A DNA stretch of 64,000 bases from Escherichia phage PSD2002. The notes beneath the pieces were generated by a model. It had not been told where the DNA came from and did not search any database. It saw nothing but the letters and a program-made list of their open reading frames with translations. The stretch lies in the sequence record OK335775.1. One strand, 5' to 3'. The number at the start of each line of letters is the position of its first letter. The stretch's first letter is position 1. A program made the translations under genes and the position numbers. Below are positions 1-64,000 of this stretch, piece by piece.

Positions 1-249
1 CTCGATAGCCGCAATTTTAAATCTATTGTCCTGGTCTTGTCTAATCATTTCAGTATAAGAGGCATAAGTAGTCTCTTTATAAAAGTTTAGAATATACTCG
101 CCTTTATACCAAACCAATGCCATAAAGAACAATAATACCACGACTAGGACCCGGGAAAAAACTACTTTCCCGGAAGAAGTATCTTTAAAAATTCTATCAA
201 GAAGTCCAAAAAGTAGGTCTGATAATGATATTCCTACTTTTGGTTCCAT
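1..249 (-). CDS. t: Holin (gene t), N-terminal part; gene runs off the window start
   Basis: Reverse-strand ATG at 247-249 preceded by AAGGAG and a TATAAATA late promoter; translation MEPKVGISLSDLLFGLLDRIFKD... resembles T4 holin T N-terminus; position downstream of gene 38 as in T4. Confidence 0.75.
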   Translation of the reverse strand, partial: MEPKVGISLSDLLFGLLDRIFKDTSSGKVVFSRVLVVVLLFFMALVWYKGEYILNFYKETTYASYTEMIRQDQDNRFKIAAIE

Positions 250-267
250 ACTTTTCTCCTTTAAAGA

Positions 268-275
268 TATTTATA
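268..275 (-). promoter_or_regulatory. Late promoter for holin gene t
   Basis: Minus-strand TATAAATA followed by AAGGAG RBS and ATG. Confidence 0.65.
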
Positions 276-286
276 GCGCTTATGTA

Positions 287-1081
287 CTATAGCCAGGAAC
301 CGTAGATAACACCTGTATTATGCCAAGTAGGAGAACTTCCAGCAACAGCAGCTCCTGCGCCGCCACCAGCGCCGACTTTTAGAACTTTACCACCATCAGA
401 CCATGCATTCTGACCTGCGCCGCCAGCATCGCCACCCTGACCAGAGTGAGCATTTCCGTATTGATAACCACCTCCTGGACTATCCAAAGAAGCTCCGCCA
501 CCTGAATATCCACCACCACCGCCTGGGCCAAATGGTCTTCCTCCACCACCGCCAATATCTTGCCAGTTTGCACCAGAGTGAGGACGATAAGCGATACCAC
601 CGCCGCCACCGCCACCGCCGCAGATAACCCCACCATTATTAATTCTTAAACGACCGCCAATATCATTTACAATACAAGTTCCACCCAATTGGCCGTTGCC
701 ATCGCCGCCCGAGTGGGTCCATCCACCTTGACCACCTCGGCCCCATATATGAACCCCACCACCAATATTCAATTGAACATATTCGTTTGGAGTATCCCCA
801 TACATAAAGAACAATGGAACATCACGGGTATAAGATACTAATGTATCTGTAAGATTAAACACAATAGGCGCACTACCGGCTTCAAAGCAACGGTCGCGGA
901 ACCATTGCCCATTAAAGTTATGGTCCCCACCTAAAGTATGAATTACTTCAACAGACCGACCGTTCATATTACTCATCCAAAACGGAATACCCATTCTCAA
1001 TCGCTGGGCGGCGCCGCCCATCCAATTTTGTCCTGTATTAGCTACTGCAGACGATCCTACCCACGGTCCTCCAACTGCCAT
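287..1081 (-). CDS. 38: Long tail fibre tip adhesin gp38 (T2-type, glycine-rich motifs)
   Basis: ORF track 287..1093 (TTG at 1093); ATG at 1081 with GGAGGT RBS preferred. Conserved N-terminal region ([25 protein letters not shown]) then poly-Gly motifs separating variable segments, typical of T2/T6 gp38; follows gene 37. Confidence 0.8.
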
Positions 1082-1093
1082 ATAAACCTCCAA

Positions 1094-1107
1094 GGGGCCT
1101 AAGCCCC
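1094..1107 (-). promoter_or_regulatory. Short GC hairpin between genes 37 and 38 overlapping gene 38 RBS region
   Basis: ggggc-ctaa-gcccc palindrome. Confidence 0.35.
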
Positions 1108-1112
1108 TCTTA

Positions 1113-4100
1113 TTATTTTAACAATGATTTAATTAGTGCTTTAAGTTCTTCAATCTCTGATTTCAATTCTGCTATTTCTGCAGTGTGCTCATTGATTGCA
1201 GCTGTATTTAAACCAATTACACCGTTATAGTTTAAACGAAGTAAAGCTTCACCGTCAGGGTCGCCTTCAACCAATTCAGGTAAAATAGCTTGAACTTCTT
1301 GAGCAATTAAACCAGCATTAGGTTCCCATTTCTGATTACCTTCTTCATCCAGGCCACGTTTCTGCATATAAGTGTAACCGTTAATTTTTGAAAGTGTTTG
1401 TGAAGCATTTTCAAATTTAACAAGGTCTTTTTTAACACGAATATCAGAACGAACATAAACATCACGAACAAATGTCGAATAGCTATCGTTTGCCTGAACT
1501 AAATGGCCGTGAGAAATAATTGCTCTGCCAACTTCTGTCCAAAAAGATCCATTTGAATCCCAAAGGCCCGGATGAGATTGATACATTGTACCCCAGCTTG
1601 CAATATGTACACTATTAGCAACCATATTGATTCGGCCGTCACCGCCGTGTGATAATCCTGTGTCGTTATCACCAATAGCAATACTAGGAGAGCCTAATCC
1701 ATTAACAGTACCAACACCAATTGCAGGAGTCTGGACTAAAGACGGGGCGTAAAATAAACCACTAGAGTGGAATTCGAAAATACCTACAGGACCGTTGCCA
1801 TTTTCCTGGTTACCAACACGAATTATAGCTTGTCCCCATGTTTGTGGAGTACGACGCATACCGAAATCAACACCTGATATGTATCCTTCGTTAGTAATAC
1901 CAGATTTTCCTTTGATAATCGGATAATAACTATCATTACCGACGTTGCCAAAATCCACAAATACAGGAGCTTCTAAACCCCATTGGTCACCCCATGCACC
2001 AGATTGATGAGCCACCCATTGTGCAGCCTTTATATAAAGTCGGTCCCTATTAAAATAAAAAGTATCCGACCCCTGAGGAGCTAAACCAACTTCTCCACTA
2101 TTATGAATATTAACGCCTGAATTAGTTTGGAAACTATAAAACGATAAGTTGTTATCAGCGCCGCCATTACCAACATACCAGTTATTAACGCCTGCTTTTT
2201 GTCCTTTCACATAACCAGATTCGGTTGCAGCACTGTTAATAACAATAGCATCCGAGTTTGCATTAAGAGTTAAGCGGCCTGTCATTGTGTCGCCTTCTTT
2301 AGAAACACGGCTATAGACAGCACCAAGAAGATTGGTTACATCACCGGCAGAAGTAAACGTTTTCCAGATATCAGACCAGATGTTACCATTTTTGGCAATA
2401 GTAGCTTCACCACCGCCAACCTGCACGTTATCCGGGAAATTAACTGTACCATCAGCATTAAATCTTGATGTATGACCTTGGGTCCCGTCTTCTTTGTAAT
2501 GATGCAAAACAAAAGTCCCGGAATTAATTTCAGTACCTAAAGACCAAACAGCTTTTCCTTGTAAGAATTTCTGCTTAACAATAGGATAATATTTACTTAC
2601 CGCGTCATCATCAATTTCTTGGAAAACAGGAGCTGCTTGTGCATATTGAATATCATAACCACCCGCACCGGCGCCGTGTCCACCGAATTTAATATAACCG
2701 TTTGCTGCAAAAGAAGCATAACTCAAATCTAAGTCAGGAATAACTACCTTACCATTACTTAAATCTATACTTAAAGGACGAAGTGGCCCTATATCGCCGG
2801 TTTTACCTTCACCAAAGGCGGTAGGAATAATATGTAGGCTTGTTTCTGAACGGCGGAAAATGGCGCCGTAGTCATCATTCCAAATTCTAAGAGCATTGAC
2901 AGCATTACCAGCAATAGTGCCGGAGGCGTTAACTTCTTTACCGACATTTATGCTTTCGTTTACATTCATGCCACCATTTAAATGGGCTTCAACTTTGTCA
3001 TCGGTTTTGCGCTGAATATACCACATCCAACTAGTGGCATCAGATATTTCCATTACGTTTTTGCGGTCACCAGCGACATTAGTAAAGGTATTACCCCAAA
3101 CGCTGATAGTCATATTATCAACTGAACTACTTCCTGTTGTATTTCCTCTGAACATAAGAGTCGAAGCGTTGTTGCGGCCATCAATATTAACCGAACCACC
3201 AACAACATCAATATTACCAGGAGTAACTAACAAACCACCAGCGGTGTTAACGTTTGTAGTACCCTTACCACGGAAATAGTGGTGATAATTGCCACCTTGA
3301 TAATAACCTAAAAGAGTTTGACCGTCACCATACGCGTTATTATCATGATAAGTGACAACCGTCGCCAAAGCATAGTTTTCCGACGGAGGAGTGGTTAAAT
3401 CGGTACCGTTTACAGAATAACCCATAACCATTTTTCTAAGACTGGTGGTTTCTGCAGGGCCGTACAGGAAAGTTCTCGTGCCGTTATTAACGCTGAAATA
3501 ATATCCATCCTGATGCCATTTTAACCCGGTGTCATTATCGCCAAGAGCAATTGAAGCCGTTCCTAATTCAGAATATCCTTTAGAGTCGCCTGGGGTGCCT
3601 ACAGAAATAGAATGACCAGCTTTCAATCCGCCAGACCAGGTAAACGACCAAAGATAAGCTTCTAAGCCATCTCCAGCATACCAGGTTATTCCATCACTAT
3701 CTTTAACTTCATGGAATATACGTGCTCCTACAGCATTTCGCATAACACGGAGGCGGTTAATAGCCGTTTCGCTTTCTGTCATTGGAGTGTTATTTGCTAA
3801 TGAATAGATATCATAATCGCCCGTCTTCTTCCCATTTGTAATAACTTTATCGGTCAAAATCTGAGGAGACGAAATAGATTTCCATGCTGATACTTCAGGT
3901 GAAGTAAATAGGCCACTGCCTGAAAATGCATAAGTGCTTTCGCTTGCAGTAGAATAATCCTGTACGCGAATATTAACTACTTGGTTAGTTGCTCCTGCAT
4001 TATTAGGAGAAAAAATAATACCACGCTCACGGTCATCGCCATCAAAGAAACGAAGATGAGAAGTTGAGGCACTCTTAGAAATAAGTTCACCACCGTGGGT

Positions 4101-4415
4101 CATAATCTGCCCGGCGGCAATAATATCGCGAGTTACTCGAGCAATACCATTGAGATTGAAATCACCAATTTGAGTAAATACACCATTAAGTGTATAATCA
4201 CCGGTTTGATTGTAGTTACCGGTATGAATAACATTGCCGTCAATATTACCACCTTTAGCAAAGCCAAGGTCAATGATGGCACCGGTGTCGTCTTTAGTAA
4301 AAAGTAAACGGTCCTTTAAGTTAATAGCCAGTTCGCCTTCAGCCAACTGGGCTGGTGCCGGACGTACACCAGCTACTTTACTTCTTTTAAATTGGATTTG
4401 CTTTAAAGTAGCCAT
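1113..4415 (-). CDS. 37: Long tail fibre distal subunit gp37 with C-terminal intramolecular-chaperone-like domain
   Basis: 1100 aa; N-terminus [13 protein letters not shown]...[12 protein letters not shown] matches T4 gp37; C-terminal ~110 aa (SDIRVKKDL...[10 protein letters not shown]...[13 protein letters not shown]...coiled coil) resembles peptidase S74 auto-cleaving chaperone domain. Confidence 0.9.
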
Positions 4416-4423
4416 AATGCCTC

Positions 4424-5071
4424 TTAATAATAACCAAAATCTTGAATAGAATCTTTAATAACAATCTGGTCAAAACGAGGAACGTGTCCTGCGTCAGAGG
4501 CCGGATTCAGCGAAATAAAGTTAGGAGCAGCAAGTACTCCGGTCATTGTTTGCATGTTAGTATTATTTATTTGGACTTGTTTTGCGTTATCTACTAATGG
4601 CAATCCGACTTGGGCTTTAGTAGGGGTGTTGCCTGGGCTGAATACGCGGCCAGATTCATCGTATACCTGACGGAATAATGAATCACCCATTACGGTAAGT
4701 CGTTTAGCACCAACTGCTGTATTCGGGTCAAATATTATAAATGGAGTACCGTTTTCCGTTTCATATCCAAAAGCGCCTTTAATACGGAAAGAAGCCGTGA
4801 ACGGTGCTCCACCAGTTCTTGTTCCTAATTTAATACCGTATCCATTAGTATCATTAAAGGTCAGCCCTTTTTCAAAATACACGTTATTCTTATAATTGCC
4901 GCCGTTTGCTTTTGAAACAAAGTCGTTATCAGCGGCTTGTGGTTTATTATATTCGGTATAAACTTTATATGTTTTGTAAAGAAGGTCATTTGATACAGGC
5001 GTTAAGGGAAAATTACCTTGGTGCCATAATACTGAACCTCCTGCTGTAGAACCTAATTTTAAATCTGCCAT
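4424..5071 (-). CDS. 36: Long tail fibre hinge connector gp36
   Basis: 215 aa; MADLKLGSTAGGSVLWHQGNFPL... and C-terminal PRFDQIVIKDSIQDFGYY match T4 gp36. Confidence 0.9.
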   Translation of the reverse strand: MADLKLGSTAGGSVLWHQGNFPLTPVSNDLLYKTYKVYTEYNKPQAADNDFVSKANGGNYKNNVYFEKGLTFNDTNGYGIKLGTRTGGAPFTASFRIKGAFGYETENGTPFIIFDPNTAVGAKRLTVMGDSLFRQVYDESGRVFSPGNTPTKAQVGLPLVDNAKQVQINNTNMQTMTGVLAAPNFISLNPASDAGHVPRFDQIVIKDSIQDFGYY

Positions 5072-5120
5072 TTGAGTTTCCTTTGGGAGTTATAGCCTTT
5101 TATATATTTATGGCCGTAGA

Positions 5121-5146
5121 AAACGAAAAAGGAACCCGAAGGTTCC
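5121..5146 (-). terminator. Rho-independent terminator after gene 35
   Basis: On minus strand GGAACC-UUCG-GGUUCC followed by UUUUUCGUUUU. Confidence 0.65.
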
Positions 5147-6268
5147 TTAATATTTTTCTCTAAATTCAGCGACCCAAACCTGACCAGGTTTAGTGCCTGT
5201 TTTATCATATAGCTGGGCTATGGTAGTACCCATATTTTTAGTTTCCGTACCAAAGTTCATACGAATACCGTTAACACCAAATTCAGCAGGTTTTGGCTGA
5301 GGTTCTGATTCAGATATCTCACCGAACATAACATTTCGAACTCCGCCTTGGCCAGCCGAAGCTGTTTTTCTGGCATAAAGAGTAAAGTCTGTAGTACCTT
5401 CAGGAACCATTACTACCCGTTCAAATGTCATCCATGCACCAGCAGGAACGTTGGAAGGAACGTCCATATTAACTGTCCCAGTTAAAGCACCTGAGGCATT
5501 AAAAAATCTAACAGACATCTGAGAGGTCCCGACGTCTTTTAAAGCTTGGTCATACATTAATTGAAACTTAAGGTAAAAGAATTCACCTGGCTTCATGTTA
5601 TAATCTGTTAATGGGGTGGTAGGAGATTCGGTAGGAAATCGCTTAATTTCATCTCCCTCATTGCTTAGATAAGTGCTTTCGTCTTCAACAATTCTGACAG
5701 GATATCCTGTACCACCGACGTCGCTGATATCATCAAATACCACTTCTAATGGAGTAGAAACATCTTCGACAAGCACCCCATCATTATAAAGCACATGTTC
5801 CATTACTATAGCATTCCTTCCTGAAACATAAAATGCAGAATAAGATGGCTCAAACCGGTCTATTAACCATTTAGTAGGGAATGCGGTACTTCCTGCTGCA
5901 CGGAACCAATCGATAAGTTTTTGTGAAGCATTTAATCTACCAGAAGATACTAAACAAACTATTCTATTGGCCGGTATAGAATTTATATACGTTATAAAAG
6001 CTTCAGAAATAACATCAAAATCTTTTGTAAAACTATAAGTTTTGTTAGCCACTATTTTAGGTTCAGCACTAACATCAATTTCTATAAGGTTTAATCCATT
6101 TTGAAAATTCTGGGAACCGAAGTTCCCATCTTGAAATTTAACATATGCTTTTGTGGTAGACTTAGTACAACTACCCGCTATACTAAGTTTATACCTTACA
6201 GCATTGTTTTCAGATAATGTAGGAACCTGGACATATCCTTGTCCAAATTCTGCCATAAATCTTTCCAT
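5147..6268 (-). CDS. 35: Long tail fibre hinge protein gp35
   Basis: 373 aa; MERFMAEFGQGYVQ...KPAEFGVNGIR... matches T4 gp35 in length and sequence. Confidence 0.9.
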   Translation of the reverse strand: MERFMAEFGQGYVQVPTLSENNAVRYKLSIAGSCTKSTTKAYVKFQDGNFGSQNFQNGLNLIEIDVSAEPKIVANKTYSFTKDFDVISEAFITYINSIPANRIVCLVSSGRLNASQKLIDWFRAAGSTAFPTKWLIDRFEPSYSAFYVSGRNAIVMEHVLYNDGVLVEDVSTPLEVVFDDISDVGGTGYPVRIVEDESTYLSNEGDEIKRFPTESPTTPLTDYNMKPGEFFYLKFQLMYDQALKDVGTSQMSVRFFNASGALTGTVNMDVPSNVPAGAWMTFERVVMVPEGTTDFTLYARKTASAGQGGVRNVMFGEISESEPQPKPAEFGVNGIRMNFGTETKNMGTTIAQLYDKTGTKPGQVWVAEFREKY

Positions 6269-6276
6269 AATACCTC

Positions 6277-9200
6277 TTATTCAATCCACTCAAACTTAAC
6301 GGATTTAGTGACCGGGTCAGGAATAATACGAACGTTACCAATACGTAACCAATCAAGGATTGTAATGTTACCCATTGTAGCGTTATCAGCAGGCAATGCA
6401 CCAACCTCTTCCGCAGAAGGAGGGTTATCTGCCGTATAGACCATAGAGAACGTAGTCCATGCGTTTTTATTTTTCTGCCAGGTACGTGTATAACGAATAG
6501 TACCACCATTCAGTCCTGTAGGATAGCACACCCAATCCTGATAACATGAATCCAATGTATTACCAAACTGAGTTAACGTACCAGGATATTTAACTTCCTT
6601 ATCACGAACAGAATAATCAAACCAAGTACCACGTAATTTCTGACCTGATGTACCGAGAACCTCGTCACCAAAACTACCGTCTTCGTTACGATAACGAATA
6701 GCCGGAGAACTAAATGCACCCGTTTCTGTCAACCAACCAGAAGCATTCCATATCTCATCAGAAACACCGGCAGGTTTAGTTTGGACCGTATCAATATTAA
6801 CCTGACGTTTAGTTTTCATCGTCCAATAACCAGGGAACAGGTTAAATGTAGCCGAATCATTGATATCGACAGACCAGAAGCCAACGGTTTCTGCAGTAGG
6901 GGCCTGCGATGCTAATGTAGGTTTAACACCAACAGAGCGGACGTATTTTTGAGCAACCAAACCATTATTTGCCGATACCTGTCCGGTGGAAACGATAGTA
7001 CCTGAAGTAGTTACGTTTTGCAATGAAGACAGAGCAGAAGCATTTAATGTAGTTGTAGAAACACCGTTAGAAGTGGTTATACCTGTGATATTAGCATTCT
7101 TAGAAATACTAATGGAACCACTATTAACAGCAAAGTCACCAGTCGTATTAAAGGTCCAGTAGAAAGATTCTAAAGAACCCGGCGATGGAAGATAATGTAT
7201 TTTAAAATCACGAGTTCCGTCGTTTACAGTGCCTAAAGAGAATGTACCTTGCCCTAAACGTTGTTTAACAATAGGATGGAACTTGGCATCCGGGGTCGAA
7301 TTTATCTCGGCAAAAATCGGAGCTAAAGTATCACCTTGAGAGTTCCAAGTACCTGCACCAGATTGGGGTCCTACAAATTTAATAGATTTACCTGAGCTAA
7401 CAGATACATCATTTTTAAAAGTAGAATTTCCAGTTACTTCTAGAGAACCTAAAATAGTGTTGCCGGTAATATTAGCCGTACTAGAAGACACTAGAGGAGC
7501 GGCCAGGTTCAATTGTTTTGTCAACGTTAAAGAACCATTAACCGTTTGGTCAACGTCTCTACGAATGAACTGGAGTGAATCTAGGCCATCCAATTTCTCG
7601 GAGTTCACAGCCGTAGCATTTATAGGTAAAAAGTTCTGTAAAGTTTTATTCATCTCGTAAGATGAAACCGCATAACCTGTTTTAGGGTAGTTAGCTGCGT
7701 TCAGAACAGTATCGTCGTTCTCATAAAGGCCTGTACCTGAGTTAAATTTAACACCAGAACCGGTAACTTTATTTCCTGAATAGGTTAAAGCACCTTCGGT
7801 TAATTTAACAAATCCACGACGAAGTGCAGTAGCTTCCCAAGTAGTTTCGGTCTGTACTACATATTTTAAACCAGAAGGGCTTACAGCCAAAACTTTAGAA
7901 GTTCCTGCGGTTGTTTCGGTATTGGTTGCAACACGAATAATACCTTCAGAACTTTCAGTAGATTTTTTAGAGTGTAATTTCAAAGGAGTGATGATGGTTT
8001 TGTCATCAGTACCAACGTTGACTTCGGTCTGGGTCGCCAGGCGAGCAGTACCACGTTGAGTCTCATTTGCTTCTCTAATATCTAGTGTATAATGGTTCCA
8101 TAAGGTTCCTGATTCAACCAAACCACTGGCTGCTGAGACAGAAGTTCTAGCAGTATCATTAAATCTTGTTTTAATTTTCAACGGAGTTGAAATAACATTA
8201 TCTAACGTACCTGCATCAAATTCTACCTGTGTTGCAATTCTAGCAATACCAGTCAATCCTTCCATAGCTTTCCTATCATTTAACGTCTTAGGCGTTACCG
8301 CACGAGTATAATCTGTTCCAGTATCAGTTTCCTGTTGCGTAGCAATTTCAATTAACCCTGTACGAGTATCAAGAGCCACACGAGCATGTAATGTTTCCGG
8401 AGAAACAGCACTGTTGGCAAATCCACTTGCCGATTGGCCTGCGTTAACTTCAGATTGGTTAGAAAGATATACCGTACCCTGTTGAACTTGGGTAGCTTTA
8501 TACTGGTCAAGAGCTTTAGGAGAAATAACCAAATTGCCTACGTTCTTATTATAAACGTTAGTACCTACGGTGTCCCTAGCAGTCGCAGGAGTGGTTCCTA
8601 CAGTAGAGGTATATGTTACAATACCTGAAAGACTTTCCGAACCCTGGCGCGCTTGTAGCTTCTTAGGAGTGATGATTGTAGTATCATCTATACCAGCATC
8701 AGTTTCAACTTGCGTAGCAATTTCAGCAACACCACGACGAGTTTCGGTTGCAGTACGTTCGTTTAATTTCTTAGGAGAAATAATCAAATCGTCCTGGAAT
8801 GCGAAGGTTGTGTCCTGGTTCACCTGAGCAGTAGTAGCAATACGAGCAATACCACGACGAGATTCAGTCGCCACACGATTAGCTAAAGTCTGCGGAGTAA
8901 TTGCCAGTTCTTTTTCAGGATTATTTTCATGGTCAACGTTTGCTTGAGTCTGGGACGCAAGGGCAATAACACCTAAACGAGCACGAGTTAAATCATCTTT
9001 AGAATCCACACGTTCTATAGTAGGAACGTTCTGGGCAACAACCCAATATTTGCCACCTGTAGTGGTGTCTTCGATATAACTCAGTTCAATAACCGGAGTA
9101 TAACTTATATCGCCATTAAAGGTCAGTACATCATTCAATACCCATTCGGTTTCTGGTGGATATTCTGAACGTTTAGGGAATTGAAGCAATTGAACAGAAG

Positions 9201-10326
9201 AAGCAATCTTATCTCCTACAGCAGCCTTAATATTTACCGTCTGAGCTTTACGGAGATAGTTCAGAGCAATCTTAACGACATCACCCTGGGCTACGCCTGT
9301 AGGTAATGTGATATTAATCGTCTGCGGCGTGGTGTTATTAGGACCAAAAACAATAACGCTTTCGTTAGCCAAGAGTTCAACATCATCGCGAATTACACGT
9401 AAGCGAGTTTGAAGGTCGCCGTCCCAAACATACCATAATTTTTCGTTAGAGTTATAAACGAAGAATCCATCGCCTGAGGTACGGAATTCCATGCTATGCT
9501 GATCAGGTTTACCTAATGCAGACGAAGCATCAAACGTTTCAACGATTAAGTGGAACTTACTTCCTAAACCATCGATATCAACGGTTTTAATCATATCACC
9601 TTGGTTCGCATACTTAGGAAGAGTAAACTTAATTACTGCACCTGAAGTATAACGACGGAGAACATTATCACCGGCTTGAGCTTGGAACTGAGCGGTGTTC
9701 GGTTCTACACGAATACCACGTTCTTCGTTACCAGCTTCCCAGAAATGCCAAAGACGGTTAGCAAAGATAAGCATGTTATAAGAAAAAGGCTTCGTAATTA
9801 AGGTCTCAGTAAACTGATTACCAAAACGAACAATTTTCTGGTTACCACCACCAGGAGCAGAACTAGACTGAACCTTTATTTCGTTATAACCAACACGTCC
9901 ACCGATATCTTTAATTACAACGGTATCGCCGTCTGTAGGGTTAGGAGGCAAGGTAAATGTAGTAAAGCTAGCAGCGGAATCCACCGCAATATATTCACCA
10001 GAAGCCAGTTGGCGTGTAGGAGATGCTACGGTAATCCATTTAGGGTCCGTACGGGTAGCGGTCCAATAACCAGGTACAAAGGTTCCTGCCGGAGCATCGA
10101 TATCGCGTTGAGCAACCCAGATACGTTGGTCATGGATTACGGCGAACCCTTTCTTATATCCACGCGTCTCGTCGTACGCCTGGATGGTGTTCTCATCTAT
10201 AAAGAATTCAACGTTGACGCCGTCGTCTAATACATTGTAATCGGCTTTGGCAACATTGATAACTTTCTCGCCTGCAGCATCGAGTCCGGATGTAGCACGG
10301 AAGGCAGGTTTTAAAATATCGGCCAT
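6277..10326 (-). CDS. 34: Long tail fibre proximal subunit gp34
   Basis: 1349 aa; N-terminus and repeated TRRGxA...ATQ motifs as in T4 gp34; preceded by late promoter. Confidence 0.9.
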   Translation of the reverse strand: MADILKPAFRATSGLDAAGEKVINVAKADYNVLDDGVNVEFFIDENTIQAYDETRGYKKGFAVIHDQRIWVAQRDIDAPAGTFVPGYWTATRTDPKWITVASPTRQLASGEYIAVDSAASFTTFTLPPNPTDGDTVVIKDIGGRVGYNEIKVQSSSAPGGGNQKIVRFGNQFTETLITKPFSYNMLIFANRLWHFWEAGNEERGIRVEPNTAQFQAQAGDNVLRRYTSGAVIKFTLPKYANQGDMIKTVDIDGLGSKFHLIVETFDASSALGKPDQHSMEFRTSGDGFFVYNSNEKLWYVWDGDLQTRLRVIRDDVELLANESVIVFGPNNTTPQTINITLPTGVAQGDVVKIALNYLRKAQTVNIKAAVGDKIASSVQLLQFPKRSEYPPETEWVLNDVLTFNGDISYTPVIELSYIEDTTTGGKYWVVAQNVPTIERVDSKDDLTRARLGVIALASQTQANVDHENNPEKELAITPQTLANRVATESRRGIARIATTAQVNQDTTFAFQDDLIISPKKLNERTATETRRGVAEIATQVETDAGIDDTTIITPKKLQARQGSESLSGIVTYTSTVGTTPATARDTVGTNVYNKNVGNLVISPKALDQYKATQVQQGTVYLSNQSEVNAGQSASGFANSAVSPETLHARVALDTRTGLIEIATQQETDTGTDYTRAVTPKTLNDRKAMEGLTGIARIATQVEFDAGTLDNVISTPLKIKTRFNDTARTSVSAASGLVESGTLWNHYTLDIREANETQRGTARLATQTEVNVGTDDKTIITPLKLHSKKSTESSEGIIRVATNTETTAGTSKVLAVSPSGLKYVVQTETTWEATALRRGFVKLTEGALTYSGNKVTGSGVKFNSGTGLYENDDTVLNAANYPKTGYAVSSYEMNKTLQNFLPINATAVNSEKLDGLDSLQFIRRDVDQTVNGSLTLTKQLNLAAPLVSSSTANITGNTILGSLEVTGNSTFKNDVSVSSGKSIKFVGPQSGAGTWNSQGDTLAPIFAEINSTPDAKFHPIVKQRLGQGTFSLGTVNDGTRDFKIHYLPSPGSLESFYWTFNTTGDFAVNSGSISISKNANITGITTSNGVSTTTLNASALSSLQNVTTSGTIVSTGQVSANNGLVAQKYVRSVGVKPTLASQAPTAETVGFWSVDINDSATFNLFPGYWTMKTKRQVNIDTVQTKPAGVSDEIWNASGWLTETGAFSSPAIRYRNEDGSFGDEVLGTSGQKLRGTWFDYSVRDKEVKYPGTLTQFGNTLDSCYQDWVCYPTGLNGGTIRYTRTWQKNKNAWTTFSMVYTADNPPSAEEVGALPADNATMGNITILDWLRIGNVRIIPDPVTKSVKFEWIE

Positions 10327-10359
10327 TTTATTTCCTTTTCGTTTTCAGGGTATAGAACT

Positions 10360-10367
10360 ATTTATAG
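10360..10367 (-). promoter_or_regulatory. T4-type late promoter (TATAAATA) for gene 34
   Basis: Plus strand tatttata = minus strand TATAAATA, about 35 nt upstream of gene 34 ATG. Confidence 0.7.
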
Positions 10368-10373
10368 CAAGAT

Positions 10374-10402
10374 GTTTACTTCCTTAAAACCCGTGATATA
10401 AT
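10374..10402 (+). promoter_or_regulatory. T4-type early promoter for rnh (GTTTAC - 17 nt - TATAAT)
   Basis: gtttac at 10374-10379, 17 nt spacer, tataat at 10397-10402, divergent from the gene 34 late promoter. Confidence 0.65.
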
Positions 10403-10433
10403 GGACCTCTCAACTACTTGAACAGAGGTTCAT

Positions 10434-11381
10434 ATGAACGATTTAGATTTTTTACTTCCTGAAGAAGACCAACAAAAAGATGGATTTTTACTCCTAGATT
10501 TCAGCCAAATCATTATGGCTGCAGCTTTCCAAGAGTTTGGTGAGAATGCTGGATTTCCTAAAGTAACTACAGCAATGCTTCGACACCTCGTGTTGAATTC
10601 AATTAAGAAAAATATTAAAGACTTTAAAAAACAGGGGTACAACCAACTGGTTATTTGTGTTGATAACTCTAAATCAGGTTATTGGCGTCGTCGCTATTCA
10701 CCTTATTATAAGAAAAACCGTGCTAAGGCTCGTGAAGAATCATTATTTGATTGGGAAGGCTTATTTACGGCAATGCATATTATTGTTGATGAGCTTGAAC
10801 ATAACATGCCTTATATTGTTATGAACATCGATACTGTCGAGGCCGATGACCATATTGCTGTTTTAACCCGTATCCTTACGGCTTTAGGCCATCCTGTTAT
10901 GATCGGTTCTTCGGATGGTGACTTTACCCAACTTCATAAATTCCCTGGGGTAAAACAATGGTCTCCAATGCAGAAAAAATTCGTCAAAACAAAATCTGGC
11001 GATTCATTATTGGATTGTGTAACCAAGGTTGTTAAAGGCGACCGTAAAGATAACGTTGCGAGTATTAAAGTTCGTGGTGATTACTGGTTGACAATGGTTG
11101 AAGGCGAACGTACTCCTAGCACTCGTGCCAAGGAACTTGAAGCAATTGCTCTTAATTATTACGACCATGATATAATTAAAACACTTCTTACTGAAGAACA
11201 ATATGAACGTTTCTGTGAAAACCAAATCTTAATTGATATGGACTTTATTCCAGATGATATTGTTGCTTTAATTACTGAAAGATATAATACGTATAACAAA
11301 CCTTCGAAATCTAAAGTTTATCCTTATTTCGTTAAATCTGGTTTGTCTAAACTAACCGCTACAGTAGCTGATTTTTATTAA
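10434..11381 (+). CDS. rnh: RNase H / 5'-3' exonuclease (flap endonuclease)
   Basis: 315 aa; LLDFSQI...SGYWRR...YYKKNRAKAREES..WEG...SSDGDFTQLHK...WSPMQKK... matches T4 RNase H. Confidence 0.9.
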   Translation: MNDLDFLLPEEDQQKDGFLLLDFSQIIMAAAFQEFGENAGFPKVTTAMLRHLVLNSIKKNIKDFKKQGYNQLVICVDNSKSGYWRRRYSPYYKKNRAKAREESLFDWEGLFTAMHIIVDELEHNMPYIVMNIDTVEADDHIAVLTRILTALGHPVMIGSSDGDFTQLHKFPGVKQWSPMQKKFVKTKSGDSLLDCVTKVVKGDRKDNVASIKVRGDYWLTMVEGERTPSTRAKELEAIALNYYDHDIIKTLLTEEQYERFCENQILIDMDFIPDDIVALITERYNTYNKPSKSKVYPYFVKSGLSKLTATVADFY

Positions 11382-11391
11382 GGTGAATATA

Positions 11392-11661
11392 ATGGCTAAA
11401 GAAAAAGTGAAAGTTGAATTCAATCAAGAAGAACATGGTAACACATTGGCACAACTGATTAAGTCGGCTTCTGATACTAAATTAAAAATGGAAGCTTACG
11501 GTGACGAAATTAAAGATATCAAAGACCGTGCTAAGACTGAACTTGGTGTAGACGGTAAAATGTTTAACCAACTGTTTTCCCTGTACCATAAAGGCACTCG
11601 TGAACGTTTCGAAGACGAAAAAACTGAAGTGGTAGAACTGTATGACACAATCTTTGAATGA
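11392..11661 (+). CDS. dsbA: dsDNA-binding protein DsbA (late transcription enhancer)
   Basis: ORF track starts at GTG 11383; ATG at 11392 with AGGTG RBS gives 89 aa, the length of T4 DsbA; position between rnh and 33. Confidence 0.7.
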   Translation: MAKEKVKVEFNQEEHGNTLAQLIKSASDTKLKMEAYGDEIKDIKDRAKTELGVDGKMFNQLFSLYHKGTRERFEDEKTEVVELYDTIFE

Positions 11662-11944
11662 TTTTGATGGAGCGGTTAATACCGCTTCCGAACCTGTCCA
11701 TGTATTGGTAAATAAACAACAGAATGGTCTCGATATTGAGGCCTTTGTTGAGGCTGAAGGTTGTAGCTACCTCGAAGCGGCTACCGCATGGTTGGAAGAG
11801 AACAGCATCCCTGAAGGTAACTTTGCTCGTTATTTGCCTGCAGGAATTATTGATAAAATTATGAACGAAGCCATTGATGATAACTTGCTTCGACCTTCAA
11901 TGGCTCGAACGCAAAAAACTAATACTCTGGATTTCTTGTTATGA
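11642..11944 (+). CDS. 33: Late transcription co-activator gp33
   Basis: 100 aa acidic protein between dsbA and 59, as in T4. Confidence 0.65.
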   Translation: MTQSLNDFDGAVNTASEPVHVLVNKQQNGLDIEAFVEAEGCSYLEAATAWLEENSIPEGNFARYLPAGIIDKIMNEAIDDNLLRPSMARTQKTNTLDFLL

Positions 11945-12594
11945 TTAAGATTCGCATGCCACCAAACAATAACCGTATGGTGAATGGTAAGAGCGTATAT
12001 TCACTATACTTAATGCTCAAACATCACTTCAATGCCAAATACGACGTTATAAAATATAACTGGGTCATGCGAATCTCTGATACGGCTTATCAAAAACGTC
12101 GTGACAAATATTTCTTTGAGAAATTGAGTGATAAATACACTTTGAAAGAGCTTGCTCTTATCTTCATGAGTAACTTGGTGGCTAACCAAGACGCATGGAT
12201 TGGCGACATCAGTGATGCTGACGCCTTAGTCTTTTACCGAGAATATATCGGTAGACTTAAAAGAATAAAACAAGTTTTTGAGGATGATATCAAAAACATC
12301 TATTATTTCAGTAAGAAAGTGGAAGTTAAAGCGCTTTCTGAAATTTTTGATTATAATAAAAAAGTTAACTCGAGCTATATTTTTAAGCTCCTTCAATCGA
12401 ATGTTATTTCATTCGAAACGTTTATTTTGCTTGATTCATTTATGGATATAATTGATAAACATGATGAACAGACCAACGATTTAGTGTGGTCTAAGTATTC
12501 GACTAAATTAAATGCTTACAAAAAAATTCTTATAGTAGATTCTATTGAGGCTCGTAAATTGTTCATTGAAACAATTAAGGGTTGTAAATTTTGA
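11941..12594 (+). CDS. 59: Helicase loader gp59
   Basis: 217 aa; ...DVIKYNWVMRISD..YQKRRDKYFF...LVANQDAWIGDISDADALVFYREYIGRLK... matches T4 gp59. Confidence 0.9.
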   Translation: MIKIRMPPNNNRMVNGKSVYSLYLMLKHHFNAKYDVIKYNWVMRISDTAYQKRRDKYFFEKLSDKYTLKELALIFMSNLVANQDAWIGDISDADALVFYREYIGRLKRIKQVFEDDIKNIYYFSKKVEVKALSEIFDYNKKVNSSYIFKLLQSNVISFETFILLDSFMDIIDKHDEQTNDLVWSKYSTKLNAYKKILIVDSIEARKLFIETIKGCKF

Positions 12595-13226
12595 ATATAG
12601 TTTATAAAATGACTTGGCTTAATCGTCAGGCTAATAATATTAAGCCGTTTTCGTACATAGGTTCTAAAACTAATTGTACTTTTGAAAATGGCGTGATTAT
12701 TGACTGTAAAGGTAAAGAGTATTGGACCTCTTGCGAGCAATCAAGATTTAAAGAGGCCATCGAAGAAGAAAAACCTATTGTTGAAATTTTGGCTATAACG
12801 CCATTTGATATTGTTATTAATATTGAACGTTCAGAACAATTGGAAGTTCAAGCTAGAGATAATGATGATTATTTTAATTTGGTTTATGCCGGTGGCGGAT
12901 TTGGAGTCTTTGGATGCACTCACCCAGCCAAACGTCCTGAAGTTAGAGCCCATATGAAAGCTGCTAACTATATGAATCAACCCGATTACCGTCCTTGGAA
13001 AACTTCTAGAGCAAACCCTTTAGATTGGATGCTTAGTGATATTGCTTATACTAATTATTGTATAATTAATTCTAGTGGAAGAGCTTGTGGATGGAGGCGT
13101 CTCATTAACTCTGGTATAAATGTTAGTGAAACTACATCAAAGAGTATGATTAAACAATTTAATGAGGGTTGGATTCCTAATGATGACCCTGAATTCATTA
13201 AGTTAAAAATGCTTTATTCGAAGTGA
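12591..13226 (+). CDS. GIY-YIG family (Seg-like) homing endonuclease, free-standing, between genes 59 and 32
   Basis: 211 aa from TTG at 12591 overlapping gp59 TGA (TTGA); N-terminus IVYKMTWLNRQANNIKPFSYIGSKTN fits GIY...YIGS motif; FGVFGCTHP...EVRAHMKAAN resembles I-TevI linker / NUMOD3 region; same location as segG in T4. Catalytic residues not all evident, may be degenerate. Confidence 0.5.
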   Translation: MNIVYKMTWLNRQANNIKPFSYIGSKTNCTFENGVIIDCKGKEYWTSCEQSRFKEAIEEEKPIVEILAITPFDIVINIERSEQLEVQARDNDDYFNLVYAGGGFGVFGCTHPAKRPEVRAHMKAANYMNQPDYRPWKTSRANPLDWMLSDIAYTNYCIINSSGRACGWRRLINSGINVSETTSKSMIKQFNEGWIPNDDPEFIKLKMLYSK

Positions 13227-13324
13227 TATATAATTACTTCATCTTCAAAACCTAGTTATCAAGGTAAACGTGATAACAACAACTGTTAATAAATTTATTA
13301 AATATATCAAATAAGGTAAATAAT

Positions 13325-14236
13325 ATGTCTATGTTTAAACGCCGTAATCCTGCTGAACTTGCTGCTCAACTGTCTGCAATGAAAGGTGGCTCTTCTTTCT
13401 CGTCTGATGACAAATCCGAATGGAAATTGAAAGATGACAATGGCGTAGGAACCGCAGTTATTCGATTCCTTCCTTCGAAAAACGAAGCTAATCCATCCCC
13501 ATTCGTTAAGCTTGTTAACCATGGTTTTAAGAAAAATGGTCAGTGGTATATCGAATCATGTACGTCTACTCATGGTGATTTCGATTCATGTCCTGTATGT
13601 AAATACATGAACCAGAATGATACCTTTAATACTAATAATGCCGAATACAAACTGATGAAACGTAAAACTTCCTTCTGGGCTAACATCCTTGTTATTAAGG
13701 ATAGTGCAGTGCCTGCTAACGAAGGTAAAGTGTTTAAATTCCGTTTCGGTCAGAAAATTATGGATAAAATCAACCAGATGGTTGAAGTTGATACCGATAT
13801 TGGTGAAGTGCCGGTTGACGTAACATGTCCGTTTGATGGTGCGAACTTCGTACTGAAATCTAAGAAAGTTGGCGACTTCAAGAACTATGACGATTCCAAA
13901 TTCATGGGTCAGTCTGAAATTCCTAACATCAATGATGAAGCTTACCAAGCTAAATTGATGGAAGAAATGCACGACCTTTCTAAACTGCTCGATTTCAAAT
14001 CATTCGAAACTAACGAAGCCAAGTTTAAGAAAGTTGTTGGTACAGCTGCTCTTGGTGGTGCTGCCGCTAAAGCTTCTGCAGCCGCTGATAAGATTGGTGA
14101 TGACCTGGACGCATTCAGTGCAGACCTTGATGCATATGATTCTAAACCATCTACACCGACTCGTTCCACTACTCCTGAGCCGTCAGTAAGTCCTTCTGAT
14201 GACGATGGTCTGGACGACCTGTTAGCTGGTCTATAA
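13325..14236 (+). CDS. 32: ssDNA-binding protein gp32
   Basis: 303 aa (301 aa from second ATG at 13331, T4 length); [13 protein letters not shown]...[10 protein letters not shown]...[12 protein letters not shown]...WANILVIKD...GKVFKFRFG... and acidic C-terminus match T4 gp32. Confidence 0.9.
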
Positions 14237-14252
14237 GTTATTGATTTATAAT

Positions 14253-14278
14253 GGGAAGACTTCGGTCTTCCCTTTTTG
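14253..14278 (+). terminator. Rho-independent terminator after gene 32
   Basis: gggaagac-ttcg-gtcttccc stem-loop followed by TTTTT. Confidence 0.7.
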
Positions 14279-14288
14279 GCATTTAATG

Positions 14289-14317
14289 GTTTACAACGCC
14301 TTTAAACATGATACTAT
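14289..14317 (+). promoter_or_regulatory. T4-type early promoter (PeSL-like cassette copy 1)
   Basis: gtttac + 17 nt + tactat; about 43 nt identical to the copy at 14995. Confidence 0.6.
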
Positions 14318-14346
14318 AGACCTATCAACTACATGAGGAAATAAAA

Positions 14347-14730
14347 ATGGAAATCGGTAAAAAATACGAACTTCGTCCTGAGCGTATCAAAGCTTTTATT
14401 AATATCACCCCTATCAATAATAACGATATGGTGGATATTATCCAAGACAATGGTGGTTGGTTTGAAGTAAAGGATACGATGACCTCGGATGGGGATAAAT
14501 TTGTAACTAAAATCAAATGTGCGAATGGTAAGATTTTTAGTGCAGACGGGACACTAGAGGAATATTTTGAATTGCATGAAGATGAGTTCTATTGCTTCCG
14601 TGAATGTGCTGAACAAGACGAAGTTGACGAACCCGTTACTAAGGTGGGCGTGACTCAAATCCATTGCATTGTTACCGAACAGAACGTTGACCAAATCATT
14701 GAACTTTTGCAAAAAACTTTTAAGGCCTAA
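14347..14730 (+). CDS. Hypothetical early protein (frd-32 intergenic block)
   Basis: 127 aa ORF with GAGGAA RBS directly after early promoter; no recognisable motif. Confidence 0.5.
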   Translation: MEIGKKYELRPERIKAFINITPINNNDMVDIIQDNGGWFEVKDTMTSDGDKFVTKIKCANGKIFSADGTLEEYFELHEDEFYCFRECAEQDEVDEPVTKVGVTQIHCIVTEQNVDQIIELLQKTFKA

Positions 14731-14731
14731 T

Positions 14732-14992
14732 ATGACTAAAGATGATTTCCTGGATGCAGTAGAAAAAGCCAGTGAGAAATTTGAAGTGATGGGTGTACGA
14801 GTTCATAAAGACCGAAATTACGGGCTCGATATCCAAACTTATTCATTATGGCTTGTAGGTGAACATAGTCTTGTAACCACCTTAGTTATGGGTGTTGATG
14901 CCCAACCTTTACTGGTTAAATTTAGAAGTATGGAAAAAGCTACCAAAGAAATGATTAAACTTGGTAAATGGCTTGATAAAATTCAAAAATAA
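14732..14992 (+). CDS. Hypothetical early protein
   Basis: 86 aa from first in-frame ATG after upstream stop (track ORF 14669..14992 overlaps previous gene). Confidence 0.45.
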   Translation: MTKDDFLDAVEKASEKFEVMGVRVHKDRNYGLDIQTYSLWLVGEHSLVTTLVMGVDAQPLLVKFRSMEKATKEMIKLGKWLDKIQK

Positions 14993-14994
14993 AT

Positions 14995-15023
14995 GTTTAC
15001 AACGCCTTTAAACATGATACTAT
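14995..15023 (+). promoter_or_regulatory. T4-type early promoter (PeSL-like cassette copy 2)
   Basis: Same 43-nt sequence as 14289-14331. Confidence 0.6.
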
Positions 15024-15055
15024 AGACCTATCAACTAATGAGTGAGGAAAATAAA

Positions 15056-15283
15056 ATGGCTAAGGTTAATATTGATATCGTTGATTTTGAATACACTTAC
15101 GAAGTTATCCGTAATCGTTATCCTTCTTTAGTTATGACCCATATTAAAGATACCCAATTCTGTAGTATGCAAATTGAAGTCCAAGGTCCTCTTGAAGACC
15201 TTACCCGCTTTATGGCTGACGAGTATTGTGACGGTATGCACCCGGAAGACACTAAATTTTATATGGGCTTAATTCAAAAATAA
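15056..15283 (+). CDS. Hypothetical early protein
   Basis: 75 aa from ATG with GAGGAA RBS (track start 15038 lies upstream of the RBS). Confidence 0.45.
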
Positions 15284-15313
15284 GTTTACACCAGGCTATG
15301 GTAGTGATACTAT
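15284..15313 (+). promoter_or_regulatory. T4-type early promoter
   Basis: gtttac + ~18 nt + tactat, then AAGGAG RBS. Confidence 0.55.
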
Positions 15314-15338
15314 AGCCTTATCAACTAAGGAGAATAAA

Positions 15339-17037
<1,699 letters not shown>

Positions 17038-17094
17038 AAATTCAAATAATCTGTACTCTGTTTTTGGTTATTATGGTCGGACTGAATTTCATTC

Positions 17095-17102
17095 TATAAA
17101 TA
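17095..17102 (+). promoter_or_regulatory. Possible late promoter TATAAATA upstream of nrdA
   Basis: Exact TATAAATA inside an inverted repeat (ggactga...tcagtcc). Confidence 0.35.
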
Positions 17103-17108
17103 TCAGTC

Positions 17109-17135
17109 CATGCTTAACAGGTTCTATGATAGAAT
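17109..17135 (+). promoter_or_regulatory. Possible MotA-dependent middle promoter for nrdA
   Basis: MotA-box-like atgcttaa, 12 nt spacer, -10 tagaat. Confidence 0.45.
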
Positions 17136-17165
17136 AATTATAGAACCTAACATATTGAGGAAATT

Positions 17166-19421
17166 ATGCAAGTACAAAAAAGTAGTGGTGTATCCCAAGA
17201 TTTTGACGCACAAAAAATTATTAAAGTTCTGACTTGGGGCTGTGAAGGAACCCAAATCGACCCCTATGAATTATACGAAGAAATCAAATCCCATCTTCGT
17301 GACGGTATGACTACCAAAGATATCCAAAATCTGACTGTTAAGGTAGCAGCCAACCTTATTTCGGTTGAAGAACCTGATTACCAATATGTTGCTGCAAAGC
17401 AATTGATGTTTGCACTGCGTAAAGAAGTTTACGGCCAGTTTGAACCGCGTAGTTTTATCGACCATATTTCCTATTGCGTTAACGAAGGTAAATATGACCC
17501 CGAATTGTTGTCTCGATATTCTGCAGAAGAAATTACTTTCTTAGAATCTCATATCAAGCATGAACGTGACTTTGAATTAACCTATGCGGGTGCAATGCAG
17601 CTGAAAGAGAAATATCTGGTTAAAGATAAAACAACCGGTAAAATCTACGAAACCCCTCAGTTCGCTATCATGTGTATTGGTATGGCCTTACACCAAGACG
17701 AGCCAGGTAATCGTTTAGCACATATTATTCGTTTTTATGATGCCGTAAGTACTCGTCAGGTTTCATTACCAACTCCTATTATGGCTGGAGCACGTACACC
17801 AACCCGTCAATTTAGTTCTTGTGTGGTTATTGAAGCAGGCGACTCACTGAAATCTATTAACAAAACTGCTAGCTCAATAATTGAATACATTTCTAAACGT
17901 GCCGGTATTGGTATCAACGTTGGTATGATTCGTGCTGAAGGTTCTCGTATTGGCATGGGTGAAGTCAAACATACAGGCGTTATTCCATTCTGGAAACATT
18001 TCCAGACTGCTGTTAAATCATGTTCACAAGGTGGAATCCGTGGCGGCGCTGCTACTGCTTATTATCCTATTTGGCATTTGGAAGTTGAAAATCTGCTCGT
18101 TCTGAAAAACAACAAAGGCGTAGATGAGAACCGTATTCGTCATATGGACTACGGAATCCAGATGAACGACCTTATGATGGAACGTTTCGGTAAAAATGAT
18201 TACATCACGCTGTTTAGTCCTCATGAAATGGGTGGTGAGCTTTATTATTCTTATTTCGAAGACCAAGACCGTTTCCGTGAATTGTATGAAGCAGCTGAAA
18301 AAGACCCTAGTATTCGTAAGAAACGTATTAAAGCACGTGACCTCTTCGAATTGTTCATGACCGAACGTTCAGGCACTGCACGAATTTATCCTCAGTTCGT
18401 TGATAACACTAACAACTTCACACCATTTATTCGTGAAAAAGCTCCTATTCGACAGAGCAACTTGTGTTGTGAAATTGCTATCCCGACTACTGATGTAAAT
18501 AGTCCTGATGCTGAGGTAGGCTTGTGTACTTTGGCAGCATTCGTATTGGATAACTTCGATTGGCAGGACCAAGACAAAATCAACGAGCTCGCTGAAGTCC
18601 AGGTACGTGCACTAGATAACCTGTTGGACTACCAAGATTATCCTGTTCCTGAAGCTCTGAAGGCCAAGAAACGTCGTAACCTGGGTGTTGGTGTTACTAA
18701 CTACGCCGCTTGGTTGGCAAGCAACTTTGCTTCTTATGAAGACGCTAACGATTTAACTCACGAACTGTTTGAGAGATTACAATATGGACTTATCCGAGCA
18801 TCAATCAAGTTGGCCGAAGAAAAAGGACATTGCGAGTATTATTCAGACACTAAATGGTCTCGAGGCGAATTACCTATCGACTGGTACAATAAAAAGATTG
18901 ACCAAATCGCAGCCCCTAACTATGTTTGTGACTGGGCGTCGTTGCGGGAAGACTTGGCTAAACATGGCATCCGTAATAGCACATTATCAGCACTTATGCC
19001 GTGTGAATCAAGCAGCCAGGTTTCCAACTCTACAAACGGTATCGAACCTCCACGTGGTCCGGTAAGTATTAAAGAATCTAAAGAAGGTAACTTCCGTCAG
19101 GTAGTTCCTAATGTAGAACATAACCAAGGGCTCTACGATTACGCTTGGACCCTCGCTAAGAAAGGTAATAAACCTTATCTTACCCAAGTGGCGATTATGT
19201 TGAAATGGGTGTGTCAATCGGCATCAGCTAACACGTATTATGACCCACAGATTTTTCCAAAAGGAAAAGTTCCGATGTCTGTAATGCTTGATGACCTGCT
19301 ATATTTCTGGTATTATGGCGGAAAAAATCTCTATTATCACAATACCCGTGATGGCTCTGGTACTGATGACTATGAAATCGAAACTCCTAAAGCCGACGAT
19401 TGTGCAGCTTGTAAGCTTTAA
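17166..19421 (+). CDS. nrdA: Aerobic ribonucleotide reductase large subunit
   Basis: 751 aa; class I RNR alpha motifs (ATP-cone N-terminus, NLCCEI, C-terminal CxxC tail). Confidence 0.95.
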   Translation: MQVQKSSGVSQDFDAQKIIKVLTWGCEGTQIDPYELYEEIKSHLRDGMTTKDIQNLTVKVAANLISVEEPDYQYVAAKQLMFALRKEVYGQFEPRSFIDHISYCVNEGKYDPELLSRYSAEEITFLESHIKHERDFELTYAGAMQLKEKYLVKDKTTGKIYETPQFAIMCIGMALHQDEPGNRLAHIIRFYDAVSTRQVSLPTPIMAGARTPTRQFSSCVVIEAGDSLKSINKTASSIIEYISKRAGIGINVGMIRAEGSRIGMGEVKHTGVIPFWKHFQTAVKSCSQGGIRGGAATAYYPIWHLEVENLLVLKNNKGVDENRIRHMDYGIQMNDLMMERFGKNDYITLFSPHEMGGELYYSYFEDQDRFRELYEAAEKDPSIRKKRIKARDLFELFMTERSGTARIYPQFVDNTNNFTPFIREKAPIRQSNLCCEIAIPTTDVNSPDAEVGLCTLAAFVLDNFDWQDQDKINELAEVQVRALDNLLDYQDYPVPEALKAKKRRNLGVGVTNYAAWLASNFASYEDANDLTHELFERLQYGLIRASIKLAEEKGHCEYYSDTKWSRGELPIDWYNKKIDQIAAPNYVCDWASLREDLAKHGIRNSTLSALMPCESSSQVSNSTNGIEPPRGPVSIKESKEGNFRQVVPNVEHNQGLYDYAWTLAKKGNKPYLTQVAIMLKWVCQSASANTYYDPQIFPKGKVPMSVMLDDLLYFWYYGGKNLYYHNTRDGSGTDDYEIETPKADDCAACKL

Positions 19422-19474
19422 TAAAATCTGATTATAATTGACTCATGGATGAGTCACTAACAAATGAGAATAAT

Positions 19475-20614
19475 ATGTCTACAGTTTTTAATACCACCCC
19501 AGTTGATGTTTTAGTCGAGCCGATGTTCTTTGGTTCAGGATTGGGTATTGCCCGTTATGATATCCAACGTCATAAAGTATTCGAAGAGCTTTGTGAAAAG
19601 CAGTTGAGTTTTTTCTGGCGTCCAGAAGAAGTCAACTTGATGATGGATGCTGCTCAATTTAATAAGCTTCCACAATTCCAACAAAATATTTTTACCAATA
19701 ACCTGAAGTATCAATCACTTCTGGATAGTATCCAAGGACGTGCTCCTTCTGCTGCACTTCAAGCCTTGATTTCAGACCCTAGCCTTGATACATGGGTGGC
19801 TACATGGACCTTTAGTGAGACTATTCACTCTCGTTCATATACCCATATCATGCGTAACCTCTATACAGACCCGTCAAAGGTATTTGATGAAATTCTGTTA
19901 GATGACGCTATTATGAAACGTGCTGAATCTATTGGACGTTATTATGATGACGTTATTAAGAAAACTCGCTATTGGCAGAATGCTTTAGAAGAATATCATG
20001 AGTTTAGCGAAGGCGTAAAACAGGCTAAATACGAACTAATGCGTTCTCTTTACCTCTGTCTGCACGTAATCAACGCCCTGGAAGCTATTCGTTTTTACGT
20101 ATCTTTCGCATGCACCTTTAACTTCCATAAAAACATGGAAATCATGGAAGGTAATGCTAAGATTATGAAGTTCATTGCACGTGATGAACAGCTTCACCTT
20201 AAAGGTACTCAGTACATTATTCGTCAACTCCAACTTGGTACTGATGGCGACGAATGGGTTAAAATTGCTCAAGAGTGCGAACAAGAAGCAGTTGATATTT
20301 TCATGGAAGTTAACCGTCAAGAAAAAGAATGGGCTGCTCACCTGTTCAAAGATGGTACTTGCCCTGGATTAAATACTCAGAACATGGGTGCTTTTGTAGA
20401 TTACCTGACAGTTTCTCGTATGAAGCAATGTGGCTTACCGTGTCCTATTACTGATGCTCCTACTCGCCATCCGTATCCTTGGATTCGCGAATACCTGAAC
20501 TCTGATTCAGTGCAGGCTGCTCCTCAGGAAGTGGAAATCAGTTCTTATCTTGTAGCACAAATTGATAACGATGTCGATGAAAAAGTAATGGCATCGTACA
20601 AGAAATATTTTTAA
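19475..20614 (+). CDS. nrdB: Aerobic ribonucleotide reductase small subunit (uninterrupted, no intron)
   Basis: Track ORF 19445..20614; start at MSTVFNTTPVD chosen by similarity to T4 NrdB N-terminus; di-iron ligand motifs present; continuous ORF. Confidence 0.9.
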   Translation: MSTVFNTTPVDVLVEPMFFGSGLGIARYDIQRHKVFEELCEKQLSFFWRPEEVNLMMDAAQFNKLPQFQQNIFTNNLKYQSLLDSIQGRAPSAALQALISDPSLDTWVATWTFSETIHSRSYTHIMRNLYTDPSKVFDEILLDDAIMKRAESIGRYYDDVIKKTRYWQNALEEYHEFSEGVKQAKYELMRSLYLCLHVINALEAIRFYVSFACTFNFHKNMEIMEGNAKIMKFIARDEQLHLKGTQYIIRQLQLGTDGDEWVKIAQECEQEAVDIFMEVNRQEKEWAAHLFKDGTCPGLNTQNMGAFVDYLTVSRMKQCGLPCPITDAPTRHPYPWIREYLNSDSVQAAPQEVEISSYLVAQIDNDVDEKVMASYKKYF

Positions 20615-20619
20615 GGAAT

Positions 20620-20638
20620 GGGGCTTCGGCCCCTTATT
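20620..20638 (+). terminator. GC hairpin with UUCG loop between nrdB and denA (terminator or RNA processing/translation control element)
   Basis: ggggc-ttcg-gcccc followed by ttatt; overlaps region just upstream of denA ATG. Confidence 0.45.
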
Positions 20639-20641
20639 GCT

Positions 20642-21055
20642 ATGAAAGAAATCGCAGACGAATTTAGCTTTATCAAGTACGTCACCCTAGAACTCCAAGA
20701 TGACGCCAGCATTGCTCCACTCACAGTACCAAATAAACAAAATGTCATATATGCTATAGCGGTTGATGATATACTAGTCTACATCGGGAAGACTAAAAAT
20801 CTTCGTAAGCGCATCAACTACTACCGAACCGCTATTAATCGTAAGGACCAAACGTCAGATTCGACCAAGTCCATTCTGATTCATGAAGCACTAATGGCAG
20901 GTAAAAAGGTAGAGTTCTATGCACGGCAGTGCTTTAATCTGTCGATGACTAACGAACTTGGAACTATGTCAGTTGAGACCATGTCTCTTGAAGAGCCAAT
21001 GTTCATAAAGAAATTTAATCCACCTTGGAATACCCAACACCGATTAAAAGGATAA
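20642..21055 (+). CDS. denA: Endonuclease II (GIY-YIG family, host DNA degradation)
   Basis: 137 aa from MKEIADE; VIYAIAVDDILVYIGKTKNLRKRINYY GIY-YIG motif; position after nrdB as in T4. Confidence 0.75.
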   Translation: MKEIADEFSFIKYVTLELQDDASIAPLTVPNKQNVIYAIAVDDILVYIGKTKNLRKRINYYRTAINRKDQTSDSTKSILIHEALMAGKKVEFYARQCFNLSMTNELGTMSVETMSLEEPMFIKKFNPPWNTQHRLKG

Positions 21056-21059
21056 AGCA

Positions 21060-22208
21060 ATGATTGAATTATATGATAACTTGATGGCCCTGGTTAAAAA
21101 CTCGACTAAATCTAAGTTCTTCTTTAAAGACTTTCAGAGTGCGCTAGGAGTCAACTATCGCATCTTTAGTTATAACTATGCATCGTACAGTGATTGGTTG
21201 GAAGACGGCGCACTAGAGTGCCGAGGCATTATGTTTGAAATGGACGAGAACGGTCCAGTACGTATTGCTGCTCGTCCTATGCAAAAGTTCTTTAACCTTG
21301 ACGAAAACCCTCTGACCATCGGTCTAGATTTGTCACCAGAAAATATTGACCTCGTAATGGCTAAGGAAGATGGTTCTCTGATTTCTACATTCATGGACCG
21401 ACAGTATCTTTCTGTTAAATCTAAAGGCTCTATCCATTCATCAATGGTGCATGATTCTTTACGGTTCCTTCGTCTCCCTGAGAACGAGGCCTTTGCCGCA
21501 CGTCTAGAAGAAATCACTAAAGCTGGGTATACCTGCAACCTTGAATATGTAGCACCTACCAACCGTATCGTTCTGGCTTACCAAGAAACAAACCTCATCC
21601 TGTTGAACGTTCGTAATAATGAAACAGGTGAATATATTCCGTATGCTGAATTGTTTAAAGATGGTGCCCTGCGTAAGCATTTGGTTGAAAGTTATGAGCT
21701 CGCTGAGGGCGATTTCGTAGAAAACATCCGTAAGCAGGAAGGCATTGAAGGTTTCATCTTTGTACTGAAAGATGGTACGTTCTTTAAACTCAAAACCGCC
21801 TGGTACAGTGCACTGCATCATACCAAAGATTCCATTAACAATAACGAACGTTTGTTTGAAGTTGTAGTGGCTGGTGGTACTGATGACCTTCGTGGTCTGT
21901 TCAGTACGGATTCGTTTGCTATCGAGAAAATCGATGCCTTTGAACGTATCCATTTAGATTACTTAGAACAATCATTAGCCTTGTTAGAAGCAGCGTACTC
22001 CCAACTTAAGGGTCGCGACCGTAAGGACTACGCCGTTACTGGTCAACTAATCCTTAAGGACTTTCCAGGGTTGTTCTCTATTCTTATGCAGGCGTACGTA
22101 GGCGGCATTAATTATGATACGGTCATGGACCAGATTAACTCTGTGTTCTTGAAAAACCATAAAGCCCAAATCCCTGAAAAATATTTGAAAGAAATTGTGG
22201 TAGAGTAG
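21060..22208 (+). CDS. rnlA: RNA ligase 1 / tail fibre attachment protein gp63
   Basis: 382 aa; YRIFSYNYASYSDWL..ALECRGIMFEMD...EDGSL (ligase lysine-motif region) matches T4 Rnl1. Confidence 0.85.
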   Translation: MIELYDNLMALVKNSTKSKFFFKDFQSALGVNYRIFSYNYASYSDWLEDGALECRGIMFEMDENGPVRIAARPMQKFFNLDENPLTIGLDLSPENIDLVMAKEDGSLISTFMDRQYLSVKSKGSIHSSMVHDSLRFLRLPENEAFAARLEEITKAGYTCNLEYVAPTNRIVLAYQETNLILLNVRNNETGEYIPYAELFKDGALRKHLVESYELAEGDFVENIRKQEGIEGFIFVLKDGTFFKLKTAWYSALHHTKDSINNNERLFEVVVAGGTDDLRGLFSTDSFAIEKIDAFERIHLDYLEQSLALLEAAYSQLKGRDRKDYAVTGQLILKDFPGLFSILMQAYVGGINYDTVMDQINSVFLKNHKAQIPEKYLKEIVVE

Positions 22209-22236
22209 TTTACATCTCCTCATGATGTGTTAGTAT
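22208..22236 (+). promoter_or_regulatory. T4-type early promoter for alc, embedded in 8-bp inverted repeat
   Basis: gtttac + 17 nt + tagtat; ctcctcat ... atgaggag inverted repeat spans promoter and RBS. Confidence 0.55.
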
Positions 22237-22266
22237 AGACTTACCAACTAATGAGGAGAAAACAAA

Positions 22267-22767
22267 ATGAATATGCAAATGATTACTAACGAAATGGTTG
22301 TTAAGGCTTTTGGTGATTCTACTGACGGTATCCAAGTTTTTAAAGGTTCTCGTGCAGTAGGTTACCTGACCGATCTTCGTGTTACTTTAGCTAAAAATGC
22401 TAAAAAGAAAATCAAGCAAAAAGAATACTCTACCCGTTACGCTGAAGAAAAGCGTGAAGCCATGCCCGAAGCTGTTAACTCTATGGTTGAGTTTCTCCGA
22501 AACAACCTTTCCAAATACGATGCCGAGGTGTTTATTAATATTAGCCAACCTAATGTTAAAATCTCAGGCATCACTTTCTATTTGATTTGTGACCCATTAA
22601 GCGACAAGTTTAATCGCCTTGGCATTTCAAGTCCTTACCATACTGCTGAAGAATTATGTTTTATGTTTGAAACGTATAAAATTCAGTGTGAAAATCCTAA
22701 AACGGTTCTTATTAATTCCCTGTCACGTGATGACATCATCGAGATTATTACCAAATGTCTAAATTAA
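22267..22767 (+). CDS. alc: Alc-like protein (host transcription shut-off)
   Basis: 166 aa, position between 63 and pseT region as in T4 (Alc 167 aa); sequence identity not independently verified. Confidence 0.55.
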   Translation: MNMQMITNEMVVKAFGDSTDGIQVFKGSRAVGYLTDLRVTLAKNAKKKIKQKEYSTRYAEEKREAMPEAVNSMVEFLRNNLSKYDAEVFINISQPNVKISGITFYLICDPLSDKFNRLGISSPYHTAEELCFMFETYKIQCENPKTVLINSLSRDDIIEIITKCLN

Positions 22768-23108
22768 GTATTTACCTTTTAGCTGGAGCCATTGCAGTAG
22801 GTGCTTATGGTTTTATTTCGTATCAATCAAGCCGTATTGATACCCTTACCGAAGAACTGAAAACAACCCAGCAAACAGCTAAACAGAACGCTGAAGCTGT
22901 AGAGGACCTTCGTGGTCAATACTCTGATATTGAATTCCGTACTACTGAAATGAATGCCCGAATGGATAAAATTAAGGTAGAAAATGAAAAGCTCCGTAAA
23001 GATTCGAAGAAGGCGCACGTGGTGGCAAGTAAGCCAGGATTGGTCGAAAAACAAATCAACAAGTCCTTCGATTCCTTTACAGAAGACTTCAGGAGCATTA
23101 CAGAATGA
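22755..23108 (+). CDS. Inner-membrane spanin (i-spanin, Rz-like)
   Basis: 117 aa; N-terminal TM helix (LSIYLLAGAIAVGAYGFISY) followed by coiled-coil periplasmic domain; T4 pseT.3 position. Confidence 0.7.
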   Translation: MSKLSIYLLAGAIAVGAYGFISYQSSRIDTLTEELKTTQQTAKQNAEAVEDLRGQYSDIEFRTTEMNARMDKIKVENEKLRKDSKKAHVVASKPGLVEKQINKSFDSFTEDFRSITE

Positions 23109-23395
23109 TTAAATTATCTGTAGTAGTATTATCTATTGGCTTGTTAGTTGGATGTGCCCAGGACATCCCTGTAGTGCCTAAGCAACAACTACATCCTTCG
23201 TGGCCACAACCTATCGCCGAACATAATGTTAAATGGCAGGTTAAGGTAATCGACGGTAAGGCCTGGGTTGGAATGCCATTTGAAGATTCCCAAGAACATC
23301 GTATTTGGTTGAACGACGTAAAAAGATATGTACAAGACCAGAAATCCATGTTATGTTATTATCGTTCCGGTCTAAAAGAGGAGAAGTGCAAATGA
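23105..23395 (+). CDS. Outer-membrane lipoprotein spanin (o-spanin, Rz1-like)
   Basis: 96 aa; signal peptide with lipobox LLVGC; ATGA overlap with i-spanin; T4 pseT.2 position. Confidence 0.7.
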   Translation: MIKLSVVVLSIGLLVGCAQDIPVVPKQQLHPSWPQPIAEHNVKWQVKVIDGKAWVGMPFEDSQEHRIWLNDVKRYVQDQKSMLCYYRSGLKEEKCK

Positions 23396-23499
23396 TTGAA
23401 GCGTGTACTGATGGATGGGATATTGTTAGATTTGGTTTTGTCTGCTTTTGTTTTGGAATTCTGATTAGTATATGTATTGGCGGTCTTTTCGGAAAGTAG
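23392..23499 (+). CDS. Small hydrophobic protein (single TM)
   Basis: 35 aa from ATG with GAGGAG RBS, ATGA overlap with o-spanin stop; FGFVCFCFGILISICIGGLF hydrophobic segment. Confidence 0.35.
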   Translation: MIEACTDGWDIVRFGFVCFCFGILISICIGGLFGK

Positions 23500-23528
23500 T
23501 TTACAAACTCTTGGGAGCAGAGTATAAT
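23499..23528 (+). promoter_or_regulatory. T4-type early promoter
   Basis: gtttac + ~18 nt + tataat, -10 flanked by ggagc/gctcc inverted repeat. Confidence 0.55.
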
Positions 23529-23562
23529 GCTCCTACGGATTATAAAATTTGAGGAAATTATT

Positions 23563-24041
23563 ATGACTTTACGTGATAACAGTTTTGTGGCTAAGCCTGA
23601 ATACATTTCAGGCGTTAAATCTCCTGTATTACAAAAGCTCTTAAAATTAGGGTCCTGTGCAAGTACACCGCTTGAAAAGAAGGCAACTTTCAATTTTGCT
23701 TGGGCTATTGTGGACGGTATTGATGTAGTAAGACAGGTAACTTTTTATGCTCCAGGGTCTATTGAGCCTTCGCAGATTATTAATTTGAATGGAAGTAATT
23801 ATATCACCATCCAACAATGGTATCGTATGATGCGCCCGGTTTGGGAATACCCTGAATTCATTGAAGAGTACAATGAAAAAGAACGTATTCGCGAGCTAGT
23901 AAAAAGTTTTGAATATGCGGCTAAACGCCATGGACAAATGCAATCCGCAGTAACCCTCGGTGATGTTCCTGAAAGTGTTGCTTACGAATCAGGTAAAACC
24001 CTTAAAACTTGCCGTGAAGAACTTTATAAGGAACTTGGTGT

Positions 24042-24045
<4 letters not shown>
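23563..24045 (+). CDS. Hypothetical early protein
   Basis: 160 aa from ATG with GAGGA RBS. Confidence 0.5.
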
Positions 24046-25245
<1,200 letters not shown>

Positions 25246-25246
<1 letters not shown>

Positions 25247-25443
25247 TGAATAATATCGAAAAGATTTTTCGTACAATCGAAGAAATTGAAAAACGTAAAT
25301 GCTTTTTCTTCGGCGTATGGCCTTTAACTGATGGACGTATTGGCCTGGATGTTATGGACTATAAAGATGAAGACAAGGTCGATGGTGGTATTTTTAAATC
25401 CGCTCCTGAACTCCTTGCCTTCTTGGAAGAACATTATGTATAA
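25246..25443 (+). CDS. Hypothetical small protein
   Basis: 65 aa from ATG overlapping pseT stop (TAATG). Confidence 0.4.
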
Positions 25444-25651
25444 CAAACACCACGAAGTTGAAGAAGAAGCTTATAAAGAGCTTCAGAAACTGGTAGGTCA
25501 GAATATGTCTCCTACCCTCATTAACTCACTAGCAGCCCTTCGTAATGACCTCAATGAACGTTACAAAGGCGAGTACTATGTTGAGTTCGTTCCTCTGACT
25601 GAAGTCGTTGACCGGTTTATTGTTAACGTGAAGGTCCATACTGTACACTGA
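25436..25651 (+). CDS. Hypothetical small protein
   Basis: 72 aa from ATG overlapping previous stop. Confidence 0.4.
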   Translation: MYNKHHEVEEEAYKELQKLVGQNMSPTLINSLAALRNDLNERYKGEYYVEFVPLTEVVDRFIVNVKVHTVH

Positions 25652-25658
25652 GGTAATT

Positions 25659-25937
25659 ATGTTCCCTACTTATTCTGAAATTGTTAAAGTAGTTTTTAGT
25701 CAGATTGTATCTGATTACCTATACGAACCTGTCAACACGTCGACTGAACTAAAGGTGCATGGTCGTTTGTCTGCTATTCTGGAAATCATGTTCCCGGATG
25801 CAGTTGATGCAATCACTGTTCAACTCACGCCTGGTGCAGCAATTGCAATTGTCCCATTTAAAATTGATAACCACATTTTGGCTATTTCATGCAAAATGGA
25901 CTTCCAGAAACAAACGGTAGTTGTCGAAGCAATTTAA
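25659..25937 (+). CDS. Hypothetical protein
   Basis: 92 aa ORF. Confidence 0.45.
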   Translation: MFPTYSEIVKVVFSQIVSDYLYEPVNTSTELKVHGRLSAILEIMFPDAVDAITVQLTPGAAIAIVPFKIDNHILAISCKMDFQKQTVVVEAI

Positions 25938-25939
25938 GT

Positions 25940-25969
25940 GTTTACACTATGGTAGGACTGTGGTATAGT
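25940..25969 (+). promoter_or_regulatory. T4-type early promoter inside 9-bp inverted repeat (PeSL-like)
   Basis: gtttac + 17-18 nt + tatagt; ggtaggact ... agtcctacc flanks the -10. Confidence 0.55.
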
Positions 25970-25999
25970 AGTCCTACCGAAACAAATGAGGAAATCGAA

Positions 26000-26554
26000 A
26001 TGAGCCAGTTCTTTGAAGAGCGTAAGTTTTATAAGTTCGTTGGTGAATACACTAAAAACAAATTCACTAATAACGGTGCTTATGGCCTCAATACAGCTTT
26101 TGCTAAGTATGTGGGTATGAATCCGTTTGAAGTTGAAATTGATTACCATAACGGGAAGCCACGTGTAAGCCGAATTCGTGTATATGACGAGATGATGTTT
26201 GTCGACCCGAGCAAAATGACAGGTAATCCTAATGATGCAAATAGTGTTCTTTTTAATTCATCAGGCTTTTTTAGCCATGAATTCGAATACTTTATCGAAG
26301 TGGTAGACCCTAAAGAACTGCAGTTAGTTTTCCAGAACCCTGAAATCAAACCTATTAAAACTCCGGCCGATTGGAAAGTGCTTATTGTTAAAAATGGTAA
26401 GATTGAAGTTCATTCTCGCCATAACACAAAGGAACAAGCCGATCGTCAGGCTGAAGAGCTTTTGACCAGTTCGTTCCAACAAGTGTGTTATATTGTTAAA
26501 GGCGACGTTACCCAAGCTACCACTACCAAACAACTTAAGTTGGAGACCATCTAA
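26000..26554 (+). CDS. Hypothetical protein
   Basis: 184 aa from ATG with GAGGAA RBS. Confidence 0.5.
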   Translation: MSQFFEERKFYKFVGEYTKNKFTNNGAYGLNTAFAKYVGMNPFEVEIDYHNGKPRVSRIRVYDEMMFVDPSKMTGNPNDANSVLFNSSGFFSHEFEYFIEVVDPKELQLVFQNPEIKPIKTPADWKVLIVKNGKIEVHSRHNTKEQADRQAEELLTSSFQQVCYIVKGDVTQATTTKQLKLETI

Positions 26555-26787
26555 TGCTGAGCGAACAACCTATTACTGTAGAGCAGTTCCAAGTTAAAGT
26601 TAAAGAATTTGCTCAGGCCCTGATTAATAAGGTTTCTGTACGTTTTCCTGACGCAACTCTGCGAGTAATTCAGGAATCACCACGTGCGGTATTGGTTATC
26701 GTTAATCCTAAAAATGGCGGCCAGATTACCCAGTTGAAACTTGGTTCTGATGGTCTGGTCGAAGCGCAGCGAGTGTTCATAGAATGA
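26554..26787 (+). CDS. Hypothetical protein
   Basis: 77 aa ORF. Confidence 0.45.
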   Translation: MLSEQPITVEQFQVKVKEFAQALINKVSVRFPDATLRVIQESPRAVLVIVNPKNGGQITQLKLGSDGLVEAQRVFIE

Positions 26788-27329
26788 AAGCAAGCACATA
26801 CCTTCAGATTGCATATCTGATTTCTCAAGAATCAAAATGTTGTTCATGGAAAGTGGGTGCGGTTATCGAAAAGAATGGTCGCATTATCTCTACAGGTTAT
26901 AACGGTTCGCCTTCCGGTGGTGTTAACTGTTGTGACCATGCTGTAGAACAGGACTGGACCCGTGTTGTGTATGACCCGACGCGAATGTCGCATAAATCCG
27001 TTCTTCTTAAAGAACACCGAATGGCTCACGCTGCATGGTCATCTAAAAATGAAATCCATGCCGAACTGAATGCTATTTTGTTTGCAGCTCGTACCGGAAG
27101 TTCTATTGATGGCGCTACGATGTACGTGACATTATCTCCGTGCGCCGATTGTGCTAAGTCTATTGCGCAGTCTGGAATTAAAACATTGGTTTATGCTGAG
27201 CTCTATGACCGAAATCCTGAAGGGTGGGACGATATCCTCCGTGAATCAGGCATCGAAGTTATCCAGTATAATCGTACAGGTCTCCGTTCTTTGAACTGGG
27301 AATCAATTCAAAACTATTGCGGTGAATAA
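26784..27329 (+). CDS. cd: dCMP deaminase
   Basis: 181 aa; zinc-binding HAE...PCxxC motifs (HAELNAI, SPCADCAK). Confidence 0.85.
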   Translation: MKASTYLQIAYLISQESKCCSWKVGAVIEKNGRIISTGYNGSPSGGVNCCDHAVEQDWTRVVYDPTRMSHKSVLLKEHRMAHAAWSSKNEIHAELNAILFAARTGSSIDGATMYVTLSPCADCAKSIAQSGIKTLVYAELYDRNPEGWDDILRESGIEVIQYNRTGLRSLNWESIQNYCGE

Positions 27330-27634
27330 TGAATATTTTATTTGAAAAACCTAAACAAGTGGTTACTGTTGATTACACAGATACATTTATTGATGCTCTT
27401 CTCCAAAAAGGTATCAAATCTATTAAAGTAGGTCCACTTTATGTTATTGAACAGCTTAAAGGCAATTCTACTGGCGAAATTTCGACTCATTCTACTAGTG
27501 ATATCGAATATGTTATCGACCAATTGGTAAATGTAAACCCAGAATTGGTATTAGTCCGTGAAGTTCGTAAAGAAACTCGTGGCGGCGAAACCAAGTATAT
27601 TGTCCGCATTGATTATATAAAAATCGAAGGCTAA
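27329..27634 (+). CDS. Hypothetical protein
   Basis: 101 aa ORF. Confidence 0.5.
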   Translation: MNILFEKPKQVVTVDYTDTFIDALLQKGIKSIKVGPLYVIEQLKGNSTGEISTHSTSDIEYVIDQLVNVNPELVLVREVRKETRGGETKYIVRIDYIKIEG

Positions 27635-27657
27635 GCATCCTAATTGAAGGAAACAAA

Positions 27658-27891
27658 ATGAAATTTCGTTTAGTTAAGTTTTCAGGTCTGAACTCAAAAG
27701 GTGAAAACCTGATAGCTTATTCAGTAGAATATAAAAAGTACTTTTTCTCTCGTTGGAAATCGTACTATAAATCCGAGTGGGTTCGCGCTGAAATGAAATA
27801 TAAAACGGTGCCTATTCTTGATAATTGCCATAGCCTATTAAGAGCTCTAAAAGAGCGTAATGCAACCACTATCAAAACTATTCTGGAATAA
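27658..27891 (+). CDS. Hypothetical protein
   Basis: 77 aa ORF. Confidence 0.45.
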   Translation: MKFRLVKFSGLNSKGENLIAYSVEYKKYFFSRWKSYYKSEWVRAEMKYKTVPILDNCHSLLRALKERNATTIKTILE

Positions 27892-27893
27892 TT

Positions 27894-28193
27894 ATGATTT
27901 TAACCGAACAAGAAACTATTCGTCTCCGTGAAAAAGTCAAGACTATTTTGTCTGTTGGTTTTCACGAAGTCCTGTTTGAAAAAGCTGATGGTAGTGCCCG
28001 TCGTATGACTTGTACTCGCGACTTAGACCTGCTGCCGTATAAAGAAGTCCAGGCCCCTGGGCCAGAAGCCAATAAAGAATCTGTTAATTATATCAGAGTA
28101 TTTGATACCAAGGTTAATGATTGGCGCTCATTCCGTTTCGATAAGCTGATTTCTATTAACGGCCTTCAGACTGAAACTCTGCTTGTCCTGTAA
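27894..28193 (+). CDS. Hypothetical protein
   Basis: 99 aa ORF. Confidence 0.5.
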   Translation: MILTEQETIRLREKVKTILSVGFHEVLFEKADGSARRMTCTRDLDLLPYKEVQAPGPEANKESVNYIRVFDTKVNDWRSFRFDKLISINGLQTETLLVL

Positions 28194-28220
28194 TATGCTT
28201 TAAGAATAGCGTGTTATTAT
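28194..28220 (+). promoter_or_regulatory. Possible MotA-dependent middle promoter for gene 31
   Basis: MotA box atgcttta, 12 nt spacer, -10 tattat. Confidence 0.45.
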
Positions 28221-28251
28221 TAATCTATCAACAAAACAATATGGATTAAAT

Positions 28252-28575
28252 ATGGAACTTCCTATTAAAGCGGTCGGAGAATATGTTATTCTCGTTTCCG
28301 AACCAAAACAAGCCGGTGATGAAGAAACTACTGCATCTGGTATCGTTATTGGCAAACTTCATCAAGGTGAAATCCCTGAACTTTGTGAAATTTATTCTGT
28401 AGGACCTGATGTCCCTGAAGATTTTTGTGAAGTAGGCGATTTGACTCCACTTCCTGTTGGTAAGATTGCTAACGTGCCTCATCCGTTGGTTGCATTGGGT
28501 ATTAAACAACCTAAAGAAATTAAACAAAAATTCGTTACCTGTCACTATAAAGCTATTCCTTGCCTTTATAAGTGA
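28252..28575 (+). CDS. 31: Co-chaperonin gp31 (GroES analogue for capsid folding)
   Basis: 107 aa; [17 protein letters not shown]...VGPDVPE.FCEVGDL...[23 protein letters not shown] matches T4 gp31. Confidence 0.85.
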
Positions 28576-28721
28576 TATAAATAATAATATGGATTGGCTG
28601 CCGGACTAGTTAGTTAACCGGAGAATCCTAAGCGGTGGACTACAACTGAGAGACTTGCCGAAAGGAAGTGAAATTCAGAAGAACGTGTCCACCAATCTTT
28701 ATCTCGAATTGAGAAACTAAA

Positions 28722-28970
28722 ATGAACAAACAATTGAATCACGCTCTTGAACTGCAACGCAACGCTTGGAACAACGGTCACGAAAACTACGGCGCATCTA
28801 TTGATGTTGAGGCCGAAGCACTGGAAATCCTGCGTTATTTCAAACATCTGAATCCTGCTCAGGCTACTCTGGCTGCTGAACTGGAAGCTAAAGATGAACT
28901 GAAATTTGCTAAGCCTTTGGCTTCAGCAGCTCGTAAAGCAGTACGTCATTTTATTATTACCCTGAAGTAA
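28722..28970 (+). CDS. rIII: rIII-like lysis inhibition accessory protein
   Basis: 82 aa, same size and position (after gene 31) as T4 rIII. Confidence 0.5.
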   Translation: MNKQLNHALELQRNAWNNGHENYGASIDVEAEALEILRYFKHLNPAQATLAAELEAKDELKFAKPLASAARKAVRHFIITLK

Positions 28971-29048
28971 GTTAAATCGAGGAGCCGTCGAACTGTTTGA
29001 TTAATGATTTGCGAATCATTATAGTTTTAAGACCCCAACAGTTTTACG

Positions 29049-29077
29049 GTGTACCTCTTGAATGTATTTTGTACTAT
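29049..29077 (+). promoter_or_regulatory. T4-type early promoter upstream of a long leader
   Basis: gtgtac + 17 nt + tactat; an additional promoter-like ttga...tatagt with internal palindrome lies at 28995-29025. Confidence 0.4.
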
Positions 29078-29232
29078 CACGCGTCAGAAAAAGGTTATCT
29101 GTCTAAGTCGTGGTTGGTATGATGACGAGGTTTATGGTTATCCTGTCGTTAAATATCCTAAACCTATGTTCCCCTTGAGGGCTTGCGCAGGCAACGCCAA
29201 TAAGTCCTGCATCCTAATTTAAGAGATTTAAA

Positions 29233-29394
29233 ATGGCTAAGAAAGAAGTTAAAGTAGTTGACGGTACCTCTAAACGCGCTGGTTACAAGCGTGCGTCCAA
29301 CAAGCGTATCAATCAGGTAGTTGATAAGCTTCAAGCTCGTGCTCGTGCAGTATTGCGTGCAGATGCTGCTTGCTTTGGTAAGCCTCAGGCATAA
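29233..29394 (+). CDS. Small basic protein (53 aa), not in ORF track
   Basis: Manually translated MAKKEVKVVDGTSKRAGYKRASNKRINQVVDKLQARARAVLRADAACFGKPQA; followed directly by a strong terminator. Confidence 0.4.
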   Translation: MAKKEVKVVDGTSKRAGYKRASNKRINQVVDKLQARARAVLRADAACFGKPQA

Positions 29395-29399
29395 GTTAT

Positions 29400-29427
29400 G
29401 GGACTCCGAAGAGTCCCATTTTTGTTT
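29400..29427 (+). terminator. Rho-independent terminator
   Basis: gggactc-cgaa-gagtccc stem-loop followed by atttttgttt. Confidence 0.75.
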
Positions 29428-29446
29428 CTAAATCTTTAAAAAAATG

Positions 29447-29475
29447 GTGTACATCTCCGGTAGGCATGATACTAT
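29447..29475 (+). promoter_or_regulatory. T4-type early promoter in inverted repeat (PeSL-like), shared leader with 29889 copy
   Basis: gtgtac + 17 nt + tactat; tgtacat...atgtaca inverted repeat; downstream leader tatagac.tgtaccaaataatacgaaaacaaact repeated at 29914. Confidence 0.55.
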
Positions 29476-29516
29476 AGACATGTACCAAATAATACGAAAA
29501 CAAACTGGAGAATAAA

Positions 29517-29885
29517 ATGAAAATCAATCTTAACTCATATATCAAATGTAAAGACCACGACGGTTACAAAGCAATCGAAACTAAAGAAATGCAATGGCAC
29601 TTGTACAAAGAACAATTTGAATTTGTAGGTTGCATGACTCCGGAAGGTCCTTCTGATGACTTCTCTTGGAAAATTATGGTAACAAACTTTTTTACCGGTG
29701 ATACCTACGAACTGAAAACTATCATAACCGGTAAGATTCGTTGTAAGACCTATGAAGATGAAGAAACCGGTTATTCTGAAGATGTTACATGGTATCAAAA
29801 TGGTCGCACTACTGCTGATGAGTTGATTGAAAAAATGAAAGCCAAAGGTGAATTAAATTTAGATAATTGGATTAAAGTTGCATAA
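29517..29885 (+). CDS. Hypothetical early protein
   Basis: 122 aa ORF after early promoter. Confidence 0.5.
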   Translation: MKINLNSYIKCKDHDGYKAIETKEMQWHLYKEQFEFVGCMTPEGPSDDFSWKIMVTNFFTGDTYELKTIITGKIRCKTYEDEETGYSEDVTWYQNGRTTADELIEKMKAKGELNLDNWIKVA

Positions 29886-29888
29886 AAC

Positions 29889-29917
29889 AGTTTACTTTGG
29901 TACAGGTTGTGTTATTA
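29889..29917 (+). promoter_or_regulatory. T4-type early promoter in 9-bp inverted repeat (PeSL-like)
   Basis: gtttac + 17 nt + tattat; ggtacaggt ... acctgtacc. Confidence 0.55.
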
Positions 29918-29967
29918 TAGACCTGTACCAAATAATACGAAAACAAACTAAACCAAAGGATAATAAA

Positions 29968-30333
29968 ATGAACTACATCAACTTCGAACGTAAATATGTT
30001 TCTATCGGTGCGGTTGGTTCTAACGAATACATGTGTTTATGGGAGCATAAAAACGGTTCAGTTTGCGAAATCGACCATTGGGTTTCTCCTGATTATGTTT
30101 ATATGCGATTTGAAAATGGTATCACTCTTTCAATCACTAAAGAAGGTTCTTCTTTTAAAATAGCTTTAGATGATGATTTCCGTCAACGTGATTTAGGTAC
30201 TCATCCTTGCTGGAACGGCGTTAATCGTAAGCTTCTGGTTAAAACCTGGATTCGTCACATCCTGAGCAACCGAGCTAAACCTGAACACCTGGAAGCAATC
30301 TTTGATGTAGTTCTGAACGAATTCGATATCTAA
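29968..30333 (+). CDS. Hypothetical early protein
   Basis: 121 aa from ATG after repeated leader (track ORF start 29878 lies upstream of the promoter). Confidence 0.5.
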   Translation: MNYINFERKYVSIGAVGSNEYMCLWEHKNGSVCEIDHWVSPDYVYMRFENGITLSITKEGSSFKIALDDDFRQRDLGTHPCWNGVNRKLLVKTWIRHILSNRAKPEHLEAIFDVVLNEFDI

Positions 30334-30343
30334 TCTTAAAAAT

Positions 30344-30362
30344 GGAGGCTTCGGCCTCCTTT
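30344..30362 (+). terminator. GC hairpin with UUCG loop (terminator / processing signal)
   Basis: ggaggc-ttcg-gcctcc followed by ttt. Confidence 0.45.
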
Positions 30363-30374
30363 GAGGAAAATATT

Positions 30375-30662
30375 ATGTTTATGACCACTTATTTCGATAC
30401 TCGTAAAAATTTCTGTGAAGTTGTTTTCTCTAAAGCAGGTAAAGACGTTCCTGCCGACAAACAACCTACTCGTGAATCTATTAAGGCCTATGCTGATGTT
30501 GTATGCCCTGTAGAATTCCGTACTGTTAATGGTCGTGATACCTTAGCAATCACTAAGCTCAACCGTGATATCAATATCGACCCTAGTGCCGCCCGTGAAG
30601 TCAATACCTCTGACATCTATGGTGGTAATGTTAAATCACACGGCTTTCAGATGAGGTTCTAA
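30375..30662 (+). CDS. Hypothetical protein
   Basis: 95 aa from ATG with GAGGA RBS downstream of hairpin. Confidence 0.45.
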   Translation: MFMTTYFDTRKNFCEVVFSKAGKDVPADKQPTRESIKAYADVVCPVEFRTVNGRDTLAITKLNRDINIDPSAAREVNTSDIYGGNVKSHGFQMRF

Positions 30663-30856
30663 TGCAACTATTTTTATCGCAAACAGTCCAGTTAAAAGGC
30701 GTAGGTATTCCTGGAATGATTTCCAAGGTTCTACCTGCTTTTAAATTAGGTAATGTTATTATTAAAGAAGCCTACACCGTCTTATGGGTCGATGGAACTG
30801 AAGACGTTCGCATGGGCGGTGAACTGTCTGTAATCAAATGTTTAAAGCGAGGATAA
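30662..30856 (+). CDS. Hypothetical small protein
   Basis: 64 aa ORF. Confidence 0.4.
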   Translation: MQLFLSQTVQLKGVGIPGMISKVLPAFKLGNVIIKEAYTVLWVDGTEDVRMGGELSVIKCLKRG

Positions 30857-30857
30857 T

Positions 30858-31070
30858 ATGTTTAAGAAATTGATTCAGAAATTATTAGGTACGGAAATGG
30901 TCGAAGTGACTTATCGTGTAACTGATTTATCTCCTGTGCATCCACAAGATGAACCATATACTAAAACAATTAAAATGCTGAAATCTGACGGCGGATTATC
31001 TATTAAAGACCGTCTACCTTGTTATGGTCATTGGGCTGATGTAGAGATTATCAGTGTCAAAGATATTTAA
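30858..31070 (+). CDS. Hypothetical small protein, tandem paralogue A
   Basis: 70 aa; MFKKLIQKLLG.E.VEVTYRV.DLSP......IISVKDI shared with adjacent ORF. Confidence 0.5.
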   Translation: MFKKLIQKLLGTEMVEVTYRVTDLSPVHPQDEPYTKTIKMLKSDGGLSIKDRLPCYGHWADVEIISVKDI

Positions 31071-31079
31071 GGAGTCTTC

Positions 31080-31292
31080 ATGATTAAGAAATTATTTAAA
31101 AAGCTGTTTGGCTTGGAACTGGTTGAAGTGACTTATCGTGTTATTGATTTATCACCGCCATATGCTTGCGATGAAGATGCTATTAAAACTGTTGTTATGC
31201 GAAAAACATATCGCGGGCAGTCAATTAAAGAAAGATTGCCAGATCATGGCATGTGGTATGCAACCAAGATTATCAGTGTCAAAGATGTCTGA
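31080..31292 (+). CDS. Hypothetical small protein, tandem paralogue B
   Basis: 70 aa; about 50 percent identical to 30858..31070 with conserved termini. Confidence 0.5.
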   Translation: MIKKLFKKLFGLELVEVTYRVIDLSPPYACDEDAIKTVVMRKTYRGQSIKERLPDHGMWYATKIISVKDV

Positions 31293-31743
31293 GTTAGAAA
31301 TCAGAAGTAATTTTCCGTGGCCATCGTGTGCATTAAGTAACTTTGCTAAATGGCCTTTCGTTATGGATGGTATCCAATTTGGAGGGCTCGAAGGATTCCT
31401 CCAAGGGTGTAAGGTGAGAAATCATGAACAACAAAAACGTATATTTGGGATGTCCGGTCTGGCCGCACAACAAACTGGAAGAGCTTATGCAAGAGCTGCG
31501 GACCGTGGGACGCTTTTCTGGCTTGGAATTCCCTTTTCAAGATACTCTACATCATGGAAAGAGTTGTATACAAATGCATATTTTGAAGCAGCGCTCCAAA
31601 ACAAAGGATTCCGCGACGCATTACAAGCTACAAAGGGCAAAGTTTTAAAGCATTCGATGGCGAGTCACCTTACAGAATGTGATACAATACTAACTGAAAA
31701 AGAGTTTATCGACATCCTAAACAAATTGAGAGATTTATTATGA
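31285..31743 (+). CDS. NADAR (YbiA-like) domain protein, putative ADP-ribose/N-glycoside hydrolase
   Basis: 152 aa from ATG overlapping previous stop; LSNFAKWPF.MDG..F.G.EGFLQG.K resembles YbiA/NADAR core (SNFA.WP...DG...E..FQA.K). Confidence 0.55.
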   Translation: MSELEIRSNFPWPSCALSNFAKWPFVMDGIQFGGLEGFLQGCKVRNHEQQKRIFGMSGLAAQQTGRAYARAADRGTLFWLGIPFSRYSTSWKELYTNAYFEAALQNKGFRDALQATKGKVLKHSMASHLTECDTILTEKEFIDILNKLRDLL

Positions 31744-32378
31744 AACCAGTTATCTTAACAGATATCGATGGAGTATGTTTAAGTTGGCAGTCCGGCTTGC
31801 CTTATTTCGCACAGAAATATAATTTGCCTTTAGAACATATTTTGAATATGATTCAGGACGAACGTTTCTTATCTCCTGGTGAGCTGTTTAATTGTGATAA
31901 TGAATTAGGCGCTCGTTTAATCGAGAAGTACAATCAGTCAGATTTTATTCGTTATCTGTCTCCTTACATGGACGCATTAAAACATATCAACAAGCTCAAA
32001 AAAGACTTCGATTTTGTAGCCGTGACTGCGCTAGGCGACTCAATTGATGCACTGCTGAATAGACAATTCAATTTGAATGCTTTGTTCCCTGGCGCATTCA
32101 AGGAGATTCTGATGTGTGGTCATTCAGAATCAAAAGAAGACCTCTTCATAAGAGCTAAAAATACGTACGGTAAACGTATTAAGTTTTATGTTGATGATTT
32201 GGCTCACCACTGTGATGCTGCATCTAATGTTCTCATGGATATCCAAGTTTATTGGTTAGCTCGTGGTGAACGTGACTTTAAACCTAATTTAGCCGTAAAG
32301 GTTAATTCATGGGACGATATCGCAGCAATCGAATCCCTTCGTAATAATGCCGCAGTTGAATGGATTGCTCGAGGTTAA
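31740..32378 (+). CDS. HAD-superfamily hydrolase (putative nucleotidase/phosphatase)
   Basis: 212 aa; N-terminal ILTDIDGV (HAD motif I DxDG) and later YVDD; ATGA overlap with NADAR gene. Confidence 0.55.
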   Translation: MKPVILTDIDGVCLSWQSGLPYFAQKYNLPLEHILNMIQDERFLSPGELFNCDNELGARLIEKYNQSDFIRYLSPYMDALKHINKLKKDFDFVAVTALGDSIDALLNRQFNLNALFPGAFKEILMCGHSESKEDLFIRAKNTYGKRIKFYVDDLAHHCDAASNVLMDIQVYWLARGERDFKPNLAVKVNSWDDIAAIESLRNNAAVEWIARG

Positions 32379-32379
32379 T

Positions 32380-32658
32380 ATGTTTGTAGTTCATACAATT
32401 TCAGACTATGGTCCTACCACTACAATGGATTATGGTCATGTAAACCAGTTTATTCGTCATGTGAATCATGATTACTCATTTGATGTAAATCCGGCTAAAG
32501 ACCATCCTGTTTGGCGCGAATGCGTCGAACAGGGATTCATTTATGTCCACTTTATGTCCAAGTTCAAATCTGATGGGCGAATGAGATTTGTGTTCTCTTA
32601 TCATAAGCGATTAGACTTGCTTTTGGCTGATGTGGCTTATAATAGAATCCATGACTAA
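32380..32658 (+). CDS. Hypothetical protein
   Basis: 92 aa from first ATG after upstream stop. Confidence 0.45.
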   Translation: MFVVHTISDYGPTTTMDYGHVNQFIRHVNHDYSFDVNPAKDHPVWRECVEQGFIYVHFMSKFKSDGRMRFVFSYHKRLDLLLADVAYNRIHD

Positions 32659-32668
32659 TGAGGTGATT

Positions 32669-34195
32669 ATGATTTTAGATATTTTAAACGAAATTGCTGC
32701 TATTGATTCTACTAAAGCTAAAGAAGCCATTATTGCTCGTGAAAAGGACAATGAGCTTCTGAAACGTGTTTATCGTATGGCTTATACCCGTCGTCTGAAC
32801 TACGGTATTAAAAAGTGGCCAGAACCTGGATTTACATCTCAATCCTTTGGTATGATTACTCTTGAAGACCTTCTTGATTTCGCTGAATTCACATTAGCCA
32901 CACGTAAGATTACGGGTAATGCGGCTATTGAAGAACTGGCTCAAATCATTGCTGATGCTAAGGCCCCGGATGCCGAGGTATTACGTCGTGTAATGATGCG
33001 CGACCTTGAATGTGGTGCATCGATTTCTATTGCTAACAAGGTTTGGAAAGGTTTAATCCCTGAACAACCGCAGATGTTGGCGAGTTCTTATGATGAAGCT
33101 TTGATTAAGAAAAATATTAAATGGCCAGCGTTTGCTCAATTAAAAGCTGATGGTGCTCGTTGTTTTGCCGAAGTTCGTAACGATGGTGTGACATTCCTTA
33201 CTCGTGGTGGTAATGAATACCAAGGGCTTCATCTTTTAGCTGCTGAATTAATGGCGATGACCGAAGAAGCTCGTCAACGTCATCCTAATGGCGTTATGAT
33301 TGATGGCGAATTAGTTTACCATACTCCTAAAGTTGAACCTAAAGCATCTAATGATTTGTTTAGTATGTTTGACGAGGAACTTCCTGAATTAAGTAAAGCC
33401 AAAGAATTCCAAACTGTCGCCGATCGTTCTACGTCAAATGGATTGGCTAATAAGGCTCTTCAAGGAACTATCACCCCATCTGAAGCCGCTGGTATGGTAT
33501 TACAGGCATGGGATTATGTCCCACTGGATGTCGTGTATTCTGAAGGCAAAATTAAAGGTGATAAGTATGATGTACGCTTTACAGCCTTAGAACTTATGGT
33601 GGCTCATAATGTCGTATTGCATGGCACAACGCGTGTTGAAGCTATCGAAAACCAGTGGGTTAATAATCTTGAAGAAGCTAAAGTCGTTTATAAGAAATAT
33701 GTCGACCAAGGTCTGGAAGGTATTATCCTTAAGAACATGGACTCCTACTGGGAAAACCGCCGTTCTAAGAATCTTATCAAGTTCAAAGAAGTAATCGATA
33801 TTGCTTTAGAAGTGGTGGGTTATTATGAACACTCGAAGGACCCTAACAAACTAGGCGGTGTTGAATTAGTATCACATTGTCGTCGAATTACAAGTGACTG
33901 TGGTTCAGGCTTTAAAGATACCACCCATAAGAAAGATAAATCAGGTAAAAAAGTATTGATTCCATTGGAAGACCGTCCTGATTTAGACCGTGAACTTCTT
34001 ATGAAACAAGCTCGTGAAGGTAAGTTGATTGGACGTATTGCTGACTGTGAATGTAATGGTTGGGTTCATTCTAAAGGACGTACTGATACTGTAGGTATTT
34101 TCCTTCCAATTATTAAAGGTTGGCGTTTCGATAAAACAGAAGCTGATACATTTGAAGATGTATTCGGGTCGTGGGACCAAACAGGACTTAATTAA
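32669..34195 (+). CDS. 30: ATP-dependent DNA ligase gp30
   Basis: 508 aa from MILDILNEIA; ligase motifs (KADGAR adenylation lysine, IDGELVY, EGIILK) and overall colinearity with T4 DNA ligase. Confidence 0.9.
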   Translation: MILDILNEIAAIDSTKAKEAIIAREKDNELLKRVYRMAYTRRLNYGIKKWPEPGFTSQSFGMITLEDLLDFAEFTLATRKITGNAAIEELAQIIADAKAPDAEVLRRVMMRDLECGASISIANKVWKGLIPEQPQMLASSYDEALIKKNIKWPAFAQLKADGARCFAEVRNDGVTFLTRGGNEYQGLHLLAAELMAMTEEARQRHPNGVMIDGELVYHTPKVEPKASNDLFSMFDEELPELSKAKEFQTVADRSTSNGLANKALQGTITPSEAAGMVLQAWDYVPLDVVYSEGKIKGDKYDVRFTALELMVAHNVVLHGTTRVEAIENQWVNNLEEAKVVYKKYVDQGLEGIILKNMDSYWENRRSKNLIKFKEVIDIALEVVGYYEHSKDPNKLGGVELVSHCRRITSDCGSGFKDTTHKKDKSGKKVLIPLEDRPDLDRELLMKQAREGKLIGRIADCECNGWVHSKGRTDTVGIFLPIIKGWRFDKTEADTFEDVFGSWDQTGLN

Positions 34196-34365
34196 TGAAA
34201 GTTTATTTAGAAACAATTGTTATATCAAATACAAATATTACGGCAGTCTCTCAAATCATCCTTGATTTTGAGGACGAAATAGCTTTTGCCGATTTTAAAG
34301 ATACCTTCGATGGCTATGAAAAAGGCCCTACATTCGAAGTATATCGTACACTGTTACCACTTTAA
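34195..34365 (+). CDS. Possible small protein (56 aa), not in ORF track
   Basis: ATG overlapping ligase stop (TAATG); followed by short GC hairpin; weak RBS. Confidence 0.3.
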   Translation: MKVYLETIVISNTNITAVSQIILDFEDEIAFADFKDTFDGYEKGPTFEVYRTLLPL

Positions 34366-34382
34366 GGCCTTCGGGCCTTTTC
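34365..34382 (+). terminator. Short GC hairpin with UUCG loop
   Basis: aggcc-ttcg-ggcct followed by tttt. Confidence 0.4.
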
Positions 34383-34385
34383 TGG

Positions 34386-34393
34386 CATAAATA
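34386..34393 (+). promoter_or_regulatory. Possible late promoter (CATAAATA variant) for Alt-like operon
   Basis: cATAAATA 22 nt upstream of ATG with AAGAGGA RBS; first base deviates from TATAAATA. Confidence 0.4.
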
Positions 34394-34415
34394 AGGTTAT
34401 TAAAGAGGAATTATT

Positions 34416-36311
34416 ATGTCCGAACAATTGAATGAGGTATTTGATGGTGATATAAATTTATCTGCTGTCAATTTAAACCCTAAACTTAAAGTCCCACAGA
34501 TTTGGAATATAAAGGCTGAAGGTAACGAGAACCTTGTTGCCCGCATGGTTTCATATACTTCCGAAGGCGATGTAATTCGTCAGGTTAAGCCTGGTGACAA
34601 GTATGTTCATGTCGTTTTAATGAGCCTATCGGCTAAAGGTTCTCCTGCCGAACTCAAAGGTGGATTAGGTACCAATCCTATTTCCGCTATTCGTTCTATA
34701 TTTGATATCGTCTATGAACAGGTCAAGGCCCTTCGTATGGACGCTGTTATGTTCCGTTTTCCTACCAAGAAAATGAAAGGGCAGGAAAAAGCTATACAGA
34801 GGGTATTGGCTAAATTAATAGCCTCTAGAGCAGGCGGACAGTTTAAAGTTCTTGATGCCTTGTATCAATTCACCGGTAAGCATTCGTATGTTTTTATCTA
34901 TCGTAAAAATAAAAATATAGAATCTATAAATGGTATTCCTAATATTAATTTAGAATTGTATACTAAAGTCGAATCTGAAGTCGGTGACGTGTATGTTTCA
35001 AAGAAAACAGGCGAAGATGTTACCAAACTAGAAGCTATAGCTAAGTCCATAGACGAAATAGAAAAATCACGTTCTGATAAAACTGTTATAACCAAAACAA
35101 AGGTTTCTAAACGTGCTGCTATCAATGCTTTATATCCTACAGCAGAGCCTACAGGATTGAGTAAATTTTCGGCAGAGCACAAAAAAGCTTATGCAGATTA
35201 TTCTGCTACTAGTTCCGTTCATTCTTCTGAAGATTCTAAAGAAAGCCAAATAGCTTTAGCCAGTAATAAAATATTAAAAGACACCTCTAAAGAAATGGCA
35301 GAATATTTGGATTATATTTTTAACGGTGTTAATCCATCATTTGAAGTAGACGAGCGCAAACTTAAACTAATTGCTGATATAAAGTTTGCTTTAGAGGCAT
35401 CAGATTCTTTAGATAAATCTAATAGTGTCATAGAGGCTTTAAAATCAGGTAAATCTCATGTAGACATTCTTAGACTAGTCGCTGCGGCCCTTTTAGATGA
35501 TTCAGTTAAAGGTACTTGGGCTAGAGAATCTAAAATCAAGGAAGTAATAAAATCCTTAGTAGCAGTTTATACAAAATCTATCCAACCGTTGTTTAAGATA
35601 TCTGATAATCCTAATTTATCCAAACCTCAAGAAGAGGCAGTCAAAAAGTATACTCGTGGCGGCTACAACCATATAAACAACTTTTTGCTAGGTAAAACAG
35701 ATACCACCGATGAAATGATAAAAATGATTGGTGAGTTGGATTCTACATTTGAAAATGGTACAAAACTTCCTAAAGGAACCATAGTGTATCGTTCTCAGAT
35801 AATGCCTACCGAAATGGCTTTGAATTCTATAAAACATAAGGTGATGTATCTTCCTATTTTTGCATCAACTTCATTGGCTCCTAATATTTTCGGTGAAATG
35901 GGTCATGCTCAATCCAACTTAGACCCTGAAGCTCTTTCTAGCGATATAGATAGTAATCTTGAAGACACCATTAAAAGTGCGACCGGAAGTGCTAGAGATA
36001 CCATTAAGCTAGGGTTAATTATTAAAGGTGCTGATAAAATTAAGGTTATTGTGCCCGGTGACTTGGCTAATTGGTCTACAGAAACCGAAGTAATTCTTCC
36101 TCGTGGGGTTATGCTTAAGATTAATAAAGTATACGGTGCTTCCAAGGGACCTATGGGTTCAATTGGTAAATATGTTTTAGTGGAATGTGAAGTTGTAGCT
36201 ACCGAGCAAATCACAGAGGAAGATTCATATAGCACCGGATTCTCGTTTGGAAATTATGATAGAATTATGTATGAAGATTCTATGGAAAAATTAGCAAATT
36301 TATTTAAATAG
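34416..36311 (+). CDS. Alt-like ADP-ribosyltransferase paralogue 1 (putative injected head protein)
   Basis: 631 aa; conserved N-terminal about 230 aa shared with two downstream ORFs; LNE/VF N-terminus resembles prohead protease cleavage/capsid-targeting site; C-terminal R-S-E ART signature (VYRSQ, FASTSL, TETEVILPRG). Confidence 0.7.
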   Translation: MSEQLNEVFDGDINLSAVNLNPKLKVPQIWNIKAEGNENLVARMVSYTSEGDVIRQVKPGDKYVHVVLMSLSAKGSPAELKGGLGTNPISAIRSIFDIVYEQVKALRMDAVMFRFPTKKMKGQEKAIQRVLAKLIASRAGGQFKVLDALYQFTGKHSYVFIYRKNKNIESINGIPNINLELYTKVESEVGDVYVSKKTGEDVTKLEAIAKSIDEIEKSRSDKTVITKTKVSKRAAINALYPTAEPTGLSKFSAEHKKAYADYSATSSVHSSEDSKESQIALASNKILKDTSKEMAEYLDYIFNGVNPSFEVDERKLKLIADIKFALEASDSLDKSNSVIEALKSGKSHVDILRLVAAALLDDSVKGTWARESKIKEVIKSLVAVYTKSIQPLFKISDNPNLSKPQEEAVKKYTRGGYNHINNFLLGKTDTTDEMIKMIGELDSTFENGTKLPKGTIVYRSQIMPTEMALNSIKHKVMYLPIFASTSLAPNIFGEMGHAQSNLDPEALSSDIDSNLEDTIKSATGSARDTIKLGLIIKGADKIKVIVPGDLANWSTETEVILPRGVMLKINKVYGASKGPMGSIGKYVLVECEVVATEQITEEDSYSTGFSFGNYDRIMYEDSMEKLANLFK

Positions 36312-36319
36312 GATAGATT

Positions 36320-38401
36320 ATGACCCAATTAAATGAAGTGTTCGAGTCCGAAGGTACACTGCCTGTTGTGAACTTGAACCCAAAACTTAAAGTACCTCAG
36401 ATTTGGAAGATTGGAGACGCGGAGTCTCAGTTAGTAGCACGTATGGTATCCTACGCTTCTGAAGGTGATGCTATTAAACAAGTTAAAATGGGTGATAAAT
36501 ATGCCCACGTTATCCTTATGAGCCTTTCAGCTAAAGGTTCGCCTGCCGAACTTAAAGGCGGCTTAGGCCCTACTCCTGTAGATGCGATTAATACTATTTT
36601 TGATGTGGTTTATGACCAAGTTAAAAAGCTTCGTATGGATGCCGTGATGTTCCGTTTCCCTACTAAGAAAATGAAAGGTCAAGGCCCTATCGTTCAACGG
36701 ATTATCCAACGTTTGGTAGCACAGAAAACCGGTGGACGTTTTAAAGTGGTTCCGGCTATGTACCAATTTACCGGTAAACATACTTACATCCTGGTAGTTC
36801 GTAAACAAGCTGATATAGAAGATATCAAAGGTATGCCTGGAATTAATGCTGAATTGTATACTAAGGTAGATTCTGATGTCGGTGAAGTTTATATTTCTAA
36901 AAAAGAAGGCGTACAGGTTACTAAAGAAACTGCTATCGCCGGTAGTATTGCTAAGGTTGAAGAACGTCGCACTGATAAAATGGTTATAACCAAGACTAAG
37001 ATTTCTCGACGTGCTATTGCAGCAAGTCAATCGTTAGAATCTTATCGTAATGAAAGTGGGCTGTTTAAGAAATATGAAGCTACTGCAGTAGATTTTAATA
37101 AACCGGCAACAGTTCCATTAATCCCTGAGGCCCAGGAAATGGTCACTAATAACAATTCTCCTGCGGCTAAAAATAAGGTTGCTAATATAGTAGCTGAAGG
37201 CACTGCTGAAGAATTGCATTACGACTATAAATTGTTCCCACTTCACGGTATTGGTGAAATCCAAGAGAAAATTAAAGAGAAAATTCTTACAGCTATCAAA
37301 AATGAACCTTTGACATCTGTTAAAGCCCTGGAAAAATATGCCTCTACCATTAATACCATTTTCGAAGAATATAAAGGCGAGTGGCTGGCTATCCATAACA
37401 GAACTCGTAAAGGCCAACCTGACGACGTCTGGAATGAATTAACCGAGTCCAAGTGGAAAGCAGCCAAGACTAAGTTCATTAAAAAACGTGTGTATAGTTT
37501 TGCTGGCGTAGGTGGTGGTATTATGGTCGATATTACTATTGCTCGTGAGGGCTCTAAATATACCCCATCACAAAAGCGCGGCATCAGAGAATATTGTGGT
37601 TCAGGATATACAGACATAAATAATCTTCTTTTAGGACGTTATAATCCCCAGAACTATGAGGTTATGAGCGAAAAAGATATCGAATCTGCAGTTAATAATT
37701 TGGATTCCGCTTTTGAAAATGGCGACCGTATACCAGAAGGCATCACAGTTTATCGTGCACAGAGTATGACTGCTCCTATATACGAAGCACTAGTTAAAAA
37801 TAAAGTGTTCTATTTCAGAAATTTTGTATCTACTTCTTTAACTCCTATAATTTTCGGACGTTTTGGTGTTACACACGCTGGTATTGGTCTTTTAGAACCG
37901 GAAGTTCGCAACGAATTGACAGTTGATAAAAATGAAGAAGGAATAACTATTAATCCTAATGAAATAAGAGCGTATAAGGAAAATCCCGATTACGTTAAGG
38001 TTCAAATAGGATGGGCCATTGATGGGGCTCATAAAGTTAATGTCGTATATCCAGGAAATCTCGGAATAGCAACTGAAGCCGAAGTTATTCTACCGCGTGG
38101 ATTAATGGTCAAAGTTAATAAAATAACAGATGCTTCTAATAATGATGGAACAACATCTAGTAATACAAAACTCATCCAAGCTGAAGTTATGACAACAGAT
38201 GAGCTTCAAGAATCTGTTGTATATGATGGTGATGTACTAATGGAAACCGGCGAGTTGGTCGTATATCAAGATGACTTCGATACTTCCGAAAGCCCCTTAT
38301 CTTTTGATTCATTTGTTAAATCTACACGGTTTGATGTACTGCCTCTTTTGGCTTCATGCATAGACCTCTATGACATCCCAGAAAAATTCATCCAAGGGTA
38401 A
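36320..38401 (+). CDS. Alt-like ADP-ribosyltransferase paralogue 2
   Basis: 693 aa; same N-terminal module; ART signature VYRAQ, FVSTSL, TEAEVILPRG. Confidence 0.7.
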   Translation: MTQLNEVFESEGTLPVVNLNPKLKVPQIWKIGDAESQLVARMVSYASEGDAIKQVKMGDKYAHVILMSLSAKGSPAELKGGLGPTPVDAINTIFDVVYDQVKKLRMDAVMFRFPTKKMKGQGPIVQRIIQRLVAQKTGGRFKVVPAMYQFTGKHTYILVVRKQADIEDIKGMPGINAELYTKVDSDVGEVYISKKEGVQVTKETAIAGSIAKVEERRTDKMVITKTKISRRAIAASQSLESYRNESGLFKKYEATAVDFNKPATVPLIPEAQEMVTNNNSPAAKNKVANIVAEGTAEELHYDYKLFPLHGIGEIQEKIKEKILTAIKNEPLTSVKALEKYASTINTIFEEYKGEWLAIHNRTRKGQPDDVWNELTESKWKAAKTKFIKKRVYSFAGVGGGIMVDITIAREGSKYTPSQKRGIREYCGSGYTDINNLLLGRYNPQNYEVMSEKDIESAVNNLDSAFENGDRIPEGITVYRAQSMTAPIYEALVKNKVFYFRNFVSTSLTPIIFGRFGVTHAGIGLLEPEVRNELTVDKNEEGITINPNEIRAYKENPDYVKVQIGWAIDGAHKVNVVYPGNLGIATEAEVILPRGLMVKVNKITDASNNDGTTSSNTKLIQAEVMTTDELQESVVYDGDVLMETGELVVYQDDFDTSESPLSFDSFVKSTRFDVLPLLASCIDLYDIPEKFIQG

Positions 38402-38404
38402 ATA

Positions 38405-40528
38405 ATGGAAAATTTAAATGAGGTTTTTGATAGTGATTCCGCTAAAAACTATCCAGTAACAAATCTTAAACCGGGTTCCGGTATTCCACAGATTTTCTCT
38501 ATCCAAGCACCAGGTAATGATAATCTGGTTGCTCGTATGGTATCTTATGCGTCTCAAGGAGACGCTATTAAAATGGTTAAGCCGGGCGACAAATATGTTC
38601 ATGTTATCTTAATGAGTTTATCTGCTAAAGGCGCTCCGGCAGAACTCAAGGGTGGTTTGGGTACCGATCCACTCGGTACACTGAACACCATTTTCGATAC
38701 CATATATGAACAAATAAACAAACTTAAAATGGACGCGGTTTTGTTCCGTTTCCCTACTAAGAAAATGAAAGGTAAAGGTCCTACCGTTCAGCGCGTATTA
38801 GCTCGCTTGGCTATGGCTCGTACCGGTGGTAAGTTTAAAGTTGTTGACGACATGTTCCAATTCAGCGGAAAACATACCTACGTTCTTTTAGTACGTCGTG
38901 GTGCTAGTATTGAAGATATCAAGGGTATGCCTGAAATTAATGCCGATCTTTATACTAAAGTTGAGTCTAAAGTTGGCGAAGTGTATGTTTCTAAGAAAAC
39001 CGGCCAGGCTGTAAGTAAGGTCGAAGCCGTAGCGGCATCTATTGCACAAGTTGAAGAGAAACGTACTGATAAGGCTGTCATTACTCGTACTAAGATTTCG
39101 CGTCGTATGGCAGCGGCGGCGCAGTATTCTACTGCTGAGCCTGAAACTTTGTCCTCTAAAGAATTGCAGGTTTATAACGAGTTTGAAGCTTCTGTACCGG
39201 TTCACACGGCTGAAGGCCCTGAGAACGAAGGTATTGAACAGATTAGTCAGAACTTTAAAAAAGGTGCCATTACTAAAATGCGTCAGGCTTCTCAGTTTAA
39301 ATCTAAGAGCGAGGACCTTGCCAACTTTAGATACACTATTGCTCTCACACACGCTTTAATGACTGATAGTAAATTTAAACTAAATTATGCTAATAGAGAT
39401 AAACAAGGGTTTGAAATTTACTCTAATAATATGGCATTTTTTAATACAGAAGTCGATAGACTTTTAAGTGGCCTTTCGCAAATCAATACAACCAATAGTC
39501 TGGATATTATTAAGAAAATTGTTAATAACCTGAGTACCCGTTTTAAGGGTTCCCCTTCAGAGAAAGCATCTAGAATTGCTTTCGCTATGGAAGCCGTTTA
39601 TAAACTGGTTAACGATTCTATTAGTGATGCATATGCTTATTCAGGCGAGCTCATTAAACCTAAGGACCTAACCAAAGATGAAAGCAATGCTATTATTGAA
39701 TATTGCGCGGCTGAATATGCTCCTATGAACTTATTCCTTTTAGGTAAACCTGAATCCGAAAACAATACAACGGCTATTAAATTGATTAAGGATTTAGACT
39801 CAGCATTTACTAAGGGTATTAAACTTCCTAAGGGTACTATTTTGTATCGTGGTCAGGATTTGCCATACAAAATTCTGCGCCATAATATCGATAACAAAAC
39901 ATTTTACTTTAAGAACTTTGTGTCAGCCTCATTAAAGCCTAACATCTTTGGTGAATTCGGTAAAAATTATATGGCCCTCGACAACCAAGCCGTTTTTGTT
40001 GGTGGTGAAGGTTCTTTGTCCTCCGCTGATGAGTTGTTTAAATTGGCTAGTGGTAGTTCATCTGATGTGGGTGAAGTCGATGACGAAGAGGTAGAATGGG
40101 AAGAAGACGAGTTTGGTAATCCAATTGCACCTGAAGGTCCTGCAGATAGAATTGCTGAAATTGGTATGGTTATTCGAGGTGCTGAAGCAGTTAAAGTTAT
40201 CGCTCCTGGTGACCTTACAGAATATGCCGAAGAAGCAGAAATTATCCTTCCGCGTGGATTATTGTTGAAGGTTGATAAAGTAGCGGCTTTTGCCATGAAT
40301 GATAGAGTATCTCACAAATACCTTATGGAAGCTACCGTAACGCCTCCTTCAGAGCTCAGCGAATCTGTTTACGATGGTGACCATTTGATGGAAACTGGTG
40401 AAGTTCGCCTGATGGATGGATTTAGTCAATTCTTGGTTAATGAATCCGTTTCTGAAAGCAACGAAGCTATGGAAATCCTTGCCGCGTCTTTGGATATCTC
40501 TTCTTTATCAAATAAATTCAAAATGTAG
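38405..40528 (+). CDS. Alt-like ADP-ribosyltransferase paralogue 3 (variant STS motif)
   Basis: 707 aa; same N-terminal module; ART signature LYRGQ, FVSASL, EEAEIILPRG; extra acidic insert (DDEEVEWEEDE). Confidence 0.65.
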   Translation: MENLNEVFDSDSAKNYPVTNLKPGSGIPQIFSIQAPGNDNLVARMVSYASQGDAIKMVKPGDKYVHVILMSLSAKGAPAELKGGLGTDPLGTLNTIFDTIYEQINKLKMDAVLFRFPTKKMKGKGPTVQRVLARLAMARTGGKFKVVDDMFQFSGKHTYVLLVRRGASIEDIKGMPEINADLYTKVESKVGEVYVSKKTGQAVSKVEAVAASIAQVEEKRTDKAVITRTKISRRMAAAAQYSTAEPETLSSKELQVYNEFEASVPVHTAEGPENEGIEQISQNFKKGAITKMRQASQFKSKSEDLANFRYTIALTHALMTDSKFKLNYANRDKQGFEIYSNNMAFFNTEVDRLLSGLSQINTTNSLDIIKKIVNNLSTRFKGSPSEKASRIAFAMEAVYKLVNDSISDAYAYSGELIKPKDLTKDESNAIIEYCAAEYAPMNLFLLGKPESENNTTAIKLIKDLDSAFTKGIKLPKGTILYRGQDLPYKILRHNIDNKTFYFKNFVSASLKPNIFGEFGKNYMALDNQAVFVGGEGSLSSADELFKLASGSSSDVGEVDDEEVEWEEDEFGNPIAPEGPADRIAEIGMVIRGAEAVKVIAPGDLTEYAEEAEIILPRGLLLKVDKVAAFAMNDRVSHKYLMEATVTPPSELSESVYDGDHLMETGEVRLMDGFSQFLVNESVSESNEAMEILAASLDISSLSNKFKM

Positions 40529-40558
40529 TTTACAACACCACAAGGATGTGGTACTATT
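40528..40558 (+). promoter_or_regulatory. T4-type early promoter
   Basis: gtttac + 17-19 nt + tactat then GAGGAG RBS. Confidence 0.5.
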
Positions 40559-40585
40559 ACCTTACACAAACATGAGGAGAACATT

Positions 40586-40876
40586 ATGAAATCTGCATTC
40601 CGTTTTAATGGTCAAGAACTGGTAGTTGAAAACGTTATCCCTGCTTCCGAAGAGTTTGACAGTGCCGTAGGTAATGAATTACGTCGAGTTTTCGGTGAAG
40701 ACAAACAGTTTGATATCCGACCTGTTGAGAATTTTTCTTATCCAGAACAAACCGAAAACATTTTTAACGGTGTAGTGACAGGACAACTCGAATCTGAAGC
40801 TCCTATTTCTATCACGGTCTTTGTTAAAAAGCAGCCATTAATGACTGCAGCAGGTTTCATTTCGTTCCGTAAATAA
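40586..40876 (+). CDS. Hypothetical early protein
   Basis: 96 aa ORF between early promoter and bidirectional terminator. Confidence 0.5.
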   Translation: MKSAFRFNGQELVVENVIPASEEFDSAVGNELRRVFGEDKQFDIRPVENFSYPEQTENIFNGVVTGQLESEAPISITVFVKKQPLMTAAGFISFRK

Positions 40877-40883
40877 ACCCCTA

Positions 40884-40912
40884 AAGGAGAGCATATGCTC
40901 TCCTTTTTTGTT
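40884..40912. terminator. Bidirectional rho-independent terminator
   Basis: aggagagcat-atgctctcct palindrome followed by TTTTTT; separates convergent genes. Confidence 0.7.
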
Positions 40913-41864
40913 ATAACAGCCTCGATATTCCATTATTAATAGCACGCCCACCAAATGTATTAACCAATCCTGTTAATCCACTAGAAGCTCCTGAAAGTCT
41001 ACTTAATTTGGCCACTGAAGAACTCAGCGAATTGCTCTCACTTAGCCCAGCGACGCCTTTAATAATCTTATCTTCCAACCACTCATAAGCAGCTTGTTTA
41101 CCAACTGCACCCGTCTGTACACTTCTATAAGCAAATGTAACATCAAATGAAGCAATTTGGTTATCACCGTCGTAGGATAATTCCGGTGACGAAACACCAA
41201 CAGGAACACAACCATTAAGCATTACTACTGTATGGGGTAATCCATTACGAGAATGAAGGTTGACTTGAATGTCGGCTTCAACATCCTCGGGTAATGCTCT
41301 TAATTGTGTAATAGGGTCTTGAACACTATTAACCCAATCATTAAAAGCACGGTAGTTAGCAGCTTCAGAATCCATACGGAAGCTTAATACTAATGGAGAA
41401 TATTCTCTTCCGGTAATTTTGATGTTAGGTGAGTTGTGGTTCAAATCCATTTCATAGTTCAAAGTATTATCCGGGATTTTAACGGCGTGGACTAAAAGAC
41501 CTGCCGTAGGATAGGCCATATTGAAAAAATCCATCAGATATGTACCTACTTCAAACTCCCCTAGTAAGCTCTGCACAACCCTGGATGACATAGCTCCAAT
41601 CAAATATTTACTTATGCCTGACTTACGAATCAACTTCTGAGTGCCCGCTGTCACTAATGTCGTAACACCTTGGGTCAACTCTCCTTGTGTAATACCAAAC
41701 AAATCGCTATTCAATGGGATATTGTTAAATAAAGCTCCACCAAACTGGTCGAGGAGCGCTTGGGATTTAGAAGAAGGAACCGTAGCAAATACTACACTAA
41801 ACAGGTTATTCCTCTGTAGGTCAATATTAATTGCCTGGTTCTGAAATTCTTGTAAAGTATACAT
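40911..41864 (-). CDS. 54: Baseplate tail tube initiator gp54
   Basis: 317 aa; length and order (29-48-54) as T4. Confidence 0.8.
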   Translation of the reverse strand: MYTLQEFQNQAINIDLQRNNLFSVVFATVPSSKSQALLDQFGGALFNNIPLNSDLFGITQGELTQGVTTLVTAGTQKLIRKSGISKYLIGAMSSRVVQSLLGEFEVGTYLMDFFNMAYPTAGLLVHAVKIPDNTLNYEMDLNHNSPNIKITGREYSPLVLSFRMDSEAANYRAFNDWVNSVQDPITQLRALPEDVEADIQVNLHSRNGLPHTVVMLNGCVPVGVSSPELSYDGDNQIASFDVTFAYRSVQTGAVGKQAAYEWLEDKIIKGVAGLSESNSLSSSVAKLSRLSGASSGLTGLVNTFGGRAINNGISRLL

Positions 41865-42952
41865 TAGAATCCTTCCGTATAAAGTGAGCCACGGTTAAGA
41901 GTAATAATTTCACGGAAAGTAACTTCTAAACTAAACGTAGATGGTAAGTTAGGAGCAATAGCCAATCCGTTAAAATGGCCGTCCGGAGTTTTATCAAAAC
42001 GGATACTCTGGATTTGGCATGGACCAAAAATATCTTCACGACCATCATATGAACTGCTATCACCAAAGTTTCGGATATACCAAATGGTTGGGTTACTTAC
42101 CACAATAACATTAGAAAGGAAGCTTGTAATACTTTCCCCTAATAGCTTACCGTCAAACTTGTCAATAGCTTCTTTTTTAAACGTAGAACGATACCAGGTA
42201 TCAATCTTATCTTTTAATTCGCCTGCGAAGGCTGAATTGCCTGTTTCGCCATAAGAATAGTAATTAAAGATTTCATATATTTTAATAATCTGGATAAGGT
42301 CTTGGGCATTTCGTGGAGTCATTTCCCAAGTGAATACCTTAGTACGGTTATCCGGGCCGGCGTACATACTACGAGCTGTAGTGTATATCTGTTCGCCTGA
42401 ATCAGCCATTACGCCGTTAGTCACAGATTCTAATGCACCAAATACCGCGGTACTAGCAACGTTACTTAAAATACCTGTAGCAGTACCACCGCCTTTAGTA
42501 ATTAAGGACTCACCAACATCATTAAATTTGTGTGATACGGAATCCACATCAGATTTAGAACGAGGTAAAAGGATATTAGCTAAGGCTTGGGTATCAAATT
42601 TAACGCCCTTAGTATTTCCACCAAATAAGTTTTTAACAGCACTATATGTTCCACTATTGCCTGTTAATTTGCTGGCTGCACTTGAGAACTTTTTAGTCAT
42701 TTGACTCGAACGGTCGTTACGCAAATCCGGAGATACACGAGAACTAAAATTATATGCGGTAAAAAGCAATCCATTTTTATAGAGGTCGTTTAATACCATA
42801 TCGGTTGAGGTATCATTACCTGAAGCCCGCTCAGCTGGATACTGAGCGGTTACCGTGGTTTTTATTGGTGGTGTTTTAGATTGACCTGCGGAGGTCTTTG
42901 AACCTCCTTTAAACAAGGAGGCTACATCAAAGTCAAGTTCTTTTACTTTCAT
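41864..42952 (-). CDS. 48: Baseplate tail tube cap gp48
   Basis: 362 aa (T4 364 aa), position between 29 and 54. Confidence 0.8.
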   Translation of the reverse strand: MKVKELDFDVASLFKGGSKTSAGQSKTPPIKTTVTAQYPAERASGNDTSTDMVLNDLYKNGLLFTAYNFSSRVSPDLRNDRSSQMTKKFSSAASKLTGNSGTYSAVKNLFGGNTKGVKFDTQALANILLPRSKSDVDSVSHKFNDVGESLITKGGGTATGILSNVASTAVFGALESVTNGVMADSGEQIYTTARSMYAGPDNRTKVFTWEMTPRNAQDLIQIIKIYEIFNYYSYGETGNSAFAGELKDKIDTWYRSTFKKEAIDKFDGKLLGESITSFLSNVIVVSNPTIWYIRNFGDSSSYDGREDIFGPCQIQSIRFDKTPDGHFNGLAIAPNLPSTFSLEVTFREIITLNRGSLYTEGF

Positions 42953-42960
42953 TATTAATC

Positions 42961-44697
42961 CTAATTAACTTTAGTAGCTTGACGCATACCAGGAGCAGGA
43001 GTAGAGGACTGTGGAGGCATATTATAGCTTGTCTTACTCGTTTTCTTGATATTCGTTTGCTGATTTATTTGAGTTGGAGCTTGCTGACTATATTTAGCAT
43101 TTTCCTTTGCTCTCATTTGCTCATCAACCTTTTTAACCTGGGTATTTTCAGGAGATTCCGCTACAGAAGCAGGTTTAGGCTTTTCAGCTTCATTAAATTT
43201 CTCTAAAGATTTATTCATCTTATCAAGTAATTGCTGGATATTAAGGTCTTTCGGTGCCCCACCTTTAGCCATAATAGGGTCGGCCAATTGTTTCTCGATA
43301 TCAGCTTTAAATGCTTTAGCATTTTCGATATCTTTAGAATCTGGCTTCATTATATTATCAGCGGTTTGTGTCAAACGAATAATATCAGCCTGAGCTTTAT
43401 CACGTTTCTTGAAATACTCTAAACGTTCTTCTTCAGGGAGGTCACGGAAGCTTGTGTCAATTCCACCTGCGCGTAATTGGTCGGCTTGTTCTTTAGTAAG
43501 ATTACCGTATTTCTCTGCCTGGTTTATAAGCTCAGGTTTATCCTTATACTTCTTATTCATTTTCTCGGCTGTTTCTAAAGCCTCGGCTGAACGTCTATCA
43601 TGGTACTTGGCCACTTTAGTTTGGTCTTCATCGTCCAAAGTGGCTCCGGTATTTTGCTGATATGACATTAAAGCAGAAGCCTCTACGTTTTCAGCTAAAT
43701 CACCCATACCAGGTATTTTACTTAAAATAGCAGAAATCAACTTAGAAATACCAAGCATTAAAAGTTGTGCCATATTTTTGGTAAGATTAACCATACCACG
43801 AATAATAGCTTCAGCCAGACCTAACCAGTTTCCTTCACTAAACATGGCTTCAGCATTCTTGGCCCATGTCATTAGCCCTTCAAGTAATGGTCCCCACTCT
43901 TTAAACTTATCGTTAAATTCTTTCCACCCTGACTCAAATTGGTCCATGAAATATTGGAAGTATACGCGAATGGCATCTATACCAAATATTAAAAGGACTA
44001 AACCTGCTGCGAGTTTAGCAGCTTCAGCGGCAGCGGTAATGGTATACTTAAAAAGCATGCCTGAAATTCTATCAGCGACGCCTATAGAAGCTTTAAATCC
44101 CTTTTCAGTTATTTTAGTAAGGGCTTCGATTTTCTCGGAAAGAGAAGTCTTATCACCTTCTTTACCTTCATCTGAATTTTTAGGAGGCTCAGGCATAAAT
44201 TCGGCGTCAGGTTTATTATCTTCAGGTGGAAGAATATCTTCAACAACAGCAGGAACTTTAGGAGTTTCGGCCTTAGGTTCTTCTGGAATAGAGTCTTCAA
44301 TAACCTTTAATGAGCTCCCTTCCGGTGGAATAGAAATACCAGAAAATTTAGCCTCCAACATATTAGAAAGCTTATTAATCTTTTCGTTTAATGCATCCGA
44401 AAGAGCTTTAGACTGTTGGGTTTGTTCTGATATGGCTTCGGCCGTTAATTCTGTTCCAGCGACAACATCTTGGACGCTTTTGTCTACTCGGTCTACAGAA
44501 TTAATAATCTGGTTAGACTTTGTCTCAACAACTTCAGAGAGCAATTCAGACGCCGCCTGGGAATCGGATAAAACATCTGATATATTTCCTAATTCGTCGT
44601 TCTGAGTTTGGGCTAGCGCCTCAGCACGACGCTGAGGAGCCATTTCTTCAATCAGTTTATTGCGACGAAAACTATTCTGATTAGATTCGTTCTTCAT
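42961..44697 (-). CDS. 29: Baseplate hub / tail length determinator gp29
   Basis: 578 aa (T4 590 aa), central hydrophobic segment, position after 28. Confidence 0.8.
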   Translation of the reverse strand: MKNESNQNSFRRNKLIEEMAPQRRAEALAQTQNDELGNISDVLSDSQAASELLSEVVETKSNQIINSVDRVDKSVQDVVAGTELTAEAISEQTQQSKALSDALNEKINKLSNMLEAKFSGISIPPEGSSLKVIEDSIPEEPKAETPKVPAVVEDILPPEDNKPDAEFMPEPPKNSDEGKEGDKTSLSEKIEALTKITEKGFKASIGVADRISGMLFKYTITAAAEAAKLAAGLVLLIFGIDAIRVYFQYFMDQFESGWKEFNDKFKEWGPLLEGLMTWAKNAEAMFSEGNWLGLAEAIIRGMVNLTKNMAQLLMLGISKLISAILSKIPGMGDLAENVEASALMSYQQNTGATLDDEDQTKVAKYHDRRSAEALETAEKMNKKYKDKPELINQAEKYGNLTKEQADQLRAGGIDTSFRDLPEEERLEYFKKRDKAQADIIRLTQTADNIMKPDSKDIENAKAFKADIEKQLADPIMAKGGAPKDLNIQQLLDKMNKSLEKFNEAEKPKPASVAESPENTQVKKVDEQMRAKENAKYSQQAPTQINQQTNIKKTSKTSYNMPPQSSTPAPGMRQATKVN

Positions 44698-45208
44698 TTA
44701 AGATATCCATGATTTTAAGCAATCCTTTGATAGGACCATTAGGACCAGGGATAGCTACAGTAGAAGTTATATCGTCGGCCCATGTAGCAACAAAGGCAGG
44801 CATATCCAGAAAATCTGGTACATCATCACCAAGATAAAGAGATTGTAGTACACTATCAACAGGACCAAATGTTTGAAATGGTTCATGTGATTTAAATTTA
44901 AACGTTTTACCTTGGAACTGGAATTCAAGTCGTTGGCAAATATAAAGGTCATTTAAATTATATGTGAATCCATCTTTAGTTACTTTTTCTTTTAATCGTC
45001 CGTTGAATTCTAAAAGGTGTAAAGCAGCAAAATCTGTTTCTGCTGCAGACAGTCCTTTACAAATGGATTCCATTGTCATATAGAGGGCCTTGTAAGGGTC
45101 CTTTTCATCTTTAACCAATTTCTGGTGTTTAAGACCCAATTTAGGAATGGAAATCTCTTTGTCACCCAGCGTTATTTTCTTGATCGGGAGTATCAGTTTT
45201 AAGTTCAT
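44681..45208 (-). CDS. 28: Baseplate hub distal subunit gp28
   Basis: 175 aa from ATG with GAAGGT RBS (track start 45250 lacks RBS); position between 27 and 29. Confidence 0.65.
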
Positions 45209-46331
45209 TTTTAACCTTCGGCGGTTCTTCAATCTTAATAGGCTTACCATTAGTAAACATATAAAGGTTTGTAATTGATGTATTGTTACTCACTTCATGA
45301 ATAACTTCGTCTACATAAAAATCGTACTGGAATTGGTTTTTAGGGTCATAGAAATTAATCTTATCGCCTGGAGTTAGTTCAAAGTTACCATATACCTTAC
45401 AATGAGCGTATCCATCGTATTGGGCCATAGTAACTAATCTATCGGCTTCTTCAAAACCGTTTCGGTAGGTATAATCAGAATATCCACCGGAGCGAGAAAC
45501 CAATATACTGTTTTGCCCGTCACCAAAAGTAATTCGTGTGGCGTTTTTGTCTAAGAAAGAGTGGGCGTATACAGTAGCGTTTTCATATGGTTTTCTGGAA
45601 TGTTGGTTGGCTTTAGTTAACCATTCAAAATCAAATGCGATAGGTGTATCCATATCTTGAACGTATTGACCTATTAATCGCGGCTCACCCACTACAAAAT
45701 TAATAGGCTCTTGGTTAACCATAAATTCGTAGTCCATGATAGAAATACCATCTATATCTTCCCAGACAAATACAAATTTATCAGATTCAACGGCCATACC
45801 TACTTCTCGTACAAATTCCATATAACGGTCCATTGAATCACACCAAGGAACATTAGGAACGTAAACGTTTATCCCGTTCAAAGGAGGAGCAAGAAGCGGA
45901 CGGTCTTGATAAATAACACCAATCATTTCAGTTAATGTTTCTTGAACACTCGGGAAGAACATACGACTAAATTTAAGATTCTCTAAAAAGTGGATTGGGG
46001 CGAGTTGTATTGTTATGATATTGTCGCCCTTCGAATCCACTCCTACAGCAAAGTGTTTACTTCCATAAATTCTTGATTGGGTACGTTCAGAGTTAGCATT
46101 CTTAACAGAAATTTGAATAATCTGCTCACCGTCCATTTTAGTATGAAGGTTCTTTGCATCATAAAACTGAAGCAACCCTTCATTACTACCGTAAAGCCCA
46201 TCTCGCATTGTTAGAGTAGTAAATGTCGCGCCTAGTTCAACAAAACGATGCTCTAACCAGGCGTCATAATCTTCGTAAAGGCGTATACTAATATTAGGAA
46301 AGCCTTCACGTTGCATAGTTTTTGAACTCAT
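45162..46331 (-). CDS. 27: Baseplate hub subunit gp27
   Basis: 389 aa (T4 391 aa); AAGGA RBS; ATGA overlap with gene 51. Confidence 0.85.
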
Positions 46332-47080
46332 TTCTTAAGGTCCTTTTCAACCAAAGACAAAGCAATACCGCGTTCGATTGGAATCATCTGCATAATGCTT
46401 TCTAATGAATAATTGTTCTTTACCAGTAAATGGTTTATTTGGTAAAATAAAAATATCTCATCCGGGTTGACTATAAGCTTAAACACCTCTAAAATATCGG
46501 TATACGTAATTGTTCTACGATTACAGCATCCATATTTTAGTTCAAAATTAATAGGGCTAGTTTGTTTGACTATATCCTCTAAAGTGGATAAGTCTATAGC
46601 ATCTATTACGGCTAATTGGTCTTCTTCAGAAAGGTCAGTCCAATTATATTTCCCGTTTTCATCTTCCACGGTTTGGAGGGTGTTCAGAATCAATTCGGAT
46701 TTGTCTTGATATTCTATTTCCGGAAATTTGAATGTTAGCTTCAAGCCGGCCACTTCAATTGTGGGATTATCTAACTTGGTCTGTTTCAAATTGAATAAAA
46801 CTTGTCTATCCTTTTCACACTTACTACAAGTGTATCGGATAGGAATTTTGGTCTTGCCGAGTGATGACGTATAAAGTTCAATGAACATATATGGGCGCCA
46901 TGACATAGGATATTCACCGAAGTATTCTTCCAGTAACTCATCTAAAATTTGTTTTTGCTCTTCAGGTGATTTATTATTCATGTCATTTCGAATCAAAATA
47001 AAATCACGATAATCAGCTACTGTAAAAGGTTTAAATCGGTGGACTCCATCAGGCATTTCACAACGTACTATATTAGCCAT
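46328..47080 (-). CDS. 51: Baseplate hub assembly catalyst gp51
   Basis: 250 aa from [12 protein letters not shown] (track start 47131 lacks RBS and overlaps gene 26 start); late promoter and AAGAGGA RBS upstream. Confidence 0.7.
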
Positions 47081-47100
47081 AGGGTGTCCTCTTATTGATG

Positions 47101-47112
47101 TATTTATAAATA
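47101..47112. promoter_or_regulatory. Palindromic divergent late promoters TATTTATAAATA serving gene 51 (minus) and gene 26 (plus)
   Basis: TATAAATA readable on both strands within a 12-nt perfect palindrome; RBS and ATG on each side. Confidence 0.7.
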
Positions 47113-47130
47113 AGCTTAAAGGAGAAGACA

Positions 47131-47754
47131 ATGAATTATACTTTTGACGTAAAAATTAAAAACAAAACCATAAAATGCAGAGCATTTACCCTCAGAGAGT
47201 ATAAGGACTTGCTCCAAGCTAAATTAGAAGGCAGAATAGAGTCCTTTATCAATGAACTCATTTCGAATTGCACAGATGCTCGTGATTTAAACAAGCAAGA
47301 ATCTGAGCTCCTGGTGATAAACCTGTGGGCCCATTCATTAGCTGAAGTGAATATAGAACGTGAGTGGAGTTGTAGTTGTGGCCGCTCACAGGTTGTCCCT
47401 ATGACACTAACTCGAGCAACATTGGGTAAAGAGCCGGATGTTATTAAAGACTTTGGCAACTTTAAAATTGTTTTCAGATATCCTAAACTCTTTGAAGATA
47501 AAAATAGAGCTATGATGGTCGCAGGGTGTATCGATTATATTTTAACTTCTGCAGGCGAAAAGCTTCTTCTTTCCGATTTAAGCGGTGCGGAACTTGATGA
47601 CCTTTATTCTGTGATAACAGAAAAAGATATAAAAGAAGTTTATGATGCACTAGTCGCCCCTAAGCCTATTTTGGCTATACCTATTTCTTGTGAATGTGGT
47701 GAACACACCGTCCACGTTATTGAGGGACTTAAAGAGTTCTTTAAGGTGATGTAA
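47131..47754 (+). CDS. 26: Baseplate hub subunit gp26
   Basis: 207 aa (T4 208 aa), divergent from 51 as in T4. Confidence 0.75.
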   Translation: MNYTFDVKIKNKTIKCRAFTLREYKDLLQAKLEGRIESFINELISNCTDARDLNKQESELLVINLWAHSLAEVNIEREWSCSCGRSQVVPMTLTRATLGKEPDVIKDFGNFKIVFRYPKLFEDKNRAMMVAGCIDYILTSAGEKLLLSDLSGAELDDLYSVITEKDIKEVYDALVAPKPILAIPISCECGEHTVHVIEGLKEFFKVM

Positions 47755-48143
47755 TGAATATCAATAAAATGTATTCAGATTTAGACCCTGAAATGAGGAC
47801 GTCTTGGAATAGAGACGTCGCTAAAGCTACAGGTGCTCGCGCAGTAAAAAATAGTTTGTTAGGCATTATTACTACTCGCAAGGGTTCGCGCCCTTTTATG
47901 CCTGAATTCGGTTGTGACATCAGCAACCAATTGTTTGAGAATATTACTCCATTAATCACGGATACCATTAAGCGTAATATAGTTTCCGCAGTGCGGAACT
48001 TCGAACCCAGAATTTCTGCTCTAGCTGTAGGTGTGACACCTGTGTACGATGATAACTCGATTATCGTGACCGTTCAGTTTAGTATCGTTGATGACCCAGA
48101 TACATTAGAGCAAATTAGAATCCAGCTCTCACAGAGTGGTTAA
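47754..48143 (+). CDS. 25: Baseplate wedge subunit gp25
   Basis: 129 aa (T4 132 aa); ATGA overlap with gene 26. Confidence 0.8.
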   Translation: MNINKMYSDLDPEMRTSWNRDVAKATGARAVKNSLLGIITTRKGSRPFMPEFGCDISNQLFENITPLITDTIKRNIVSAVRNFEPRISALAVGVTPVYDDNSIIVTVQFSIVDDPDTLEQIRIQLSQSG

Positions 48144-48170
48144 TTGCTGTTCAAATGAATAGTGTATAAT
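48144..48170 (+). promoter_or_regulatory. Possible middle promoter for uvsY
   Basis: MotA-box-like ttgctgtt about 13 nt upstream of -10 tataat. Confidence 0.3.
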
Positions 48171-48201
48171 GGTCCTATGGTTATTACACAGGAAACATGC
48201 G

Positions 48202-48636
48202 ATGAGTAAAGAGATTGAGTACAAGTTGGAGTCGTTTCAAGATGCTTTGGATGAAGATTTAAAGATTGATGGGACTCGTTTACAGTACGAAGTACAGAAC
48301 AACGTTTTGCTGCACAGCAAATGGCTAAGGCTGTATACGAATTGTAAGAAAGAAATAATGAGATTAGAAATCCAGAAAAAGACCTCACTTAAGAAGCGAT
48401 TAGATTTCTACACGGGACGTGGAGAGCCTGGTGATGAGGTTTGTATGGACCAATATGAGAAATCTGAATTAAAGACCGTTATGGCTGCGGATTCTAGTGT
48501 AATTAAAATCGACACATCAATTCAGTATTGGGCTTTATTACAAGACTTTTGTAGTTCAGCACTTGATGCTATTAAGGCGCGTGGTTTTAACCTTAAGACC
48601 ATGCATGAGATGAGACAATTTGAGGCGGGCAAATGA
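48202..48636 (+). CDS. uvsY: Recombination mediator UvsY
   Basis: 144 aa from MSKEIEYK; ...LQYE.QNNV.L.SKWL...RLE.QKK..LK.RLD.Y.GRG...MD.YEKSE.KTV...D....DTS.QYW..L.DFCS.ALDAIK.RGF... matches T4 UvsY. Confidence 0.85.
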   Translation: MSKEIEYKLESFQDALDEDLKIDGTRLQYEVQNNVLLHSKWLRLYTNCKKEIMRLEIQKKTSLKKRLDFYTGRGEPGDEVCMDQYEKSELKTVMAADSSVIKIDTSIQYWALLQDFCSSALDAIKARGFNLKTMHEMRQFEAGK

Positions 48637-48737
48637 GTTATCGTAAACCAGTCATCAATAAATGCCCTAAACCATCTAAAGAGCGGATGGACGAACTCCA
48701 AAAATTCATTAATGCTGCTTTAGCAAGTAATAAATAG
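48633..48737 (+). CDS. Possible small protein (34 aa, uvsY.-1 position)
   Basis: ATGA overlap with uvsY stop; not in ORF track. Confidence 0.3.
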   Translation: MSYRKPVINKCPKPSKERMDELQKFINAALASNK

Positions 48738-48765
48738 GTATGTAAGTTAAACTAAGGAGACAATC

Positions 48766-48933
48766 ATGTCAGATAAGATTTGCGTTGTCTGTAAAACTCC
48801 AATCGATGCTGCATTGGTTGTTGAAACAGAAAAAGGTCCGGTTCATCCGGGCTCATGCTATAATTACGTTCAAAGCCTGCCGGTTACGGAAAACACTGAA
48901 GAACAGCTGAACGAAACCCAATTACTACTTTAG
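48766..48933 (+). CDS. Small Cys-containing protein (55 aa, uvsY.-2 position)
   Basis: AAGGAGA RBS; MSDKICVVCKTPID...HPGSCYNY (CxxC...C, zinc-ribbon-like); followed by terminator. Confidence 0.4.
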   Translation: MSDKICVVCKTPIDAALVVETEKGPVHPGSCYNYVQSLPVTENTEEQLNETQLLL

Positions 48934-48962
48934 TCTAGTGTGTATAGCCATTTATGGTTATT

Positions 48963-48990
48963 GGCCCTTCCGAAAGGTTGGGCCTTTTTT
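48963..48990 (+). terminator. Rho-independent terminator
   Basis: ggcccttcc-gaaa-ggttgggcc stem followed by TTTTTT. Confidence 0.65.
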
Positions 48991-48992
48991 GT

Positions 48993-49220
48993 TTAGAAAT
49001 CTTCCTCTTCCTCGTCGTCCATCGACTCCAATTCAGCTCTCTTACCAGCCAATGCATCACGCACGCTAATATCATCCGAATCACGAAGTTCGGCTTCCTT
49101 ACTACGAGTTTTGTAATACTTTTCCAATTCCTTCAGACCATCCATAGTCTGACAAGAACCAATTTTAGCCATGAAGCTTTCAATAGATGCTTCTTGAATA
49201 ACTTCTTTAAAGGTTTTCAT
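48993..49220 (-). CDS. UvsW.1-like small acidic protein
   Basis: 75 aa, acidic C-terminus (DDEEEEDF); lies downstream of uvsW as T4 uvsW.1 does, but here separated from uvsW by an endonuclease gene. Confidence 0.5.
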   Translation of the reverse strand: MKTFKEVIQEASIESFMAKIGSCQTMDGLKELEKYYKTRSKEAELRDSDDISVRDALAGKRAELESMDDEEEEDF

Positions 49221-49912
49221 AAATCCACCTGTTTCATTAAATTTCTGATTTTGTGACGAGAAAGACCCGTGGCTTCAGAAGCTTGTTTCATCGAGCCATA
49301 TTCAACACCATTTATAGTAACCTTTTTAGCTGCCGGGTTTTTAGATGGGTCTTTATATCTTTCTTTAGCTTTATCTGAAATTTTCTTAGAAGCTTCAGGG
49401 GTATGATTTTTACCATACATGCCGTTGCCGGCACCGGAATTTCTTTCAGATATAGCTTGACATTGTTCTTGCGTGTATTTATAAGGATTCGCTTTTTTAG
49501 TTGCAGATATTTTATCGCCCCATAAAATAGGTCTACCTTTAAATAAATTGCTCATATATTCTTTATGAGCTTCAGTGTGGTGCTTACCGTAAAATGGATT
49601 TCCTTCTCCAGTCTGAAGAATTGCCAATTGCCTACGTTCCCACCCATATGATTTACTAAATTGTCTTTTATGAGTCCTGGAGCTCATACCCATAGAAATA
49701 ACAGCTTTTATGAGACCGTAGTTATTTGGATAAATTTTGGCCAGTAATTTATGAGCTATAAAATGTTCTTCTGGGGTAAGGCGTACTCTATTTTCTTGAG
49801 TATCAGGCCCACCAATACACGACGGGATAATATGATGAGATTCTGTATAACCCATAGGTTTAGAAGCCTTTCGGCTTCTAATTAAATTGTCATAAATTTT
49901 TTGATAATTCAA
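49217..49912 (-). CDS. Free-standing HNH homing endonuclease (I-TevIII/Mob-like)
   Basis: 231 aa starting at TTG overlapping uvsW TGA; N-terminus MNYQKIY; HNH core GYTESHHIIPSCIGGPDTQENRVRLTPEEHFIAH; two NUMOD3-like repeats (G.GNP.YGKHHT.EA, G.GNGMYGKNHT.EASKKIS); C-terminal HTH-like INGVEYGSMKQASEATGLSRHKIRN. Confidence 0.8.
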   Translation of the reverse strand: MNYQKIYDNLIRSRKASKPMGYTESHHIIPSCIGGPDTQENRVRLTPEEHFIAHKLLAKIYPNNYGLIKAVISMGMSSRTHKRQFSKSYGWERRQLAILQTGEGNPFYGKHHTEAHKEYMSNLFKGRPILWGDKISATKKANPYKYTQEQCQAISERNSGAGNGMYGKNHTPEASKKISDKAKERYKDPSKNPAAKKVTINGVEYGSMKQASEATGLSRHKIRNLMKQVDL

Positions 49913-51405
49913 ATTTGGACCTCTTTCATGACATAATTAAATTTCTCGTCTGCGTACCGTTGAATACGTTCTAATCCATGTTTTAATGCATAATTTAGGT
50001 GAATGTATTTCTTTTTAGAATCTTTGGATTTAGGTTTCACCCCCATGTCATCGATGATGTCAAAAACTTGGGCTGTTGTTTTAGATTTGTGTTTACGTAA
50101 AACCCTTCCTATGGTTTGCAGTACCGTTACCTTGGATTTTACTGGATGGGCAAATACAACGTGGTGAAGGTTCTTAACGGAAATACCTGTAGAGAACACA
50201 CCATAACTTGCCACAACAATAATACCCTTACCATTTTCCGCCATTACCTTCAGAGCATTACGCGTTTCGGTATTAACTTCACCCGATACGTAATAAACTT
50301 CTTTATGTTGCTCTTTAACCATTTCAAAAAGAGTTTTACCGTGTTCGATGTTTTTAAACATCAGGAATACGTTCTCTTCTTTCTTAGCGAGTTTAACAGC
50401 TAAATTAGCAACCCATTTATTACGACGAGTAGCCTTAGTAATGACCTTGATTTCTGATTGGTAATCTTTACCTTTCATTTTAACCGTGAATTCGTCTGGG
50501 TATCGAAGGAAAATACTGTTGATTTTAAGGTCAGTAACCTGTCCTTCTTCCATTAATTGGGAGGTGGATACTGGCTTAAACACATCACCAAACAAGCCCA
50601 TATATTGCATTAAATTAGCTTTACCATCTTTTAAAGAACCCGACAAACCGAATTTAAACATACAGTTGGTTAGGCCTTCGATGATAGTAGAAATAGATTT
50701 ACCTGTAGCCAAATGGCATTCGTCGTTCATAAACATACCGAACTGAGCAAACCATTCTTTAGGTTGCTTGATAGCGGTTTGATAAGTTGAAACATAAATC
50801 ATTGCATCGGAATCACGAGCAGTACCTGAACGAATACCAAGCATTGCGGCTTTAGGGAACAGACGATAATCGATGAAGTCATTAATCATCTGGTCGACAA
50901 GTGCAGTAGTAGGAACTAATATAAGGATTTTACCTTCATAGTTCTCAACGTAATATCGACTCAGGAGCGCCTGGATTAATGATTTACCTGCGGATGTAGG
51001 TAAATTCAGAATTGCACGACGTTTTGTCAGGCCGTTGTATACGGCTTCATTCTGATACCAATGAGGCTCAATCTTGGTAGACCCTGAATAAATTTCTTGA
51101 GAAGCCACCCATGAGTCAAAATCTTCACGAGAAATATCTTCCTGTTCAAGAATACGTGGGTCAATCCACAGAGAGTATTCAAATTGTTCAGCGAACTTTT
51201 TAATTTGAGGAACCAATCCATATGGCAGTTTACGGTTATAATCCAGAAGGCGAATACGTCCGTCCCATTGACCATAACGAAATTTAGGGTTGAATTTATA
51301 TCCATCAGCTTCAAAGCTAAAATAGTCTCTGAGTTCGTAGAATGTAGATTCATCGCATTCAATACGGACATGACTAAAATTATCAAAATGTACTTGAATT
51401 TGCAT
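49909..51405 (-). CDS. uvsW: DNA helicase UvsW
   Basis: 498 aa; SF2 helicase motifs (PTSAGKS Walker A, DECH box) and end-to-end similarity to T4 UvsW. Confidence 0.9.
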   Translation of the reverse strand: MQIQVHFDNFSHVRIECDESTFYELRDYFSFEADGYKFNPKFRYGQWDGRIRLLDYNRKLPYGLVPQIKKFAEQFEYSLWIDPRILEQEDISREDFDSWVASQEIYSGSTKIEPHWYQNEAVYNGLTKRRAILNLPTSAGKSLIQALLSRYYVENYEGKILILVPTTALVDQMINDFIDYRLFPKAAMLGIRSGTARDSDAMIYVSTYQTAIKQPKEWFAQFGMFMNDECHLATGKSISTIIEGLTNCMFKFGLSGSLKDGKANLMQYMGLFGDVFKPVSTSQLMEEGQVTDLKINSIFLRYPDEFTVKMKGKDYQSEIKVITKATRRNKWVANLAVKLAKKEENVFLMFKNIEHGKTLFEMVKEQHKEVYYVSGEVNTETRNALKVMAENGKGIIVVASYGVFSTGISVKNLHHVVFAHPVKSKVTVLQTIGRVLRKHKSKTTAQVFDIIDDMGVKPKSKDSKKKYIHLNYALKHGLERIQRYADEKFNYVMKEVQI

Positions 51406-51419
51406 AAGTAATTCTCAGT

Positions 51420-51427
51420 TATAAATA
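51420..51427 (+). promoter_or_regulatory. Late promoter TATAAATA for inh-hoc
   Basis: Exact TATAAATA about 33 nt upstream of ATG at 51461. Confidence 0.6.
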
Positions 51428-51433
51428 TAGTTA

Positions 51434-51441
51434 TATTTATA
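51434..51441 (-). promoter_or_regulatory. Late promoter (TATAAATA on minus strand) for uvsW
   Basis: Plus-strand tatttata about 30 nt upstream of uvsW start codon. Confidence 0.5.
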
Positions 51442-51460
51442 CACCAACAAGAGACTAATT

Positions 51461-52132
51461 ATGGATACTCAATATATTGAAGAGCTTCGTGCACTCGAAG
51501 ATAAAAAAGAAGCTAAAGCTAAGTTAATCGAATACGGCGAACAGTTCGGTTTAAAACTTAAGAAAACCCGTTCGTTTGATAATTTGATTATCGATATCTC
51601 TGAAGGCCTTAAAGCCTTGGCTGACGAACCACTCCCAGAAACCGAAGGGTTGTCCATTTCTGATTTGATTGATGCTGCCGACGAACTTACAGGTGCTAAC
51701 GAATTTGTTGATGGTGCTGAACCAGCTAAAGAAGAAGCCACCCTGTTGTTCGATGCCCCTGAGGCTGCAGTAGAAGTCGTTGAGGTAGCCGAACTTCCTA
51801 AGGTAGAGATTATCGAAGAGGATGTTCCATTTGACGAAGAGAAATTCAAAGGGGCTATAGCCAAGGTTGTTGAATCTGAAAAACCTGTATTCTCTTTACC
51901 TGAAAACTTCAGTCCTAATCTTTTGCTTATCGGTAAGAACCCAGGTTATTGCACCGTTCCTTGGTGGATTTACCAATGGATTTCTGAGACTCCGGATTGG
52001 AAAGAACGTCCAACTGCTTTCCAACATCCTTCTGCCCACCAAACATTATTTAGTCTGATTTATTACATTAATCGTAATGGTTCAGTATTAGTACGTGAAA
52101 CTCGTAACTCATCTTTTGTCACTTTAAAATAA
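51461..52132 (+). CDS. inh: Probable Inh (prohead protease inhibitor) homologue
   Basis: 223 aa acidic protein in the T4 inh position between uvsW and hoc; identity by synteny only. Confidence 0.45.
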   Translation: MDTQYIEELRALEDKKEAKAKLIEYGEQFGLKLKKTRSFDNLIIDISEGLKALADEPLPETEGLSISDLIDAADELTGANEFVDGAEPAKEEATLLFDAPEAAVEVVEVAELPKVEIIEEDVPFDEEKFKGAIAKVVESEKPVFSLPENFSPNLLLIGKNPGYCTVPWWIYQWISETPDWKERPTAFQHPSAHQTLFSLIYYINRNGSVLVRETRNSSFVTLK

Positions 52133-52141
52133 GGGTTTATT

Positions 52142-52990
52142 ATGGCTTATACCGTAGATATGGCTCCTTTGGCGGCTACGGCCGTTATTGGAGCAACAAC
52201 CAATTTCACTGCGACCGGTTCCGGTGCTGCAGCTGAAGGTACCGAATCATTTGTCTGGACCGTTGATGGCGTTCCTCAATCTTCTGTGACTGCTGCAATG
52301 GATTATGTTGCTGTTGGCCCGGCAGGCAGCAAGACTATTAAAGTTGTTGCAACAACTACACCGGCGGACGGCGAACCAGAAACAGCTGAAGCCGAAACAA
52401 CTTTAACTATCCAGAATAAAACCATTTCCGGTGTTTCTGTGACATTAACCCCAGCTTCGATTAATGTTCCGGAAGGCACTCCAGCTTCTTTTAAAGCGGA
52501 TGTGGTCGGCGCTCCTGCTGGTGCTACTTTTGCCTATTCTTGGAAGAAAGACGGTTCTCCTGTAGTTGGCACCACGGATACTCTAGCAATCGATACAAGC
52601 ACTGAAGGTTCACAGGTTATTGAAGTTTCTGTTGTGGTTTCGGCGACTGATTATAACCCGGCGACTGTCACAAAAACCGGTAATGTAACAGTCACGGCTA
52701 AAGTCGCACCGGTTCCGGATGGCGAATTACCTTACGTTCATCCACTCCCTGTTCGTAATTCAGCATATATTTGGGTTGGTTGGTGGGTTATGGATGAAAT
52801 CCAGAAAATGACTCTTGAAGGCAAAGACTGGAAAACAGATGACCCGGATAGCCCGTATTATTTGCACCGATATACACTTCAAAAAATGATTACCGACTAT
52901 TCAGAGGTTGATGTACAAGAATCTCGTAATGGCCGAATTATTCATCGCACCGCTTTAGAAGCTGGTATTATATACGATTACATTTATTAA
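52142..52990 (+). CDS. hoc: Outer capsid protein Hoc (shortened, about two Ig-like domains plus capsid-binding C-terminus)
   Basis: 282 aa; Thr/Val-rich Ig-like repeats; C-terminus LPYVHPLP.R.SAYIW.GWWVMDEIQKMT.EGKDWKTDDPDS.YYLHRYTLQKM matches T4 Hoc capsid-binding domain. Confidence 0.8.
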   Translation: MAYTVDMAPLAATAVIGATTNFTATGSGAAAEGTESFVWTVDGVPQSSVTAAMDYVAVGPAGSKTIKVVATTTPADGEPETAEAETTLTIQNKTISGVSVTLTPASINVPEGTPASFKADVVGAPAGATFAYSWKKDGSPVVGTTDTLAIDTSTEGSQVIEVSVVVSATDYNPATVTKTGNVTVTAKVAPVPDGELPYVHPLPVRNSAYIWVGWWVMDEIQKMTLEGKDWKTDDPDSPYYLHRYTLQKMITDYSEVDVQESRNGRIIHRTALEAGIIYDYIY

Positions 52991-52993
52991 TAA

Positions 52994-53016
52994 TGGGCCT
53001 TGCGGCCCATTTTGCA
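52994..53016 (+). terminator. Rho-independent terminator after hoc
   Basis: atgggcc-ttgc-ggcccat followed by tttgcatt. Confidence 0.6.
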
Positions 53017-53044
53017 TTAAAGTACAAAATTCCTGTTTACAAGT

Positions 53045-53074
53045 TAAAAATTCTATGTTAAGATGGGTTTACCA
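53045..53074 (+). promoter_or_regulatory. T4-type early promoter
   Basis: gtttac + ~18 nt + taagat. Confidence 0.45.
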
Positions 53075-53093
53075 ACTCAACGAGAGAATTGTT

Positions 53094-53303
53094 ATGGATA
53101 AGGTTAAAGTACATTTTTTACACGAATCTGGGTTGAATTTTATAGAAATTGCTAAAAAAATGGGCGGGACCGCTAAGGACATGGCCAAAGCATGGGTTGA
53201 TGTAGAACAAGCCAAGGCCAAATTTAAAGCGAAAGAAAAGGTTGTTTATCGTAAAAGATTGAACAACAAGGTTCGGCGCAAAGCGCGTTCTAGTTCAAAG
53301 TAA
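53094..53303 (+). CDS. Hypothetical small basic protein, possible helix-turn-helix
   Basis: 69 aa from ATG downstream of promoter; SGLNFIEIAKKMGGTAKDMAKAW resembles an HTH; Lys/Arg-rich C-terminus. Confidence 0.4.
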   Translation: MDKVKVHFLHESGLNFIEIAKKMGGTAKDMAKAWVDVEQAKAKFKAKEKVVYRKRLNNKVRRKARSSSK

Positions 53304-53417
53304 TATGCTTTAAATTTAGGTGTGATATAATGGGTCTAGGTCCTTCCGTTAAACCATTTGGCTTGGTGACAGAAGACTACTAGCTCTTCTATTTAATTAT
53401 ATTTATTATGGTGATTT

Positions 53418-54425
53418 ATGTTCAAGAAATATAGCAGTCTCGAAAACCACTACAACAGTAAGTTTATCGAAAAACTCCGTACTAACGGTTTGACTGGTGG
53501 TGAATGGGTAGCACGTGAGAAGATTCATGGAACCAACTTTAGTTTAATCATAGAACGTGACGCAGTCACATGCGCCAAGCGCACTGGCCCTATCCTCCCT
53601 GCTGAAGATTTCTATGGTTATGAAATTTTACTTAAGAACTATGCTGATTCTATTAAATCTGTTCAACATCTAATCGAATCGATTAATTACCAGTCATATC
53701 AGATTTACGGCGAATTCGCTGGGCCAGGTATCCAGAAGAATGTGGACTATGGTGATAAAGACTTTTATGTGTTCGATATCCGAGTTACTAAAGAAGATGG
53801 CTCAGAATCTGTTCTAACCGATACATTGATGGAAGCCTTCTGTATTATCCATAAGTTTAAGGTAGCTCCATGTCTGGCCACTGGTAGCTTTGAAGACCTT
53901 ATTAAACTTCCTAATGATTTTGATTCAGTTGTTCCTGATTATAATTTTGCAGTGGATAACGCAGGCTTAACTATTGCAAACTCAACCGATTTTATTCCTA
54001 AGGTAGAAGGTAAGGTATTCACGGCTGAAGGCTTTGTATTGAAACCTGATGTTCCTACCTGGCTTCCAAACGGAAATCGTGTGGCGATTAAATGTAAGAA
54101 CTCTAAATTCAGCGAGAAGAAAAAGTCTGATAAGCCTATTAAAGTTGCAGTGGTATTGTCCCAAGACGATATGGATTTGATGTGGCAATTCACCGATTAT
54201 GTGACTGTTAACCGCATTAACAATGTCATCAGTAAGATTGGCGAAGTATCGCCGAAGGATTTCGGAAAGGTGATGGGCTTGACAGTCCAGGATATCCTTG
54301 AAGAAGCCGCCCGTGAAGAATTGGAATTAACTGATGCGGAAAATCCCGTTGAAGTTAAAAAGCAGCTCGTTGAGTGCGTAAAAGAAACATTAAGACATGT
54401 ATGGATTGAACTAGTATCCAAATAA
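53418..54425 (+). CDS. rnlB: RNA ligase 2
   Basis: 335 aa; [12 protein letters not shown]...[10 protein letters not shown] (ligase lysine motif KxHG) ...[13 protein letters not shown]... matches T4 Rnl2. Confidence 0.85.
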
Positions 54426-54431
54426 ACGATA

Positions 54432-54459
54432 AAGGGACCTTACGGTCCCTTTTATTTTT
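54432..54459. terminator. Bidirectional rho-independent terminator between rnlB and gene 24 paralogue
   Basis: agggacc-ttac-ggtccct followed by TTTTATTTTT; U-rich on both strands. Confidence 0.7.
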
Positions 54460-55732
54460 CTAAAGGCGGTAATTTTACGCCGAGATAAGAACTCAATTGA
54501 CTTTGATTAGCCATTTTGTCCATATCAGAACCATCAATAATGCGGGCTTCTTTATCGTCCTTAGCGACGGTATAAGGGTTTGCAGACAATGCATAACGAG
54601 CAAGCAATGCTACTGTAGGTTGTAAGCTTTCCGGGTCAACAATAACCTTAAATTCACCAACTGAAGTATCACCTTCTTCGTCAACCACATTCAAACCTTC
54701 CGTATAAGGCGCATAATATAAAGATGCGACCGTCTGTCCTTCACCCATCTGGGCATTTACACCAACAATAACATAATCACATGGACTATTCATATCAGCA
54801 TAAAGTGGTAGGCCATTCTTTAATATACCATAAGCCAATTCGTCCTGGTCTTCCTTTTTCTCAACCCAACCAGAGGCGGCGAGAATAGCAGCACAACGAG
54901 AACTAGCTACTGCATAAGTCCCGGCAAAAGAAGTCTGTCGTTGGACGGCAGAGTTCATCTCACACATATAATAATATAATGTGCGAGCACGGTCCTGGGC
55001 ATTATCGTAGCGAGGGTTGGTAAGGTCTAATACACCCTTTTCAGAAACACCCTGGACTTTAAAACGAGAGCTCACGGTAATTAATGACTGTAATACATCC
55101 TTATTAATTTCTTCTGCCATTTGAATGCCTAGCAGATTTTCAACAAAATTAGGAGCATTAAACCCGTTAGATTCTAGGTCTTGGGCTAATTCGACTGTCA
55201 ATGAAGTTTTCAGTTTACGTGATTTAACTTCAGATTGCCATTTGTCGATACGGAATCCGGTTTCAGCAATTTCAGGATGGCCTTGTTCAAATTTAGAAGT
55301 AATAGCAGCATCCGACACCATACGGATATGGCCGGCTGCCACTGCTTCAGAAATAACTTCGCTGAGGTTGGTTTCTGTGGTTCCGGCGAAAGGAGATGCT
55401 TCTAGAACTTTAAACACTACGCTTTCAAACTGGAACATATCACCGACCGCATAAGCTGTAGATGAATCAGTAAATTCTGGAATATTTTCACGTTCCGTCA
55501 TACCAATCTGGCCCGCAAATGTTGCTCCACCAAGATAAGTCATTTTGTCGTCAGGATTCAGTACACGTACCCCATACAGAGCAGCAACCGGTTGATTTGT
55601 TTTTTGTTCAGCAACTAGGGCTTTAAAGATTCGTTTATTAGTTGCTTGGGTGTATGAAAGAAGAGCAGGACGGCCAACCGAGCTGGCAGCCGTCAATGTG
55701 GATTCTTTAATTAGGTCTACAATCTTAGACAT
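54452..55732 (-). CDS. Capsid vertex protein gp24 paralogue (second copy)
   Basis: 426 aa; about 50 percent identical along whole length to the adjacent gp24 (shared blocks SRKLKT.LTVELAQD.ESNGF.AP.F, INKDVLQSLITVS, YAPYTEGL, RYALSANPYTVAKDDKEAR.ID). Confidence 0.8.
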   Translation of the reverse strand: MSKIVDLIKESTLTAASSVGRPALLSYTQATNKRIFKALVAEQKTNQPVAALYGVRVLNPDDKMTYLGGATFAGQIGMTERENIPEFTDSSTAYAVGDMFQFESVVFKVLEASPFAGTTETNLSEVISEAVAAGHIRMVSDAAITSKFEQGHPEIAETGFRIDKWQSEVKSRKLKTSLTVELAQDLESNGFNAPNFVENLLGIQMAEEINKDVLQSLITVSSRFKVQGVSEKGVLDLTNPRYDNAQDRARTLYYYMCEMNSAVQRQTSFAGTYAVASSRCAAILAASGWVEKKEDQDELAYGILKNGLPLYADMNSPCDYVIVGVNAQMGEGQTVASLYYAPYTEGLNVVDEEGDTSVGEFKVIVDPESLQPTVALLARYALSANPYTVAKDDKEARIIDGSDMDKMANQSQLSSYLGVKLPPLEK

Positions 55733-57015
55733 TAATCAGCCTCGTAAATAATTGCCGGAAGTTTAACGCCAACCAGATAAGACATATTGCTCTGTCCAGC
55801 CATTAAATCCATATTGGTTGCATCGATAACACGAGCTTCTTTATCGTCTTTAGCCACGGTGTACGGGTTAGCTGATAGTGCATAACGAACCATCAGAGAA
55901 ATAGAAGGTTGTAATGAATCCGGGTCAACAATAACCTTATAAGCACCGACGTGTTCTTGGTCATCTAAATCTAAGCCTTCGGTATAGGGAGCGTAGAAAA
56001 TAGAACCGACAACTTCATTACCGCCGTAATTCTCTTTAACACCAACGGTAACATAATCTAATGGACTGTTAACGTCACAAAACAGAGGCAGACCATTCAA
56101 CAAATATCCGTATGCAGTTTCCGGAAGCCAATTATTATCTTCGGGTTTATGTTTTAACCAGCCAGAACCTGCAAGCATTGCAGCCACACGACTTGAAGCC
56201 ACAACAAACGTGCCAGAATAAGAAGTAGTTTTCTGGATTTCAGAATTCATCTCACAAACGAGTTCATAAAGTTTACGTGCAGATTCAGGAGCACTGTCAT
56301 AAGACAAATCGATGATGCCGTTATCAGATACACCAGTAACTTTATAACGTTTGGATACGGTTATTAGAGATTGCAGAACGTCTTTATTAATTTCATCTGC
56401 CATTACTGTAGCCAAGAGGTCTTCTAAGAACGCCGGCGCGTCAAAGCCATTTGATTCCATATCCTGCGCTAATTCTACAGTCAAAGCCGTCTTCAATTTA
56501 CGGGTCTTAACCGGAGCATTCCATTTATTAACCTGGAATACAGCATCAGAGATTTCTACATCACTCGCTTCAAATTTAGTGGTATGGGCAGCATCAGGAA
56601 CCAGACGACATGTTAATGACACTAAACCTTCTTGAAGAGCATCAGCCAATTCTGTGGCGCTAGTGGACGCGAGTGGGCTTGCTTTAAGAGCCTTATAAAC
56701 CACATTCTGGTACTTGAAATATTCACCCTGAGCAATCGCCTGGGCCTTATCTGTGAGTTCTGGGATAGTTTCACGGTCTTTAGAACCAACTTCACCACCA
56801 TAAGAGGCACCTGTCTGGAAACTAAATTCATTATCAGGGGTAAGATATTTGACACCATACAGTGCAGCAATAGGCTGGCTAGTACGTTGTTCGGCGATAA
56901 TATCACGGTAAATCAATTTGGTTGTAGCACGGGTCAAAGCAACAAGATTAGGGCGACCCAATGAGTTGCTGGAAGTAGTTGTTGACTCGCGCAGTAATTC
57001 GTTAATCTTTGCCAT
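55732..57015 (-). CDS. 24: Capsid vertex protein gp24
   Basis: 427 aa; MAKINELLRESTTT...GRPNLVALTRATTKLIY... matches T4 gp24; late promoter upstream. Confidence 0.9.
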   Translation of the reverse strand: MAKINELLRESTTTSSNSLGRPNLVALTRATTKLIYRDIIAEQRTSQPIAALYGVKYLTPDNEFSFQTGASYGGEVGSKDRETIPELTDKAQAIAQGEYFKYQNVVYKALKASPLASTSATELADALQEGLVSLTCRLVPDAAHTTKFEASDVEISDAVFQVNKWNAPVKTRKLKTALTVELAQDMESNGFDAPAFLEDLLATVMADEINKDVLQSLITVSKRYKVTGVSDNGIIDLSYDSAPESARKLYELVCEMNSEIQKTTSYSGTFVVASSRVAAMLAGSGWLKHKPEDNNWLPETAYGYLLNGLPLFCDVNSPLDYVTVGVKENYGGNEVVGSIFYAPYTEGLDLDDQEHVGAYKVIVDPDSLQPSISLMVRYALSANPYTVAKDDKEARVIDATNMDLMAGQSNMSYLVGVKLPAIIYEAD

Positions 57016-57043
57016 TGCGCTTTCCTTATTGAGGGTATATGTT

Positions 57044-57051
57044 TATTTATA
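57044..57051 (-). promoter_or_regulatory. Late promoter (TATAAATA on minus strand) for gene 24
   Basis: Plus-strand tatttata about 30 nt upstream of gene 24 start. Confidence 0.65.
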
Positions 57052-57057
57052 AAAGTT

Positions 57058-57087
57058 GTTTACAGCAAGATTCTCACATGTTACTAT
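57058..57087 (+). promoter_or_regulatory. T4-type early promoter
   Basis: gtttac + 17-18 nt + tactat then GAGGAG RBS. Confidence 0.55.
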
Positions 57088-57116
57088 AGACATATCAAAA
57101 CATGAGGAGATTAAAA

Positions 57117-57383
57117 ATGAACAAGTTAAACTTTATTCGTACTACTCTTTCCGCTCTTGATAAAGACATCAAAGCTCTGGTAGAAAAATTCGGTAACAAT
57201 CCTAATGGTAATGCAGTGAATGCCTTAGTTAAGAAATACGAAGCCATGGCTTATGCTACCGACTTCTGGTGGAACGGTGAATACTCTACCCATACCAAAG
57301 ACAAATCTGGTAACTGGCTGAAAATCCAAGAAAATCGTATTGACTTCCGTGATATCATCAACCGTCGAGTTAAGATTGCATAG
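57117..57383 (+). CDS. Hypothetical early protein inserted between late genes 23 and 24
   Basis: 88 aa from ATG after GAGGAG RBS; own early promoter and terminator; T4 has segD at this position. Confidence 0.5.
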   Translation: MNKLNFIRTTLSALDKDIKALVEKFGNNPNGNAVNALVKKYEAMAYATDFWWNGEYSTHTKDKSGNWLKIQENRIDFRDIINRRVKIA

Positions 57384-57398
57384 TACAGAAACAAGAAT

Positions 57399-57428
57399 GG
57401 GAGACCGAAGTCTCCCATAATAAGGTTA
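57399..57428. terminator. Bidirectional terminator (gene 23 and small early gene)
   Basis: gggagac-cgaa-gtctccc stem-loop with U-rich flanks on both strands. Confidence 0.7.
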
Positions 57429-57432
57429 TATC

Positions 57433-58992
57433 TTAGATACCTTTAACATATACACGACGGAAGTAACCATTCAGACCAAGGCTGTTAACGATGTCAGGCA
57501 TACCGCTCTGAATACGTTTGGTAGGAGCCTGTGCAGACGGGTCAGCGAACGGGTTGATACCGATACCGTAACGAGTTTTGAAGCCCATTACCGGTTGGAA
57601 GTTCTTCGGATCGGAACCACGCAGCGGGGTCAGTGCAACGTATGGAGCATAGTAGATACCTGCGTCCATTTCGTTAGCGCCTTTATAACCGATGGTGAAG
57701 TAATCGGAACGTGCATACTGGTCGATGTAAACGCGATATTTACCACCAAGAACACCGGCAAATACTGCTTTGGTTGTGTCAACGTTGAAACCTTGACCCA
57801 GACCTTGAGCTGCATAACTTACAGAAGTATCAACTGCAGCCAGTACGTTAACTACGTTACGGGAAGCGATGATGAAGTTACCAGCACCACGACCGGTCTG
57901 ACGAGCGATTTCGGCTGCTTCTTTATCAATCTGGAACAGAAGGGCTTTAAAGCTCTCACCGGCCCAACGAGCACCACGGATATCAATCGGGTCCTGGAAG
58001 TCAAACACACCAGCTTTAGCGCCAACGGTGTTGGTCATACCAGATTTACCAACCTGTGCAGAGTAGTTAATCCAATCGATAACTTCACGGTTGATTTCGA
58101 GCATAATTTCGGTAGCAAGGATACCGGACAGTTCAGCATCTGCATCCATACCGTGTACTGCACGAAGGTCCTGTGCCAGTTCGATAGAGTAGCTTGCTTT
58201 CAGCTGACGGGATTTAGCTTCGATAACTTGTTTGTCGATGCGGAAGCCCATTTCGTTCCACGGGTTATCGGTAGAACCGTTAAAGCCTTCCTGAAGTTCG
58301 GCGATAGAAGTAGCCATACCTTCAGCCAATTCAGCCAACTTACCAGCTTCAATCAAAGCGGTAACAGCAACATCCAGTTTAGCGGCATCAGTAGCAGCAG
58401 CATCAACGGTTACGGCTTCGACAGCCTGGAAGTGTGCAGCACCGGTAGCTTCGAAGAAGTGAGAATAAATTTTACCAACTTCCAGAACTTTGCTTGCAGC
58501 CAGTGCTTCGAAAGTTTCAGCAGCACCCTGACCAGAGAACATAGCGTCTGGAGAATACATCGGATGGAAAGCTTCTTTAGCGCCAGAAGCGATAGGGTCT
58601 TTACCATAAACTGCACGAAGGGCAAATACCTGGCCGGTAGGGTTATTCAGAGGCTGAACACCACAAATATCAAAAGCAATCAGATGAGGAATAGCACGAC
58701 GAACCATACCCATTACTGCCGGCCCAATCTGAGTTACAGCACCAGAAGTCTGGCCAGCTGCGATATTGGTAGCATCATAACCGTGGTCACCACCAATTTC
58801 AGCTTCGGTCAGGAAAGAACCAAATGCTTCAGAGATTTTTTCATCACGATATTCCGGAGCAGTCAGGATGTCTTGTTCCTGGTTTTCGAAAATTTTAGCG
58901 ATGATAGCTTGTTTAGAAGCACCCACGATTTCAGGAAGGGCTTCGTTTTCCAGCAGAGCGGACCATTTTTGAACTAATGCATTCTTTTTCAT
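57433..58992 (-). CDS. 23: Major capsid protein gp23
   Basis: 519 aa; near-identical blocks to T4 gp23 (EIGGDHGY, ATNIAAGQTSGAVTQIGPAVMGMVRRAIP, MGFKTRYGIGINPFA, FRRVYVKGI). Confidence 0.95.
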   Translation of the reverse strand: MKKNALVQKWSALLENEALPEIVGASKQAIIAKIFENQEQDILTAPEYRDEKISEAFGSFLTEAEIGGDHGYDATNIAAGQTSGAVTQIGPAVMGMVRRAIPHLIAFDICGVQPLNNPTGQVFALRAVYGKDPIASGAKEAFHPMYSPDAMFSGQGAAETFEALAASKVLEVGKIYSHFFEATGAAHFQAVEAVTVDAAATDAAKLDVAVTALIEAGKLAELAEGMATSIAELQEGFNGSTDNPWNEMGFRIDKQVIEAKSRQLKASYSIELAQDLRAVHGMDADAELSGILATEIMLEINREVIDWINYSAQVGKSGMTNTVGAKAGVFDFQDPIDIRGARWAGESFKALLFQIDKEAAEIARQTGRGAGNFIIASRNVVNVLAAVDTSVSYAAQGLGQGFNVDTTKAVFAGVLGGKYRVYIDQYARSDYFTIGYKGANEMDAGIYYAPYVALTPLRGSDPKNFQPVMGFKTRYGIGINPFADPSAQAPTKRIQSGMPDIVNSLGLNGYFRRVYVKGI

Positions 58993-59013
58993 GTGTTGTA
59001 TAACCTTATTAAA

Positions 59014-59829
59014 TTAAGAAATTCGTGATGCTGCGATTGCAGACAGGTCCGCGAAGGACAGGGTAGGCTTAGCGCCTTTTTCTTCAACTGCTTCTGAAAT
59101 GTAATTCAGTGCCGCAGCATCGTCTACATTTTTATTTATAGCGGCTTCGGTGATTGGGTTTCCAACGTCAGACTGACCTTTAACCATTTCAACAATAGCG
59201 CCAATTTTTTTACCGAATGCATCGGAATAATCCATGCCTTCTACCAGAGAACTGACTTTTTCTTTTTGAGATTCGGTCAGGTCTTTAGTTGCTTCCGTAA
59301 CAGCAACTTCACGCTGTACGTAATTAATATACGCATCGCGCATACCAACTTCTTCGAACAGACGAGCGGTTTCATCTTTCTGCTCTTGGAGCTCTTCTTC
59401 CATTTCAGCAACAACATCTACTGCTTCTTCTGGAACAACCACATTGTGTTCAACAAACAGTTCTTTCATACCCATCAACATGGATTCGAAAAGTTCGGCT
59501 TTAATACCTTTATCAACAGCCAGCTGGTTTTCAGCCATCCATTCTTTAGCAACGTGGTCAAGGAAACGACCTGCAGCTTCTTGGATTTTCTTATCGGCTT
59601 TTTCTTCAGCTTCTTCTTTATTTTTCTCGACTTCTTCTTCCGCTTTTTCAGCGATTTTAGCGATGTGAGATTCAGCCAGTTTCACGGCGTGTTGCTTGAC
59701 GGTAGCTTCGAATACAGTGCCGAAAGTTTCTTTTGCTTCCGGAGAAATATTAACTGATTCGAAAATACTATCAAGAGCAACGGAAGCATCAATATTCTGT
59801 GCTTCGGCAATCAGTTGTTCTTTAAGCAT
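59014..59829 (-). CDS. 22: Prohead core scaffold protein gp22
   Basis: 271 aa acidic coiled-coil protein (T4 269 aa), position between 21 and 23. Confidence 0.85.
   Translation of the reverse strand: MLKEQLIAEAQNIDASVALDSIFESVNISPEAKETFGTVFEATVKQHAVKLAESHIAKIAEKAEEEVEKNKEEAEEKADKKIQEAAGRFLDHVAKEWMAENQLAVDKGIKAELFESMLMGMKELFVEHNVVVPEEAVDVVAEMEEELQEQKDETARLFEEVGMRDAYINYVQREVAVTEATKDLTESQKEKVSSLVEGMDYSDAFGKKIGAIVEMVKGQSDVGNPITEAAINKNVDDAAALNYISEAVEEKGAKPTLSFADLSAIAASRIS
59133..59140 (-). promoter_or_regulatory. Possible late promoter for gene 23 inside 3' end of gene 22
   Basis: Plus-strand tatttata (minus TATAAATA) about 140 nt upstream of gene 23 start. Confidence 0.4.
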
Positions 59830-59856
59830 TTTGTAGTCCTGTTGTTTAGATAATAA

Positions 59857-59864
59857 TATTTATA
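59857..59864 (-). promoter_or_regulatory. Late promoter for gene 22
   Basis: Minus-strand TATAAATA about 28 nt upstream of gene 22 ATG. Confidence 0.6.
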
Positions 59865-60495
59865 ACGCTTTTTTCATGGCCTCTGCGAGAGCCATAAAGG
59901 CGTCATCGGCACTGGTATCGGTATCTACCGTTTGTGATTCTGTAATTTGCTTTGGAGTTACATAAGCATCAGGAGCAGATGGTCCCCATACTGCATCAAC
60001 ACCGACGGTTAATTTATAACCTTCGTTTACACGCTTATATCCTTTGTTGGTTTCGGTTAAAGAACCAAGACCACGAGAACTAACACCAGGAACCCAACCA
60101 GCACGGATATTTGCAGCTAGTTTATCACCCGGACCATGGTCACCTTCGATGATACGTGCACGTCCATAAACATCATTACCTTTCCACCACATATCTTCAA
60201 TAATGATAGCGGCTTGCATAGGGTCAACGTTAGCACGAGGTGGATGGTTTAATTCTCCTAAAGCTTGTTTAGTAGCAACCTGTTCTGCCATATAATCAGA
60301 AACGGCTTTTTCCAAAATAGGTTTTGGGTAAAGGCGTTTATTACGGTTAACTACCTCTGCTTGCATGAAAATGCCTTCTATATAAAGGCCGGGAGCAAGC
60401 CCAGAATTTTTTCCATCATGAGATTCCAACATAGGAACCCCATCGATAATTTCACCTGGTTGTCCCCAATGTTCGATGAGCAATTCAGGTTTCAT
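59860..60495 (-). CDS. 21: Prohead core protease gp21
   Basis: 211 aa; near-identical to T4 gp21 (GEIIDGVPMLESHDGK, GLYIEGIFMQAEVVNRNKRLYP, ELNHPPRANVDPMQAAIIIEDMWWKGNDVYGRARIIEGDHGPGDKLAANIRAGW). Confidence 0.9.
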   Translation of the reverse strand: MKPELLIEHWGQPGEIIDGVPMLESHDGKNSGLAPGLYIEGIFMQAEVVNRNKRLYPKPILEKAVSDYMAEQVATKQALGELNHPPRANVDPMQAAIIIEDMWWKGNDVYGRARIIEGDHGPGDKLAANIRAGWVPGVSSRGLGSLTETNKGYKRVNEGYKLTVGVDAVWGPSAPDAYVTPKQITESQTVDTDTSADDAFMALAEAMKKAL

Positions 60496-60923
60496 TAGTT
60501 AAGTCCAAAAGCTTTACGTTTAGAACGGGCTTTCTTACGCTTACGTTCGGCACGTACTTGAGTAGACGGGTTAGCACGTTTGGTTTTAGATGCTTTACGA
60601 GCAATCTGACGGCGTTTTGCTTTAGATAAACCTGTCGTTTGGAATGCGTTACGTTGACGGGTTTTAATATCTTTAGTACGAGTAAGCTCACCTTTAGAGG
60701 AAACGTGTTTAACGATAAATTCGTTAAGAGCCATTGATTCATTTAAAGAACCAAGAGCGATAGCACAATCGATATCGCCTTCAGCAATCATGTTCTCTAC
60801 AAGATTATTTATATCGCTTTTCTCGAGCGCTTCAGAAAGAGCAGCAAAACGTCCCTGTGCTTCTGGAATTTTGGCCTCTACGCTTTCTAGAGTTAATTCG
60901 TAATCATCAGGGATAAGGAACAT
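60495..60923 (-). CDS. 68: Prohead core protein gp68
   Basis: 142 aa (T4 141 aa), basic C-terminus, position between 67 and 21. Confidence 0.7.
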
Positions 60924-61189
60924 TATTCATCGTCCTCGTCTTTGCCATCATCACCTTCGTCCGCATCGTCAGATTCTTTTTTGTCTTTCTTATCTGCTTT
61001 ATCGGATTTTTTGTCATCTTCGTCTTCGTCATCTTCGTCGGCTTCTTCGCCTTCAATCATAACGGAGCGAGCAATTTCTGCTTTACGGGCTTCAATCAAA
61101 GCGGCTACTCGAGATTCGATAAGCGGGGCTGCTGCTTTACGAACTGCTACGAGGTCGTTTGATTTAATAGCTTCGATTAAATCTTCCAT
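60923..61189 (-). CDS. 67: Prohead core protein gp67
   Basis: 88 aa with highly acidic C-terminus, position after gene 20. Confidence 0.65.
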
Positions 61190-62763
61190 TAGAAATCCTC
61201 TTCTTCTTCATCTGGGTTTTGGAAACGAGCCTCTTTAGACTCTTCTTCAATTTGCTTAGCTTCTTGATTAATTTCTTCGTCAGTCATCTGGAGGAAATCT
61301 TTCATAGCCGTTTGATGTGAAATGTACTTACCAATAAATGGTTCGGCCATCGTTAGCATATTGATTCTGCGTTCCATGATTTCAGCATCTTTCATTTCAC
61401 TGAAATAGCTATCACGGTTAAATGTAACTTTAATATTATTTATTTCCTTTTCCCACTCATCTTCTGTAATAATCTTTTTAAGAATGAGGTTTGTTTTTAA
61501 CGGGTCTAGGAAAATTTCTTCAAATTTGTTTTGTAACTGACGAATCCATTTAGCAAATTTCAACTCATCACGAGTGATTGCTGTACCGGCATCAAACATA
61601 ACGCCTGAATTAGATTCACTAGGGATACGTGATTCTGGAATACGCAGTGCACGGTAAAGTGCTGTGCGGAAATAAAGAACGTCATCCATATCACTCATAC
61701 CAGTAGCACCTGGCATTGTATCAACTTCTGTTACCGCTTTACCGTCACGACGTTGCAACCAATAGTCTTCAGTCATGGACATATTGTGTTGTTGGTTTTT
61801 AATTTTACCTGTCGAAGCATCATACACCACACGGTTTTTCATCGTGTTCATGATATGTTGCATTTGTGCTGCAGCCTTACGTGAAGGCATATTACCTGTA
61901 TCGATATAAAACACACGACGGTCAGGAGCACGTGTAATACGGTAGATGACCATTGCGTCTTCCATCAATTTAAGCTGGTTTGCAGGCTTAATAGCACGTT
62001 GCAAATAGCCAATGATGTTTTTACCACAACAATCTAATAATCCTGAATGGGCATAAACCACAGCAGCACGAGGAATTTTAACTTTAGTCCCTGCTGAATA
62101 AATGCGTCCATCTGCGCAATAGCTTTCATGGCCTGTATCATAAACGAAAAACTCGCGATATCCGTCTACAACTTTAACACCATCTTCCATACGTGTAACG
62201 ATTTCACGAATATATTGGACTTGGCGTGGGTCTAAGCGACGAAGCTCTTGTACGCCATCTTTCATTTTTTTAGGGTTTATAATTTTATGAAAGAAAATTC
62301 TTGAGTCTACATACCAGCGTTGGAAATGGTCAGTGCCTTTACGTTGGAAATTTAAAAGGTTTAAAACGTCACTGAATTCGGCCAAGATTTTATCTTTAAT
62401 TGCTTGACTAAATTCTGTCCCGTCTAAATTCAATGCAACTACTTCTTTATCATCCTCGTAGACAATAGCGTCAGACACAATTTCCTGTACGGCGTTGTCG
62501 ACTTCATAGTTGTTCATTAAATTACGGTAGGTATCAATAAGTTCCCTGGTATTTTTAACTTCAGGCTCATTACTACCAAACATCTGTTGCATAAGAGCAT
62601 TATAAGGAATATTTTGCTCTTGTGTCTCAATTTCGCGAGCGCCATCATCAAGCTTAGGTGCGGTGACAGACTCTAAATTGTTATTAATTTGTTGTTTATA
62701 TTCTTTTTCGTCTTCATTAGCCCATGGCTTAAGAAAACTTAATATTGTATTAAAGTTTGCCAT
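61189..62763 (-). CDS. 20: Portal vertex protein gp20
   Basis: 524 aa (T4 524 aa); late promoter and stem-loop in leader. Confidence 0.9.
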
Positions 62764-62785
62764 TAGAGTCTCCGATGAATGGGAT

Positions 62786-62803
62786 AAGGAGCCGAAGCTC
62801 CTT
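62786..62803 (-). promoter_or_regulatory. Stem-loop in gene 20 5' leader (between late promoter and RBS)
   Basis: aaggagc-cgaa-gctcctt; on mRNA GGAGC-UUCG-GCUCC tetraloop hairpin. Confidence 0.5.
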
Positions 62804-62811
62804 GATAATTC

Positions 62812-62819
62812 TATTTATA
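62812..62819 (-). promoter_or_regulatory. Late promoter for gene 20
   Basis: Minus-strand TATAAATA about 50 nt upstream of gene 20 ATG. Confidence 0.6.
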
Positions 62820-62820
62820 C

Positions 62821-63312
62821 TCATTCCCACCAATCGATAGCGAACGTAGATTCGAAAGTTTCTACCTCGTTGTTTGAATCCCAATCCATCTGGACTTCAC
62901 CAACGTTAGTAGGCCATAAGCCGTAAATTGTAACTTCTTTGGTCACAGTCTTGCCGTCACGATGGAACTGGCGAACTACTGCTTGTTTCTTATATTCTGC
63001 AGGTGCTGCACCGGTAATTTCATTGGTCATACCATGACAGAGATTCTGCCAATCAACAATTGCCTGACGGGTGTCATGTGCATCATCGTTATAAATGGTA
63101 ATTGTCCAATCATCAAACGTACGGTCACCAGCTACGTTAATTTTACGGTTCATGTAGCCAACCGGTACTTTTTCTACAATGCCTGCCGGCATAGGTGCTG
63201 CTTTACATTTAAAGCTAAAGTTTTTACCAAGAAATGGAATTTCCACTTCGAAAAGGTTAGGGCGTGCAAAGTCACCAGATTCAAAAGCCCTAGTGATATC
63301 GGTAAGTTCCAT
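62821..63312 (-). CDS. 19: Tail tube protein gp19
   Basis: 163 aa (T4 163 aa), position between 18 and 20. Confidence 0.85.
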   Translation of the reverse strand: MELTDITRAFESGDFARPNLFEVEIPFLGKNFSFKCKAAPMPAGIVEKVPVGYMNRKINVAGDRTFDDWTITIYNDDAHDTRQAIVDWQNLCHGMTNEITGAAPAEYKKQAVVRQFHRDGKTVTKEVTIYGLWPTNVGEVQMDWDSNNEVETFESTFAIDWWE

Positions 63313-63330
63313 GGGATGCCTCTTAAGTCA

Positions 63331-63351
63331 GTTCCTGGACACACCAGGAAC
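63331..63351 (-). promoter_or_regulatory. Stem-loop in gene 19 5' leader
   Basis: 8-bp inverted repeat gttcctgg/ccaggaac between late promoter and ATG. Confidence 0.4.
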
Positions 63352-63364
63352 GTTCTGATTAATT

Positions 63365-63372
63365 TATTTATA
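63365..63372 (-). promoter_or_regulatory. Late promoter for gene 19
   Basis: Minus-strand TATAAATA about 53 nt upstream of gene 19 ATG. Confidence 0.6.
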
Positions 63373-63497
63373 ACAGTTGATAAATCATATTCCTAAAGAA
63401 TAATCAATCCCAGGCGCAATTCTACGTGATGTACGCTGTAACCAAACTCATGGTATAATGGTTTTAGGTTCTTTATATTACAGCCTGGGATAATAGA

Positions 63498-64000
63498 TTA
63501 TACTAAAGGTCCAATCAATTCATCAAAATCAGCACCAGTGCTCGTTGCAACGAAGTTCAACGTGATATAATTTATCGATCTCGCCGGCTTGATGTATATA
63601 TTAGCAATAAACTCGTTACGGTCAATAACCGCAGGGGTGTTCACTGTAGTATCACAAACCACACGTCCTTCATAAATCCCACCAAGTGCCTTAATACCAT
63701 CTAAATACTGAGAAACTTCCATACGGAAGCTTGAACGAGTGAAGTTGTCGTTCAATTCAAACAGCTTATATTTAGAGGCATCACCGATATTTTTCTTAAG
63801 CATGTTGAACAGACGGCGAACGTTAATGTGGTCCATCGGAGATGGAACTTTAGTTGCAGTCTTATCACCAAACAATACGAAACCATCACCACCAGCAAAA
63901 CCAACAACTGGGTTAATAGCTTCCTGGTACATGCGGTCACGTTGTGCTTGACGTGGTTCAATTGCCAATTTCAGAACGTTAAGAATCTGGCCACGGTTAT
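63498..64000 (-). CDS. 18: Tail sheath protein gp18, C-terminal part (gene continues beyond window end)
   Basis: ORF open to the window edge; C-terminal sequence (INVRRLF, PAVIDRNEF, KPARSINYI) sheath-like; position upstream of gene 19. Confidence 0.8.
   Translation of the reverse strand, partial: NRGQILNVLKLAIEPRQAQRDRMYQEAINPVVGFAGGDGFVLFGDKTATKVPSPMDHINVRRLFNMLKKNIGDASKYKLFELNDNFTRSSFRMEVSQYLDGIKALGGIYEGRVVCDTTVNTPAVIDRNEFIANIYIKPARSINYITLNFVATSTGADFDELIGPLV

Follow-up and report, generated by a model that had tools for sequence, protein, structure and literature searches.

Two adjacent early-promoter cassettes with a common leader in the rIII-to-ligase region of a Dhakavirus, and their likely part in the exchange of gene 30.8

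Results

Two promoter cassettes around gene 30.8

We found a near-identical leader repeated in front of two neighboring small genes, 30.8 and 30.7, in the window, which here means the whole 64-kb stretch of phage DNA that was analyzed. From comparison of sequences, the region is likely to be made of two adjacent composite early-promoter cassettes of the promoter-early stem-loop (PeSL) type in the Dhakavirus rIII-to-ligase region. In the same reading, the repeat was copied from the promoter of 30.7 (P30.7) to the promoter of 30.8 (P30.8) and provides homology patches for the exchange or deletion of an open reading frame (ORF). The duplicated cassette is an instance of a described phenomenon, PeSL, and not a new kind of element. 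Each cassette would consist of a sigma-70/T4-early promoter (-35 box, 17-nt spacer, TGn, -10 box), an A-rich structureless leader, and a Shine-Dalgarno (SD) block. The features of the region are as follows:

29398..29419, + strand: terminator-like hairpin 3′ of gene 30.9, ATGGGACTC-CGAA-GAGTCCCAT, 9 pairs including 5 GC, followed by a T-run at 29420-29429
29430..29446, + strand: AT-rich stretch 5′ of the P30.8 -35 box, AAATCTTTAAAAAAATG, UP-element-like
29447..29475, + strand: predicted early promoter P30.8, a consensus match with -35 GTGTAC (29447-29452), a 17-nt spacer, TGn (TGA, 29467-29469), and -10 TACTAT (29470-29475)
29467..29506, + strand: repeat copy 1, with the extended -10 box, the start region, and the first part of the leader
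29507..29517, + strand: SD block of 30.8, GGAGAATAAAA, matching GGAGRAYARAA
29517..29885, + strand: gene 30.8, 122 aa, Pfam Phage_30_8 (PF06019), the exchangeable ORF that the two cassettes enclose, present in the window as the "long" allele
29890..29918, + strand: predicted early promoter P30.7, with -35 GTTTAC (29890-29895), a 17-nt spacer, TGn (TGT, 29910-29912), and -10 TATTAT (29913-29918)
29910..29949, + strand: repeat copy 2, probably the source copy
29950..29967, + strand: variant SD region of 30.7, the insertion AAACCAAA (29950-29957) and then GGATAATAAAA
29968..30333, + strand: gene 30.7, 121 aa, Pfam Phage_T4_Gp30_7 (PF06919)
30344..30359, + strand: intercistronic UUCG hairpin 3′ of 30.7, GGAGGC-TTCG-GCCTCC, given as context outside the repeat

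The window belongs to a JS98/WG01-like T4-type phage of Dhakavirus, and its best match was Shigella phage PSD9 (Dhakavirus, 99.3%). The locus lies in the hyperplastic region between rIII and gene 30, alongside small non-essential ORFs. The first-pass annotation had placed the two ORFs correctly at 29517-29885 and 29968-30333. It had also described their products as not obviously similar, which agrees with our results: BLASTP gave no significant match between 30.8 and 30.7 (the best E-value was 0.33, for WG01 30.7 against the 30.8 of the window), and their Pfam families differ. Thus, an origin of the two genes by gene duplication was rejected. In addition, 30.8 and 30.7 are also adjacent in T4, there without a common leader.

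Both copies of the repeat are downstream of matches to T4-early-type promoters, as had been proposed, and the predicted start sites are near 29482 (P30.8) and near 29925 (P30.7). Other Dhakaviruses have GTATAC or GTTTAC as the P30.8 -35 box. The P30.7 promoter is conserved in T4, RB69, Gaprivervirus, and Dhakavirus, and its -35 box begins 4 nt past the stop codon of 30.8. The promoter consensus TAyTATAGAC was found at five sites in the window. We found no mapped T4 start sites for P30.8 or P30.7: the supplement of a dRNA-seq preprint gave no usable start-site table, and both T4 GenBank records are without a promoter annotation at this locus. For translation, 30.8 has GGAG at 29507 with ATG at 29517, and 30.7 has AAGGAT at 29956 with ATG at 29968. 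Meanwhile, T4 early promoters have been described in PMC2988021, and by analogy with that description the stretch AAATCTTTAAAAAAATG at 29430..29446 resembles an UP element and may act as one. The loop of the hairpin at 29398..29419 is CGAA in the window and TTCG in PSD9, WG01, dhaeg, and ESCO10.

Extent of the repeat and lack of structure in the leader

The repeated leader was confirmed over 40 nt, with 37 identical positions (93%) between 29467-29506 and 29910-29949. These direct repeats are 443 bp apart; they take in the extended -10 box and the predicted start site and continue for about 25 nt into the A-rich leader. The first ~13 nt (TGnTAyTATAGAC) are promoter consensus and are also found at other early promoters of the window, so only the remaining ~27 nt are specific to the pair. 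A 26-nt exact core, TGTACCAAATAATACGAAAACAAACT, occurs exactly twice in the 64 kb and gave 0 matches in 100 shuffles. Furthermore, a second common block includes the ribosome-binding site and the start codon (GGAGAATAAAATGAA at 29507-29521 and GGATAATAAAATGAA at 29958-29972, 14/15 identical). In copy 2, the 8-nt insertion AAACCAAA separates the first common block from the second. The segment 29950..29967 is the left edge of a stretch common to the window and PSD9 only.

The first-pass annotation had suggested that the common leader might be a regulatory RNA element and had proposed a structure prediction for it. From the predicted start site to AUG, both leaders folded at 0 kcal/mol (z = +0.75). 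A search of Rfam at E ≤ 1 gave only a chance-level mir-3 match on the minus strand inside the 30.8 ORF (E = 0.4, 21 bits against a gathering threshold of 54). The leader is absent 5′ of 30.8 in T4 and Gaprivervirus and partial in RB69, and its 3′ part is polymorphic within Dhakavirus. A structured leader RNA was rejected on the folds and the Rfam result. The suggested regulatory RNA element is unsupported because the leader is structureless, the pair is found in Dhakavirus only, and the 30.8 leaders of T4 and Gaprivervirus are unrelated. Most probably, transcription of each gene starts at an early promoter of its own, and the leader itself is structureless.

Distribution and origin of the repeat

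The 40-mer was found in 45 of 50,697 phage records. There were two copies in 44 of them and one copy in JM10 (Mosigvirus), and every two-copy record whose taxonomy was retrieved is a Dhakavirus. Most of the records (43/45, JM10 included) were at least 97.4% identical to the query 40-mer. An exact scan of IMG/VR found the 26-nt core in six contigs, with one or two copies each. Wherever the context was examined, the copies were upstream of 30.8 and 30.7. No genome in the phage collection or IMG/VR had more than two copies, and a dispersed or mobile cassette elsewhere was rejected. Lack of conservation of the element in related phages had been named as what would refute the first-pass interpretation. 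The outcome of this check was mixed, with the 40-mer restricted to a single genus and JM10.

P30.7 retains TATTATAGACCTGTACCAA and its partner arm in T4, RB69, Gaprivervirus, and Dhakavirus. Meanwhile, the P30.8 of T4 and Gaprivervirus is unrelated save for the SD block. We infer that the 40-nt repeat belonged originally to P30.7 and that recombination or gene conversion placed a copy at P30.8 in the ancestry of Dhakavirus and, in part, of Mosigvirus. The gene conversion and its direction are deduced from a handful of genera, and parts of the motif are present at Jiaodavirus and RB69 promoters, so the history may be more tangled. In addition, the near-invariance of the leader in 44 genomes could reflect a function beyond detection here.

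Probable recombination at the cassettes

The other suggestion of the first-pass annotation, a recombination cassette, is supported by natural recombinants. The comparative genomics that it had proposed placed breakpoints between the window and WG01 at the cassette edges and showed that JM10 has lost 30.8. Between the window and WG01, which belong to the same species, identity was 93-100% up to ATGAAAA of 30.8 and only about 50% through the 30.8 ORF, where the two alleles are 39% identical as proteins. From the P30.7 -35 box, the identity was again 28-30/30, with a new break at 29949/29950. In WG01, JS98, and ESCO10, a different allele has taken the place of this 30.8, and every combination of 30.8 allele and 30.7 SD variant was found among the Dhakaviruses. 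Furthermore, the 30.8 allele of the window is 93-95% identical to that of Gaprivervirus, whereas the flanks are 83-90% identical.

Among the records, only JM10 has a hybrid promoter that connects 30.9 to 30.7, with loss of 30.8. The other listed Mosigviruses have about 444 bp more than JM10 at the junction. Upstream of the junction, JM10 is Mosigvirus-like (95-96%), and downstream it is Dhakavirus-like (90-92%). Judged from this sequence comparison, a crossover that joined one cassette to the other removed 30.8 from JM10. It is the sole documented copy-to-copy recombination and the only, indirect, evidence that flanking copies yield deletions here as they do in PeSLs; the crossover patch is short and imperfect. 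Allele swaps, on the other hand, need only homology at orthologous positions between two genomes, not between the copies in one genome.

The copied stretch gives a direct repeat of 26-51 bp on either side of the 30.8 ORF. Additional homology comes from two blocks that are near-invariant or invariant between genera, GGAGAATAAAATGAA and the P30.7 core GTTTACTTTGGTACAGG, the first base of which is T in several Dhakaviruses. With such short homology patches, recombination of the T4 type would exchange or delete the 30.8 ORF.

A conserved hairpin at P30.7

Each promoter had been said to lie inside an inverted repeat of 7-9 bp. This is true for P30.7, where the repeat is perfect over 12 bp, but not for P30.8, where the local repeat of 6 bp (GTACAT/ATGTAC) is at chance level and was rejected (z = -0.66). 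Of the first-pass observation as a whole, the repeat, the ORFs, and the promoters held, and the inverted repeats were only half right; of its interpretation, the recombination cassette stood and the common regulatory RNA element did not. The helices of the two promoters are as follows:

29454..29461, + strand: 5′ arm of the spacer-to-SD pairing at P30.8, TCTCCGGT, upstream of the predicted start
29504..29511, + strand: 3′ arm of the same pairing, ACTGGAGA, overlapping the Shine-Dalgarno GGAG
29896..29932, + strand: promoter-embedded hairpin at P30.7, its 5′ arm TTTGGTACAGGT (29896-29907) falls in the spacer, its 3′ arm ACCTGTACCAAA (29921-29932) extends across the start site, and its 13-nt loop is the extended -10 box

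The P30.7 inverted repeat folded at -19.3 kcal/mol (z = -4.8). A helix of 9-14 bp upstream of 30.7 was present in 34 of 38 distinct sequences and was reached by at most 26 of 1000 shuffles. In the alignment, 87% of the cells were paired, compared with 32-45% in slid controls. Seven of the 14 pairs were changed on both sides, and none of 500 shuffles reached the observed covariation. The CIP9-type (Kanagawavirus) hairpin was excluded from the covariation alignment on account of its different register. The P30.7 inverted repeat is an evolutionarily conserved, covarying hairpin in at least eight genera. The relatives from IMG/VR comprised 13-14 loci found by the 30.7 protein or alignment, and 20, 2, and 17 loci found by distant 30.7 homologues, in which many contigs were identical. 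The genus sampling is modest because some searches gave few IMG/VR loci and the contigs overlap.

The arms have been replaced wholesale between genera, and complementarity is retained, up to 14 bp. In Karamvirus and Gelderlandvirus, the 5′ arm is still in the spacer, and the 3′ arm is about 35 nt further downstream, on the SD sequence. The non-Watson-Crick cells of the core helix were all G.U on the sense strand (three independent cases and one in Kanagawavirus), with zero A.C. As a separate observation, this deep conservation and covariation goes beyond the first-pass annotation.

The hairpin of the window is predicted to leave the SD sequence of 30.7 untouched. For this SD, the predicted unpaired probability was 0.68-0.71 when the RNA reads through and 0.73 when it starts at P30.7 itself. 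In read-through RNA, P30.7 would have a 12-bp hairpin just 3′ of the 30.8 stop codon.

Spacer-to-SD pairing at P30.8 and alc

At P30.8, TCTCCGGT and ACTGGAGA are predicted to form a helix of 8 bp with one G.U, which is part of the minimum free energy structure. This pairing was above shuffled sequences, which equaled it in 1/300 in one test and in 4-9/1000 in another. The predicted unpaired probability of the SD was 0.08-0.15 in read-through RNA versus 0.35 in the promoter's own transcript; for P30.8 of T4, the corresponding values were 0.00 and 0.81. Within Dhakavirus and Mosigvirus, there were no double-sided changes in the P30.8 helix, and 328 of 500 shuffles reached the observed covariation value. 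One pair varies from A-U in ESCO10 to G.U in the window and G-C in dhaeg. In RB69, the helix is only 5 bp. A spacer-to-SD pairing is likewise predicted at the alc promoter (22208).

In both promoters, the 5′ arm (29454-29461 or 29896-29907) is part of the spacer and precedes the -10 box; the 3′ arm is at the predicted start site or beyond it. Since the 5′ arm is upstream of the start site, the helix is possible only in RNA reading through from upstream. At P30.8, such a read-through helix would cover the SD sequence. In these models, this suggests that read-through and promoter-started transcripts are treated differently.

Discussion

Our preferred reading of the common leader is duplication by recombination at PeSL-type cassettes, and four other explanations were weighed against it. 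The leader might be a cis-regulatory RNA element, such as a site for a phage or host protein or a small RNA, or a translational enhancer, that co-controls 30.8 and 30.7. Both copies are almost invariant in the 44 Dhakavirus-type records, and the leader, rich in A and single-stranded, is RNA of the kind to which ribosomal protein S1 and RegA-like repressors bind (PMC3014915). However, this explanation is improbable. The leader has neither a predicted fold nor an Rfam match, the 30.8 leaders of T4 and Gaprivervirus are unrelated to it, and the 30.7 leaders diverge between genera past ...TGTACC. Within Dhakavirus, the 3′ end of the leader has indels and two SD variants, and the ESCO10 copies differ at four or five positions. 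Furthermore, the leader is unlike the quoted RegA SELEX consensus. The inverted repeats could instead act as DNA, either as a palindromic operator through which a dimeric protein turns off the early promoters, or as a cruciform or hairpin that attracts a recombination or structure-specific nuclease and becomes a recombination hotspot. The symmetry centre is the -10 box, and breakpoints cluster at the locus. However, we consider a DNA-level role unlikely, because the arms were swapped wholesale between genera with complementarity retained, and the shifted 3′ arm of Karamvirus and Gelderlandvirus fits RNA folding and not a fixed operator geometry. The restriction of G.U to the sense strand, with no A.C cells, is also suggestive against it.

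It is scarcely credible that the resemblance arose by chance or composition, from the consensus of strong early promoters and an AT-rich leader, even if TGnTAyTATAGAC recurs at five or six promoter-like sites of the window and GGAGAATAAAATG is the SD block 5′ of 30.8 and 30.7 in several genera. The 26-nt core is downstream of the consensus part and is found nowhere else in the 64 kb, with 0 expected, and its uniqueness refutes a chance resemblance. In addition, promoters of the same class have other leaders, and the 26-mer is not in many Dhakavirus early leaders (phage records and IMG/VR). Tandem duplication of an entire gene, promoter included, and later divergence of the coding sequences would agree with direct repeats in front of two ORFs that almost match in length (122 and 121 aa). 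Nevertheless, it is highly improbable given the dissimilar proteins, their different Pfam families, and the T4 arrangement of both genes side by side without a common leader.

The locus provides a base-resolved natural example of single small-gene exchange in T4-type phages, in which patches of promoter, leader, and SD are the crossover points both within one species and between genera. The PeSL model is supported, and its range now includes the JS98-like Dhakaviruses, a group employed in phage therapy. Moreover, the cassettes point to natural ORF-swap sites for engineering such phages.

The helices lead to a more tentative proposal. The P30.7 hairpin, together with the pairings at P30.8 and alc, suggests that the device of a promoter inside an inhibitory hairpin, so far known for late promoters only, may serve early promoters as well. 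It is possible, although we would not yet rely on it, that T-even phages have a class of early promoters (30.7 in at least eight genera, 30.8, and alc) that sit within an RNA helix and supply its 5′ arm from their own -35/-10 spacer. Read-through RNA would fold, with the SD masked or the junction capped, and promoter-started RNA could not. The duplicated Dhakavirus leader would then be a by-product of recombination between such modules. If true, this would be a general way to restrict or tune immediate-early expression, and we found no earlier description of it.

Comparison with known systems

The strong cleavage consensus of RegB/S1 in T4 early mRNAs is GGAGRAYARAA (PMC3014915). The block GGAGAATAAAA (GGATAATAAAA in copy 2) fits this consensus, which explains why the SD block is alike in several genera, and RegB/S1 may cleave at the candidate sites GGAGAAUAAAA and GGAUAAUAAAA. 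However, this accounts for only the last ~11 nt before the AUG and not for the 40-nt repeat. The conserved promoter/leader elements of the IP genes of T-even phages (Repoila et al. 1994, as summarised in PMC2839356) are also comparable. According to that summary, they have a T4-early promoter base and weak AT-rich stem-loops and bracket highly polymorphic small genes, but they are at another locus and have another sequence.

The T4 genes e, soc, 49, and I-TevI have SD-sequestering hairpins with an internal promoter (reviewed in PMC3014915). Similarly, the predicted start site is between the arms at P30.8, at the alc promoter, and at the 30.7 promoters of Karamvirus and Gelderlandvirus. With this arrangement, long transcripts can mask the ribosome-binding site, and transcripts from the internal promoter are without the 5′ arm. 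The T4 cases, however, use late promoters (TATAAATA) and silence early read-through (PMC3014915). Neither promoter of the window is of that late type; both have early -35/-10 boxes of the sigma-70 type, the 5′ arm is the promoter's own -35/-10 spacer, and the P30.7 hairpin of the window is predicted to leave the SD free.

The cassettes were also compared with the PeSLs that Arbiol et al. 2010 (PMC2839356) and Comeau et al. 2014 (PMC4122927) described in T4-type phages, and differ from them in several respects. The extended sequence has only two copies, both at one locus, and is not a dispersed family; the 40-mer is present exactly twice per genome, and only TAyTATAGAC recurs in the window. The stem-loop is outside the common part, which extends from the -10 box to within the leader. 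In the P30.7 cassette (cassette B), the stem-loop encloses the -10 box instead of lying upstream of the promoter in canonical form, and without a T-run it is not terminator-like. This cassette has no separate AT-rich tract because its -35 box directly follows the 30.8 stop codon.

The known PeSLs and the present ones are both composite intergenic cassettes with an early promoter, a stem-loop, an SD, and a start codon. P30.8 and P30.7 both match early promoters with ~17-nt spacing, and both cassettes have an SD and a start codon at the 3′ end. The P30.8 cassette (cassette A) has the canonical order of stem-loop/terminator (29398-29419 with its T-run), AT-rich stretch (29430-29446), -35, -10, SD, and ATG. 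The location is hyperplastic, with indels and replacements between close relatives and adjoining small genes of unknown function, and the copies flank ORFs that are replaced or deleted between such relatives. Finally, PeSL-flanked swaps and mini-circles are known, including a crossover between the -10 and SD boxes (PMC2839356; PMC4122927), and the segment in which this published mini-circle junction lay is the one that is duplicated here.

Locus and Structure of the Repeat

The 3.1-kb stretch around the repeat matched 793 T4-type phage records, and its top match was Shigella phage PSD9 (99.3%), which is classified as Dhakavirus wg01. The locus corresponds to the early-transcribed hyperplastic region of T4, from rIII to gene 30, and the plus-strand gene order is cd, 31, rIII, 30.9, 30.8, 30.7, 30.6 and onward to DNA ligase. 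Here, cassette A denotes the promoter, leader and Shine-Dalgarno (SD) unit before gene 30.8, and cassette B the same unit before gene 30.7; P30.8 and P30.7 are their predicted early promoters.

Features of the locus (window coordinates)
28722-28970, plus strand: rIII
29233-29394, plus strand: 30.9
29398-29419: terminator-like hairpin with T-run (cassette A), followed by an AT-rich tract up to the -35 box
29447: P30.8 (predicted), -35 box GTGTAC, 17-nt spacer, TGA, -10 box TACTAT at 29470
29507: GGAG, after the leader of cassette A and before the ATG at 29517
29517-29885, plus strand: 30.8, Pfam Phage_30_8 (PF06019, E = 1e-44)
29890: P30.7 (predicted), -35 box GTTTAC, 17-nt spacer, TGT, -10 box TATTAT at 29913
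29968: ATG, after the leader and AAGGAT of cassette B
29968-30333, plus strand: 30.7, Pfam Phage_T4_Gp30_7 (PF06919, E = 8e-49)

The first-pass annotation had described a shared leader before two ORFs whose proteins are not obviously alike, and we found that both observations were correct. The stretches 29467-29506 and 29910-29949 are identical at 37 of 40 positions, and two copies of the 26-nt core are present in the window versus 0 expected; the 30.8 and 30.7 proteins show no mutual similarity and belong to separate Pfam families. Cassette B begins 4 nt past the 30.8 stop codon. Given this anatomy, the repeat begins at the extended -10 box, crosses the predicted start site and ends within the leader. 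The opening ~13 nt (TGnTAyTATAGAC) are a promoter form also found elsewhere in the window, and the remaining ~27 nt are specific to the 30.8/30.7 pair. In addition, a second common block (GGAGAATAAAATGAA / GGATAATAAAATGAA) spans the ribosome-binding site and start codon, and in copy 2 it is preceded by an 8-nt insertion.

In the terminator hairpin that follows 30.9, the loop (29407-29410) reads CGAA in the window and TTCG in PSD9, WG01, dhaeg and ESCO10, and the same flip distinguishes JM10 and RB69. Such a 4-nt loop inversion is as expected for template switching within a hairpin. Two tandem 70-aa gene 30.4 paralogues lie at 30858-31070 and 31080-31292 (~78% identical over 77 nt); there are also two copies in WG01 and dhaeg, and one in PSD9, the closest relative.

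Origin of the Shared Leader

The shared leader had been suggested to be either a common regulatory RNA element or a recombination cassette. The former found no support. Structure prediction over the stretch from the predicted start site to beyond the AUG gave 0 kcal/mol for both leaders, and no Rfam model matched them. The 40-mer was present in 45 of 50,697 phage records, 44 of them with two copies, and the two-copy records were Dhakavirus in every case where the taxonomy was retrieved; the single-copy record was JM10, a Mosigvirus. In a scan of IMG/VR, contigs had at most two copies. JM10 aside, the repeat is confined to one genus. In T4 and Gaprivervirus, the 30.8 promoter and leader have nothing in common with their 30.7 counterparts but the SD block, and the RB69 30.8 upstream region has only TATAGACnTGTACCA in common. 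Immediately before the AUG, a block of ~11 nt (GGAGAATAAAA) is identical in several genera. This sameness can be explained without a new element, because the block agrees with the consensus published for strong RegB/S1 cleavage, GGAGRAYARAA (PMC3014915), and RegB would be expected to cut it.

The recombination cassette is supported by breakpoints at the cassette edges and by a deletion in JM10. We aligned the window base by base with WG01, which is of the same species. Identity was 100% in 30.9 and 93-97% in cassette A as far as ATGAAAA; it was about 50% in the 30.8 ORF and 28-30 of 30 from the P30.7 -35 box to 29948, with a renewed break at 29949/29950. Furthermore, the segment 29950-30107, which holds the 30.7 SD variant and ~140 nt from the start of the gene, was 74-81% identical to all phages compared but PSD9, and the remainder of 30.7 was 84-95% identical to the compared phages and 100% to PSD9. 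Judged from these identities, 29950-30107 is a mosaic patch from a putative unsampled donor, and it begins exactly where the shared leader ends. The 30.8 alleles, of 110 aa (T4-like) and 122 aa (window), are only 39% identical; both are found after the same Dhakavirus promoter, and each occurs with either of the two 30.7 SD variants. The window allele and its Gaprivervirus counterpart share 93-95% identity, with flanks at just 83-90%. The breakpoints coincide with the cassette edges.

The simplest reading is that the P30.8 copy arose by conversion from P30.7, since P30.7 keeps TATTATAGACCTGTACCAA in T4, RB69, Gaprivervirus and Dhakavirus, and the Dhakavirus leader resembles that of Gaprivervirus 30.7. 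The exact identity between the copies varies by genome, for instance 26 nt in the window, 41 nt in JS98 and, judged by eye, about 50 nt in IME341.

In JM10, gene 30.8 has been deleted, and a hybrid promoter joins 30.9 to 30.7. This promoter has the -35 box and spacer of Mosigvirus P30.8, and from TGTGTT-ATTATAGACCTGTACC onward it is Dhakavirus P30.7; the sequence is 95-96% Mosigvirus-like upstream of the junction and 90-92% Dhakavirus-like downstream. No other record has this hybrid junction, and all other listed Mosigviruses have about 444 bp more, that is, 30.8 and one cassette. Klebsiella phage KP185 and its relatives (Jiaodavirus; L027 and L034) also lack 30.8. At this locus, 115 nt upstream of their 30.7 homologue, the 30.7 promoter reads TACTATAGACCTGTACCACC and comes after a terminator hairpin; it lacks the 5′ arm of the hairpin described below and is similar to RB69 P30.8 and the JM10 hybrid. 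They may represent an older deletion of the JM10 type.

Hairpins at the Predicted Early Promoters

Both promoters had been placed inside 7-9 bp inverted repeats. For P30.7 there is indeed a perfect 12-bp repeat (29896-29907 / 29921-29932; -19.3 kcal/mol, z = -4.8), whereas P30.8 has a local repeat of 6 bp that is no better than shuffles (z = -0.66). The 5′ arm at P30.7 lies in the promoter spacer, beginning about 3 nt past the -35 box, the loop is the extended -10 box, and the 3′ arm runs across the predicted start site.

We compared the sequences upstream of 30.7 homologues from T4, RB69, Dhakavirus, Gaprivervirus, Winklervirus, Kanagawavirus, Mosugukvirus, Karamvirus, Gelderlandvirus, Jiaodavirus and IMG/VR contigs. 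A helix of 9-14 bp, from the spacer to the region after the -10 box, was found in 34 of 38 distinct sequences; the observed helix was reached by at most 26 of 1000 shuffles, and by none for most sequences. The arms differ wholly between genera (GGTACAGG / CCTGTACC; GGTGAGAGTCT / AGACTCTCACC; GCTGATTGAGTGT / ACACTCAATCAGC; GGTGTAGGAGTA / TACTCTTACACC; TGTAGGAGAC / GTCTCCTACA; TTGGGTGGT / ACCACCCAA). In the alignment of 11 same-register sequences, 87% of cells were paired, versus 32-45% with a slid partner column, and 7 of 14 pairs showed two-sided change. The covariation score was 0.41, versus 0.05-0.14 for slid controls, and none of 500 shuffles reached it. By these comparisons, the predicted hairpin is conserved with compensatory change. 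The non-Watson-Crick cells of the core helix are all G.U on the sense strand, which weakly suggests a helix of RNA rather than DNA.

The helix was missing from JM10, L027, L034 and L036. In the first three, what precedes the 30.7 promoter is a terminator hairpin rather than a directly adjoining ORF; in L036, the promoter follows an upstream ORF and the arms are degraded.

A transcript from upstream (read-through RNA) contains the spacer, and the promoter's own transcript lacks the 5′ arm. In Karamvirus and Gelderlandvirus, the 5′ arm is still in the spacer and the SD region serves as the 3′ arm (CTCCGTTGTAT / ATACAACGGAG; fully compensated in one contig, CTCCGAGGTTT / AAACCTCGGAG); the SD is predicted to be unpaired with a probability of 0.26-0.65 in the own transcript and of about 0 in read-through RNA. 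The P30.7 hairpin of the window is predicted to leave the SD sequence free. It could stabilise the 3′ end of 30.8 mRNA after downstream cleavage, be a barrier to 5′-to-3′ decay, or act on the promoter DNA. The fixed geometry around the start site suggests selection on the difference between read-through and own transcripts.

At P30.8, a pairing is possible between TCTCCGGT in the spacer (29454-29461) and ACTGGAGA (29504-29511). It is present in the MFE structure and was matched by 1 of 300 and 4-9 of 1000 shuffles; the predicted unpaired probability of the SD is 0.08-0.15 in read-through RNA versus 0.35 in the promoter's own transcript. T4 (TTCCTTTGT / ACAAAGGAG) and Gaprivervirus (TCCAGTG / CACTGGA) use this design with different sequences. 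Within Dhakavirus one pair goes A-U, G.U, G-C, but a formal covariation test over Dhakavirus and Mosigvirus showed no two-sided change, and 328 of 500 shuffles equalled the observed value. The predicted early promoter of alc at 22208 (region 22208-22269; ORF 22267-22767) has a perfect 9-bp spacer-to-SD pairing, TCTCCTCAT with ATGAGGAGA, and the predicted unpaired probability of the SD falls from 0.75 in the own transcript to 0.00 in read-through RNA; T4 alc has this design with different arms. Nine other promoter-like sites in the window showed no such pairing.

If P30.8 and P30.7 fire and start as predicted (near 29482 and 29925), and if the helices act in read-through RNA, as we infer, RNA reading past the 30.9 terminator would have the P30.8 SD partly masked and protected from RegB. 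RNA begun at the early promoter would be open to translation and then to RegB cleavage, and masking and later cleavage together would give a short pulse of synthesis.

Other Repeats in the Window

A 43-nt early-promoter cassette, GTTTAC-N17-TACTATAGACCTATCAACTA, occurs with 100% identity at 14289-14331 and 14995-15037, before two different ORFs (starts 14347 and 15056). It is probably the one that the first-pass annotation counted as the first such cassette, and, like that of 30.8/30.7, it is a duplicated promoter/leader patch; its spacer-to-leader helix was not above chance. Just downstream of the ligase gene, 34583-39000 holds three-fold repeats (32-96 nt, 82-94% identity) around 34.6, 36.6 and 38.7 kb. 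A perfect 24-nt palindrome, a self-complementary blastn match, lies at 40883-40906.

Comparison with Known Systems

In the searchable literature, which is a small share of T4 work, we did not find a promoter-in-hairpin design at early promoters. The covarying hairpin around the promoter offers a lead that can be tested. For P30.8, the proposed logic follows T4 genes e, soc, 49 and I-TevI (PMC3014915), but the P30.8 promoter is early.

In the model of promoter-early stem-loop (PeSL) cassettes, promoter/stem-loop/SD units flank ORFs that are swapped or excised between close relatives, and one mapped mini-circle junction lies between the -10 and SD boxes (PMC2839356, PMC4122927). The literature searched contained no PeSL description at this locus in Dhakavirus. 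Unlike in PeSLs, the extended sequence here is common to only two copies, the duplicated part excludes the stem-loop, and the stem-loop of cassette B surrounds the -10 box rather than preceding the promoter. Nevertheless, the 30.8/30.7 repeat matches the PeSL prediction and is an instance of PeSL-type modular shuffling; the phenomenon is already known, and this example is an unusually clear one.

Follow-up and report, generated by a model that had tools for sequence, protein, structure and literature searches.

The locus analysed here lies in Escherichia phage PSD2002 (OK335775.1), in a stretch of 64,000 nucleotides that is called the window below. It carries two adjacent reading frames of identical length, and the question it raises is whether they are true paralogues, how the pair arose and what it may do for the phage. 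The two frames are as follows.

30858 to 31070, + strand: copy A, the resident allele of gene 30.4; 70 aa, pI 6.7, loop type VHPQD
31080 to 31292, + strand: copy B, a derived gene 30.4 paralogue; 70 aa, pI 9.3, loop type PYACD

Both copies are in the same frame with a 9-base spacer between them. Their proteins aligned without gaps at 40 of 70 positions (57% identity; E = 1e-25, BLASTP) and their nucleotide sequences are 65% identical. None of 100,000 shuffled versions of B reached 40 identities. The initial annotation had described adjacent 70-aa paralogues with conserved termini and a divergent centre. The termini are as quoted there, the two frames are true paralogues, and the observation of a tandem pair was thereby confirmed.

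Both copies can be assigned to the T4 gene 30.4 family. Residues 1-70 of each matched positions 1-72 of the phrog_2042 profile, with E values of 2.4e-34 for A and 4.1e-26 for B, and PF26911 (Phage_T4_Y12I) is precomputed on all 32 close homologues. Scans of A and B against Pfam-A (in a copy lacking PF26911), NCBIfam and PADLOC gave nothing meaningful. The residues that are invariant in a 31-sequence family alignment (K4, L5, K8, E16, V17, Y19, D23, K42, R52, G57, W59, S66 and K68) are present in both copies. The family is narrow: a profile of the 31 members, searched against 1.84 billion representative proteins, returned only three clusters and two spurious repeat proteins, and within that search it was confined to T-even-type phages. 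One of the three clusters is T4's own 68-residue gp30.4 (UniProt Q02405; PF26911; PHROG 2042), an uncharacterised early protein which resembles the copies in family, in length (68-72 aa) and in its position between 30.5 and 30.3/adfN, with a stop codon overlapping the adfN start. For this T4 member it is known that expression is early and that the gene is dispensable. Both its RNA and its protein were classed as early (PMC9697503 supplement), which agrees with the earlier description of the pair as small early proteins, and the gene is non-essential on E. coli K-12, where transposon insertions were recovered at 21 of 21 sites (preprint 10.1101/2025.11.20.689424). No functional statement on gp30.4 was found in the literature on gp30.4, the 30.x genes, Y12I or WG01/QL01. 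T4 and most of its relatives have one 30.4 copy, whereas the window has two, and copy B alters nearly invariant family residues, for example RLPGYGHWAD to RLPDHGMWYA.

The window comes from a T4-like Dhakavirus genome, and its positions 29500-32700 are 99.3% identical to Shigella phage PSD9 and 97.4% identical to Escherichia phage WG01. The genes follow the order of the T4 rIII-to-ligase early cluster (30.8, 30.7, 30.6, 30.5, the pair, 30.3, 30.2, 30.1 and DNA ligase), and the 30.5 - 30.4 - 30.3 synteny was kept in every locus examined, including IME08, PSD9, PP01 and T4-type contigs. The pair is enclosed by two genes.

30662 to 30856, + strand: gene 30.5 homologue, 64 aa (phrog_1690, E = 1e-28), at the same position as 30.5 of IME08
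31285 to 31743, + strand: gene 30.3, i.e. adfN, 152 aa, full length (Pfam Phage_30_3, E = 4e-64)

The stop codon of the 30.5 homologue overlaps the ribosome-binding region of copy A. At the other end, the last 8 bases of copy B (ATGTCTGA) contain the start codon of adfN, which overlaps the stop codon of B; in the window this overlap belongs to copy B only, and B separates A from adfN. The adfN stop in turn overlaps the start of 30.2 (ATGA; 30.2 at 31740-32378, + strand). No Shine-Dalgarno sequence precedes adfN, where the calculated duplex is -0.7 kcal/mol versus -5.4 to -8.7 kcal/mol for the six upstream genes, and the value of -8.7 kcal/mol for copy B is the strongest in the cluster. The missing Shine-Dalgarno sequence, the start codon inside B and the ATGA overlap together make translational coupling likely, suggesting that 30.4, adfN and 30.2 form one coupled unit. 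Promoter-like and terminator-like sites were absent between 30.8 and the ligase gene and also between A and B, so the pair probably sits within a single early transcription unit. Farther upstream, a terminator-like hairpin after 30.9 (29398-29419, + strand) is followed by a promoter-like site before 30.8 (29466-29493, + strand).

A few minor features of the neighbouring genes were observed as well. An ORF of 74 aa lies in an alternative frame inside adfN (31424-31648, + strand) and corresponds to 30.3' in T4-type records and to orf194 in IME08. In the IMG/VR copy of a 155-kb phage (L011, 2697-3065), an internal deletion removes the 5' part of adfN and leaves 30.4 intact. Gene 30.2 encodes 212 aa in the window, PSD9 and WG01 and 271-279 aa in Gaprivervirus and T4-type loci (e.g., L005, 2170-2994); the C-terminal tail is rich in Q, G and P in TH44, the only longer translation read. 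An N-terminal DxDGV motif of 30.2 recalls HAD phosphatases, and a Pfam match is absent.

The initial annotation proposed a recent duplication, in part on account of stretches of identical nucleotides shared by the two frames. Such stretches do exist, as runs of 17 and 20 bases.

30903 to 30919, + strand: shared block 1 in copy A, GAAGTGACTTATCGTGT, 17 bases, identical to 31125-31141 in copy B
31045 to 31064, + strand: shared block 2 in copy A, AGATTATCAGTGTCAAAGAT, 20 bases, identical to 31267-31286 in copy B

Codon-column shuffling (20,000 rounds) gave P = 0.037 for a longest run of at least 20 bases and P = 0.0009 for both runs together. Of the conserved codons with four-fold or higher degeneracy, 6 of 7 inside the blocks were identical versus 0 of 13 outside (Fisher p = 2e-4, an optimistic value because the blocks were defined post hoc). 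The blocks match codons with little synonymous variation throughout the family (ACT encodes T18 in all 30 sequences and GTC encodes V67 in 28 of 29). Since synonymous diversity at these codons is low across the whole 30.4 family, the blocks are no sign of youth and reflect either constraint on the nucleotides or repeated homogenisation. Of the two, the 3' block is found directly before and inside the adfN start, and the last codons AGT GTC AAA GAT are conserved at the nucleotide level family-wide.

Over the full frames the divergence between A and B is large, with pS of 0.65, dS of 1.52, dN of 0.33 and dN/dS of 0.22 (Nei-Gojobori). Because synonymous sites are saturated, a recent duplication is unsupported, and the family-wide occurrence of the blocks and the same A-B junction in two genera (see below) also speak against it; the two copies diverged long ago. 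Diversification after the duplication, the other half of that proposal, did take place, but it was asymmetric. Copy A is an ordinary family member, and its protein is 96% identical to the single copy of PSD9; it ends in ...VKDI-TAA where single-copy phages have ...VKDV-TGA. Copy B differs from the consensus in eight columns with conservation of 90% or more; among these changes, Y56H, H58M and A60Y alter the RLPGYGHWAD motif, which is otherwise fixed. As judged from the alignment, copy B is the most derived member of the 30.4 family. P0023, which has a B-like loop (YEFCE), was considered as an ancestor of B and rejected; its nucleotide distance to B is no closer than that of A.

Within B, dN/dS across genera was 0.10-0.15 in the two comparisons that had five or more synonymous differences, indicating that B is kept under purifying selection. 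Regional dN/dS never exceeded 1. Purifying selection acts at the amino-acid level over the whole ORF (ratio 0.1-0.2), with synonymous changes throughout the conserved N-terminal helix. Variation in the family is concentrated in the centre: among 31 sequences, the mean column entropy was 0.39 bits for the 26 N-terminal columns, 0.45 bits for the 23 C-terminal columns and 1.33 bits for the centre, and 16 distinct loop motifs of 5-7 residues were found. This variability of the centre could be due to relaxed constraint.

A single 30.4 gene was found in PSD9, IME08, PP01, PhAPEC2, a Yersinia phage and all nine IMG/VR loci, and two 30.4 places were found in 13 of the 219 phage records having a 30.4 match. 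Copy B occurred at 90% identity or more in 14 records from 13 distinct phages. Among them, phage 212 carries an A/B fusion only, and about 12 database genomes have B beside a second 30.4 copy. In other phage records the best match to B was below 60% protein identity. The tandem arrangement was present in all seven B genomes that were read, namely WG01 (ORF208/ORF207), dhaeg (gp55/gp56), TH44, PSD2001, CJ20, P896 and fDHCT2, which belong to Dhakavirus and Gaprivervirus. Together with the window these make eight tandem loci, and both ORFs are intact in all eight. The upstream partner varies among tandem phages (loop types VHPQD, WARNI and HTADHL) and B is nearly constant.

These published pairs have the same A-junction-B layout as the window, with B 93-99.5% identical at the nucleotide level and both copies of WG01 at 99.5%. 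The window differs from them in that its pair lies on a patch set in a PSD9-like backbone and in a private G55C change in copy A. Comments on the duplication were found neither in the records of the tandem phages nor in the published literature. The tandem pair is thus already deposited but unremarked, and the 30.4 family is catalogued yet uncharacterised. The '30.4(A)' and '30.4(B)' of phage LZ (FN868249, 1713-1917) were considered as a precedent and rejected, because they are two halves of one split 30.4 gene. In its scope the finding is modest, a small, already sequenced variation in an accessory gene cluster of T4-like phages, consisting of a duplicated accessory gene in a mosaic region.

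The structure of the junction bears on how often the pair arose.

31065 to 31079, + strand: A-B junction, ATTTAAGGAGTCTTC, 15 bases; last codon and stop of A, then the Shine-Dalgarno sequence AAGGAG (31069-31074) for B

The junction is common to all eight tandem loci in the two genera, with only two variable bases. In these loci A ends with ...GAT ATT TAA, followed by GGA[G/A][T/C]CTTC ATG, and single-copy genes end with ...GAT GTC TGA. The extra DNA is an inserted 222-base B unit that follows the shared GAT, with block 2 as a 20-base direct repeat on either side. One conserved junction of this kind points to a single origin of the A-B tandem.

The B unit has moved from one phage lineage to another by homologous recombination. 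When the window was compared with the Gaprivervirus phages TH44 and PSD2001, B showed 98.1-98.6% nucleotide identity and 30.7, 30.6, 30.5, A, adfN and 30.2 showed 73-92%; across Dhakavirus and Gaprivervirus as a whole, B is 93-99.5% identical and its neighbouring genes are 73-92% identical. Parts of adfN are also near-identical between the genera, so the high cross-genus identity of B could partly be hitch-hiking with these linked segments. A recombinant patch was also recognised in the window.

30640 to 31690, + strand (approximate limits): recombinant patch, from a sliding identity profile

The patch is closer to WG01 (98-100% in most windows of the profile) than to PSD9 (95-100%), and the flanks on both sides are 100% PSD9-like. 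It carries the pair, which PSD9 lacks. The single copy of PSD9 was considered as a deletion product of the window's pair and rejected, since its 3' third is unlike both A and B.

Genes that join the two copies were found in phage 212 and in three metagenome contigs (P0002), one in each. Their first 45 bases resemble the A of Gaprivervirus (1 difference) and the remainder resembles B (0-1 differences), the result of an exact 222-base deletion through a crossover in shared block 1. The locus is a clean natural example of how short nucleotide-conserved blocks permit the insertion of a 222-base cassette, its transfer between genera and its re-fusion. A fusion of a different kind, made by readthrough of the TAA stop between A and B in their common frame, found no support.

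The pair lies directly upstream of adfN, whose product, a NADAR ADP-ribosylglycohydrolase, is both required and sufficient for T-even phages to defeat the DarTG1 toxin-antitoxin defence (PMC11257639). The host-interaction or anti-defence setting suggested by the initial annotation is consistent with this accessory counter-defence neighbourhood, and an anti-defence role for the 30.4 pair is plausible. Public transposon sequencing of T4 provides relevant data. In the comparison 'Control vs DarTG1' only two genes were significant, 30.3/adfN with a log2FC of -7.25 and 30.4 (10.1101/2025.11.20.689424, Extended Data Table 6, Data S6). For 30.4 the mean count over 21 sites fell from 375.9 to 108.0 (log2FC -1.79, p = 0.0001, adjusted p = 0.014) in what is apparently a single replicate, and with DarTG2 it was unaffected (log2FC -0.03, p = 0.93) (10.1101/2025.11.20.689424). 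Gene 30.5 showed a log2FC of -3.0 with DarTG1 that came from a jackpot site (p 0.64) (10.1101/2025.11.20.689424). The main text of the preprint does not mention 30.4; its authors argue that polar effects of the HIDEN-SEQ insertions are not widespread and concede that local ones are possible (10.1101/2025.11.20.689424). Thus, T4 30.4 is the only other gene that mattered against DarTG1 in these data, and its authors did not comment on it. The DarTG1-specific phenotype of the T4 insertions fits either polarity on adfN or a genuine helper role, and it may be pure polarity.

AdfN did not detoxify DarT1 in uninfected cells, rescued T5 very modestly (less than half a log of plaquing) and did not rescue Bas25, which its authors attributed to a preference for hydroxymethylated DNA (PMC11257639). 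AdfN alone did rescue RB69 (PMC11257639), and 30.4 in trans was thus not needed there, though RB69 has its own 30.4. Homologues of adfN were found in 1510 phage records from many genera, and 30.4 does not accompany all of them: the ORFs in front of adfN in Krischvirus, Slopekvirus and Acinetobacter phages gave no match to the 30.4 profile. The presence of adfN in other genera behind unrelated ORFs counts against an obligate helper role of 30.4.

AlphaFold2 models based on the 31-sequence alignment gave one topology for both copies, with pLDDT of 86.5 for A and 83.6 for B. The predicted elements are a helix (residues 2-10), a strand (14-23), the hypervariable loop (24-33), a strand (34-41), a short helix (49-52) and a strand (60-69). 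The N-terminal helix (residues 2-11) is amphipathic, with muH of 0.66 in A and 0.71 in B and 3-4 lysines, and its amino acids are conserved despite synonymous changes. Membrane-targeting helices of the MinD type are short, terminal and of high hydrophobic moment, with a basic face. The helix of the 30.4 proteins may be of this kind, or it may only pack against the sheet. Neither structural nor sequence analogues of known function turned up in PADLOC, NCBIfam, PDB sequences (by profile search) or folds. The anatomy of the family, with its conserved scaffold, single hypervariable loop and derived second copy, is that of a specificity-evolving binder.

What the pair is and how it arose are well supported, and as to function we infer, as the most economical reading, that the 30.4 family consists of small binders made early, whose loop can evolve, within an accessory counter-defence cluster, and that the frame beside adfN doubles as its translational leader. 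The best explanation of the locus as a whole, to which we assign a probability of about 45%, is that of ancient tandem 30.4 paralogues heading a coupled 30.4 - adfN - 30.2 string, with a mobile B, both acting as accessory counter-defence or host-interaction binders. In this explanation, A and B are ancient tandem copies of the T-even early gene 30.4 at the head of that string, and the data show A to be an ordinary allele of the locus and B a strongly derived copy retained by purifying selection. The direct-repeat-flanked 222-base B unit, whose single junction points to one origin, has spread by homologous recombination, the window being a PSD9-like backbone with a WG01-like patch that carries the pair, and recombination in the shared blocks has removed the unit again in some phages, leaving A/B fusion genes. 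Beyond this, each copy would be a small binding protein with an amphipathic N-terminal helix and a three-stranded sheet, in which the loop between β1 and β2 sets the specificity, and A and B together would give the phage two loop specificities. The 30.4 family would serve in counter-defence or host interaction as an accessory factor, linked to what adfN does against DarTG1. Since adfN has no ribosome-binding site of its own, it probably depends on ribosomes finishing the upstream 30.4 copy; the minimum role of 30.4 would then be in cis, with adfN served by ribosomes that finish the preceding copy, here B, and an additional role in trans is possible.

A role in cis might even be the only one. 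The 30.4 frames would then be translated leaders for adfN with near-functionless proteins, and B would be kept because its strong Shine-Dalgarno sequence raises AdfN output. The architecture suits this proposal, as adfN starts on the 30.4 stop without a Shine-Dalgarno sequence, B has the strongest such site in the cluster and the AGT GTC AAA GAT codons are conserved as nucleotides; the depletion of 30.4 insertions with DarTG1 was also partial (-1.79 versus -7.25 for adfN). However, amino-acid-level selection covers the whole ORF, including an N-terminal helix that tolerates synonymous change, T4 gp30.4 was detected as a protein and copy A, which is away from adfN, is still intact in all eight tandem loci, and these observations together count against a purely cis role. 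The HIDEN-SEQ authors moreover argue against widespread polar effects in their data, and we regard a function confined to cis as rather unlikely. If gp30.4 instead acts in trans, it could bind AdfN, DarT1 or ADP-ribosylated hydroxymethyl-C DNA, either as a T-even component that AdfN needs or as a direct anti-DarT1 factor, with A and B recognising different variants. This would agree with 30.4 being the sole other DarTG1-conditional gene of T4, with the failure of AdfN in uninfected cells and its very modest or absent effect on T5 and Bas25 (PMC11257639) and with the restriction of the family to T-even-type phages, in which its adjacency to adfN is invariant. Polarity accounts more simply for the same data, though, other genera of the T4 superfamily have no 30.4 homologue before adfN, and 30.4 and adfN alleles show no obvious co-variation (B is 98.6% identical where adfN is 92.4%); we consider action in trans quite unlikely. 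Only a slim chance is given to the more specific version, in which 30.4 is a T-even-specific helper required by AdfN and the loop and the additional B paralogue follow changes in DarT1 or in a different defence target. If true, the helper reading would explain the failure of AdfN against DarT1 outside T-even infection, and 30.4 and adfN would be a two-component counter-defence module.

The tandem may also be a neutral by-product of recombination between divergent 30.4 alleles, with B redundant and the pair being lost. The pair is indeed rare (13 of 219 phage records) and collapses readily into fusions, and T4 can dispense with 30.4 on K-12. Yet neither ORF is broken in any tandem locus read, and B, which purifying selection maintains, is better conserved between genera than any other gene of the region. 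The fusion products retain the body of B, which suggests that it is B, not A, that is kept. We give this neutral origin only a slight chance.

Other viral systems offer partial parallels. Gene accordions, in which extra copies are amplified under defence pressure, reportedly occur at poxvirus K3L and at T4 tifA against ToxIN. Accordions are recent, with near-identical copies in variable number. The 30.4 pair resembles them as an extra tandem copy of a small accessory viral gene in a counter-defence setting, but its copies are synonymously saturated (pS 0.65, dS ~1.5) instead of near-identical, the copy number is only one or two, and a single junction is shared by all tandem loci read. The tail-fibre adhesin gp38 of T-even phages has conserved flanks (glycine-rich motifs) around a hypervariable segment that is shuffled. 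In both cases a hypervariable coding segment lies between short blocks of conserved nucleotides, at which recombination takes place. Unlike gp38, 30.4 is an early cytoplasmic gene and no virion adhesin, and its recombination is seen in fusion genes and patch transfer only.

Further tandem paralogues were observed elsewhere in the window. Three of ~630-710 aa with ~40% mutual identity (34416-36311, 36320-38401 and 38405-40528, + strand), each with an ADP-ribosyltransferase domain (PF03496), form an Alt-like triple just downstream of the ligase gene. Two others of 426 and 427 aa with 55% identity belong to the gp23/gp24 capsid family PF07068 (54452-55732 and 55732-57015, - strand). They adjoin the major capsid protein gene (57433-58992, - strand), and this pair looks like a duplicated vertex protein gene 24.

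What the first reader, a model, noticed from the sequence alone, without database searches (positions are those of the whole stretch)
31285..32378. NADAR-like and HAD-like genes immediately upstream of ligase and the ADP-ribosyltransferase array
The ORF at 31285..31743 carries a YbiA/NADAR-like core (LSNFAKWPF.MDG...EGFLQG.K), a family implicated in ADP-ribose/N-glycoside hydrolysis. It overlaps by ATGA with a HAD-type hydrolase (DxDG motif ILTDIDGV). Together with the three ART genes about 2.7 kb downstream, this makes a local cluster of ADP-ribosylation writers and a candidate eraser. One possibility is that the NADAR protein reverses ADP-ribosylation imposed by host defence toxins or controls the phage's own ARTs.
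Basis: inference. Interest (0 to 1): 0.65.

Follow-up and report, generated by a model that had tools for sequence, protein, structure and literature searches.

The report
Known phage anti-DarT enzyme AdfN plus phosphatase
The two genes are this T4-like phage's copies of T4 genes 30.3 and 30.2: the first is AdfN, an already characterised enzyme that strips ADP-ribose off phage DNA to defeat the bacterial DarTG1 defence, and the second is an uncharacterised HAD phosphatase whose constant partner is the DNA ligase gene, so the finding is correct but ordinary.

Summary
The window is a T4-like Dhakavirus, 98-99% identical to phages LHE83 and WG01, and its gene order matches T4: 30.4, 30.3, 30.2, 30.1, ligase, alt.1, alt.

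ORF 31285..31743 is the orthologue of T4 gp30.3. It matches PF08010 at E 3.6e-64 and is 86% identical to T4 gp30.3 over all 152 residues. gp30.3 was renamed AdfN in 2025, when it was shown to be a NADAR-fold DNA guanine ADP-ribosylglycohydrolase that counters DarTG1. The window copy keeps catalytic E36 and K43, the phage-type H123 and the C-terminal helix. Its model matches only the three solved NADAR structures.

ORF 31740..32378 overlaps it by ATGA. It is the gp30.2 orthologue, with all four HAD motifs intact, a C1-capped HAD fold and profile links to NT5C-type deoxyribonucleotidases. Its substrate is unknown.

Comparative loci do not support a writer/eraser module:
- The HAD gene lies just upstream of the ligase in 68 of 68 loci.
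- NADAR is nearby in only 33 of 68.
- Ten genomes carry NADAR 40-65 kb from the HAD.
- Alt follows the ligase whether or not NADAR is present.

One speculative lead remains: gp30.2 could be the unidentified T-even factor AdfN needs.

The parts
31285..31743 (+). adfN, the orthologue of T4 gene 30.3: a 152-aa NADAR-fold DNA guanine ADP-ribosylglycohydrolase that counters DarT1
   Evidence: PF08010 E 3.6e-64. 86% identical to T4 gp30.3 over 152/152 residues with no gaps. E36, K43 and H123 are invariant in 41 homologues. AF2 pLDDT 94, and the top three PDB folds are YbiA 2b3w, PnNADAR 8bau and G. lovleyi NADAR 8bat. Function of the T4 orthologue is shown in PMC11825919.
31740..31743 (+). ATGA stop/start overlap between adfN and the HAD gene (translational coupling)
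   Evidence: Read directly from the sequence. The same 4-nt overlap is present in T4.
31740..32378 (+). Orthologue of T4 gene 30.2: a 212-aa HAD-superfamily phosphatase with a C1 cap, NT5C-like, substrate unknown. It lacks the roughly 85-aa C-terminal tail of T4 gp30.2.
32380..32658 (+). Gene 30.1 orthologue (DUF3045), starting 1 nt after the stop codon of 30.2
   Evidence: PF11243 E 5.9e-16. WG01 and T4 annotations.
32669..34195 (+). ATP-dependent DNA ligase (gene 30), the invariant downstream neighbour of the HAD gene
   Evidence: PF01068 E 2.2e-23 and phrog_114 E 1.3e-158. A ligase homologue lies 0.5-1.9 kb downstream of the HAD gene, on the same strand, in 68/68 loci.
34195..34365 (+). alt.1-like small ORF
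   Evidence: Position and annotation in T4 and WG01.
34416..40528 (+). Three tandem Alt-like ADP-ribosyltransferase genes (34416..36311, 36320..38401, 38405..40528)
   Evidence: PF03496 in all three. phrog_802 E 2.4e-205 for the first. WG01 annotation.
30858..31292 (+). Two tandem 30.4-like paralogues (30858..31070 and 31080..31292). The second overlaps the adfN start by 8 nt.
   Evidence: phrog_2042 E 2.4e-34 and 4.1e-26. Sequence. The same 8-nt overlap occurs in T4.

Best explanation
The region is the conserved early-gene block 30.4-30.3-30.2-30.1-30-alt.1-alt of a T4-like Dhakavirus.

ORF 31285..31743 is adfN (T4 gene 30.3), a stand-alone NADAR enzyme. By orthology with T4 AdfN, it hydrolyses the N-glycosidic bond between ADP-ribose and guanine in phage DNA that the host toxin DarT1 has modified. 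This restores a replicable template and lets the phage grow on DarTG1-carrying hosts. Catalysis uses the conserved Glu36 and Lys43 plus the phage-specific His123, and the C-terminal helix is needed for full activity.

ORF 31740..32378 is the orthologue of T4 gene 30.2. It is an Mg-dependent HAD phosphomonoesterase of the capped, small-molecule type, and its nearest relatives are NT5C 5'(3')-deoxyribonucleotidases. Its evolutionarily constant partner is the DNA ligase gene, not adfN. It most likely acts on a nucleotide-like small substrate in phage DNA or nucleotide metabolism, independently of ADP-ribosylation.

Shown here: identity, fold, catalytic residues and synteny. Shown by others, for the T4 orthologue: guanine de-ADP-ribosylation and the anti-DarTG1 phenotype. 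Inferred: that the window copy does the same, and the substrate class of the HAD enzyme.
For: The window is 98.7% identical to phage LHE83 and 98.0% to phage WG01 across this block, and its gene order is identical to T4.

AdfN:
- PF08010 at E 3.6e-64.
- 86% identity to T4 gp30.3, full length, no gaps, with E36 and K43 retained.
- E36, K43 and H123 are invariant across 41 homologues.
- The family profile hits YbiA 2b3w at E 0.0025.
- The AF2 model (pLDDT 94) matches only the three NADAR structures with probability 0.99 or higher.
- Two homologues carry both PF08010 and PF08719 hits.
- Literature: T4 gp30.3 (AdfN) removes ADP-ribose from DarT1-modified DNA in vitro. E36A and K43A impair it, deletion sensitises T4 to DarTG1, and RB69's 15-residue truncation inactivates it (PMC11825919). 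It is guanine-specific in vitro, and His replaces the catalytic Glu (PMC11125620; PMC11543638).

HAD:
- Motifs I-IV are invariant.
- pLDDT 94, with HAD-only structural neighbours.
- There is a bridge to NT5C.
- The ligase is adjacent in 68/68 loci, against NADAR nearby in 33/68.
Confidence: 0.85

Rival explanations
1. Writer/eraser module. In this reading the NADAR reverses or tunes ADP-ribosylation written by the phage's own three Alt enzymes, and the gene cluster exists for that purpose.
For: The NADAR gene and the three Alt genes lie within about 3 kb on the same strand. [quoted passage not shown]
Against: Alt-like genes follow the ligase in most of the 35 loci that have no NADAR nearby. 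About eight loci have NADAR near the HAD gene but no Alt within 8 kb. Only 14 of 80 NADAR loci have Alt within 4 kb. Ten T4-like genomes carry NADAR 40-65 kb away from the ligase/alt region. Alt modifies arginine in proteins (established knowledge of T4 Alt), whereas the demonstrated NADAR activity is on guanine-ADP-ribose in DNA. The adfN deletion phenotype in T4 is explained by DarTG1 sensitivity.
Confidence: 0.04
2. The HAD protein gp30.2 is the unidentified T-even-encoded factor that AdfN needs for full activity. It might act as a binding partner or stabiliser, or by processing a phosphorylated product or substrate of the de-ADP-ribosylation reaction.
For: AdfN of T4 works fully only during Tevenvirinae infection, and the authors postulate an unknown phage factor. 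adfN and 30.2 are translationally coupled by ATGA here and in T4. Every member of the NADAR clade that contains T4-type and Acinetobacter-phage-type proteins sits next to the HAD gene. RB69, the background in which AdfN supplied in trans works, keeps an intact 30.2. No paper in the searched library mentions gp30.2.
Against: More than a hundred other T-even genes fit the same criteria. The HAD gene is conserved next to the ligase in 35 loci that lack a neighbouring NADAR. The other large NADAR clade functions at unrelated genomic sites without it. NADAR hydrolysis yields free ADP-ribose and intact guanine, so no phosphatase step is chemically required. Purified AdfN is active alone in vitro. 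Synteny in T4-like genomes is conserved in general, so adjacency carries little weight as evidence.
Confidence: 0.07
3. The phage NADAR mainly degrades soluble ADP-ribose-derived signals or toxins, such as cADPR-type immune messengers or RNA-repair by-products, rather than DNA adducts.
For: This was proposed on contextual grounds for phage Macro and NADAR domains (PMC9503650). It could explain why AdfN does not rescue DarT1 toxicity in uninfected cells.
Against: There is direct in vitro removal of ADP-ribose from DarT1-modified DNA, and genetic necessity and sufficiency for DarTG1 resistance in T-even phages. No small-molecule substrate has been shown.
Confidence: 0.05

Closest known systems
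T4 gp30.3 = AdfN (anti-DarT factor NADAR), Pfam PF08010
   Same: It has the same length (152 aa) and 86% identity. It occupies the same genomic slot between 30.4 and 30.2, with the same 8-nt and 4-nt overlaps. It keeps the same E36/K43/H123 residues and an intact C-terminal helix.
   Different: It has 22 substitutions and sits in a Dhakavirus rather than a Tequatrovirus. Nothing suggests a functional change.
DarG1 / DarT1-associated NADAR antitoxins (BC4488 family; G. lovleyi NADAR 8bat, E. coli C7 NADAR)
   Same: They share the NADAR fold (Foldseek probability 0.99), the catalytic Glu and Lys, and guanine de-ADP-ribosylation chemistry.
   Different: The phage protein lacks the N-terminal extension. 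It has His where the DarG1 family has Asp. It is an orphan, with no DarT partner gene. [quoted passage not shown]
E. coli YbiA (2b3w; riboflavin-intermediate N-glycosidase)
   Same: It is the best structural and sequence match in the PDB (Foldseek E 3.4e-5, TM 0.67; profile E 0.0025).
   Different: Identity is only 18%. YbiA has Glu rather than His in the last strand and a housekeeping role. The window protein does not reach TIGR02464 (13 bits against 73.7).
T4 gp30.2 (uncharacterised)
   Same: It is 74% identical over the HAD domain and lies in the same position between 30.3 and 30.1.
   Different: The window protein is 212 aa against 278 aa. It lacks the aromatic/Pro-rich C-terminal tail found in Tequatrovirus and Mosigvirus versions.
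NT5C family 5'(3')-deoxyribonucleotidases (PF06941; cdN/mdN 2jao, 1mh9; 3bwv)
   Same: They share the capped HAD fold, the DxDGV motif, and an aromatic residue (W16) aligned with the Phe that follows motif I in cdN. Half of the remote homologues of gp30.2 match PF06941, and the family profile aligns full-length to 3bwv at E 1e-5.
   Different: The window protein itself is below the Pfam threshold, with about 15-18% identity. Activity and substrate are untested.

Membership tests
Phage NADAR / gp30.3 / AdfN (PF08010) | Profile match above the curated threshold | tested here: met
   215.1 bits against a cut-off of 36, E 3.6e-64, covering profile positions 2-138 of 138.
Phage NADAR / gp30.3 / AdfN (PF08010) | Orthology to the characterised T4 protein (full-length similarity and conserved genomic position) | tested here: met
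   86% identity over 152/152 residues with no gaps. It lies between 30.4 and 30.2, as in T4.
NADAR superfamily | YbiA-type alpha+beta fold | tested here: met
   AF2 pLDDT 94.1. The only Foldseek PDB hits with probability 0.99 or higher are 2b3w, 8bau and 8bat, all NADARs.
NADAR superfamily | Catalytic Glu and Lys (E36 and K43 in T4 AdfN; E88 and K95 in E. coli C7 NADAR) | tested here: met
   LEGFLQGCK gives E36 and K43, which are invariant in 41 homologues. Their roles come from PMC11825919 and PMC11543638.
Phage NADAR / gp30.3 / AdfN (PF08010) | His in the last strand in place of the YbiA Glu or DarG1 Asp | tested here: met
   H123 follows strand 120-122 and is invariant. The feature is described in PMC11125620.
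Phage NADAR / gp30.3 / AdfN (PF08010) | Intact C-terminal helix (lost in the inactive RB69 allele) | tested here: met
   The protein is 152 aa with helix 138-151. RB69 30.3 is 137 aa.
Phage NADAR / gp30.3 / AdfN (PF08010) | Guanine-ADP-ribose DNA glycohydrolase activity and resistance to DarTG1 | not testable with these tools
   Shown only for the T4 protein.
HAD superfamily phosphatase | Motif I DxDx(T/V), motif II S/T, motif III K, motif IV DD | tested here: met
   D8-I-D10-G-V12, T96, K132 and D152-D153. All are invariant or nearly so in 38 homologues, and D8, D10, K132 and D153 remain invariant in 53 remote ones.
HAD superfamily phosphatase | Rossmannoid core with a C1 helical cap inserted after motif I | tested here: met
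NT5C 5'(3')-deoxyribonucleotidase family (PF06941) | Profile match above the curated threshold | tested here: not met
   13.4 bits against a cut-off of 24.8, E 0.074. The link is indirect only: 26 of 53 remote homologues match at E 0.01 or below, and the family profile hits 3bwv at E 1e-5.
NT5C 5'(3')-deoxyribonucleotidase family (PF06941) | dNMP phosphatase activity | not testable with these tools
No paper in the searched library mentions gp30.2.
ADP-ribosylation writer/eraser gene module (NADAR functionally linked to Alt) | Linkage of NADAR with the ART genes conserved beyond shared ancestry of gene order | tested here: not met
   Alt is within 4 kb in 14 of 80 NADAR loci. Alt follows the ligase in most loci lacking NADAR, and 10 genomes have NADAR 40-65 kb away.
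DarTG toxin-antitoxin system | Adjacent DarT toxin gene | tested here: not met
   The neighbours are 30.4-like ORFs, the HAD gene, DUF3045 and the ligase. This matches the published description of AdfN as an orphan antitoxin-like gene.

The most novel reading that the evidence does not exclude
The translationally coupled HAD phosphatase gp30.2 is the unidentified T-even factor that AdfN requires to work in cells. The pair adfN-30.2 would then be a two-component anti-DarT module. This would explain why AdfN alone cannot rescue uninfected cells or non-T-even phages.
Probability: 0.07. Interest if true: 0.55.

Novelty: already known. Interest (0 to 1): 0.15.

Why it matters
For the NADAR gene there is nothing new. 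It is a close orthologue of a counter-defence enzyme published in 2024-2025, in a phage nearly identical to sequenced isolates. It is useful as an annotation, since public records still call both genes hypothetical.

Two points have modest residual value. First, gp30.2 is a widespread, catalytically intact HAD phosphatase that has never been studied and is tied to the T4-type DNA ligase gene in every locus examined. The family has 1272 cluster representatives at 50% identity with E up to 0.001. Second, it is a cheap, testable candidate for the missing AdfN cofactor.

Tried and rejected
- Direct single-sequence searches gave only weak NADAR signals: TIGR02464 at E 0.093 and YbiA by phmmer at E 1.2. 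They were firmed up with a family profile (E 0.0025) and with structure.
- The HAD protein alone matched nothing significant in Pfam or the PDB, and the first family profile reached only E 0.065. It took 1.8-billion-protein profile search hits to bridge to NT5C.
- Longer relatives with extra sequence carried no informative extra domains. The exception was one 30.2-30.1 fusion.
- Clustering of all ORFs within 4 kb of NADAR in 80 loci found no recurrent neighbour beyond T4 synteny.
- The promoter and terminator scan was not above shuffled expectation for promoters and gave nothing inside the two genes worth interpreting.
- Rfam found nothing in 28000-36000.
- The short minus-strand ORFs inside the region were not tested. 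I treat them as not coding because they lie antisense within genes that have strong family matches.

Full report
**What is there.** ORF 31285..31743 (+, 152 aa) and ORF 31740..32378 (+, 212 aa) exist as described and overlap by ATGA. Three Alt-type ADP-ribosyltransferase genes begin 2.7 kb downstream (PF03496 in all three). The region between them holds a DUF3045 gene (32380..32658), the ATP-dependent DNA ligase (most likely 32669..34195) and a small alt.1-like ORF.

**Source of the window.** The block 30300-34300 is 98.7% identical to Escherichia phage LHE83 and 98.0% identical to WG01, a Dhakavirus of the Tevenvirinae. The gene order is the T4 order: rIII, 30.9 to 30.4, 30.3, 30.2, 30.1, 30 (ligase), alt.1, alt, alt.-3, 54. 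There are two differences: gene 30.4 is duplicated, and alt is triplicated. T4 has the same 4-nt overlap between 30.3 and 30.2 and the same 8-nt overlap between 30.4 and 30.3.

**The 152-aa protein.**
- It matches Pfam PF08010 (bacteriophage protein gp30.3) at E 3.6e-64.
- It is 86% identical to T4 gp30.3 over all 152 residues without gaps.
- Single-sequence links to cellular NADARs are weak: TIGR02464 at E 0.093 and YbiA 2b3w at E 1.2. A profile of 41 homologues reaches YbiA at E 0.0025.
- Two homologues carry both PF08010 and PF08719 hits.
- An AlphaFold2 model has pLDDT 94.1. With Foldseek probability of 0.99 or more it matches exactly three PDB entries: YbiA 2b3w, Phytophthora NADAR 8bau and Geobacter lovleyi NADAR 8bat.
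- E36, K43 and H123 are invariant in the family alignment.

**What is already published.** Johannesman et al. (Nat Commun 2025, PMC11825919) renamed T4 gene 30.3 adfN. They showed the following:
- It is necessary for T4 resistance to DarTG1, and it suffices in trans to rescue RB69.
- It does not bind DarT1.
- Purified protein removes ADP-ribose from DarT1-modified DNA.
- E36A and K43A impair it.
- The natural RB69 allele, truncated by 15 residues, is defective.

Cihlova et al. (PMC11125620) showed guanine-specific de-ADP-ribosylation by the T4 protein in vitro. They also noted that phage NADARs carry His where YbiA has Glu and DarG1-type NADARs have Asp, as Schuller et al. had before them (PMC11543638). 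The window protein has all of these features, including the full C-terminal helix (residues 138-151). RB69's copy is 137 aa. The NADAR assignment and the anti-host-toxin reading are therefore correct and already known.

**The 212-aa protein.**
- It is the orthologue of T4 gp30.2: 74% identity over 194 aa. T4 has about 85 further residues of C-terminal tail that are absent here.
- It matches phrog_420 (unknown function) and no Pfam family above threshold.
- In 38 homologues from T4-like phages of many hosts, all four HAD motifs are conserved. D8, D10 and G11 (motif I), K132 (motif III) and D152-D153 (motif IV) are invariant, and T96 (motif II) is nearly so.
- The AlphaFold2 model has pLDDT 94.0. 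It shows a Rossmannoid core with a helical C1 cap inserted after motif I.
- A profile search of 1.84 billion representatives found 1272 relatives at E up to 0.001.
- Of 53 remote relatives scanned, 26 match PF06941 NT5C (best E 4.2e-10). Their profile aligns full-length to the putative 5'(3')-deoxyribonucleotidase 3bwv at E 1e-5 and to mitochondrial deoxyribonucleotidase at E 0.004.
- The protein is therefore a catalytically intact, capped HAD phosphatase nearest to the NT5C nucleotidases. The window protein itself fails the Pfam NT5C cut-off, and the substrate is unknown.
- A full-text search found no paper mentioning gp30.2.

**Is there a functional cluster?** I fetched 80 viral loci encoding NADAR relatives and 68 encoding gp30.2 relatives, then scanned them with profiles of both families and with the window's ligase, 30.1 and Alt proteins.
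- The HAD gene is followed by a ligase homologue 0.5-1.9 kb downstream on the same strand in 68 of 68 loci.
- NADAR lies within 8 kb upstream of the HAD gene in 33 of 68 loci.
- In 61 of 80 NADAR loci no gp30.2-type HAD lies within 8 kb. One of these is cut off by a contig end.
- Ten T4-like genomes carry both genes 40-65 kb apart. An example is contig 2974736276, with NADAR near 65 kb and the HAD gene near 134 kb.
- Alt follows the ligase in most loci without NADAR, and several loci with NADAR lack Alt.
- Clustering all neighbours of NADAR found nothing recurrent beyond T4 synteny.
- A neighbour-joining tree splits the NADARs into two groups. One clade (T4-type, Acinetobacter-phage-type and a few others) is adjacent to the HAD gene, or within about 1.2 kb upstream of it in two lineages. 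A larger clade sits elsewhere in the genome or 0.4-1 kb upstream of the HAD gene.

The stable unit is therefore HAD-ligase. The NADAR-HAD and NADAR-Alt proximities are lineage-specific inherited gene order. The co-location of NADARs and ARTs in T4-like early regions had already been remarked on (PMC9503650).

**Mechanism.**
- AdfN: the host toxin DarT1 ADP-ribosylates guanine in phage DNA and blocks replication. AdfN hydrolyses the guanine-ribose bond, releasing ADP-ribose and restoring the base. This is shown for T4 and inferred here.
- gp30.2: a Mg-dependent phosphoaspartyl-transfer phosphatase acting on a small, probably nucleotide-like substrate. Its role is tied to the ligase or to nucleotide metabolism. 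All of this is inference.
- The idea that the NADAR controls the phage's own Alt enzymes has no support. The chemistries differ (protein arginine against DNA guanine), and the genes do not co-vary.

**Residual lead.** AdfN of T4 works fully only during T-even infection, and an unknown phage factor is postulated. gp30.2 is translationally coupled to adfN, is intact in RB69 and is always adjacent within the T4-type NADAR clade. That makes it a candidate, but more than a hundred T-even genes fit equally well. AdfN is also active alone in vitro, and no phosphatase step is chemically needed. I put this at about 7%.

**Verdict.** The feature is already known, and interest is low.

Noticed in passing
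L083:7531-8021 (IMGVR_UViG_2974741249, a 155-kb contig, presumably a Dhakavirus from its 100%-identical gp30.2): A close relative carries an in-frame deletion of about 34 codons in adfN (roughly residues 9-42). It removes the LSNF motif and catalytic E36 and leaves MSELEIRS-IKVKNHEQQ. This looks like a natural AdfN-null allele, analogous to RB69's frameshift (RB69 30.3 is 137 aa). Phage UGJNEcP4 also has only a 91-aa fragment called (P0135).
   Followed up: partly
window 31424..31648 (+): A 74-aa ORF lies in the +1 frame inside adfN. It corresponds to T4's annotated gene 30.3' (internal translation in a different frame). An ORF of 70 aa or more is kept here only in close relatives (10 of 80 NADAR loci), so conservation gives no independent support for coding.
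   Followed up: partly
window 30858..31070 and 31080..31292 (+): Two tandem 70-aa paralogues of T4 gene 30.4 (phrog_2042, unknown function) sit immediately upstream of adfN. The second overlaps the adfN start by 8 nt. T4 has one copy.
   Followed up: no
window 34416..40528 (+): The alt gene is triplicated (631, 693 and 707 aa). The N-terminal regions are conserved, and the middle and C-terminal regions are divergent. T4 has one full alt plus remnants (alt.-1, alt.-2). Other T4-like loci carry one to three copies.
   Followed up: no
window 31740..32378 compared with L001:6475-7311 (T4 30.2): gp30.2 of T4, Mosigvirus and many others carries a 65-130 aa aromatic/Pro-rich C-terminal tail of variable sequence. 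The tail is missing in the window protein and in many short (about 200-220 aa) homologues. One metagenomic protein (P0012, 302 aa) fuses the HAD domain to the DUF3045 domain of gene 30.1.
   Followed up: partly
L083-L150 (68 viral loci with gp30.2 homologues): The gp30.2-type HAD gene is immediately upstream of the T4-type ATP-dependent DNA ligase gene in every one of the 68 loci, across phages of Escherichia, Acinetobacter, Aeromonas, Vibrio, Erwinia and others. I found no mention of this linkage in the papers searched.
   Followed up: yes
window 29398..29419 (+): A strong terminator-like hairpin (9-bp stem, 5 G-C pairs, T-rich tail) lies after the 53-aa ORF 29233..29394. That ORF is annotated in phage WG01 as gp30.9. 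From the hairpin through the ligase the genes are tightly packed or overlapping, which is consistent with one transcription unit.
   Followed up: no

Follow-up and report, generated by a model that had tools for sequence, protein, structure and literature searches.

Why would a T4-like coliphage carry three alt genes side by side, and would their products do the same thing? Among phage enzymes that enter the host together with the DNA, Alt is the textbook case, and its study has been confined to the T4 version. Recent work implicates it in the evasion of host defences (MazF; Mokosh type I) and indicates that two natural variants are not interchangeable (preprint 10.1101/2025.11.20.689424). We analysed a window of 64,000 nucleotides from Escherichia phage PSD2002, a Dhakavirus in which three diverged Alts on what would be near-identical loading modules offer a natural experiment on Alt target specificity.

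The alt array and its surroundings

We confirmed a tandem array of three intact alt genes, all on the plus strand and here named AltA, AltB and AltC, whose coordinates and lengths match exactly the three ORFs reported in the first-pass annotation of this DNA. The genes almost abut, with gaps of 8 nt (AltA-AltB) and 3 nt (AltB-AltC). The features of the locus are:

34195..34365, + strand: alt.1 homologue (56 aa), a small gene that separates DNA ligase (gene 30) from the alt array (PF24647, E 5e-23)
within 34366..34410, + strand: upstream signals of the array, a GC-rich hairpin (GGCCTTCGGGCC) and then TTTT (from conservation)
34386-34393, + strand: late-promoter-like box CATAAATA, one mismatch from the T4 late consensus TATAAATA
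34402-34410, + strand: ribosome-binding site AAAGAGGAA upstream of AltA
34416..36311, + strand: AltA (631 aa), accessory and rare Alt paralogue (ORF, Pfam, PHROG, AlphaFold model)
36320..38401, + strand: AltB (693 aa), orthologue of the classical T-even Alt with a T2/T6-type effector (ORF, identity comparisons)
38405..40528, + strand: AltC (707 aa), conserved "second-slot" paralogue (ORF, Pfam, PHROG, second-slot comparisons)
40586..40876, + strand: alt.-3 homologue (96 aa), last gene of the plus-strand unit (Pfam DUF5498, E 3e-34; position as T4 alt.-3)
40883..40906, + strand: terminator-like hairpin between alt.-3 and the converging gene 54 (ten-pair stem, then a T run)

The alt.1 homologue lies where T4 has alt.1 and is labelled "Alt.1 conserved hypothetical protein" in phage E33; gene 54 is on the minus strand and ends at 40911. 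The order gene 30, alt.1, alt array, alt.-3, gene 54 is that of T4, i.e., the three genes occupy the position of the Alt family. JS10, QL01 and T4 also have the block formed by the hairpin, the late-promoter-like box and the ribosome-binding site ahead of their first alt gene, and a conserved terminator upstream of alt has been described (PMC1524935). T4 carries the exact late-promoter consensus TATAAATA upstream of its alt. Between positions 34000 and 41000 of the window this exact sequence is absent, and CATAAATA, one mismatch away, occupies its place. Neither AltB nor AltC has a block of this kind in front of it, and the one promoter-like block that we recognise in the array is that upstream of AltA. 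The CATAAATA box is a candidate promoter.

The array itself is no discovery. The window shares 98% identity with Escherichia phage vB_EcoM-E33, including the whole alt locus, where the GenBank record annotates three ADP-ribosylases (Alt-like genes). Three such genes are also annotated in about 14 other Dhakaviruses (e.g., WG01, MX01, QL01 and PSD9), and the duplication of alt is already in the literature (PMC1524935, PMC4177764). It is present in the databases and holds no surprise for specialists. Since several independently sequenced phages carry the same array, it is not an assembly artefact. Two apparent larger arrays were discarded: the four copies of LHE83 include one gene split across the start of the circular record, and of the five in 04086 three are alt genes annotated at the locus, the other two being matches without location.

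Domain layout and processing sites

The three proteins are related far above chance (paralogue-versus-paralogue tblastn E-values of 1e-132 to 1e-142). Pairwise identity falls from 62-67% over the N-terminal ~235 aa to 11-22% in the middle, and the ADP-ribosyltransferase (ART) domains are 34-37% identical, which bears out the earlier description of a conserved N-terminal part of ~230 aa followed by a divergent middle. Their layouts are:

AltA: N propeptide aa 1-7; basic N module 8-~232; helical middle ~233-395; ART ~396-601; C propeptide 602-631
AltB: N propeptide aa 1-6; N module 7-~230; middle ~231-405; ART ~406-631; acidic C propeptide 632-693
AltC: N propeptide aa 1-6; N module 7-~233; middle ~234-415; ART ~416-653; acidic C propeptide 654-707

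The sites at which the prohead protease gp21 cleaves T4 Alt were mapped experimentally at ITE-6 and LTE-619, giving a mature protein of 68.2 kDa (PMC5694885); our own site mapping gives T4 Alt the same mass. All three paralogues show gp21-type sequence motifs at both ends: LNE/V at the N-terminal site of each, and ITE/E, LQE/S and LSE/S at the C-terminal site of AltA, AltB and AltC, respectively. The P1 glutamate is kept in 145 of 145 family members at the N-terminal site and in 144 of 145 at the C-terminal one, and a P3 leucine or isoleucine in 142 and 140 of the 145. By alignment, both T4-mapped sites have putative counterparts in all three copies, which is new here. The suggestion in the first-pass annotation that LNE/VF is a prohead-protease site agrees with its alignment to ITE-6 of T4 Alt (PMC5694885) and with the presence of gp21 in the window:

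59860..60495, - strand: gp21 prohead protease, predicted trans-acting trimmer of both Alt ends (PF03420 Peptidase_S77, E 2.8e-103)
59014-59829, 57433-58992 and 61189-62763: flankers of gp21, i.e., scaffold gp22, capsid gp23 and portal gp20 (PF25623, PF07068 and PF07230 matches)

The gp24 of the window retains the T4 cleavage site MAKINELLRE/S. The predicted mature forms are aa 8-601 of AltA (65.3 kDa), 7-631 of AltB (69.4 kDa) and 7-653 of AltC (71.1 kDa). The N modules are basic (pI 9.6-9.9) and the C propeptides acidic (pI 4.1-4.3). Residues 1-10 are disordered in the model of AltA. The C propeptide of this protein is short (30 aa), poorly conserved and modelled with low confidence, and AltA might therefore be treated differently in the head. 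The first-pass annotation had missed both the conserved gp21 site near the C-terminus and the acidic propeptide beyond it.

The N modules of AltA, AltB and AltC are 43-46% identical to that of T4 Alt. The precomputed database annotation assigns Pfam family PF26846 to Alt homologues; neither Phage_Mu_F nor any other Pfam domain matched residues 1-395 of any paralogue at E≤1. A GNAT acetyltransferase fold was considered for the module and rejected, as we found no confident structural match to GNAT domains. A word-indexed search with the N module alone returned 3 proteins owing to a limit of the index, and we used instead a full-length query and an exhaustive search of representatives. The latter found the module in 71 clusters at 50% identity, always at the N-terminus. 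Some proteins have the Alt N module and lack an ART (P0172 and others), and a few metagenomic proteins join the module to non-ART sequence. BFVD matches to the fold of the module include large proteins of unrelated phages annotated as zeta-toxin, deaminase or ParB/Srx. On these matches, this fold may be a general carrier of head cargo.

The catalytic domain

All three proteins belong to the Alt family. They match PHROG 802 ("Alt-like") over their full length (E 1e-205 to 1e-263), and the exoenzyme/VIP2-type ART family PF03496 with E-values of 6.5e-14 (AltA), 4.1e-36 (AltB) and 2.6e-17 (AltC), the corresponding bit scores of 52.2, 124.6 and 63.3 being all above the gathering cut-off of 23.4. 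The first-pass annotation, which had named an Alt-family hit and an ART fold as the tests of its proposal, thus passes both. The AlphaFold (AF2) model of AltA (pLDDT 82.9) matches the ARTs Vis, C3, iota, CDTa and VIP2 with a Foldseek probability of 1.0, which supports for AltA the fold that had been proposed for the C-terminal domains; AltB and AltC probably share it, judging from their sequences. A PDB sequence search found no solved Alt structure and just weak iota/CDTa matches to the ART domain; in it the R and ExE residues of AltB align with those of the iota-like toxin CPILE-a. An NCBIfam search of the Alts gave no hits.

The R-S-E residues are kept in all three copies: R459/S484/E556/E558 in AltA, R479/S504/E586/E588 in AltB and R482/S507/E610/E612 in AltC. 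Every ART motif quoted beforehand is present, i.e., VYRSQ, VYRAQ and LYRGQ, FASTSL, FVSTSL and FVSASL, and ETEVILPRG, EAEVILPRG and EAEIILPRG. Also real are the two peculiarities noted for AltC, S-A-S in place of S-T-S (around S507) and an acidic insert of 26 aa (EVDDEEVEWEEDEFGNPIAPEGPADR) between the STS motif and ExE. Among 70 diverse homologues S484, E556 and E558 are invariant and R459 is kept in at least 90%. The ExE of the three paralogues aligns to T4 E574/E576, the second E being the residue mutated as "E577A", which inactivates T4 Alt (PMC11404850). The stretch from the STS motif to ExE differs in sequence among the paralogues and spans 72, 82 or 103 residues. In C3-type enzymes the substrate-recognition loop falls between these motifs.

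Distribution and exchange of effector cassettes

The copies differ in their distribution. AltC is present in all Dhakaviruses examined, and the Tequatroviruses L005 and L008 have an intact second alt copy with 58% identity to the AltC effector. The earlier statement that T4 carries a single alt is right in that T4 has one intact copy, and incomplete in that its alt.-1/alt.-2 are the decayed remnant of a second one, left by a 1.7-kb deletion and intact in other Tequatroviruses. AltC is an old second paralogue in the slot that T4 lost, an assignment made here for the first time. The effector part of AltA is at least 99% identical in just 7 phage records and below 60% in all others; its closest other relative is alta of SP18 (N module 70%, effector 58%). 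We newly regard AltA, on these comparisons, as a rare accessory copy that SP18 also has. JS10, a two-copy Dhakavirus, has the AltB and AltC types and lacks AltA. QL01 has its third copy between AltB and AltC, with an effector type different from that of AltA.

AltB and T4 Alt share 49% identity overall and 60-61% in the ART, for which AltA and AltC reach 34-37%. The AltB ART is much closer to the cassette of the Tequatroviruses ZN18, T2, T6 and RB14 (85% in protein, 90-96% in DNA), which leads us to class its effector as T2/T6 type, also a new assignment. Comparisons by region reveal mosaic genes. AltB and JS98 slot 1 are 97% identical in the N module, 34% in the middle and 69% in the ART, and T4 Alt and the ZN18-type Alt give 100%, 33% and 72%. 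AltB and the ZN18-type Alt give 46%, 64% and 85%, with sharp breakpoints in DNA identity at ~nt 700 and ~nt 1830 of the gene; the genes flanking alt are only ~65% identical between Tequatrovirus and Dhakavirus. The effector of SP18 altb is 76% identical to that of the QL01 middle copy, and the N module just 39%. The trees of N modules and effectors disagree: N modules group by genus, not by effector type, and four effector types occur with AltB-type N modules and five with AltC-type ones. These patterns, described here for the first time, show an N module and a C propeptide specific to the genus, and a middle-plus-ART unit swapped between genera.

Proposed mechanism and alternatives

The known targets of T4 Alt include RNA polymerase alpha. 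We think it probable that the three Dhakavirus Alts are likewise packaged, gp21-trimmed and injected ARTs, with genus-specific handles and exchangeable effector cassettes. Each product would consist of an N propeptide ending in (L/I)-x-E, a basic N module of ~225 aa, a helical middle, an R-S-E (ExE, arginine-type) mono-ADP-ribosyltransferase, a second (L/I)-x-E and an acidic C propeptide. By homology with T4 Alt, it would be built into the prohead core, trimmed at both ends by the phage's own gp21, retained in the DNA-filled head and injected with the DNA, to ADP-ribosylate host proteins with NAD+ within seconds of infection. The N module and C propeptide would serve as genus-specific "loading handles", and the middle and ART as an effector cassette moved by recombination between copies and phage genera. 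With conserved handles and a mobile cassette, one phage could thus carry injected effectors of several kinds. T4 heads contain ~40 copies of Alt, which is cleaved by gp21 and ejected (PMC9958956, PMC9026906), and the virion proteome of an RB69-like phage includes its Alt homologue (PMC6563131). By analogy, all three Alts are predicted to be packaged and enzymatically active, and they may be directed at different targets. Functional divergence is plausible from their sequences, and there may be several distinct host targets, as the first-pass annotation had suggested.

The copies might instead be redundant and add to the amount of a single activity (RNA polymerase alteration) on the same targets, given their common ExE arginine-type signature and overall layout, and since T4 Alt alone already has many substrates according to reviews. 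This is unlikely in view of the low identity of the middles (11-22%) and ARTs (34-37%), the differing STS-to-ExE stretches (72, 82 and 103 residues) and the maintenance of each effector type as a distinct lineage across genera. Moreover, one Alt variant did not substitute for another against Mokosh type I, where plating is restored by T4 Alt and not by the Alt of phage Bas37 (preprint 10.1101/2025.11.20.689424). AltA and/or AltC could also be catalytically dead internal head proteins (pseudo-enzymes) with a structural or target-binding role, as might be thought from the S-A-S and the large acidic insert within the ART of AltC; T4 Alt too is counted among the core or structural head proteins (PMC11404850). 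However, R, the first S and both E are kept in all three paralogues, S and both E are invariant and R at least 90% conserved across the 70 homologues, all three score above the Pfam gathering cut-off, and the AltA model is a confident ART fold. Active ARTs are in any case known with S-x-S as this motif, and we consider pseudo-enzymes very improbable.

Two further alternatives concern the handles. Only AltB might be packaged, with AltA and AltC acting inside the producing cell like ModA and ModB, and among the paralogues direct packaging data are confined to T4 Alt. Yet each of the three proteins combines a basic N module with an acidic C propeptide and has the two gp21 sites, and a single late-promoter-like block precedes the three genes. 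T4 ModA and ModB are proteins of ~200 aa that lack the gp21 sites, the Alt N module and the acidic C propeptide. We consider this alternative improbable. The common N module could also reflect recent gene conversion between tandem copies rather than selection for loading; concerted evolution would indeed give N modules that cluster by genus and not by effector type. But the N modules of the paralogues are just ~65% identical in DNA, those of AltA, AltB and AltC type form separate stable clusters within the genus, and the module is N-terminal in all of its 71 clusters. The same codon is used at about half of the identical amino acids, no more than in the rest of the genes, so there was no recent homogenisation. 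We rejected gene conversion on this codon test, and give it hardly any credence.

A broader version of the reading of packaged ARTs with genus-specific handles, which we put a little below an even chance, is that the alt locus is a polymorphic injected-effector system. Its genus-specific N and C handles would be matched to the phage's own head core. Its middle-plus-ART cassettes would be traded among slots and among the genera Tequatrovirus, Dhakavirus and Gaprivervirus, every one of them adapted to a host target or defence of its own, and this phage would inject three different effectors at once. Conserved handles and a swappable cassette also suggest a simple route to load chosen effectors into T4-type heads.

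Comparison with known systems

The array is closest to T4 Alt and its T2/T6 variants, with which it shares the locus (gene 30, alt.1, alt, alt.-3, gene 54), the length class, the N module and the R-S-E ART, and with T4 Alt also both gp21 sites (ITE-6, LTE-619) and the acidic C propeptide. It has three intact copies, whereas T4 has one and a remnant with a 1.7-kb deletion. The alta/altb genes of the Dhakaviruses JS98, JS10 and IME08 and the three Alt-like genes of WG01, MX01, QL01 and E33 are essentially the same genes, although slot 1 of JS98 holds another cassette (middle 34%, ART 69%).

The Alts share their catalytic fold and the R, S-T-S and E-x-E motifs with C3, iota/CDTa/C2 and VIP2-type toxins (PF03496), at an identity of just 13-20%. 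Unlike these toxins, they would be delivered by the phage head, not by a binary-toxin pore or by secretion, and a helical middle and the Alt N module replace the toxin adaptor domains. Polymorphic toxins and MuF-fused or polyvalent head effectors resemble the Alts in their way of working only, i.e., a conserved delivery module with interchangeable effectors. Alt/VIP2 ARTs fused to the head protein MuF have been described (PMC9503650), but the Alt N module has no Pfam MuF match. In contrast with polymorphic toxins, the exchanged unit of the Alts is internal, with genus-specific parts on both sides, and there are no immunity genes. Finally, the T4 internal proteins IPI-IPIII likewise enter the prohead core, are cut by gp21 after (L/I)-x-E and leave the head with the DNA. 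They are small, with targeting peptides of ~10 residues, whereas the Alts have an N propeptide of 6-7 residues, a module of 225 aa and a C propeptide.

Organisation of the alt locus

The three alt-like genes lie exactly where the first-pass annotation had placed them (34416-40528), all intact and on the + strand, with gaps of 8 nt (AltA-AltB) and 3 nt (AltB-AltC). The array and its upstream and downstream neighbours are:

34416-36311, + strand, AltA, intact ORF of 631 aa
36320-38401, + strand, AltB, intact ORF of 693 aa
38405-40528, + strand, AltC, intact ORF of 707 aa
40586-40876, + strand, alt.-3 homologue, 96 aa, DUF5498
31285-31743, + strand, gp30.3 homologue (PF08010, E 4e-64)
30858-31070 and 31080-31292, + strand, adjoining pair of paralogous 70-aa ORFs, starting MFKKLIQKLLG... 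and MIKKLFKKLFG...

A three-way alignment recovered every motif that had been quoted for these proteins. Their pairwise identity is 62-67% in the first ~235 residues, drops to 11-22% across the middle and reaches 34-37% in the enzymatic C-terminal part (E-values of 1e-132 to 1e-142 against each other with tblastn).

The gene order is that of T4, i.e., DNA ligase (gene 30), alt.1, the alt genes and alt.-3, followed on the opposite strand by genes 54, 48 and 29, again as in T4. The 30.3 protein of T4 has reportedly been named AdfN in recent work, and is said to be an enzyme that strips DarT-made ADP-ribose from DNA. Its homologue in the window would thus place a counter-defence gene that removes ADP-ribose ~3 kb upstream of three genes that add it. 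The neighbouring 70-aa ORFs, which had no match in Pfam, look like a small tandem duplication within the gene 30.x region. Mutations extending the C-terminus of T4 Alt.-3 allow escape from the CmdTAC defence system (PMC11618068).

AltA is preceded by a GC hairpin followed by a run of T, a CATAAATA box and a strong ribosome-binding site. JS10, QL01 and T4 have this block in front of their first alt gene as well, and in T4 it holds the exact late-promoter consensus TATAAATA. Since AltB and AltC lack a comparable upstream block, all three genes probably share one transcript. A terminator-like hairpin lies 3' of alt.-3. Another CATAAATA box occurs within the coding region of AltB (37615-37622, + strand) and could be due to chance.

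ADP-ribosyltransferase domains

All three proteins match the Pfam profile of ADP-ribosyltransferase exoenzymes (PF03496) above its curated cut-off and, across their full length, PHROG 802 ("Alt-like RNA polymerase ADP-ribosyltransferase"). Sequence searches found no solved structure of an Alt. The AlphaFold2 model of AltA, built from an alignment of 70 sequences (mean pLDDT 82.9, pTM 0.74), folds into an N-terminal alpha/beta domain, a middle region of helices only and a C domain rich in beta structure. With Foldseek, the latter resembles the toxins Vis, C3, iota Ia, CDTa and VIP2 with a probability of 1.0. Given these matches and the fold of AltA, the initial observation of three Alt-like ADP-ribosyltransferases (ART) is correct and the core of its interpretation is supported. 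The catalytic set is complete in each paralogue (Arg, the first Ser of S-x-S, and the two Glu of E-x-E); among 70 diverse homologues the Ser and both Glu are invariant and the Arg is kept in at least 90%. Mutation of the second Glu in T4 Alt, whose residue numbering we matched to the E-x-E by alignment, abolishes activity (PMC11404850).

Predicted packaging and processing

In T4, ~40 copies of Alt are held in the prohead core, trimmed by the protease gp21 and ejected with the DNA (PMC9958956; PMC9026906). Mass spectrometry placed the cuts at ITE-6 and LTE-619, leaving a mature protein of 68.2 kDa (PMC5694885). We placed both positions on an alignment of 145 sequences, which recovered this mature mass for T4. 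The P1 Glu is present in all 145 sequences at the N site and in 144 at the C site, and the P3 Leu/Ile in 142 and 140, respectively. The first-pass annotation had seen the N site, which aligns with ITE-6, but had missed the C site, which aligns with LTE-619.

Table. Predicted gp21 processing of the three paralogues (arrows mark the cuts).
Protein; N site; C site; mature protein
AltA; LNE↓V; ITE↓E; 8-601, 65.3 kDa
AltB; LNE↓V; LQE↓S; 7-631, 69.4 kDa
AltC; LNE↓V; LSE↓S; 7-653, 71.1 kDa

The shared N-terminal region (N module) is strongly basic (pI 9.6-9.9, net charge +11 to +15), with its first 10 residues disordered in a model of the module, and the tail beyond the predicted C site is acidic (pI 4.1-4.3). 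The window also encodes gp21 (PF03420, E 2.8e-103), the scaffold gp22, the capsid protein gp23 and the portal gp20, and its gp24 retains the T4 cleavage site MAKINELLRE↓S. By homology, we infer that AltA, AltB and AltC are packaged and processed by gp21.

The gp24-like genes themselves form a tandem pair, and residues 8-10 of each product make up an (L/I)-x-E protease motif (LRE↓S in one, IKE↓S in the other):

54452-55732 and 55732-57015, - strand, gp24-like capsid vertex genes, 54% identical

Identity of the three copies

AltB corresponds to the classical Alt, with an identity to T4 Alt of 49% over the whole protein and 60-61% within the ART. The latter domain has 85% identity to the cassette of Yersinia phage ZN18, T2, T6, RB14 and ~320 other Tequatrovirus records. 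AltC occupies a second slot, filled too in some Tequatroviruses (L005 and the ZN18-type L008; effector 58% identical). T4 had been described as carrying a single alt, which is right for intact genes but not overall, since alt.-1/alt.-2 are a deleted second copy. This remnant (5034-5454 of the T4 locus, L002) matches the initial 348 nt of the second alt (10098-12155 of L008), a gene intact in ZN18-type Tequatroviruses, at 96% DNA identity, and the match then jumps to the last ~20 nt of the gene. Hence, T4 lost its second alt by an internal deletion of ~1.7 kb.

AltA is the extra copy, missing from JS10, JS98 and IME08. Among 50,697 phage records, just seven have its effector (middle and ART) at an identity of at least 99%, all others staying below 60%; outside those seven, the relative nearest to AltA is alta of Shigella phage SP18 (genus Gaprivervirus). 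The third alt of QL01 (10083-12128 of L012) lies between the AltB and AltC types and is of a different type from AltA. Compared with altb of SP18 (6885-8945 of L024), its effector is 76% identical and its N module 39%. Arrays of three copies thus arose more than once, with different cassettes.

Exchange of effector cassettes

There is clear evidence in the sequences that Alt effectors were exchanged as cassettes between genus-specific loading modules. The N modules and the effector parts differ in their histories, within as well as between genera:

Table. Identity between Alt proteins by region.
Pair; N module; middle; ART
AltB and JS98 slot 1 (within Dhakavirus); 97%; 34%; 69%
AltC and QL01 middle copy; 92%; 19%; 34%
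T4 Alt and ZN18-type Alt (within Tequatrovirus); 100%; 33%; 72%
ZN18-type Alt and AltB (between genera); 46%; 64%; 85%

Along the genes, DNA identity changes abruptly at ~nt 700 (aa ~230) and ~nt 1830 (aa ~610), e.g., from 97% to 35-70% and back to 95%. The ART core common to Tequatrovirus and Dhakavirus has 90-96% DNA identity, against ~65% in flanking genes. Neighbour-joining trees place N modules of one genus together, and effectors of one type together whatever their genus; among the 145 sequences, the AltB-type N cluster is joined to four effector types and the AltC-type N cluster to five. The identities of middle and ART are correlated (0.94, same sequences), so that the two move as one unit. 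The exchangeable unit thus lies between two genus-specific brackets, the N module on one side and the C-terminal region around the gp21 site on the other. Such brackets would fit a role in matching the head core of the phage's own particle. We rejected recent gene conversion between the paralogues: their N modules have ~65% DNA identity, and codon sharing is not above that in the rest of the genes.

When 1.84 billion representatives were searched exhaustively with HMMER, the N module turned up in only 71 clusters, N-terminal in all but the two weakest matches and mostly in proteins of 600-712 aa. Ten atypical N-module proteins were scanned with Pfam, and five carry PF03496 above threshold. In four metagenomic proteins (P0172, P0171, P0176 and P0174, total length up to 1142 aa) the module is joined to sequence without recognisable ART, and this remainder had no Pfam or PHROG match; they may represent the same carrier with a cargo other than ART, or else chimeric assemblies. 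Searched against predicted viral structures, the module matched other Alts and also large uncharacterised proteins of unrelated phages (TM ~0.45-0.6, 9-15% identity), some annotated with zeta-toxin, deaminase or ParB/Srx domains. These structural matches and the metagenomic fusions are leads towards the N module as a general cargo carrier.

Functions of the three copies

It is plausible that the three copies have different targets, because their middle regions are unrelated in sequence, the stretches from STS to ExE differ in length (72, 82 or 103 residues), every effector type has persisted as its own lineage in different genera, and the Alts of T4 and Bas37 differ against Mokosh type I. Plating against this system is restored by T4 Alt, but not by the Alt of phage Bas37 (preprint 10.1101/2025.11.20.689424). 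We give less weight to the copies being functionally redundant: they share catalytic signature and overall layout, and differ in the respects just listed. That some are pseudo-enzymes is also a minority reading, set beside the catalytic residues kept in each, as is the reading that some are not packaged, set beside two predicted gp21 sites per copy.

Comparison with known arrays

The locus shares 98% identity with Escherichia phage vB_EcoM-E33 and 96-97% with PSD9, LQ5, ABTNLS3 and WG01, all T4-like phages of the genus Dhakavirus. The GenBank/RefSeq records of these phages annotate all three genes, as ADP-ribosylases or as "Alt-like RNA polymerase ADP-ribosyltransferase (x3)". Among the ~50 records whose N module is most similar to that of AltB, alt copy number is two or three, with three copies in ~14 distinct phages. 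Apparent arrays of four and five copies were rejected: one resulted from the split of a circular record, and the other record annotates just three alt genes at the locus.

The three-alt array is therefore already known from public genome annotation, and alt duplication is a documented trait of T4-like phages, described in RB49, 44RR and T4 alt.-1/alt.-2 (PMC1524935) and in JS98, Bp7, Ac42 and ZZ1 (PMC4177764). Hence, the novelty of the array is low. To this we add the sorting out of the three slots, T4's deleted second copy included, the conservation of both processing sites in all three copies and, mainly, the mosaic structure that points to cassette exchange of Alt effectors.
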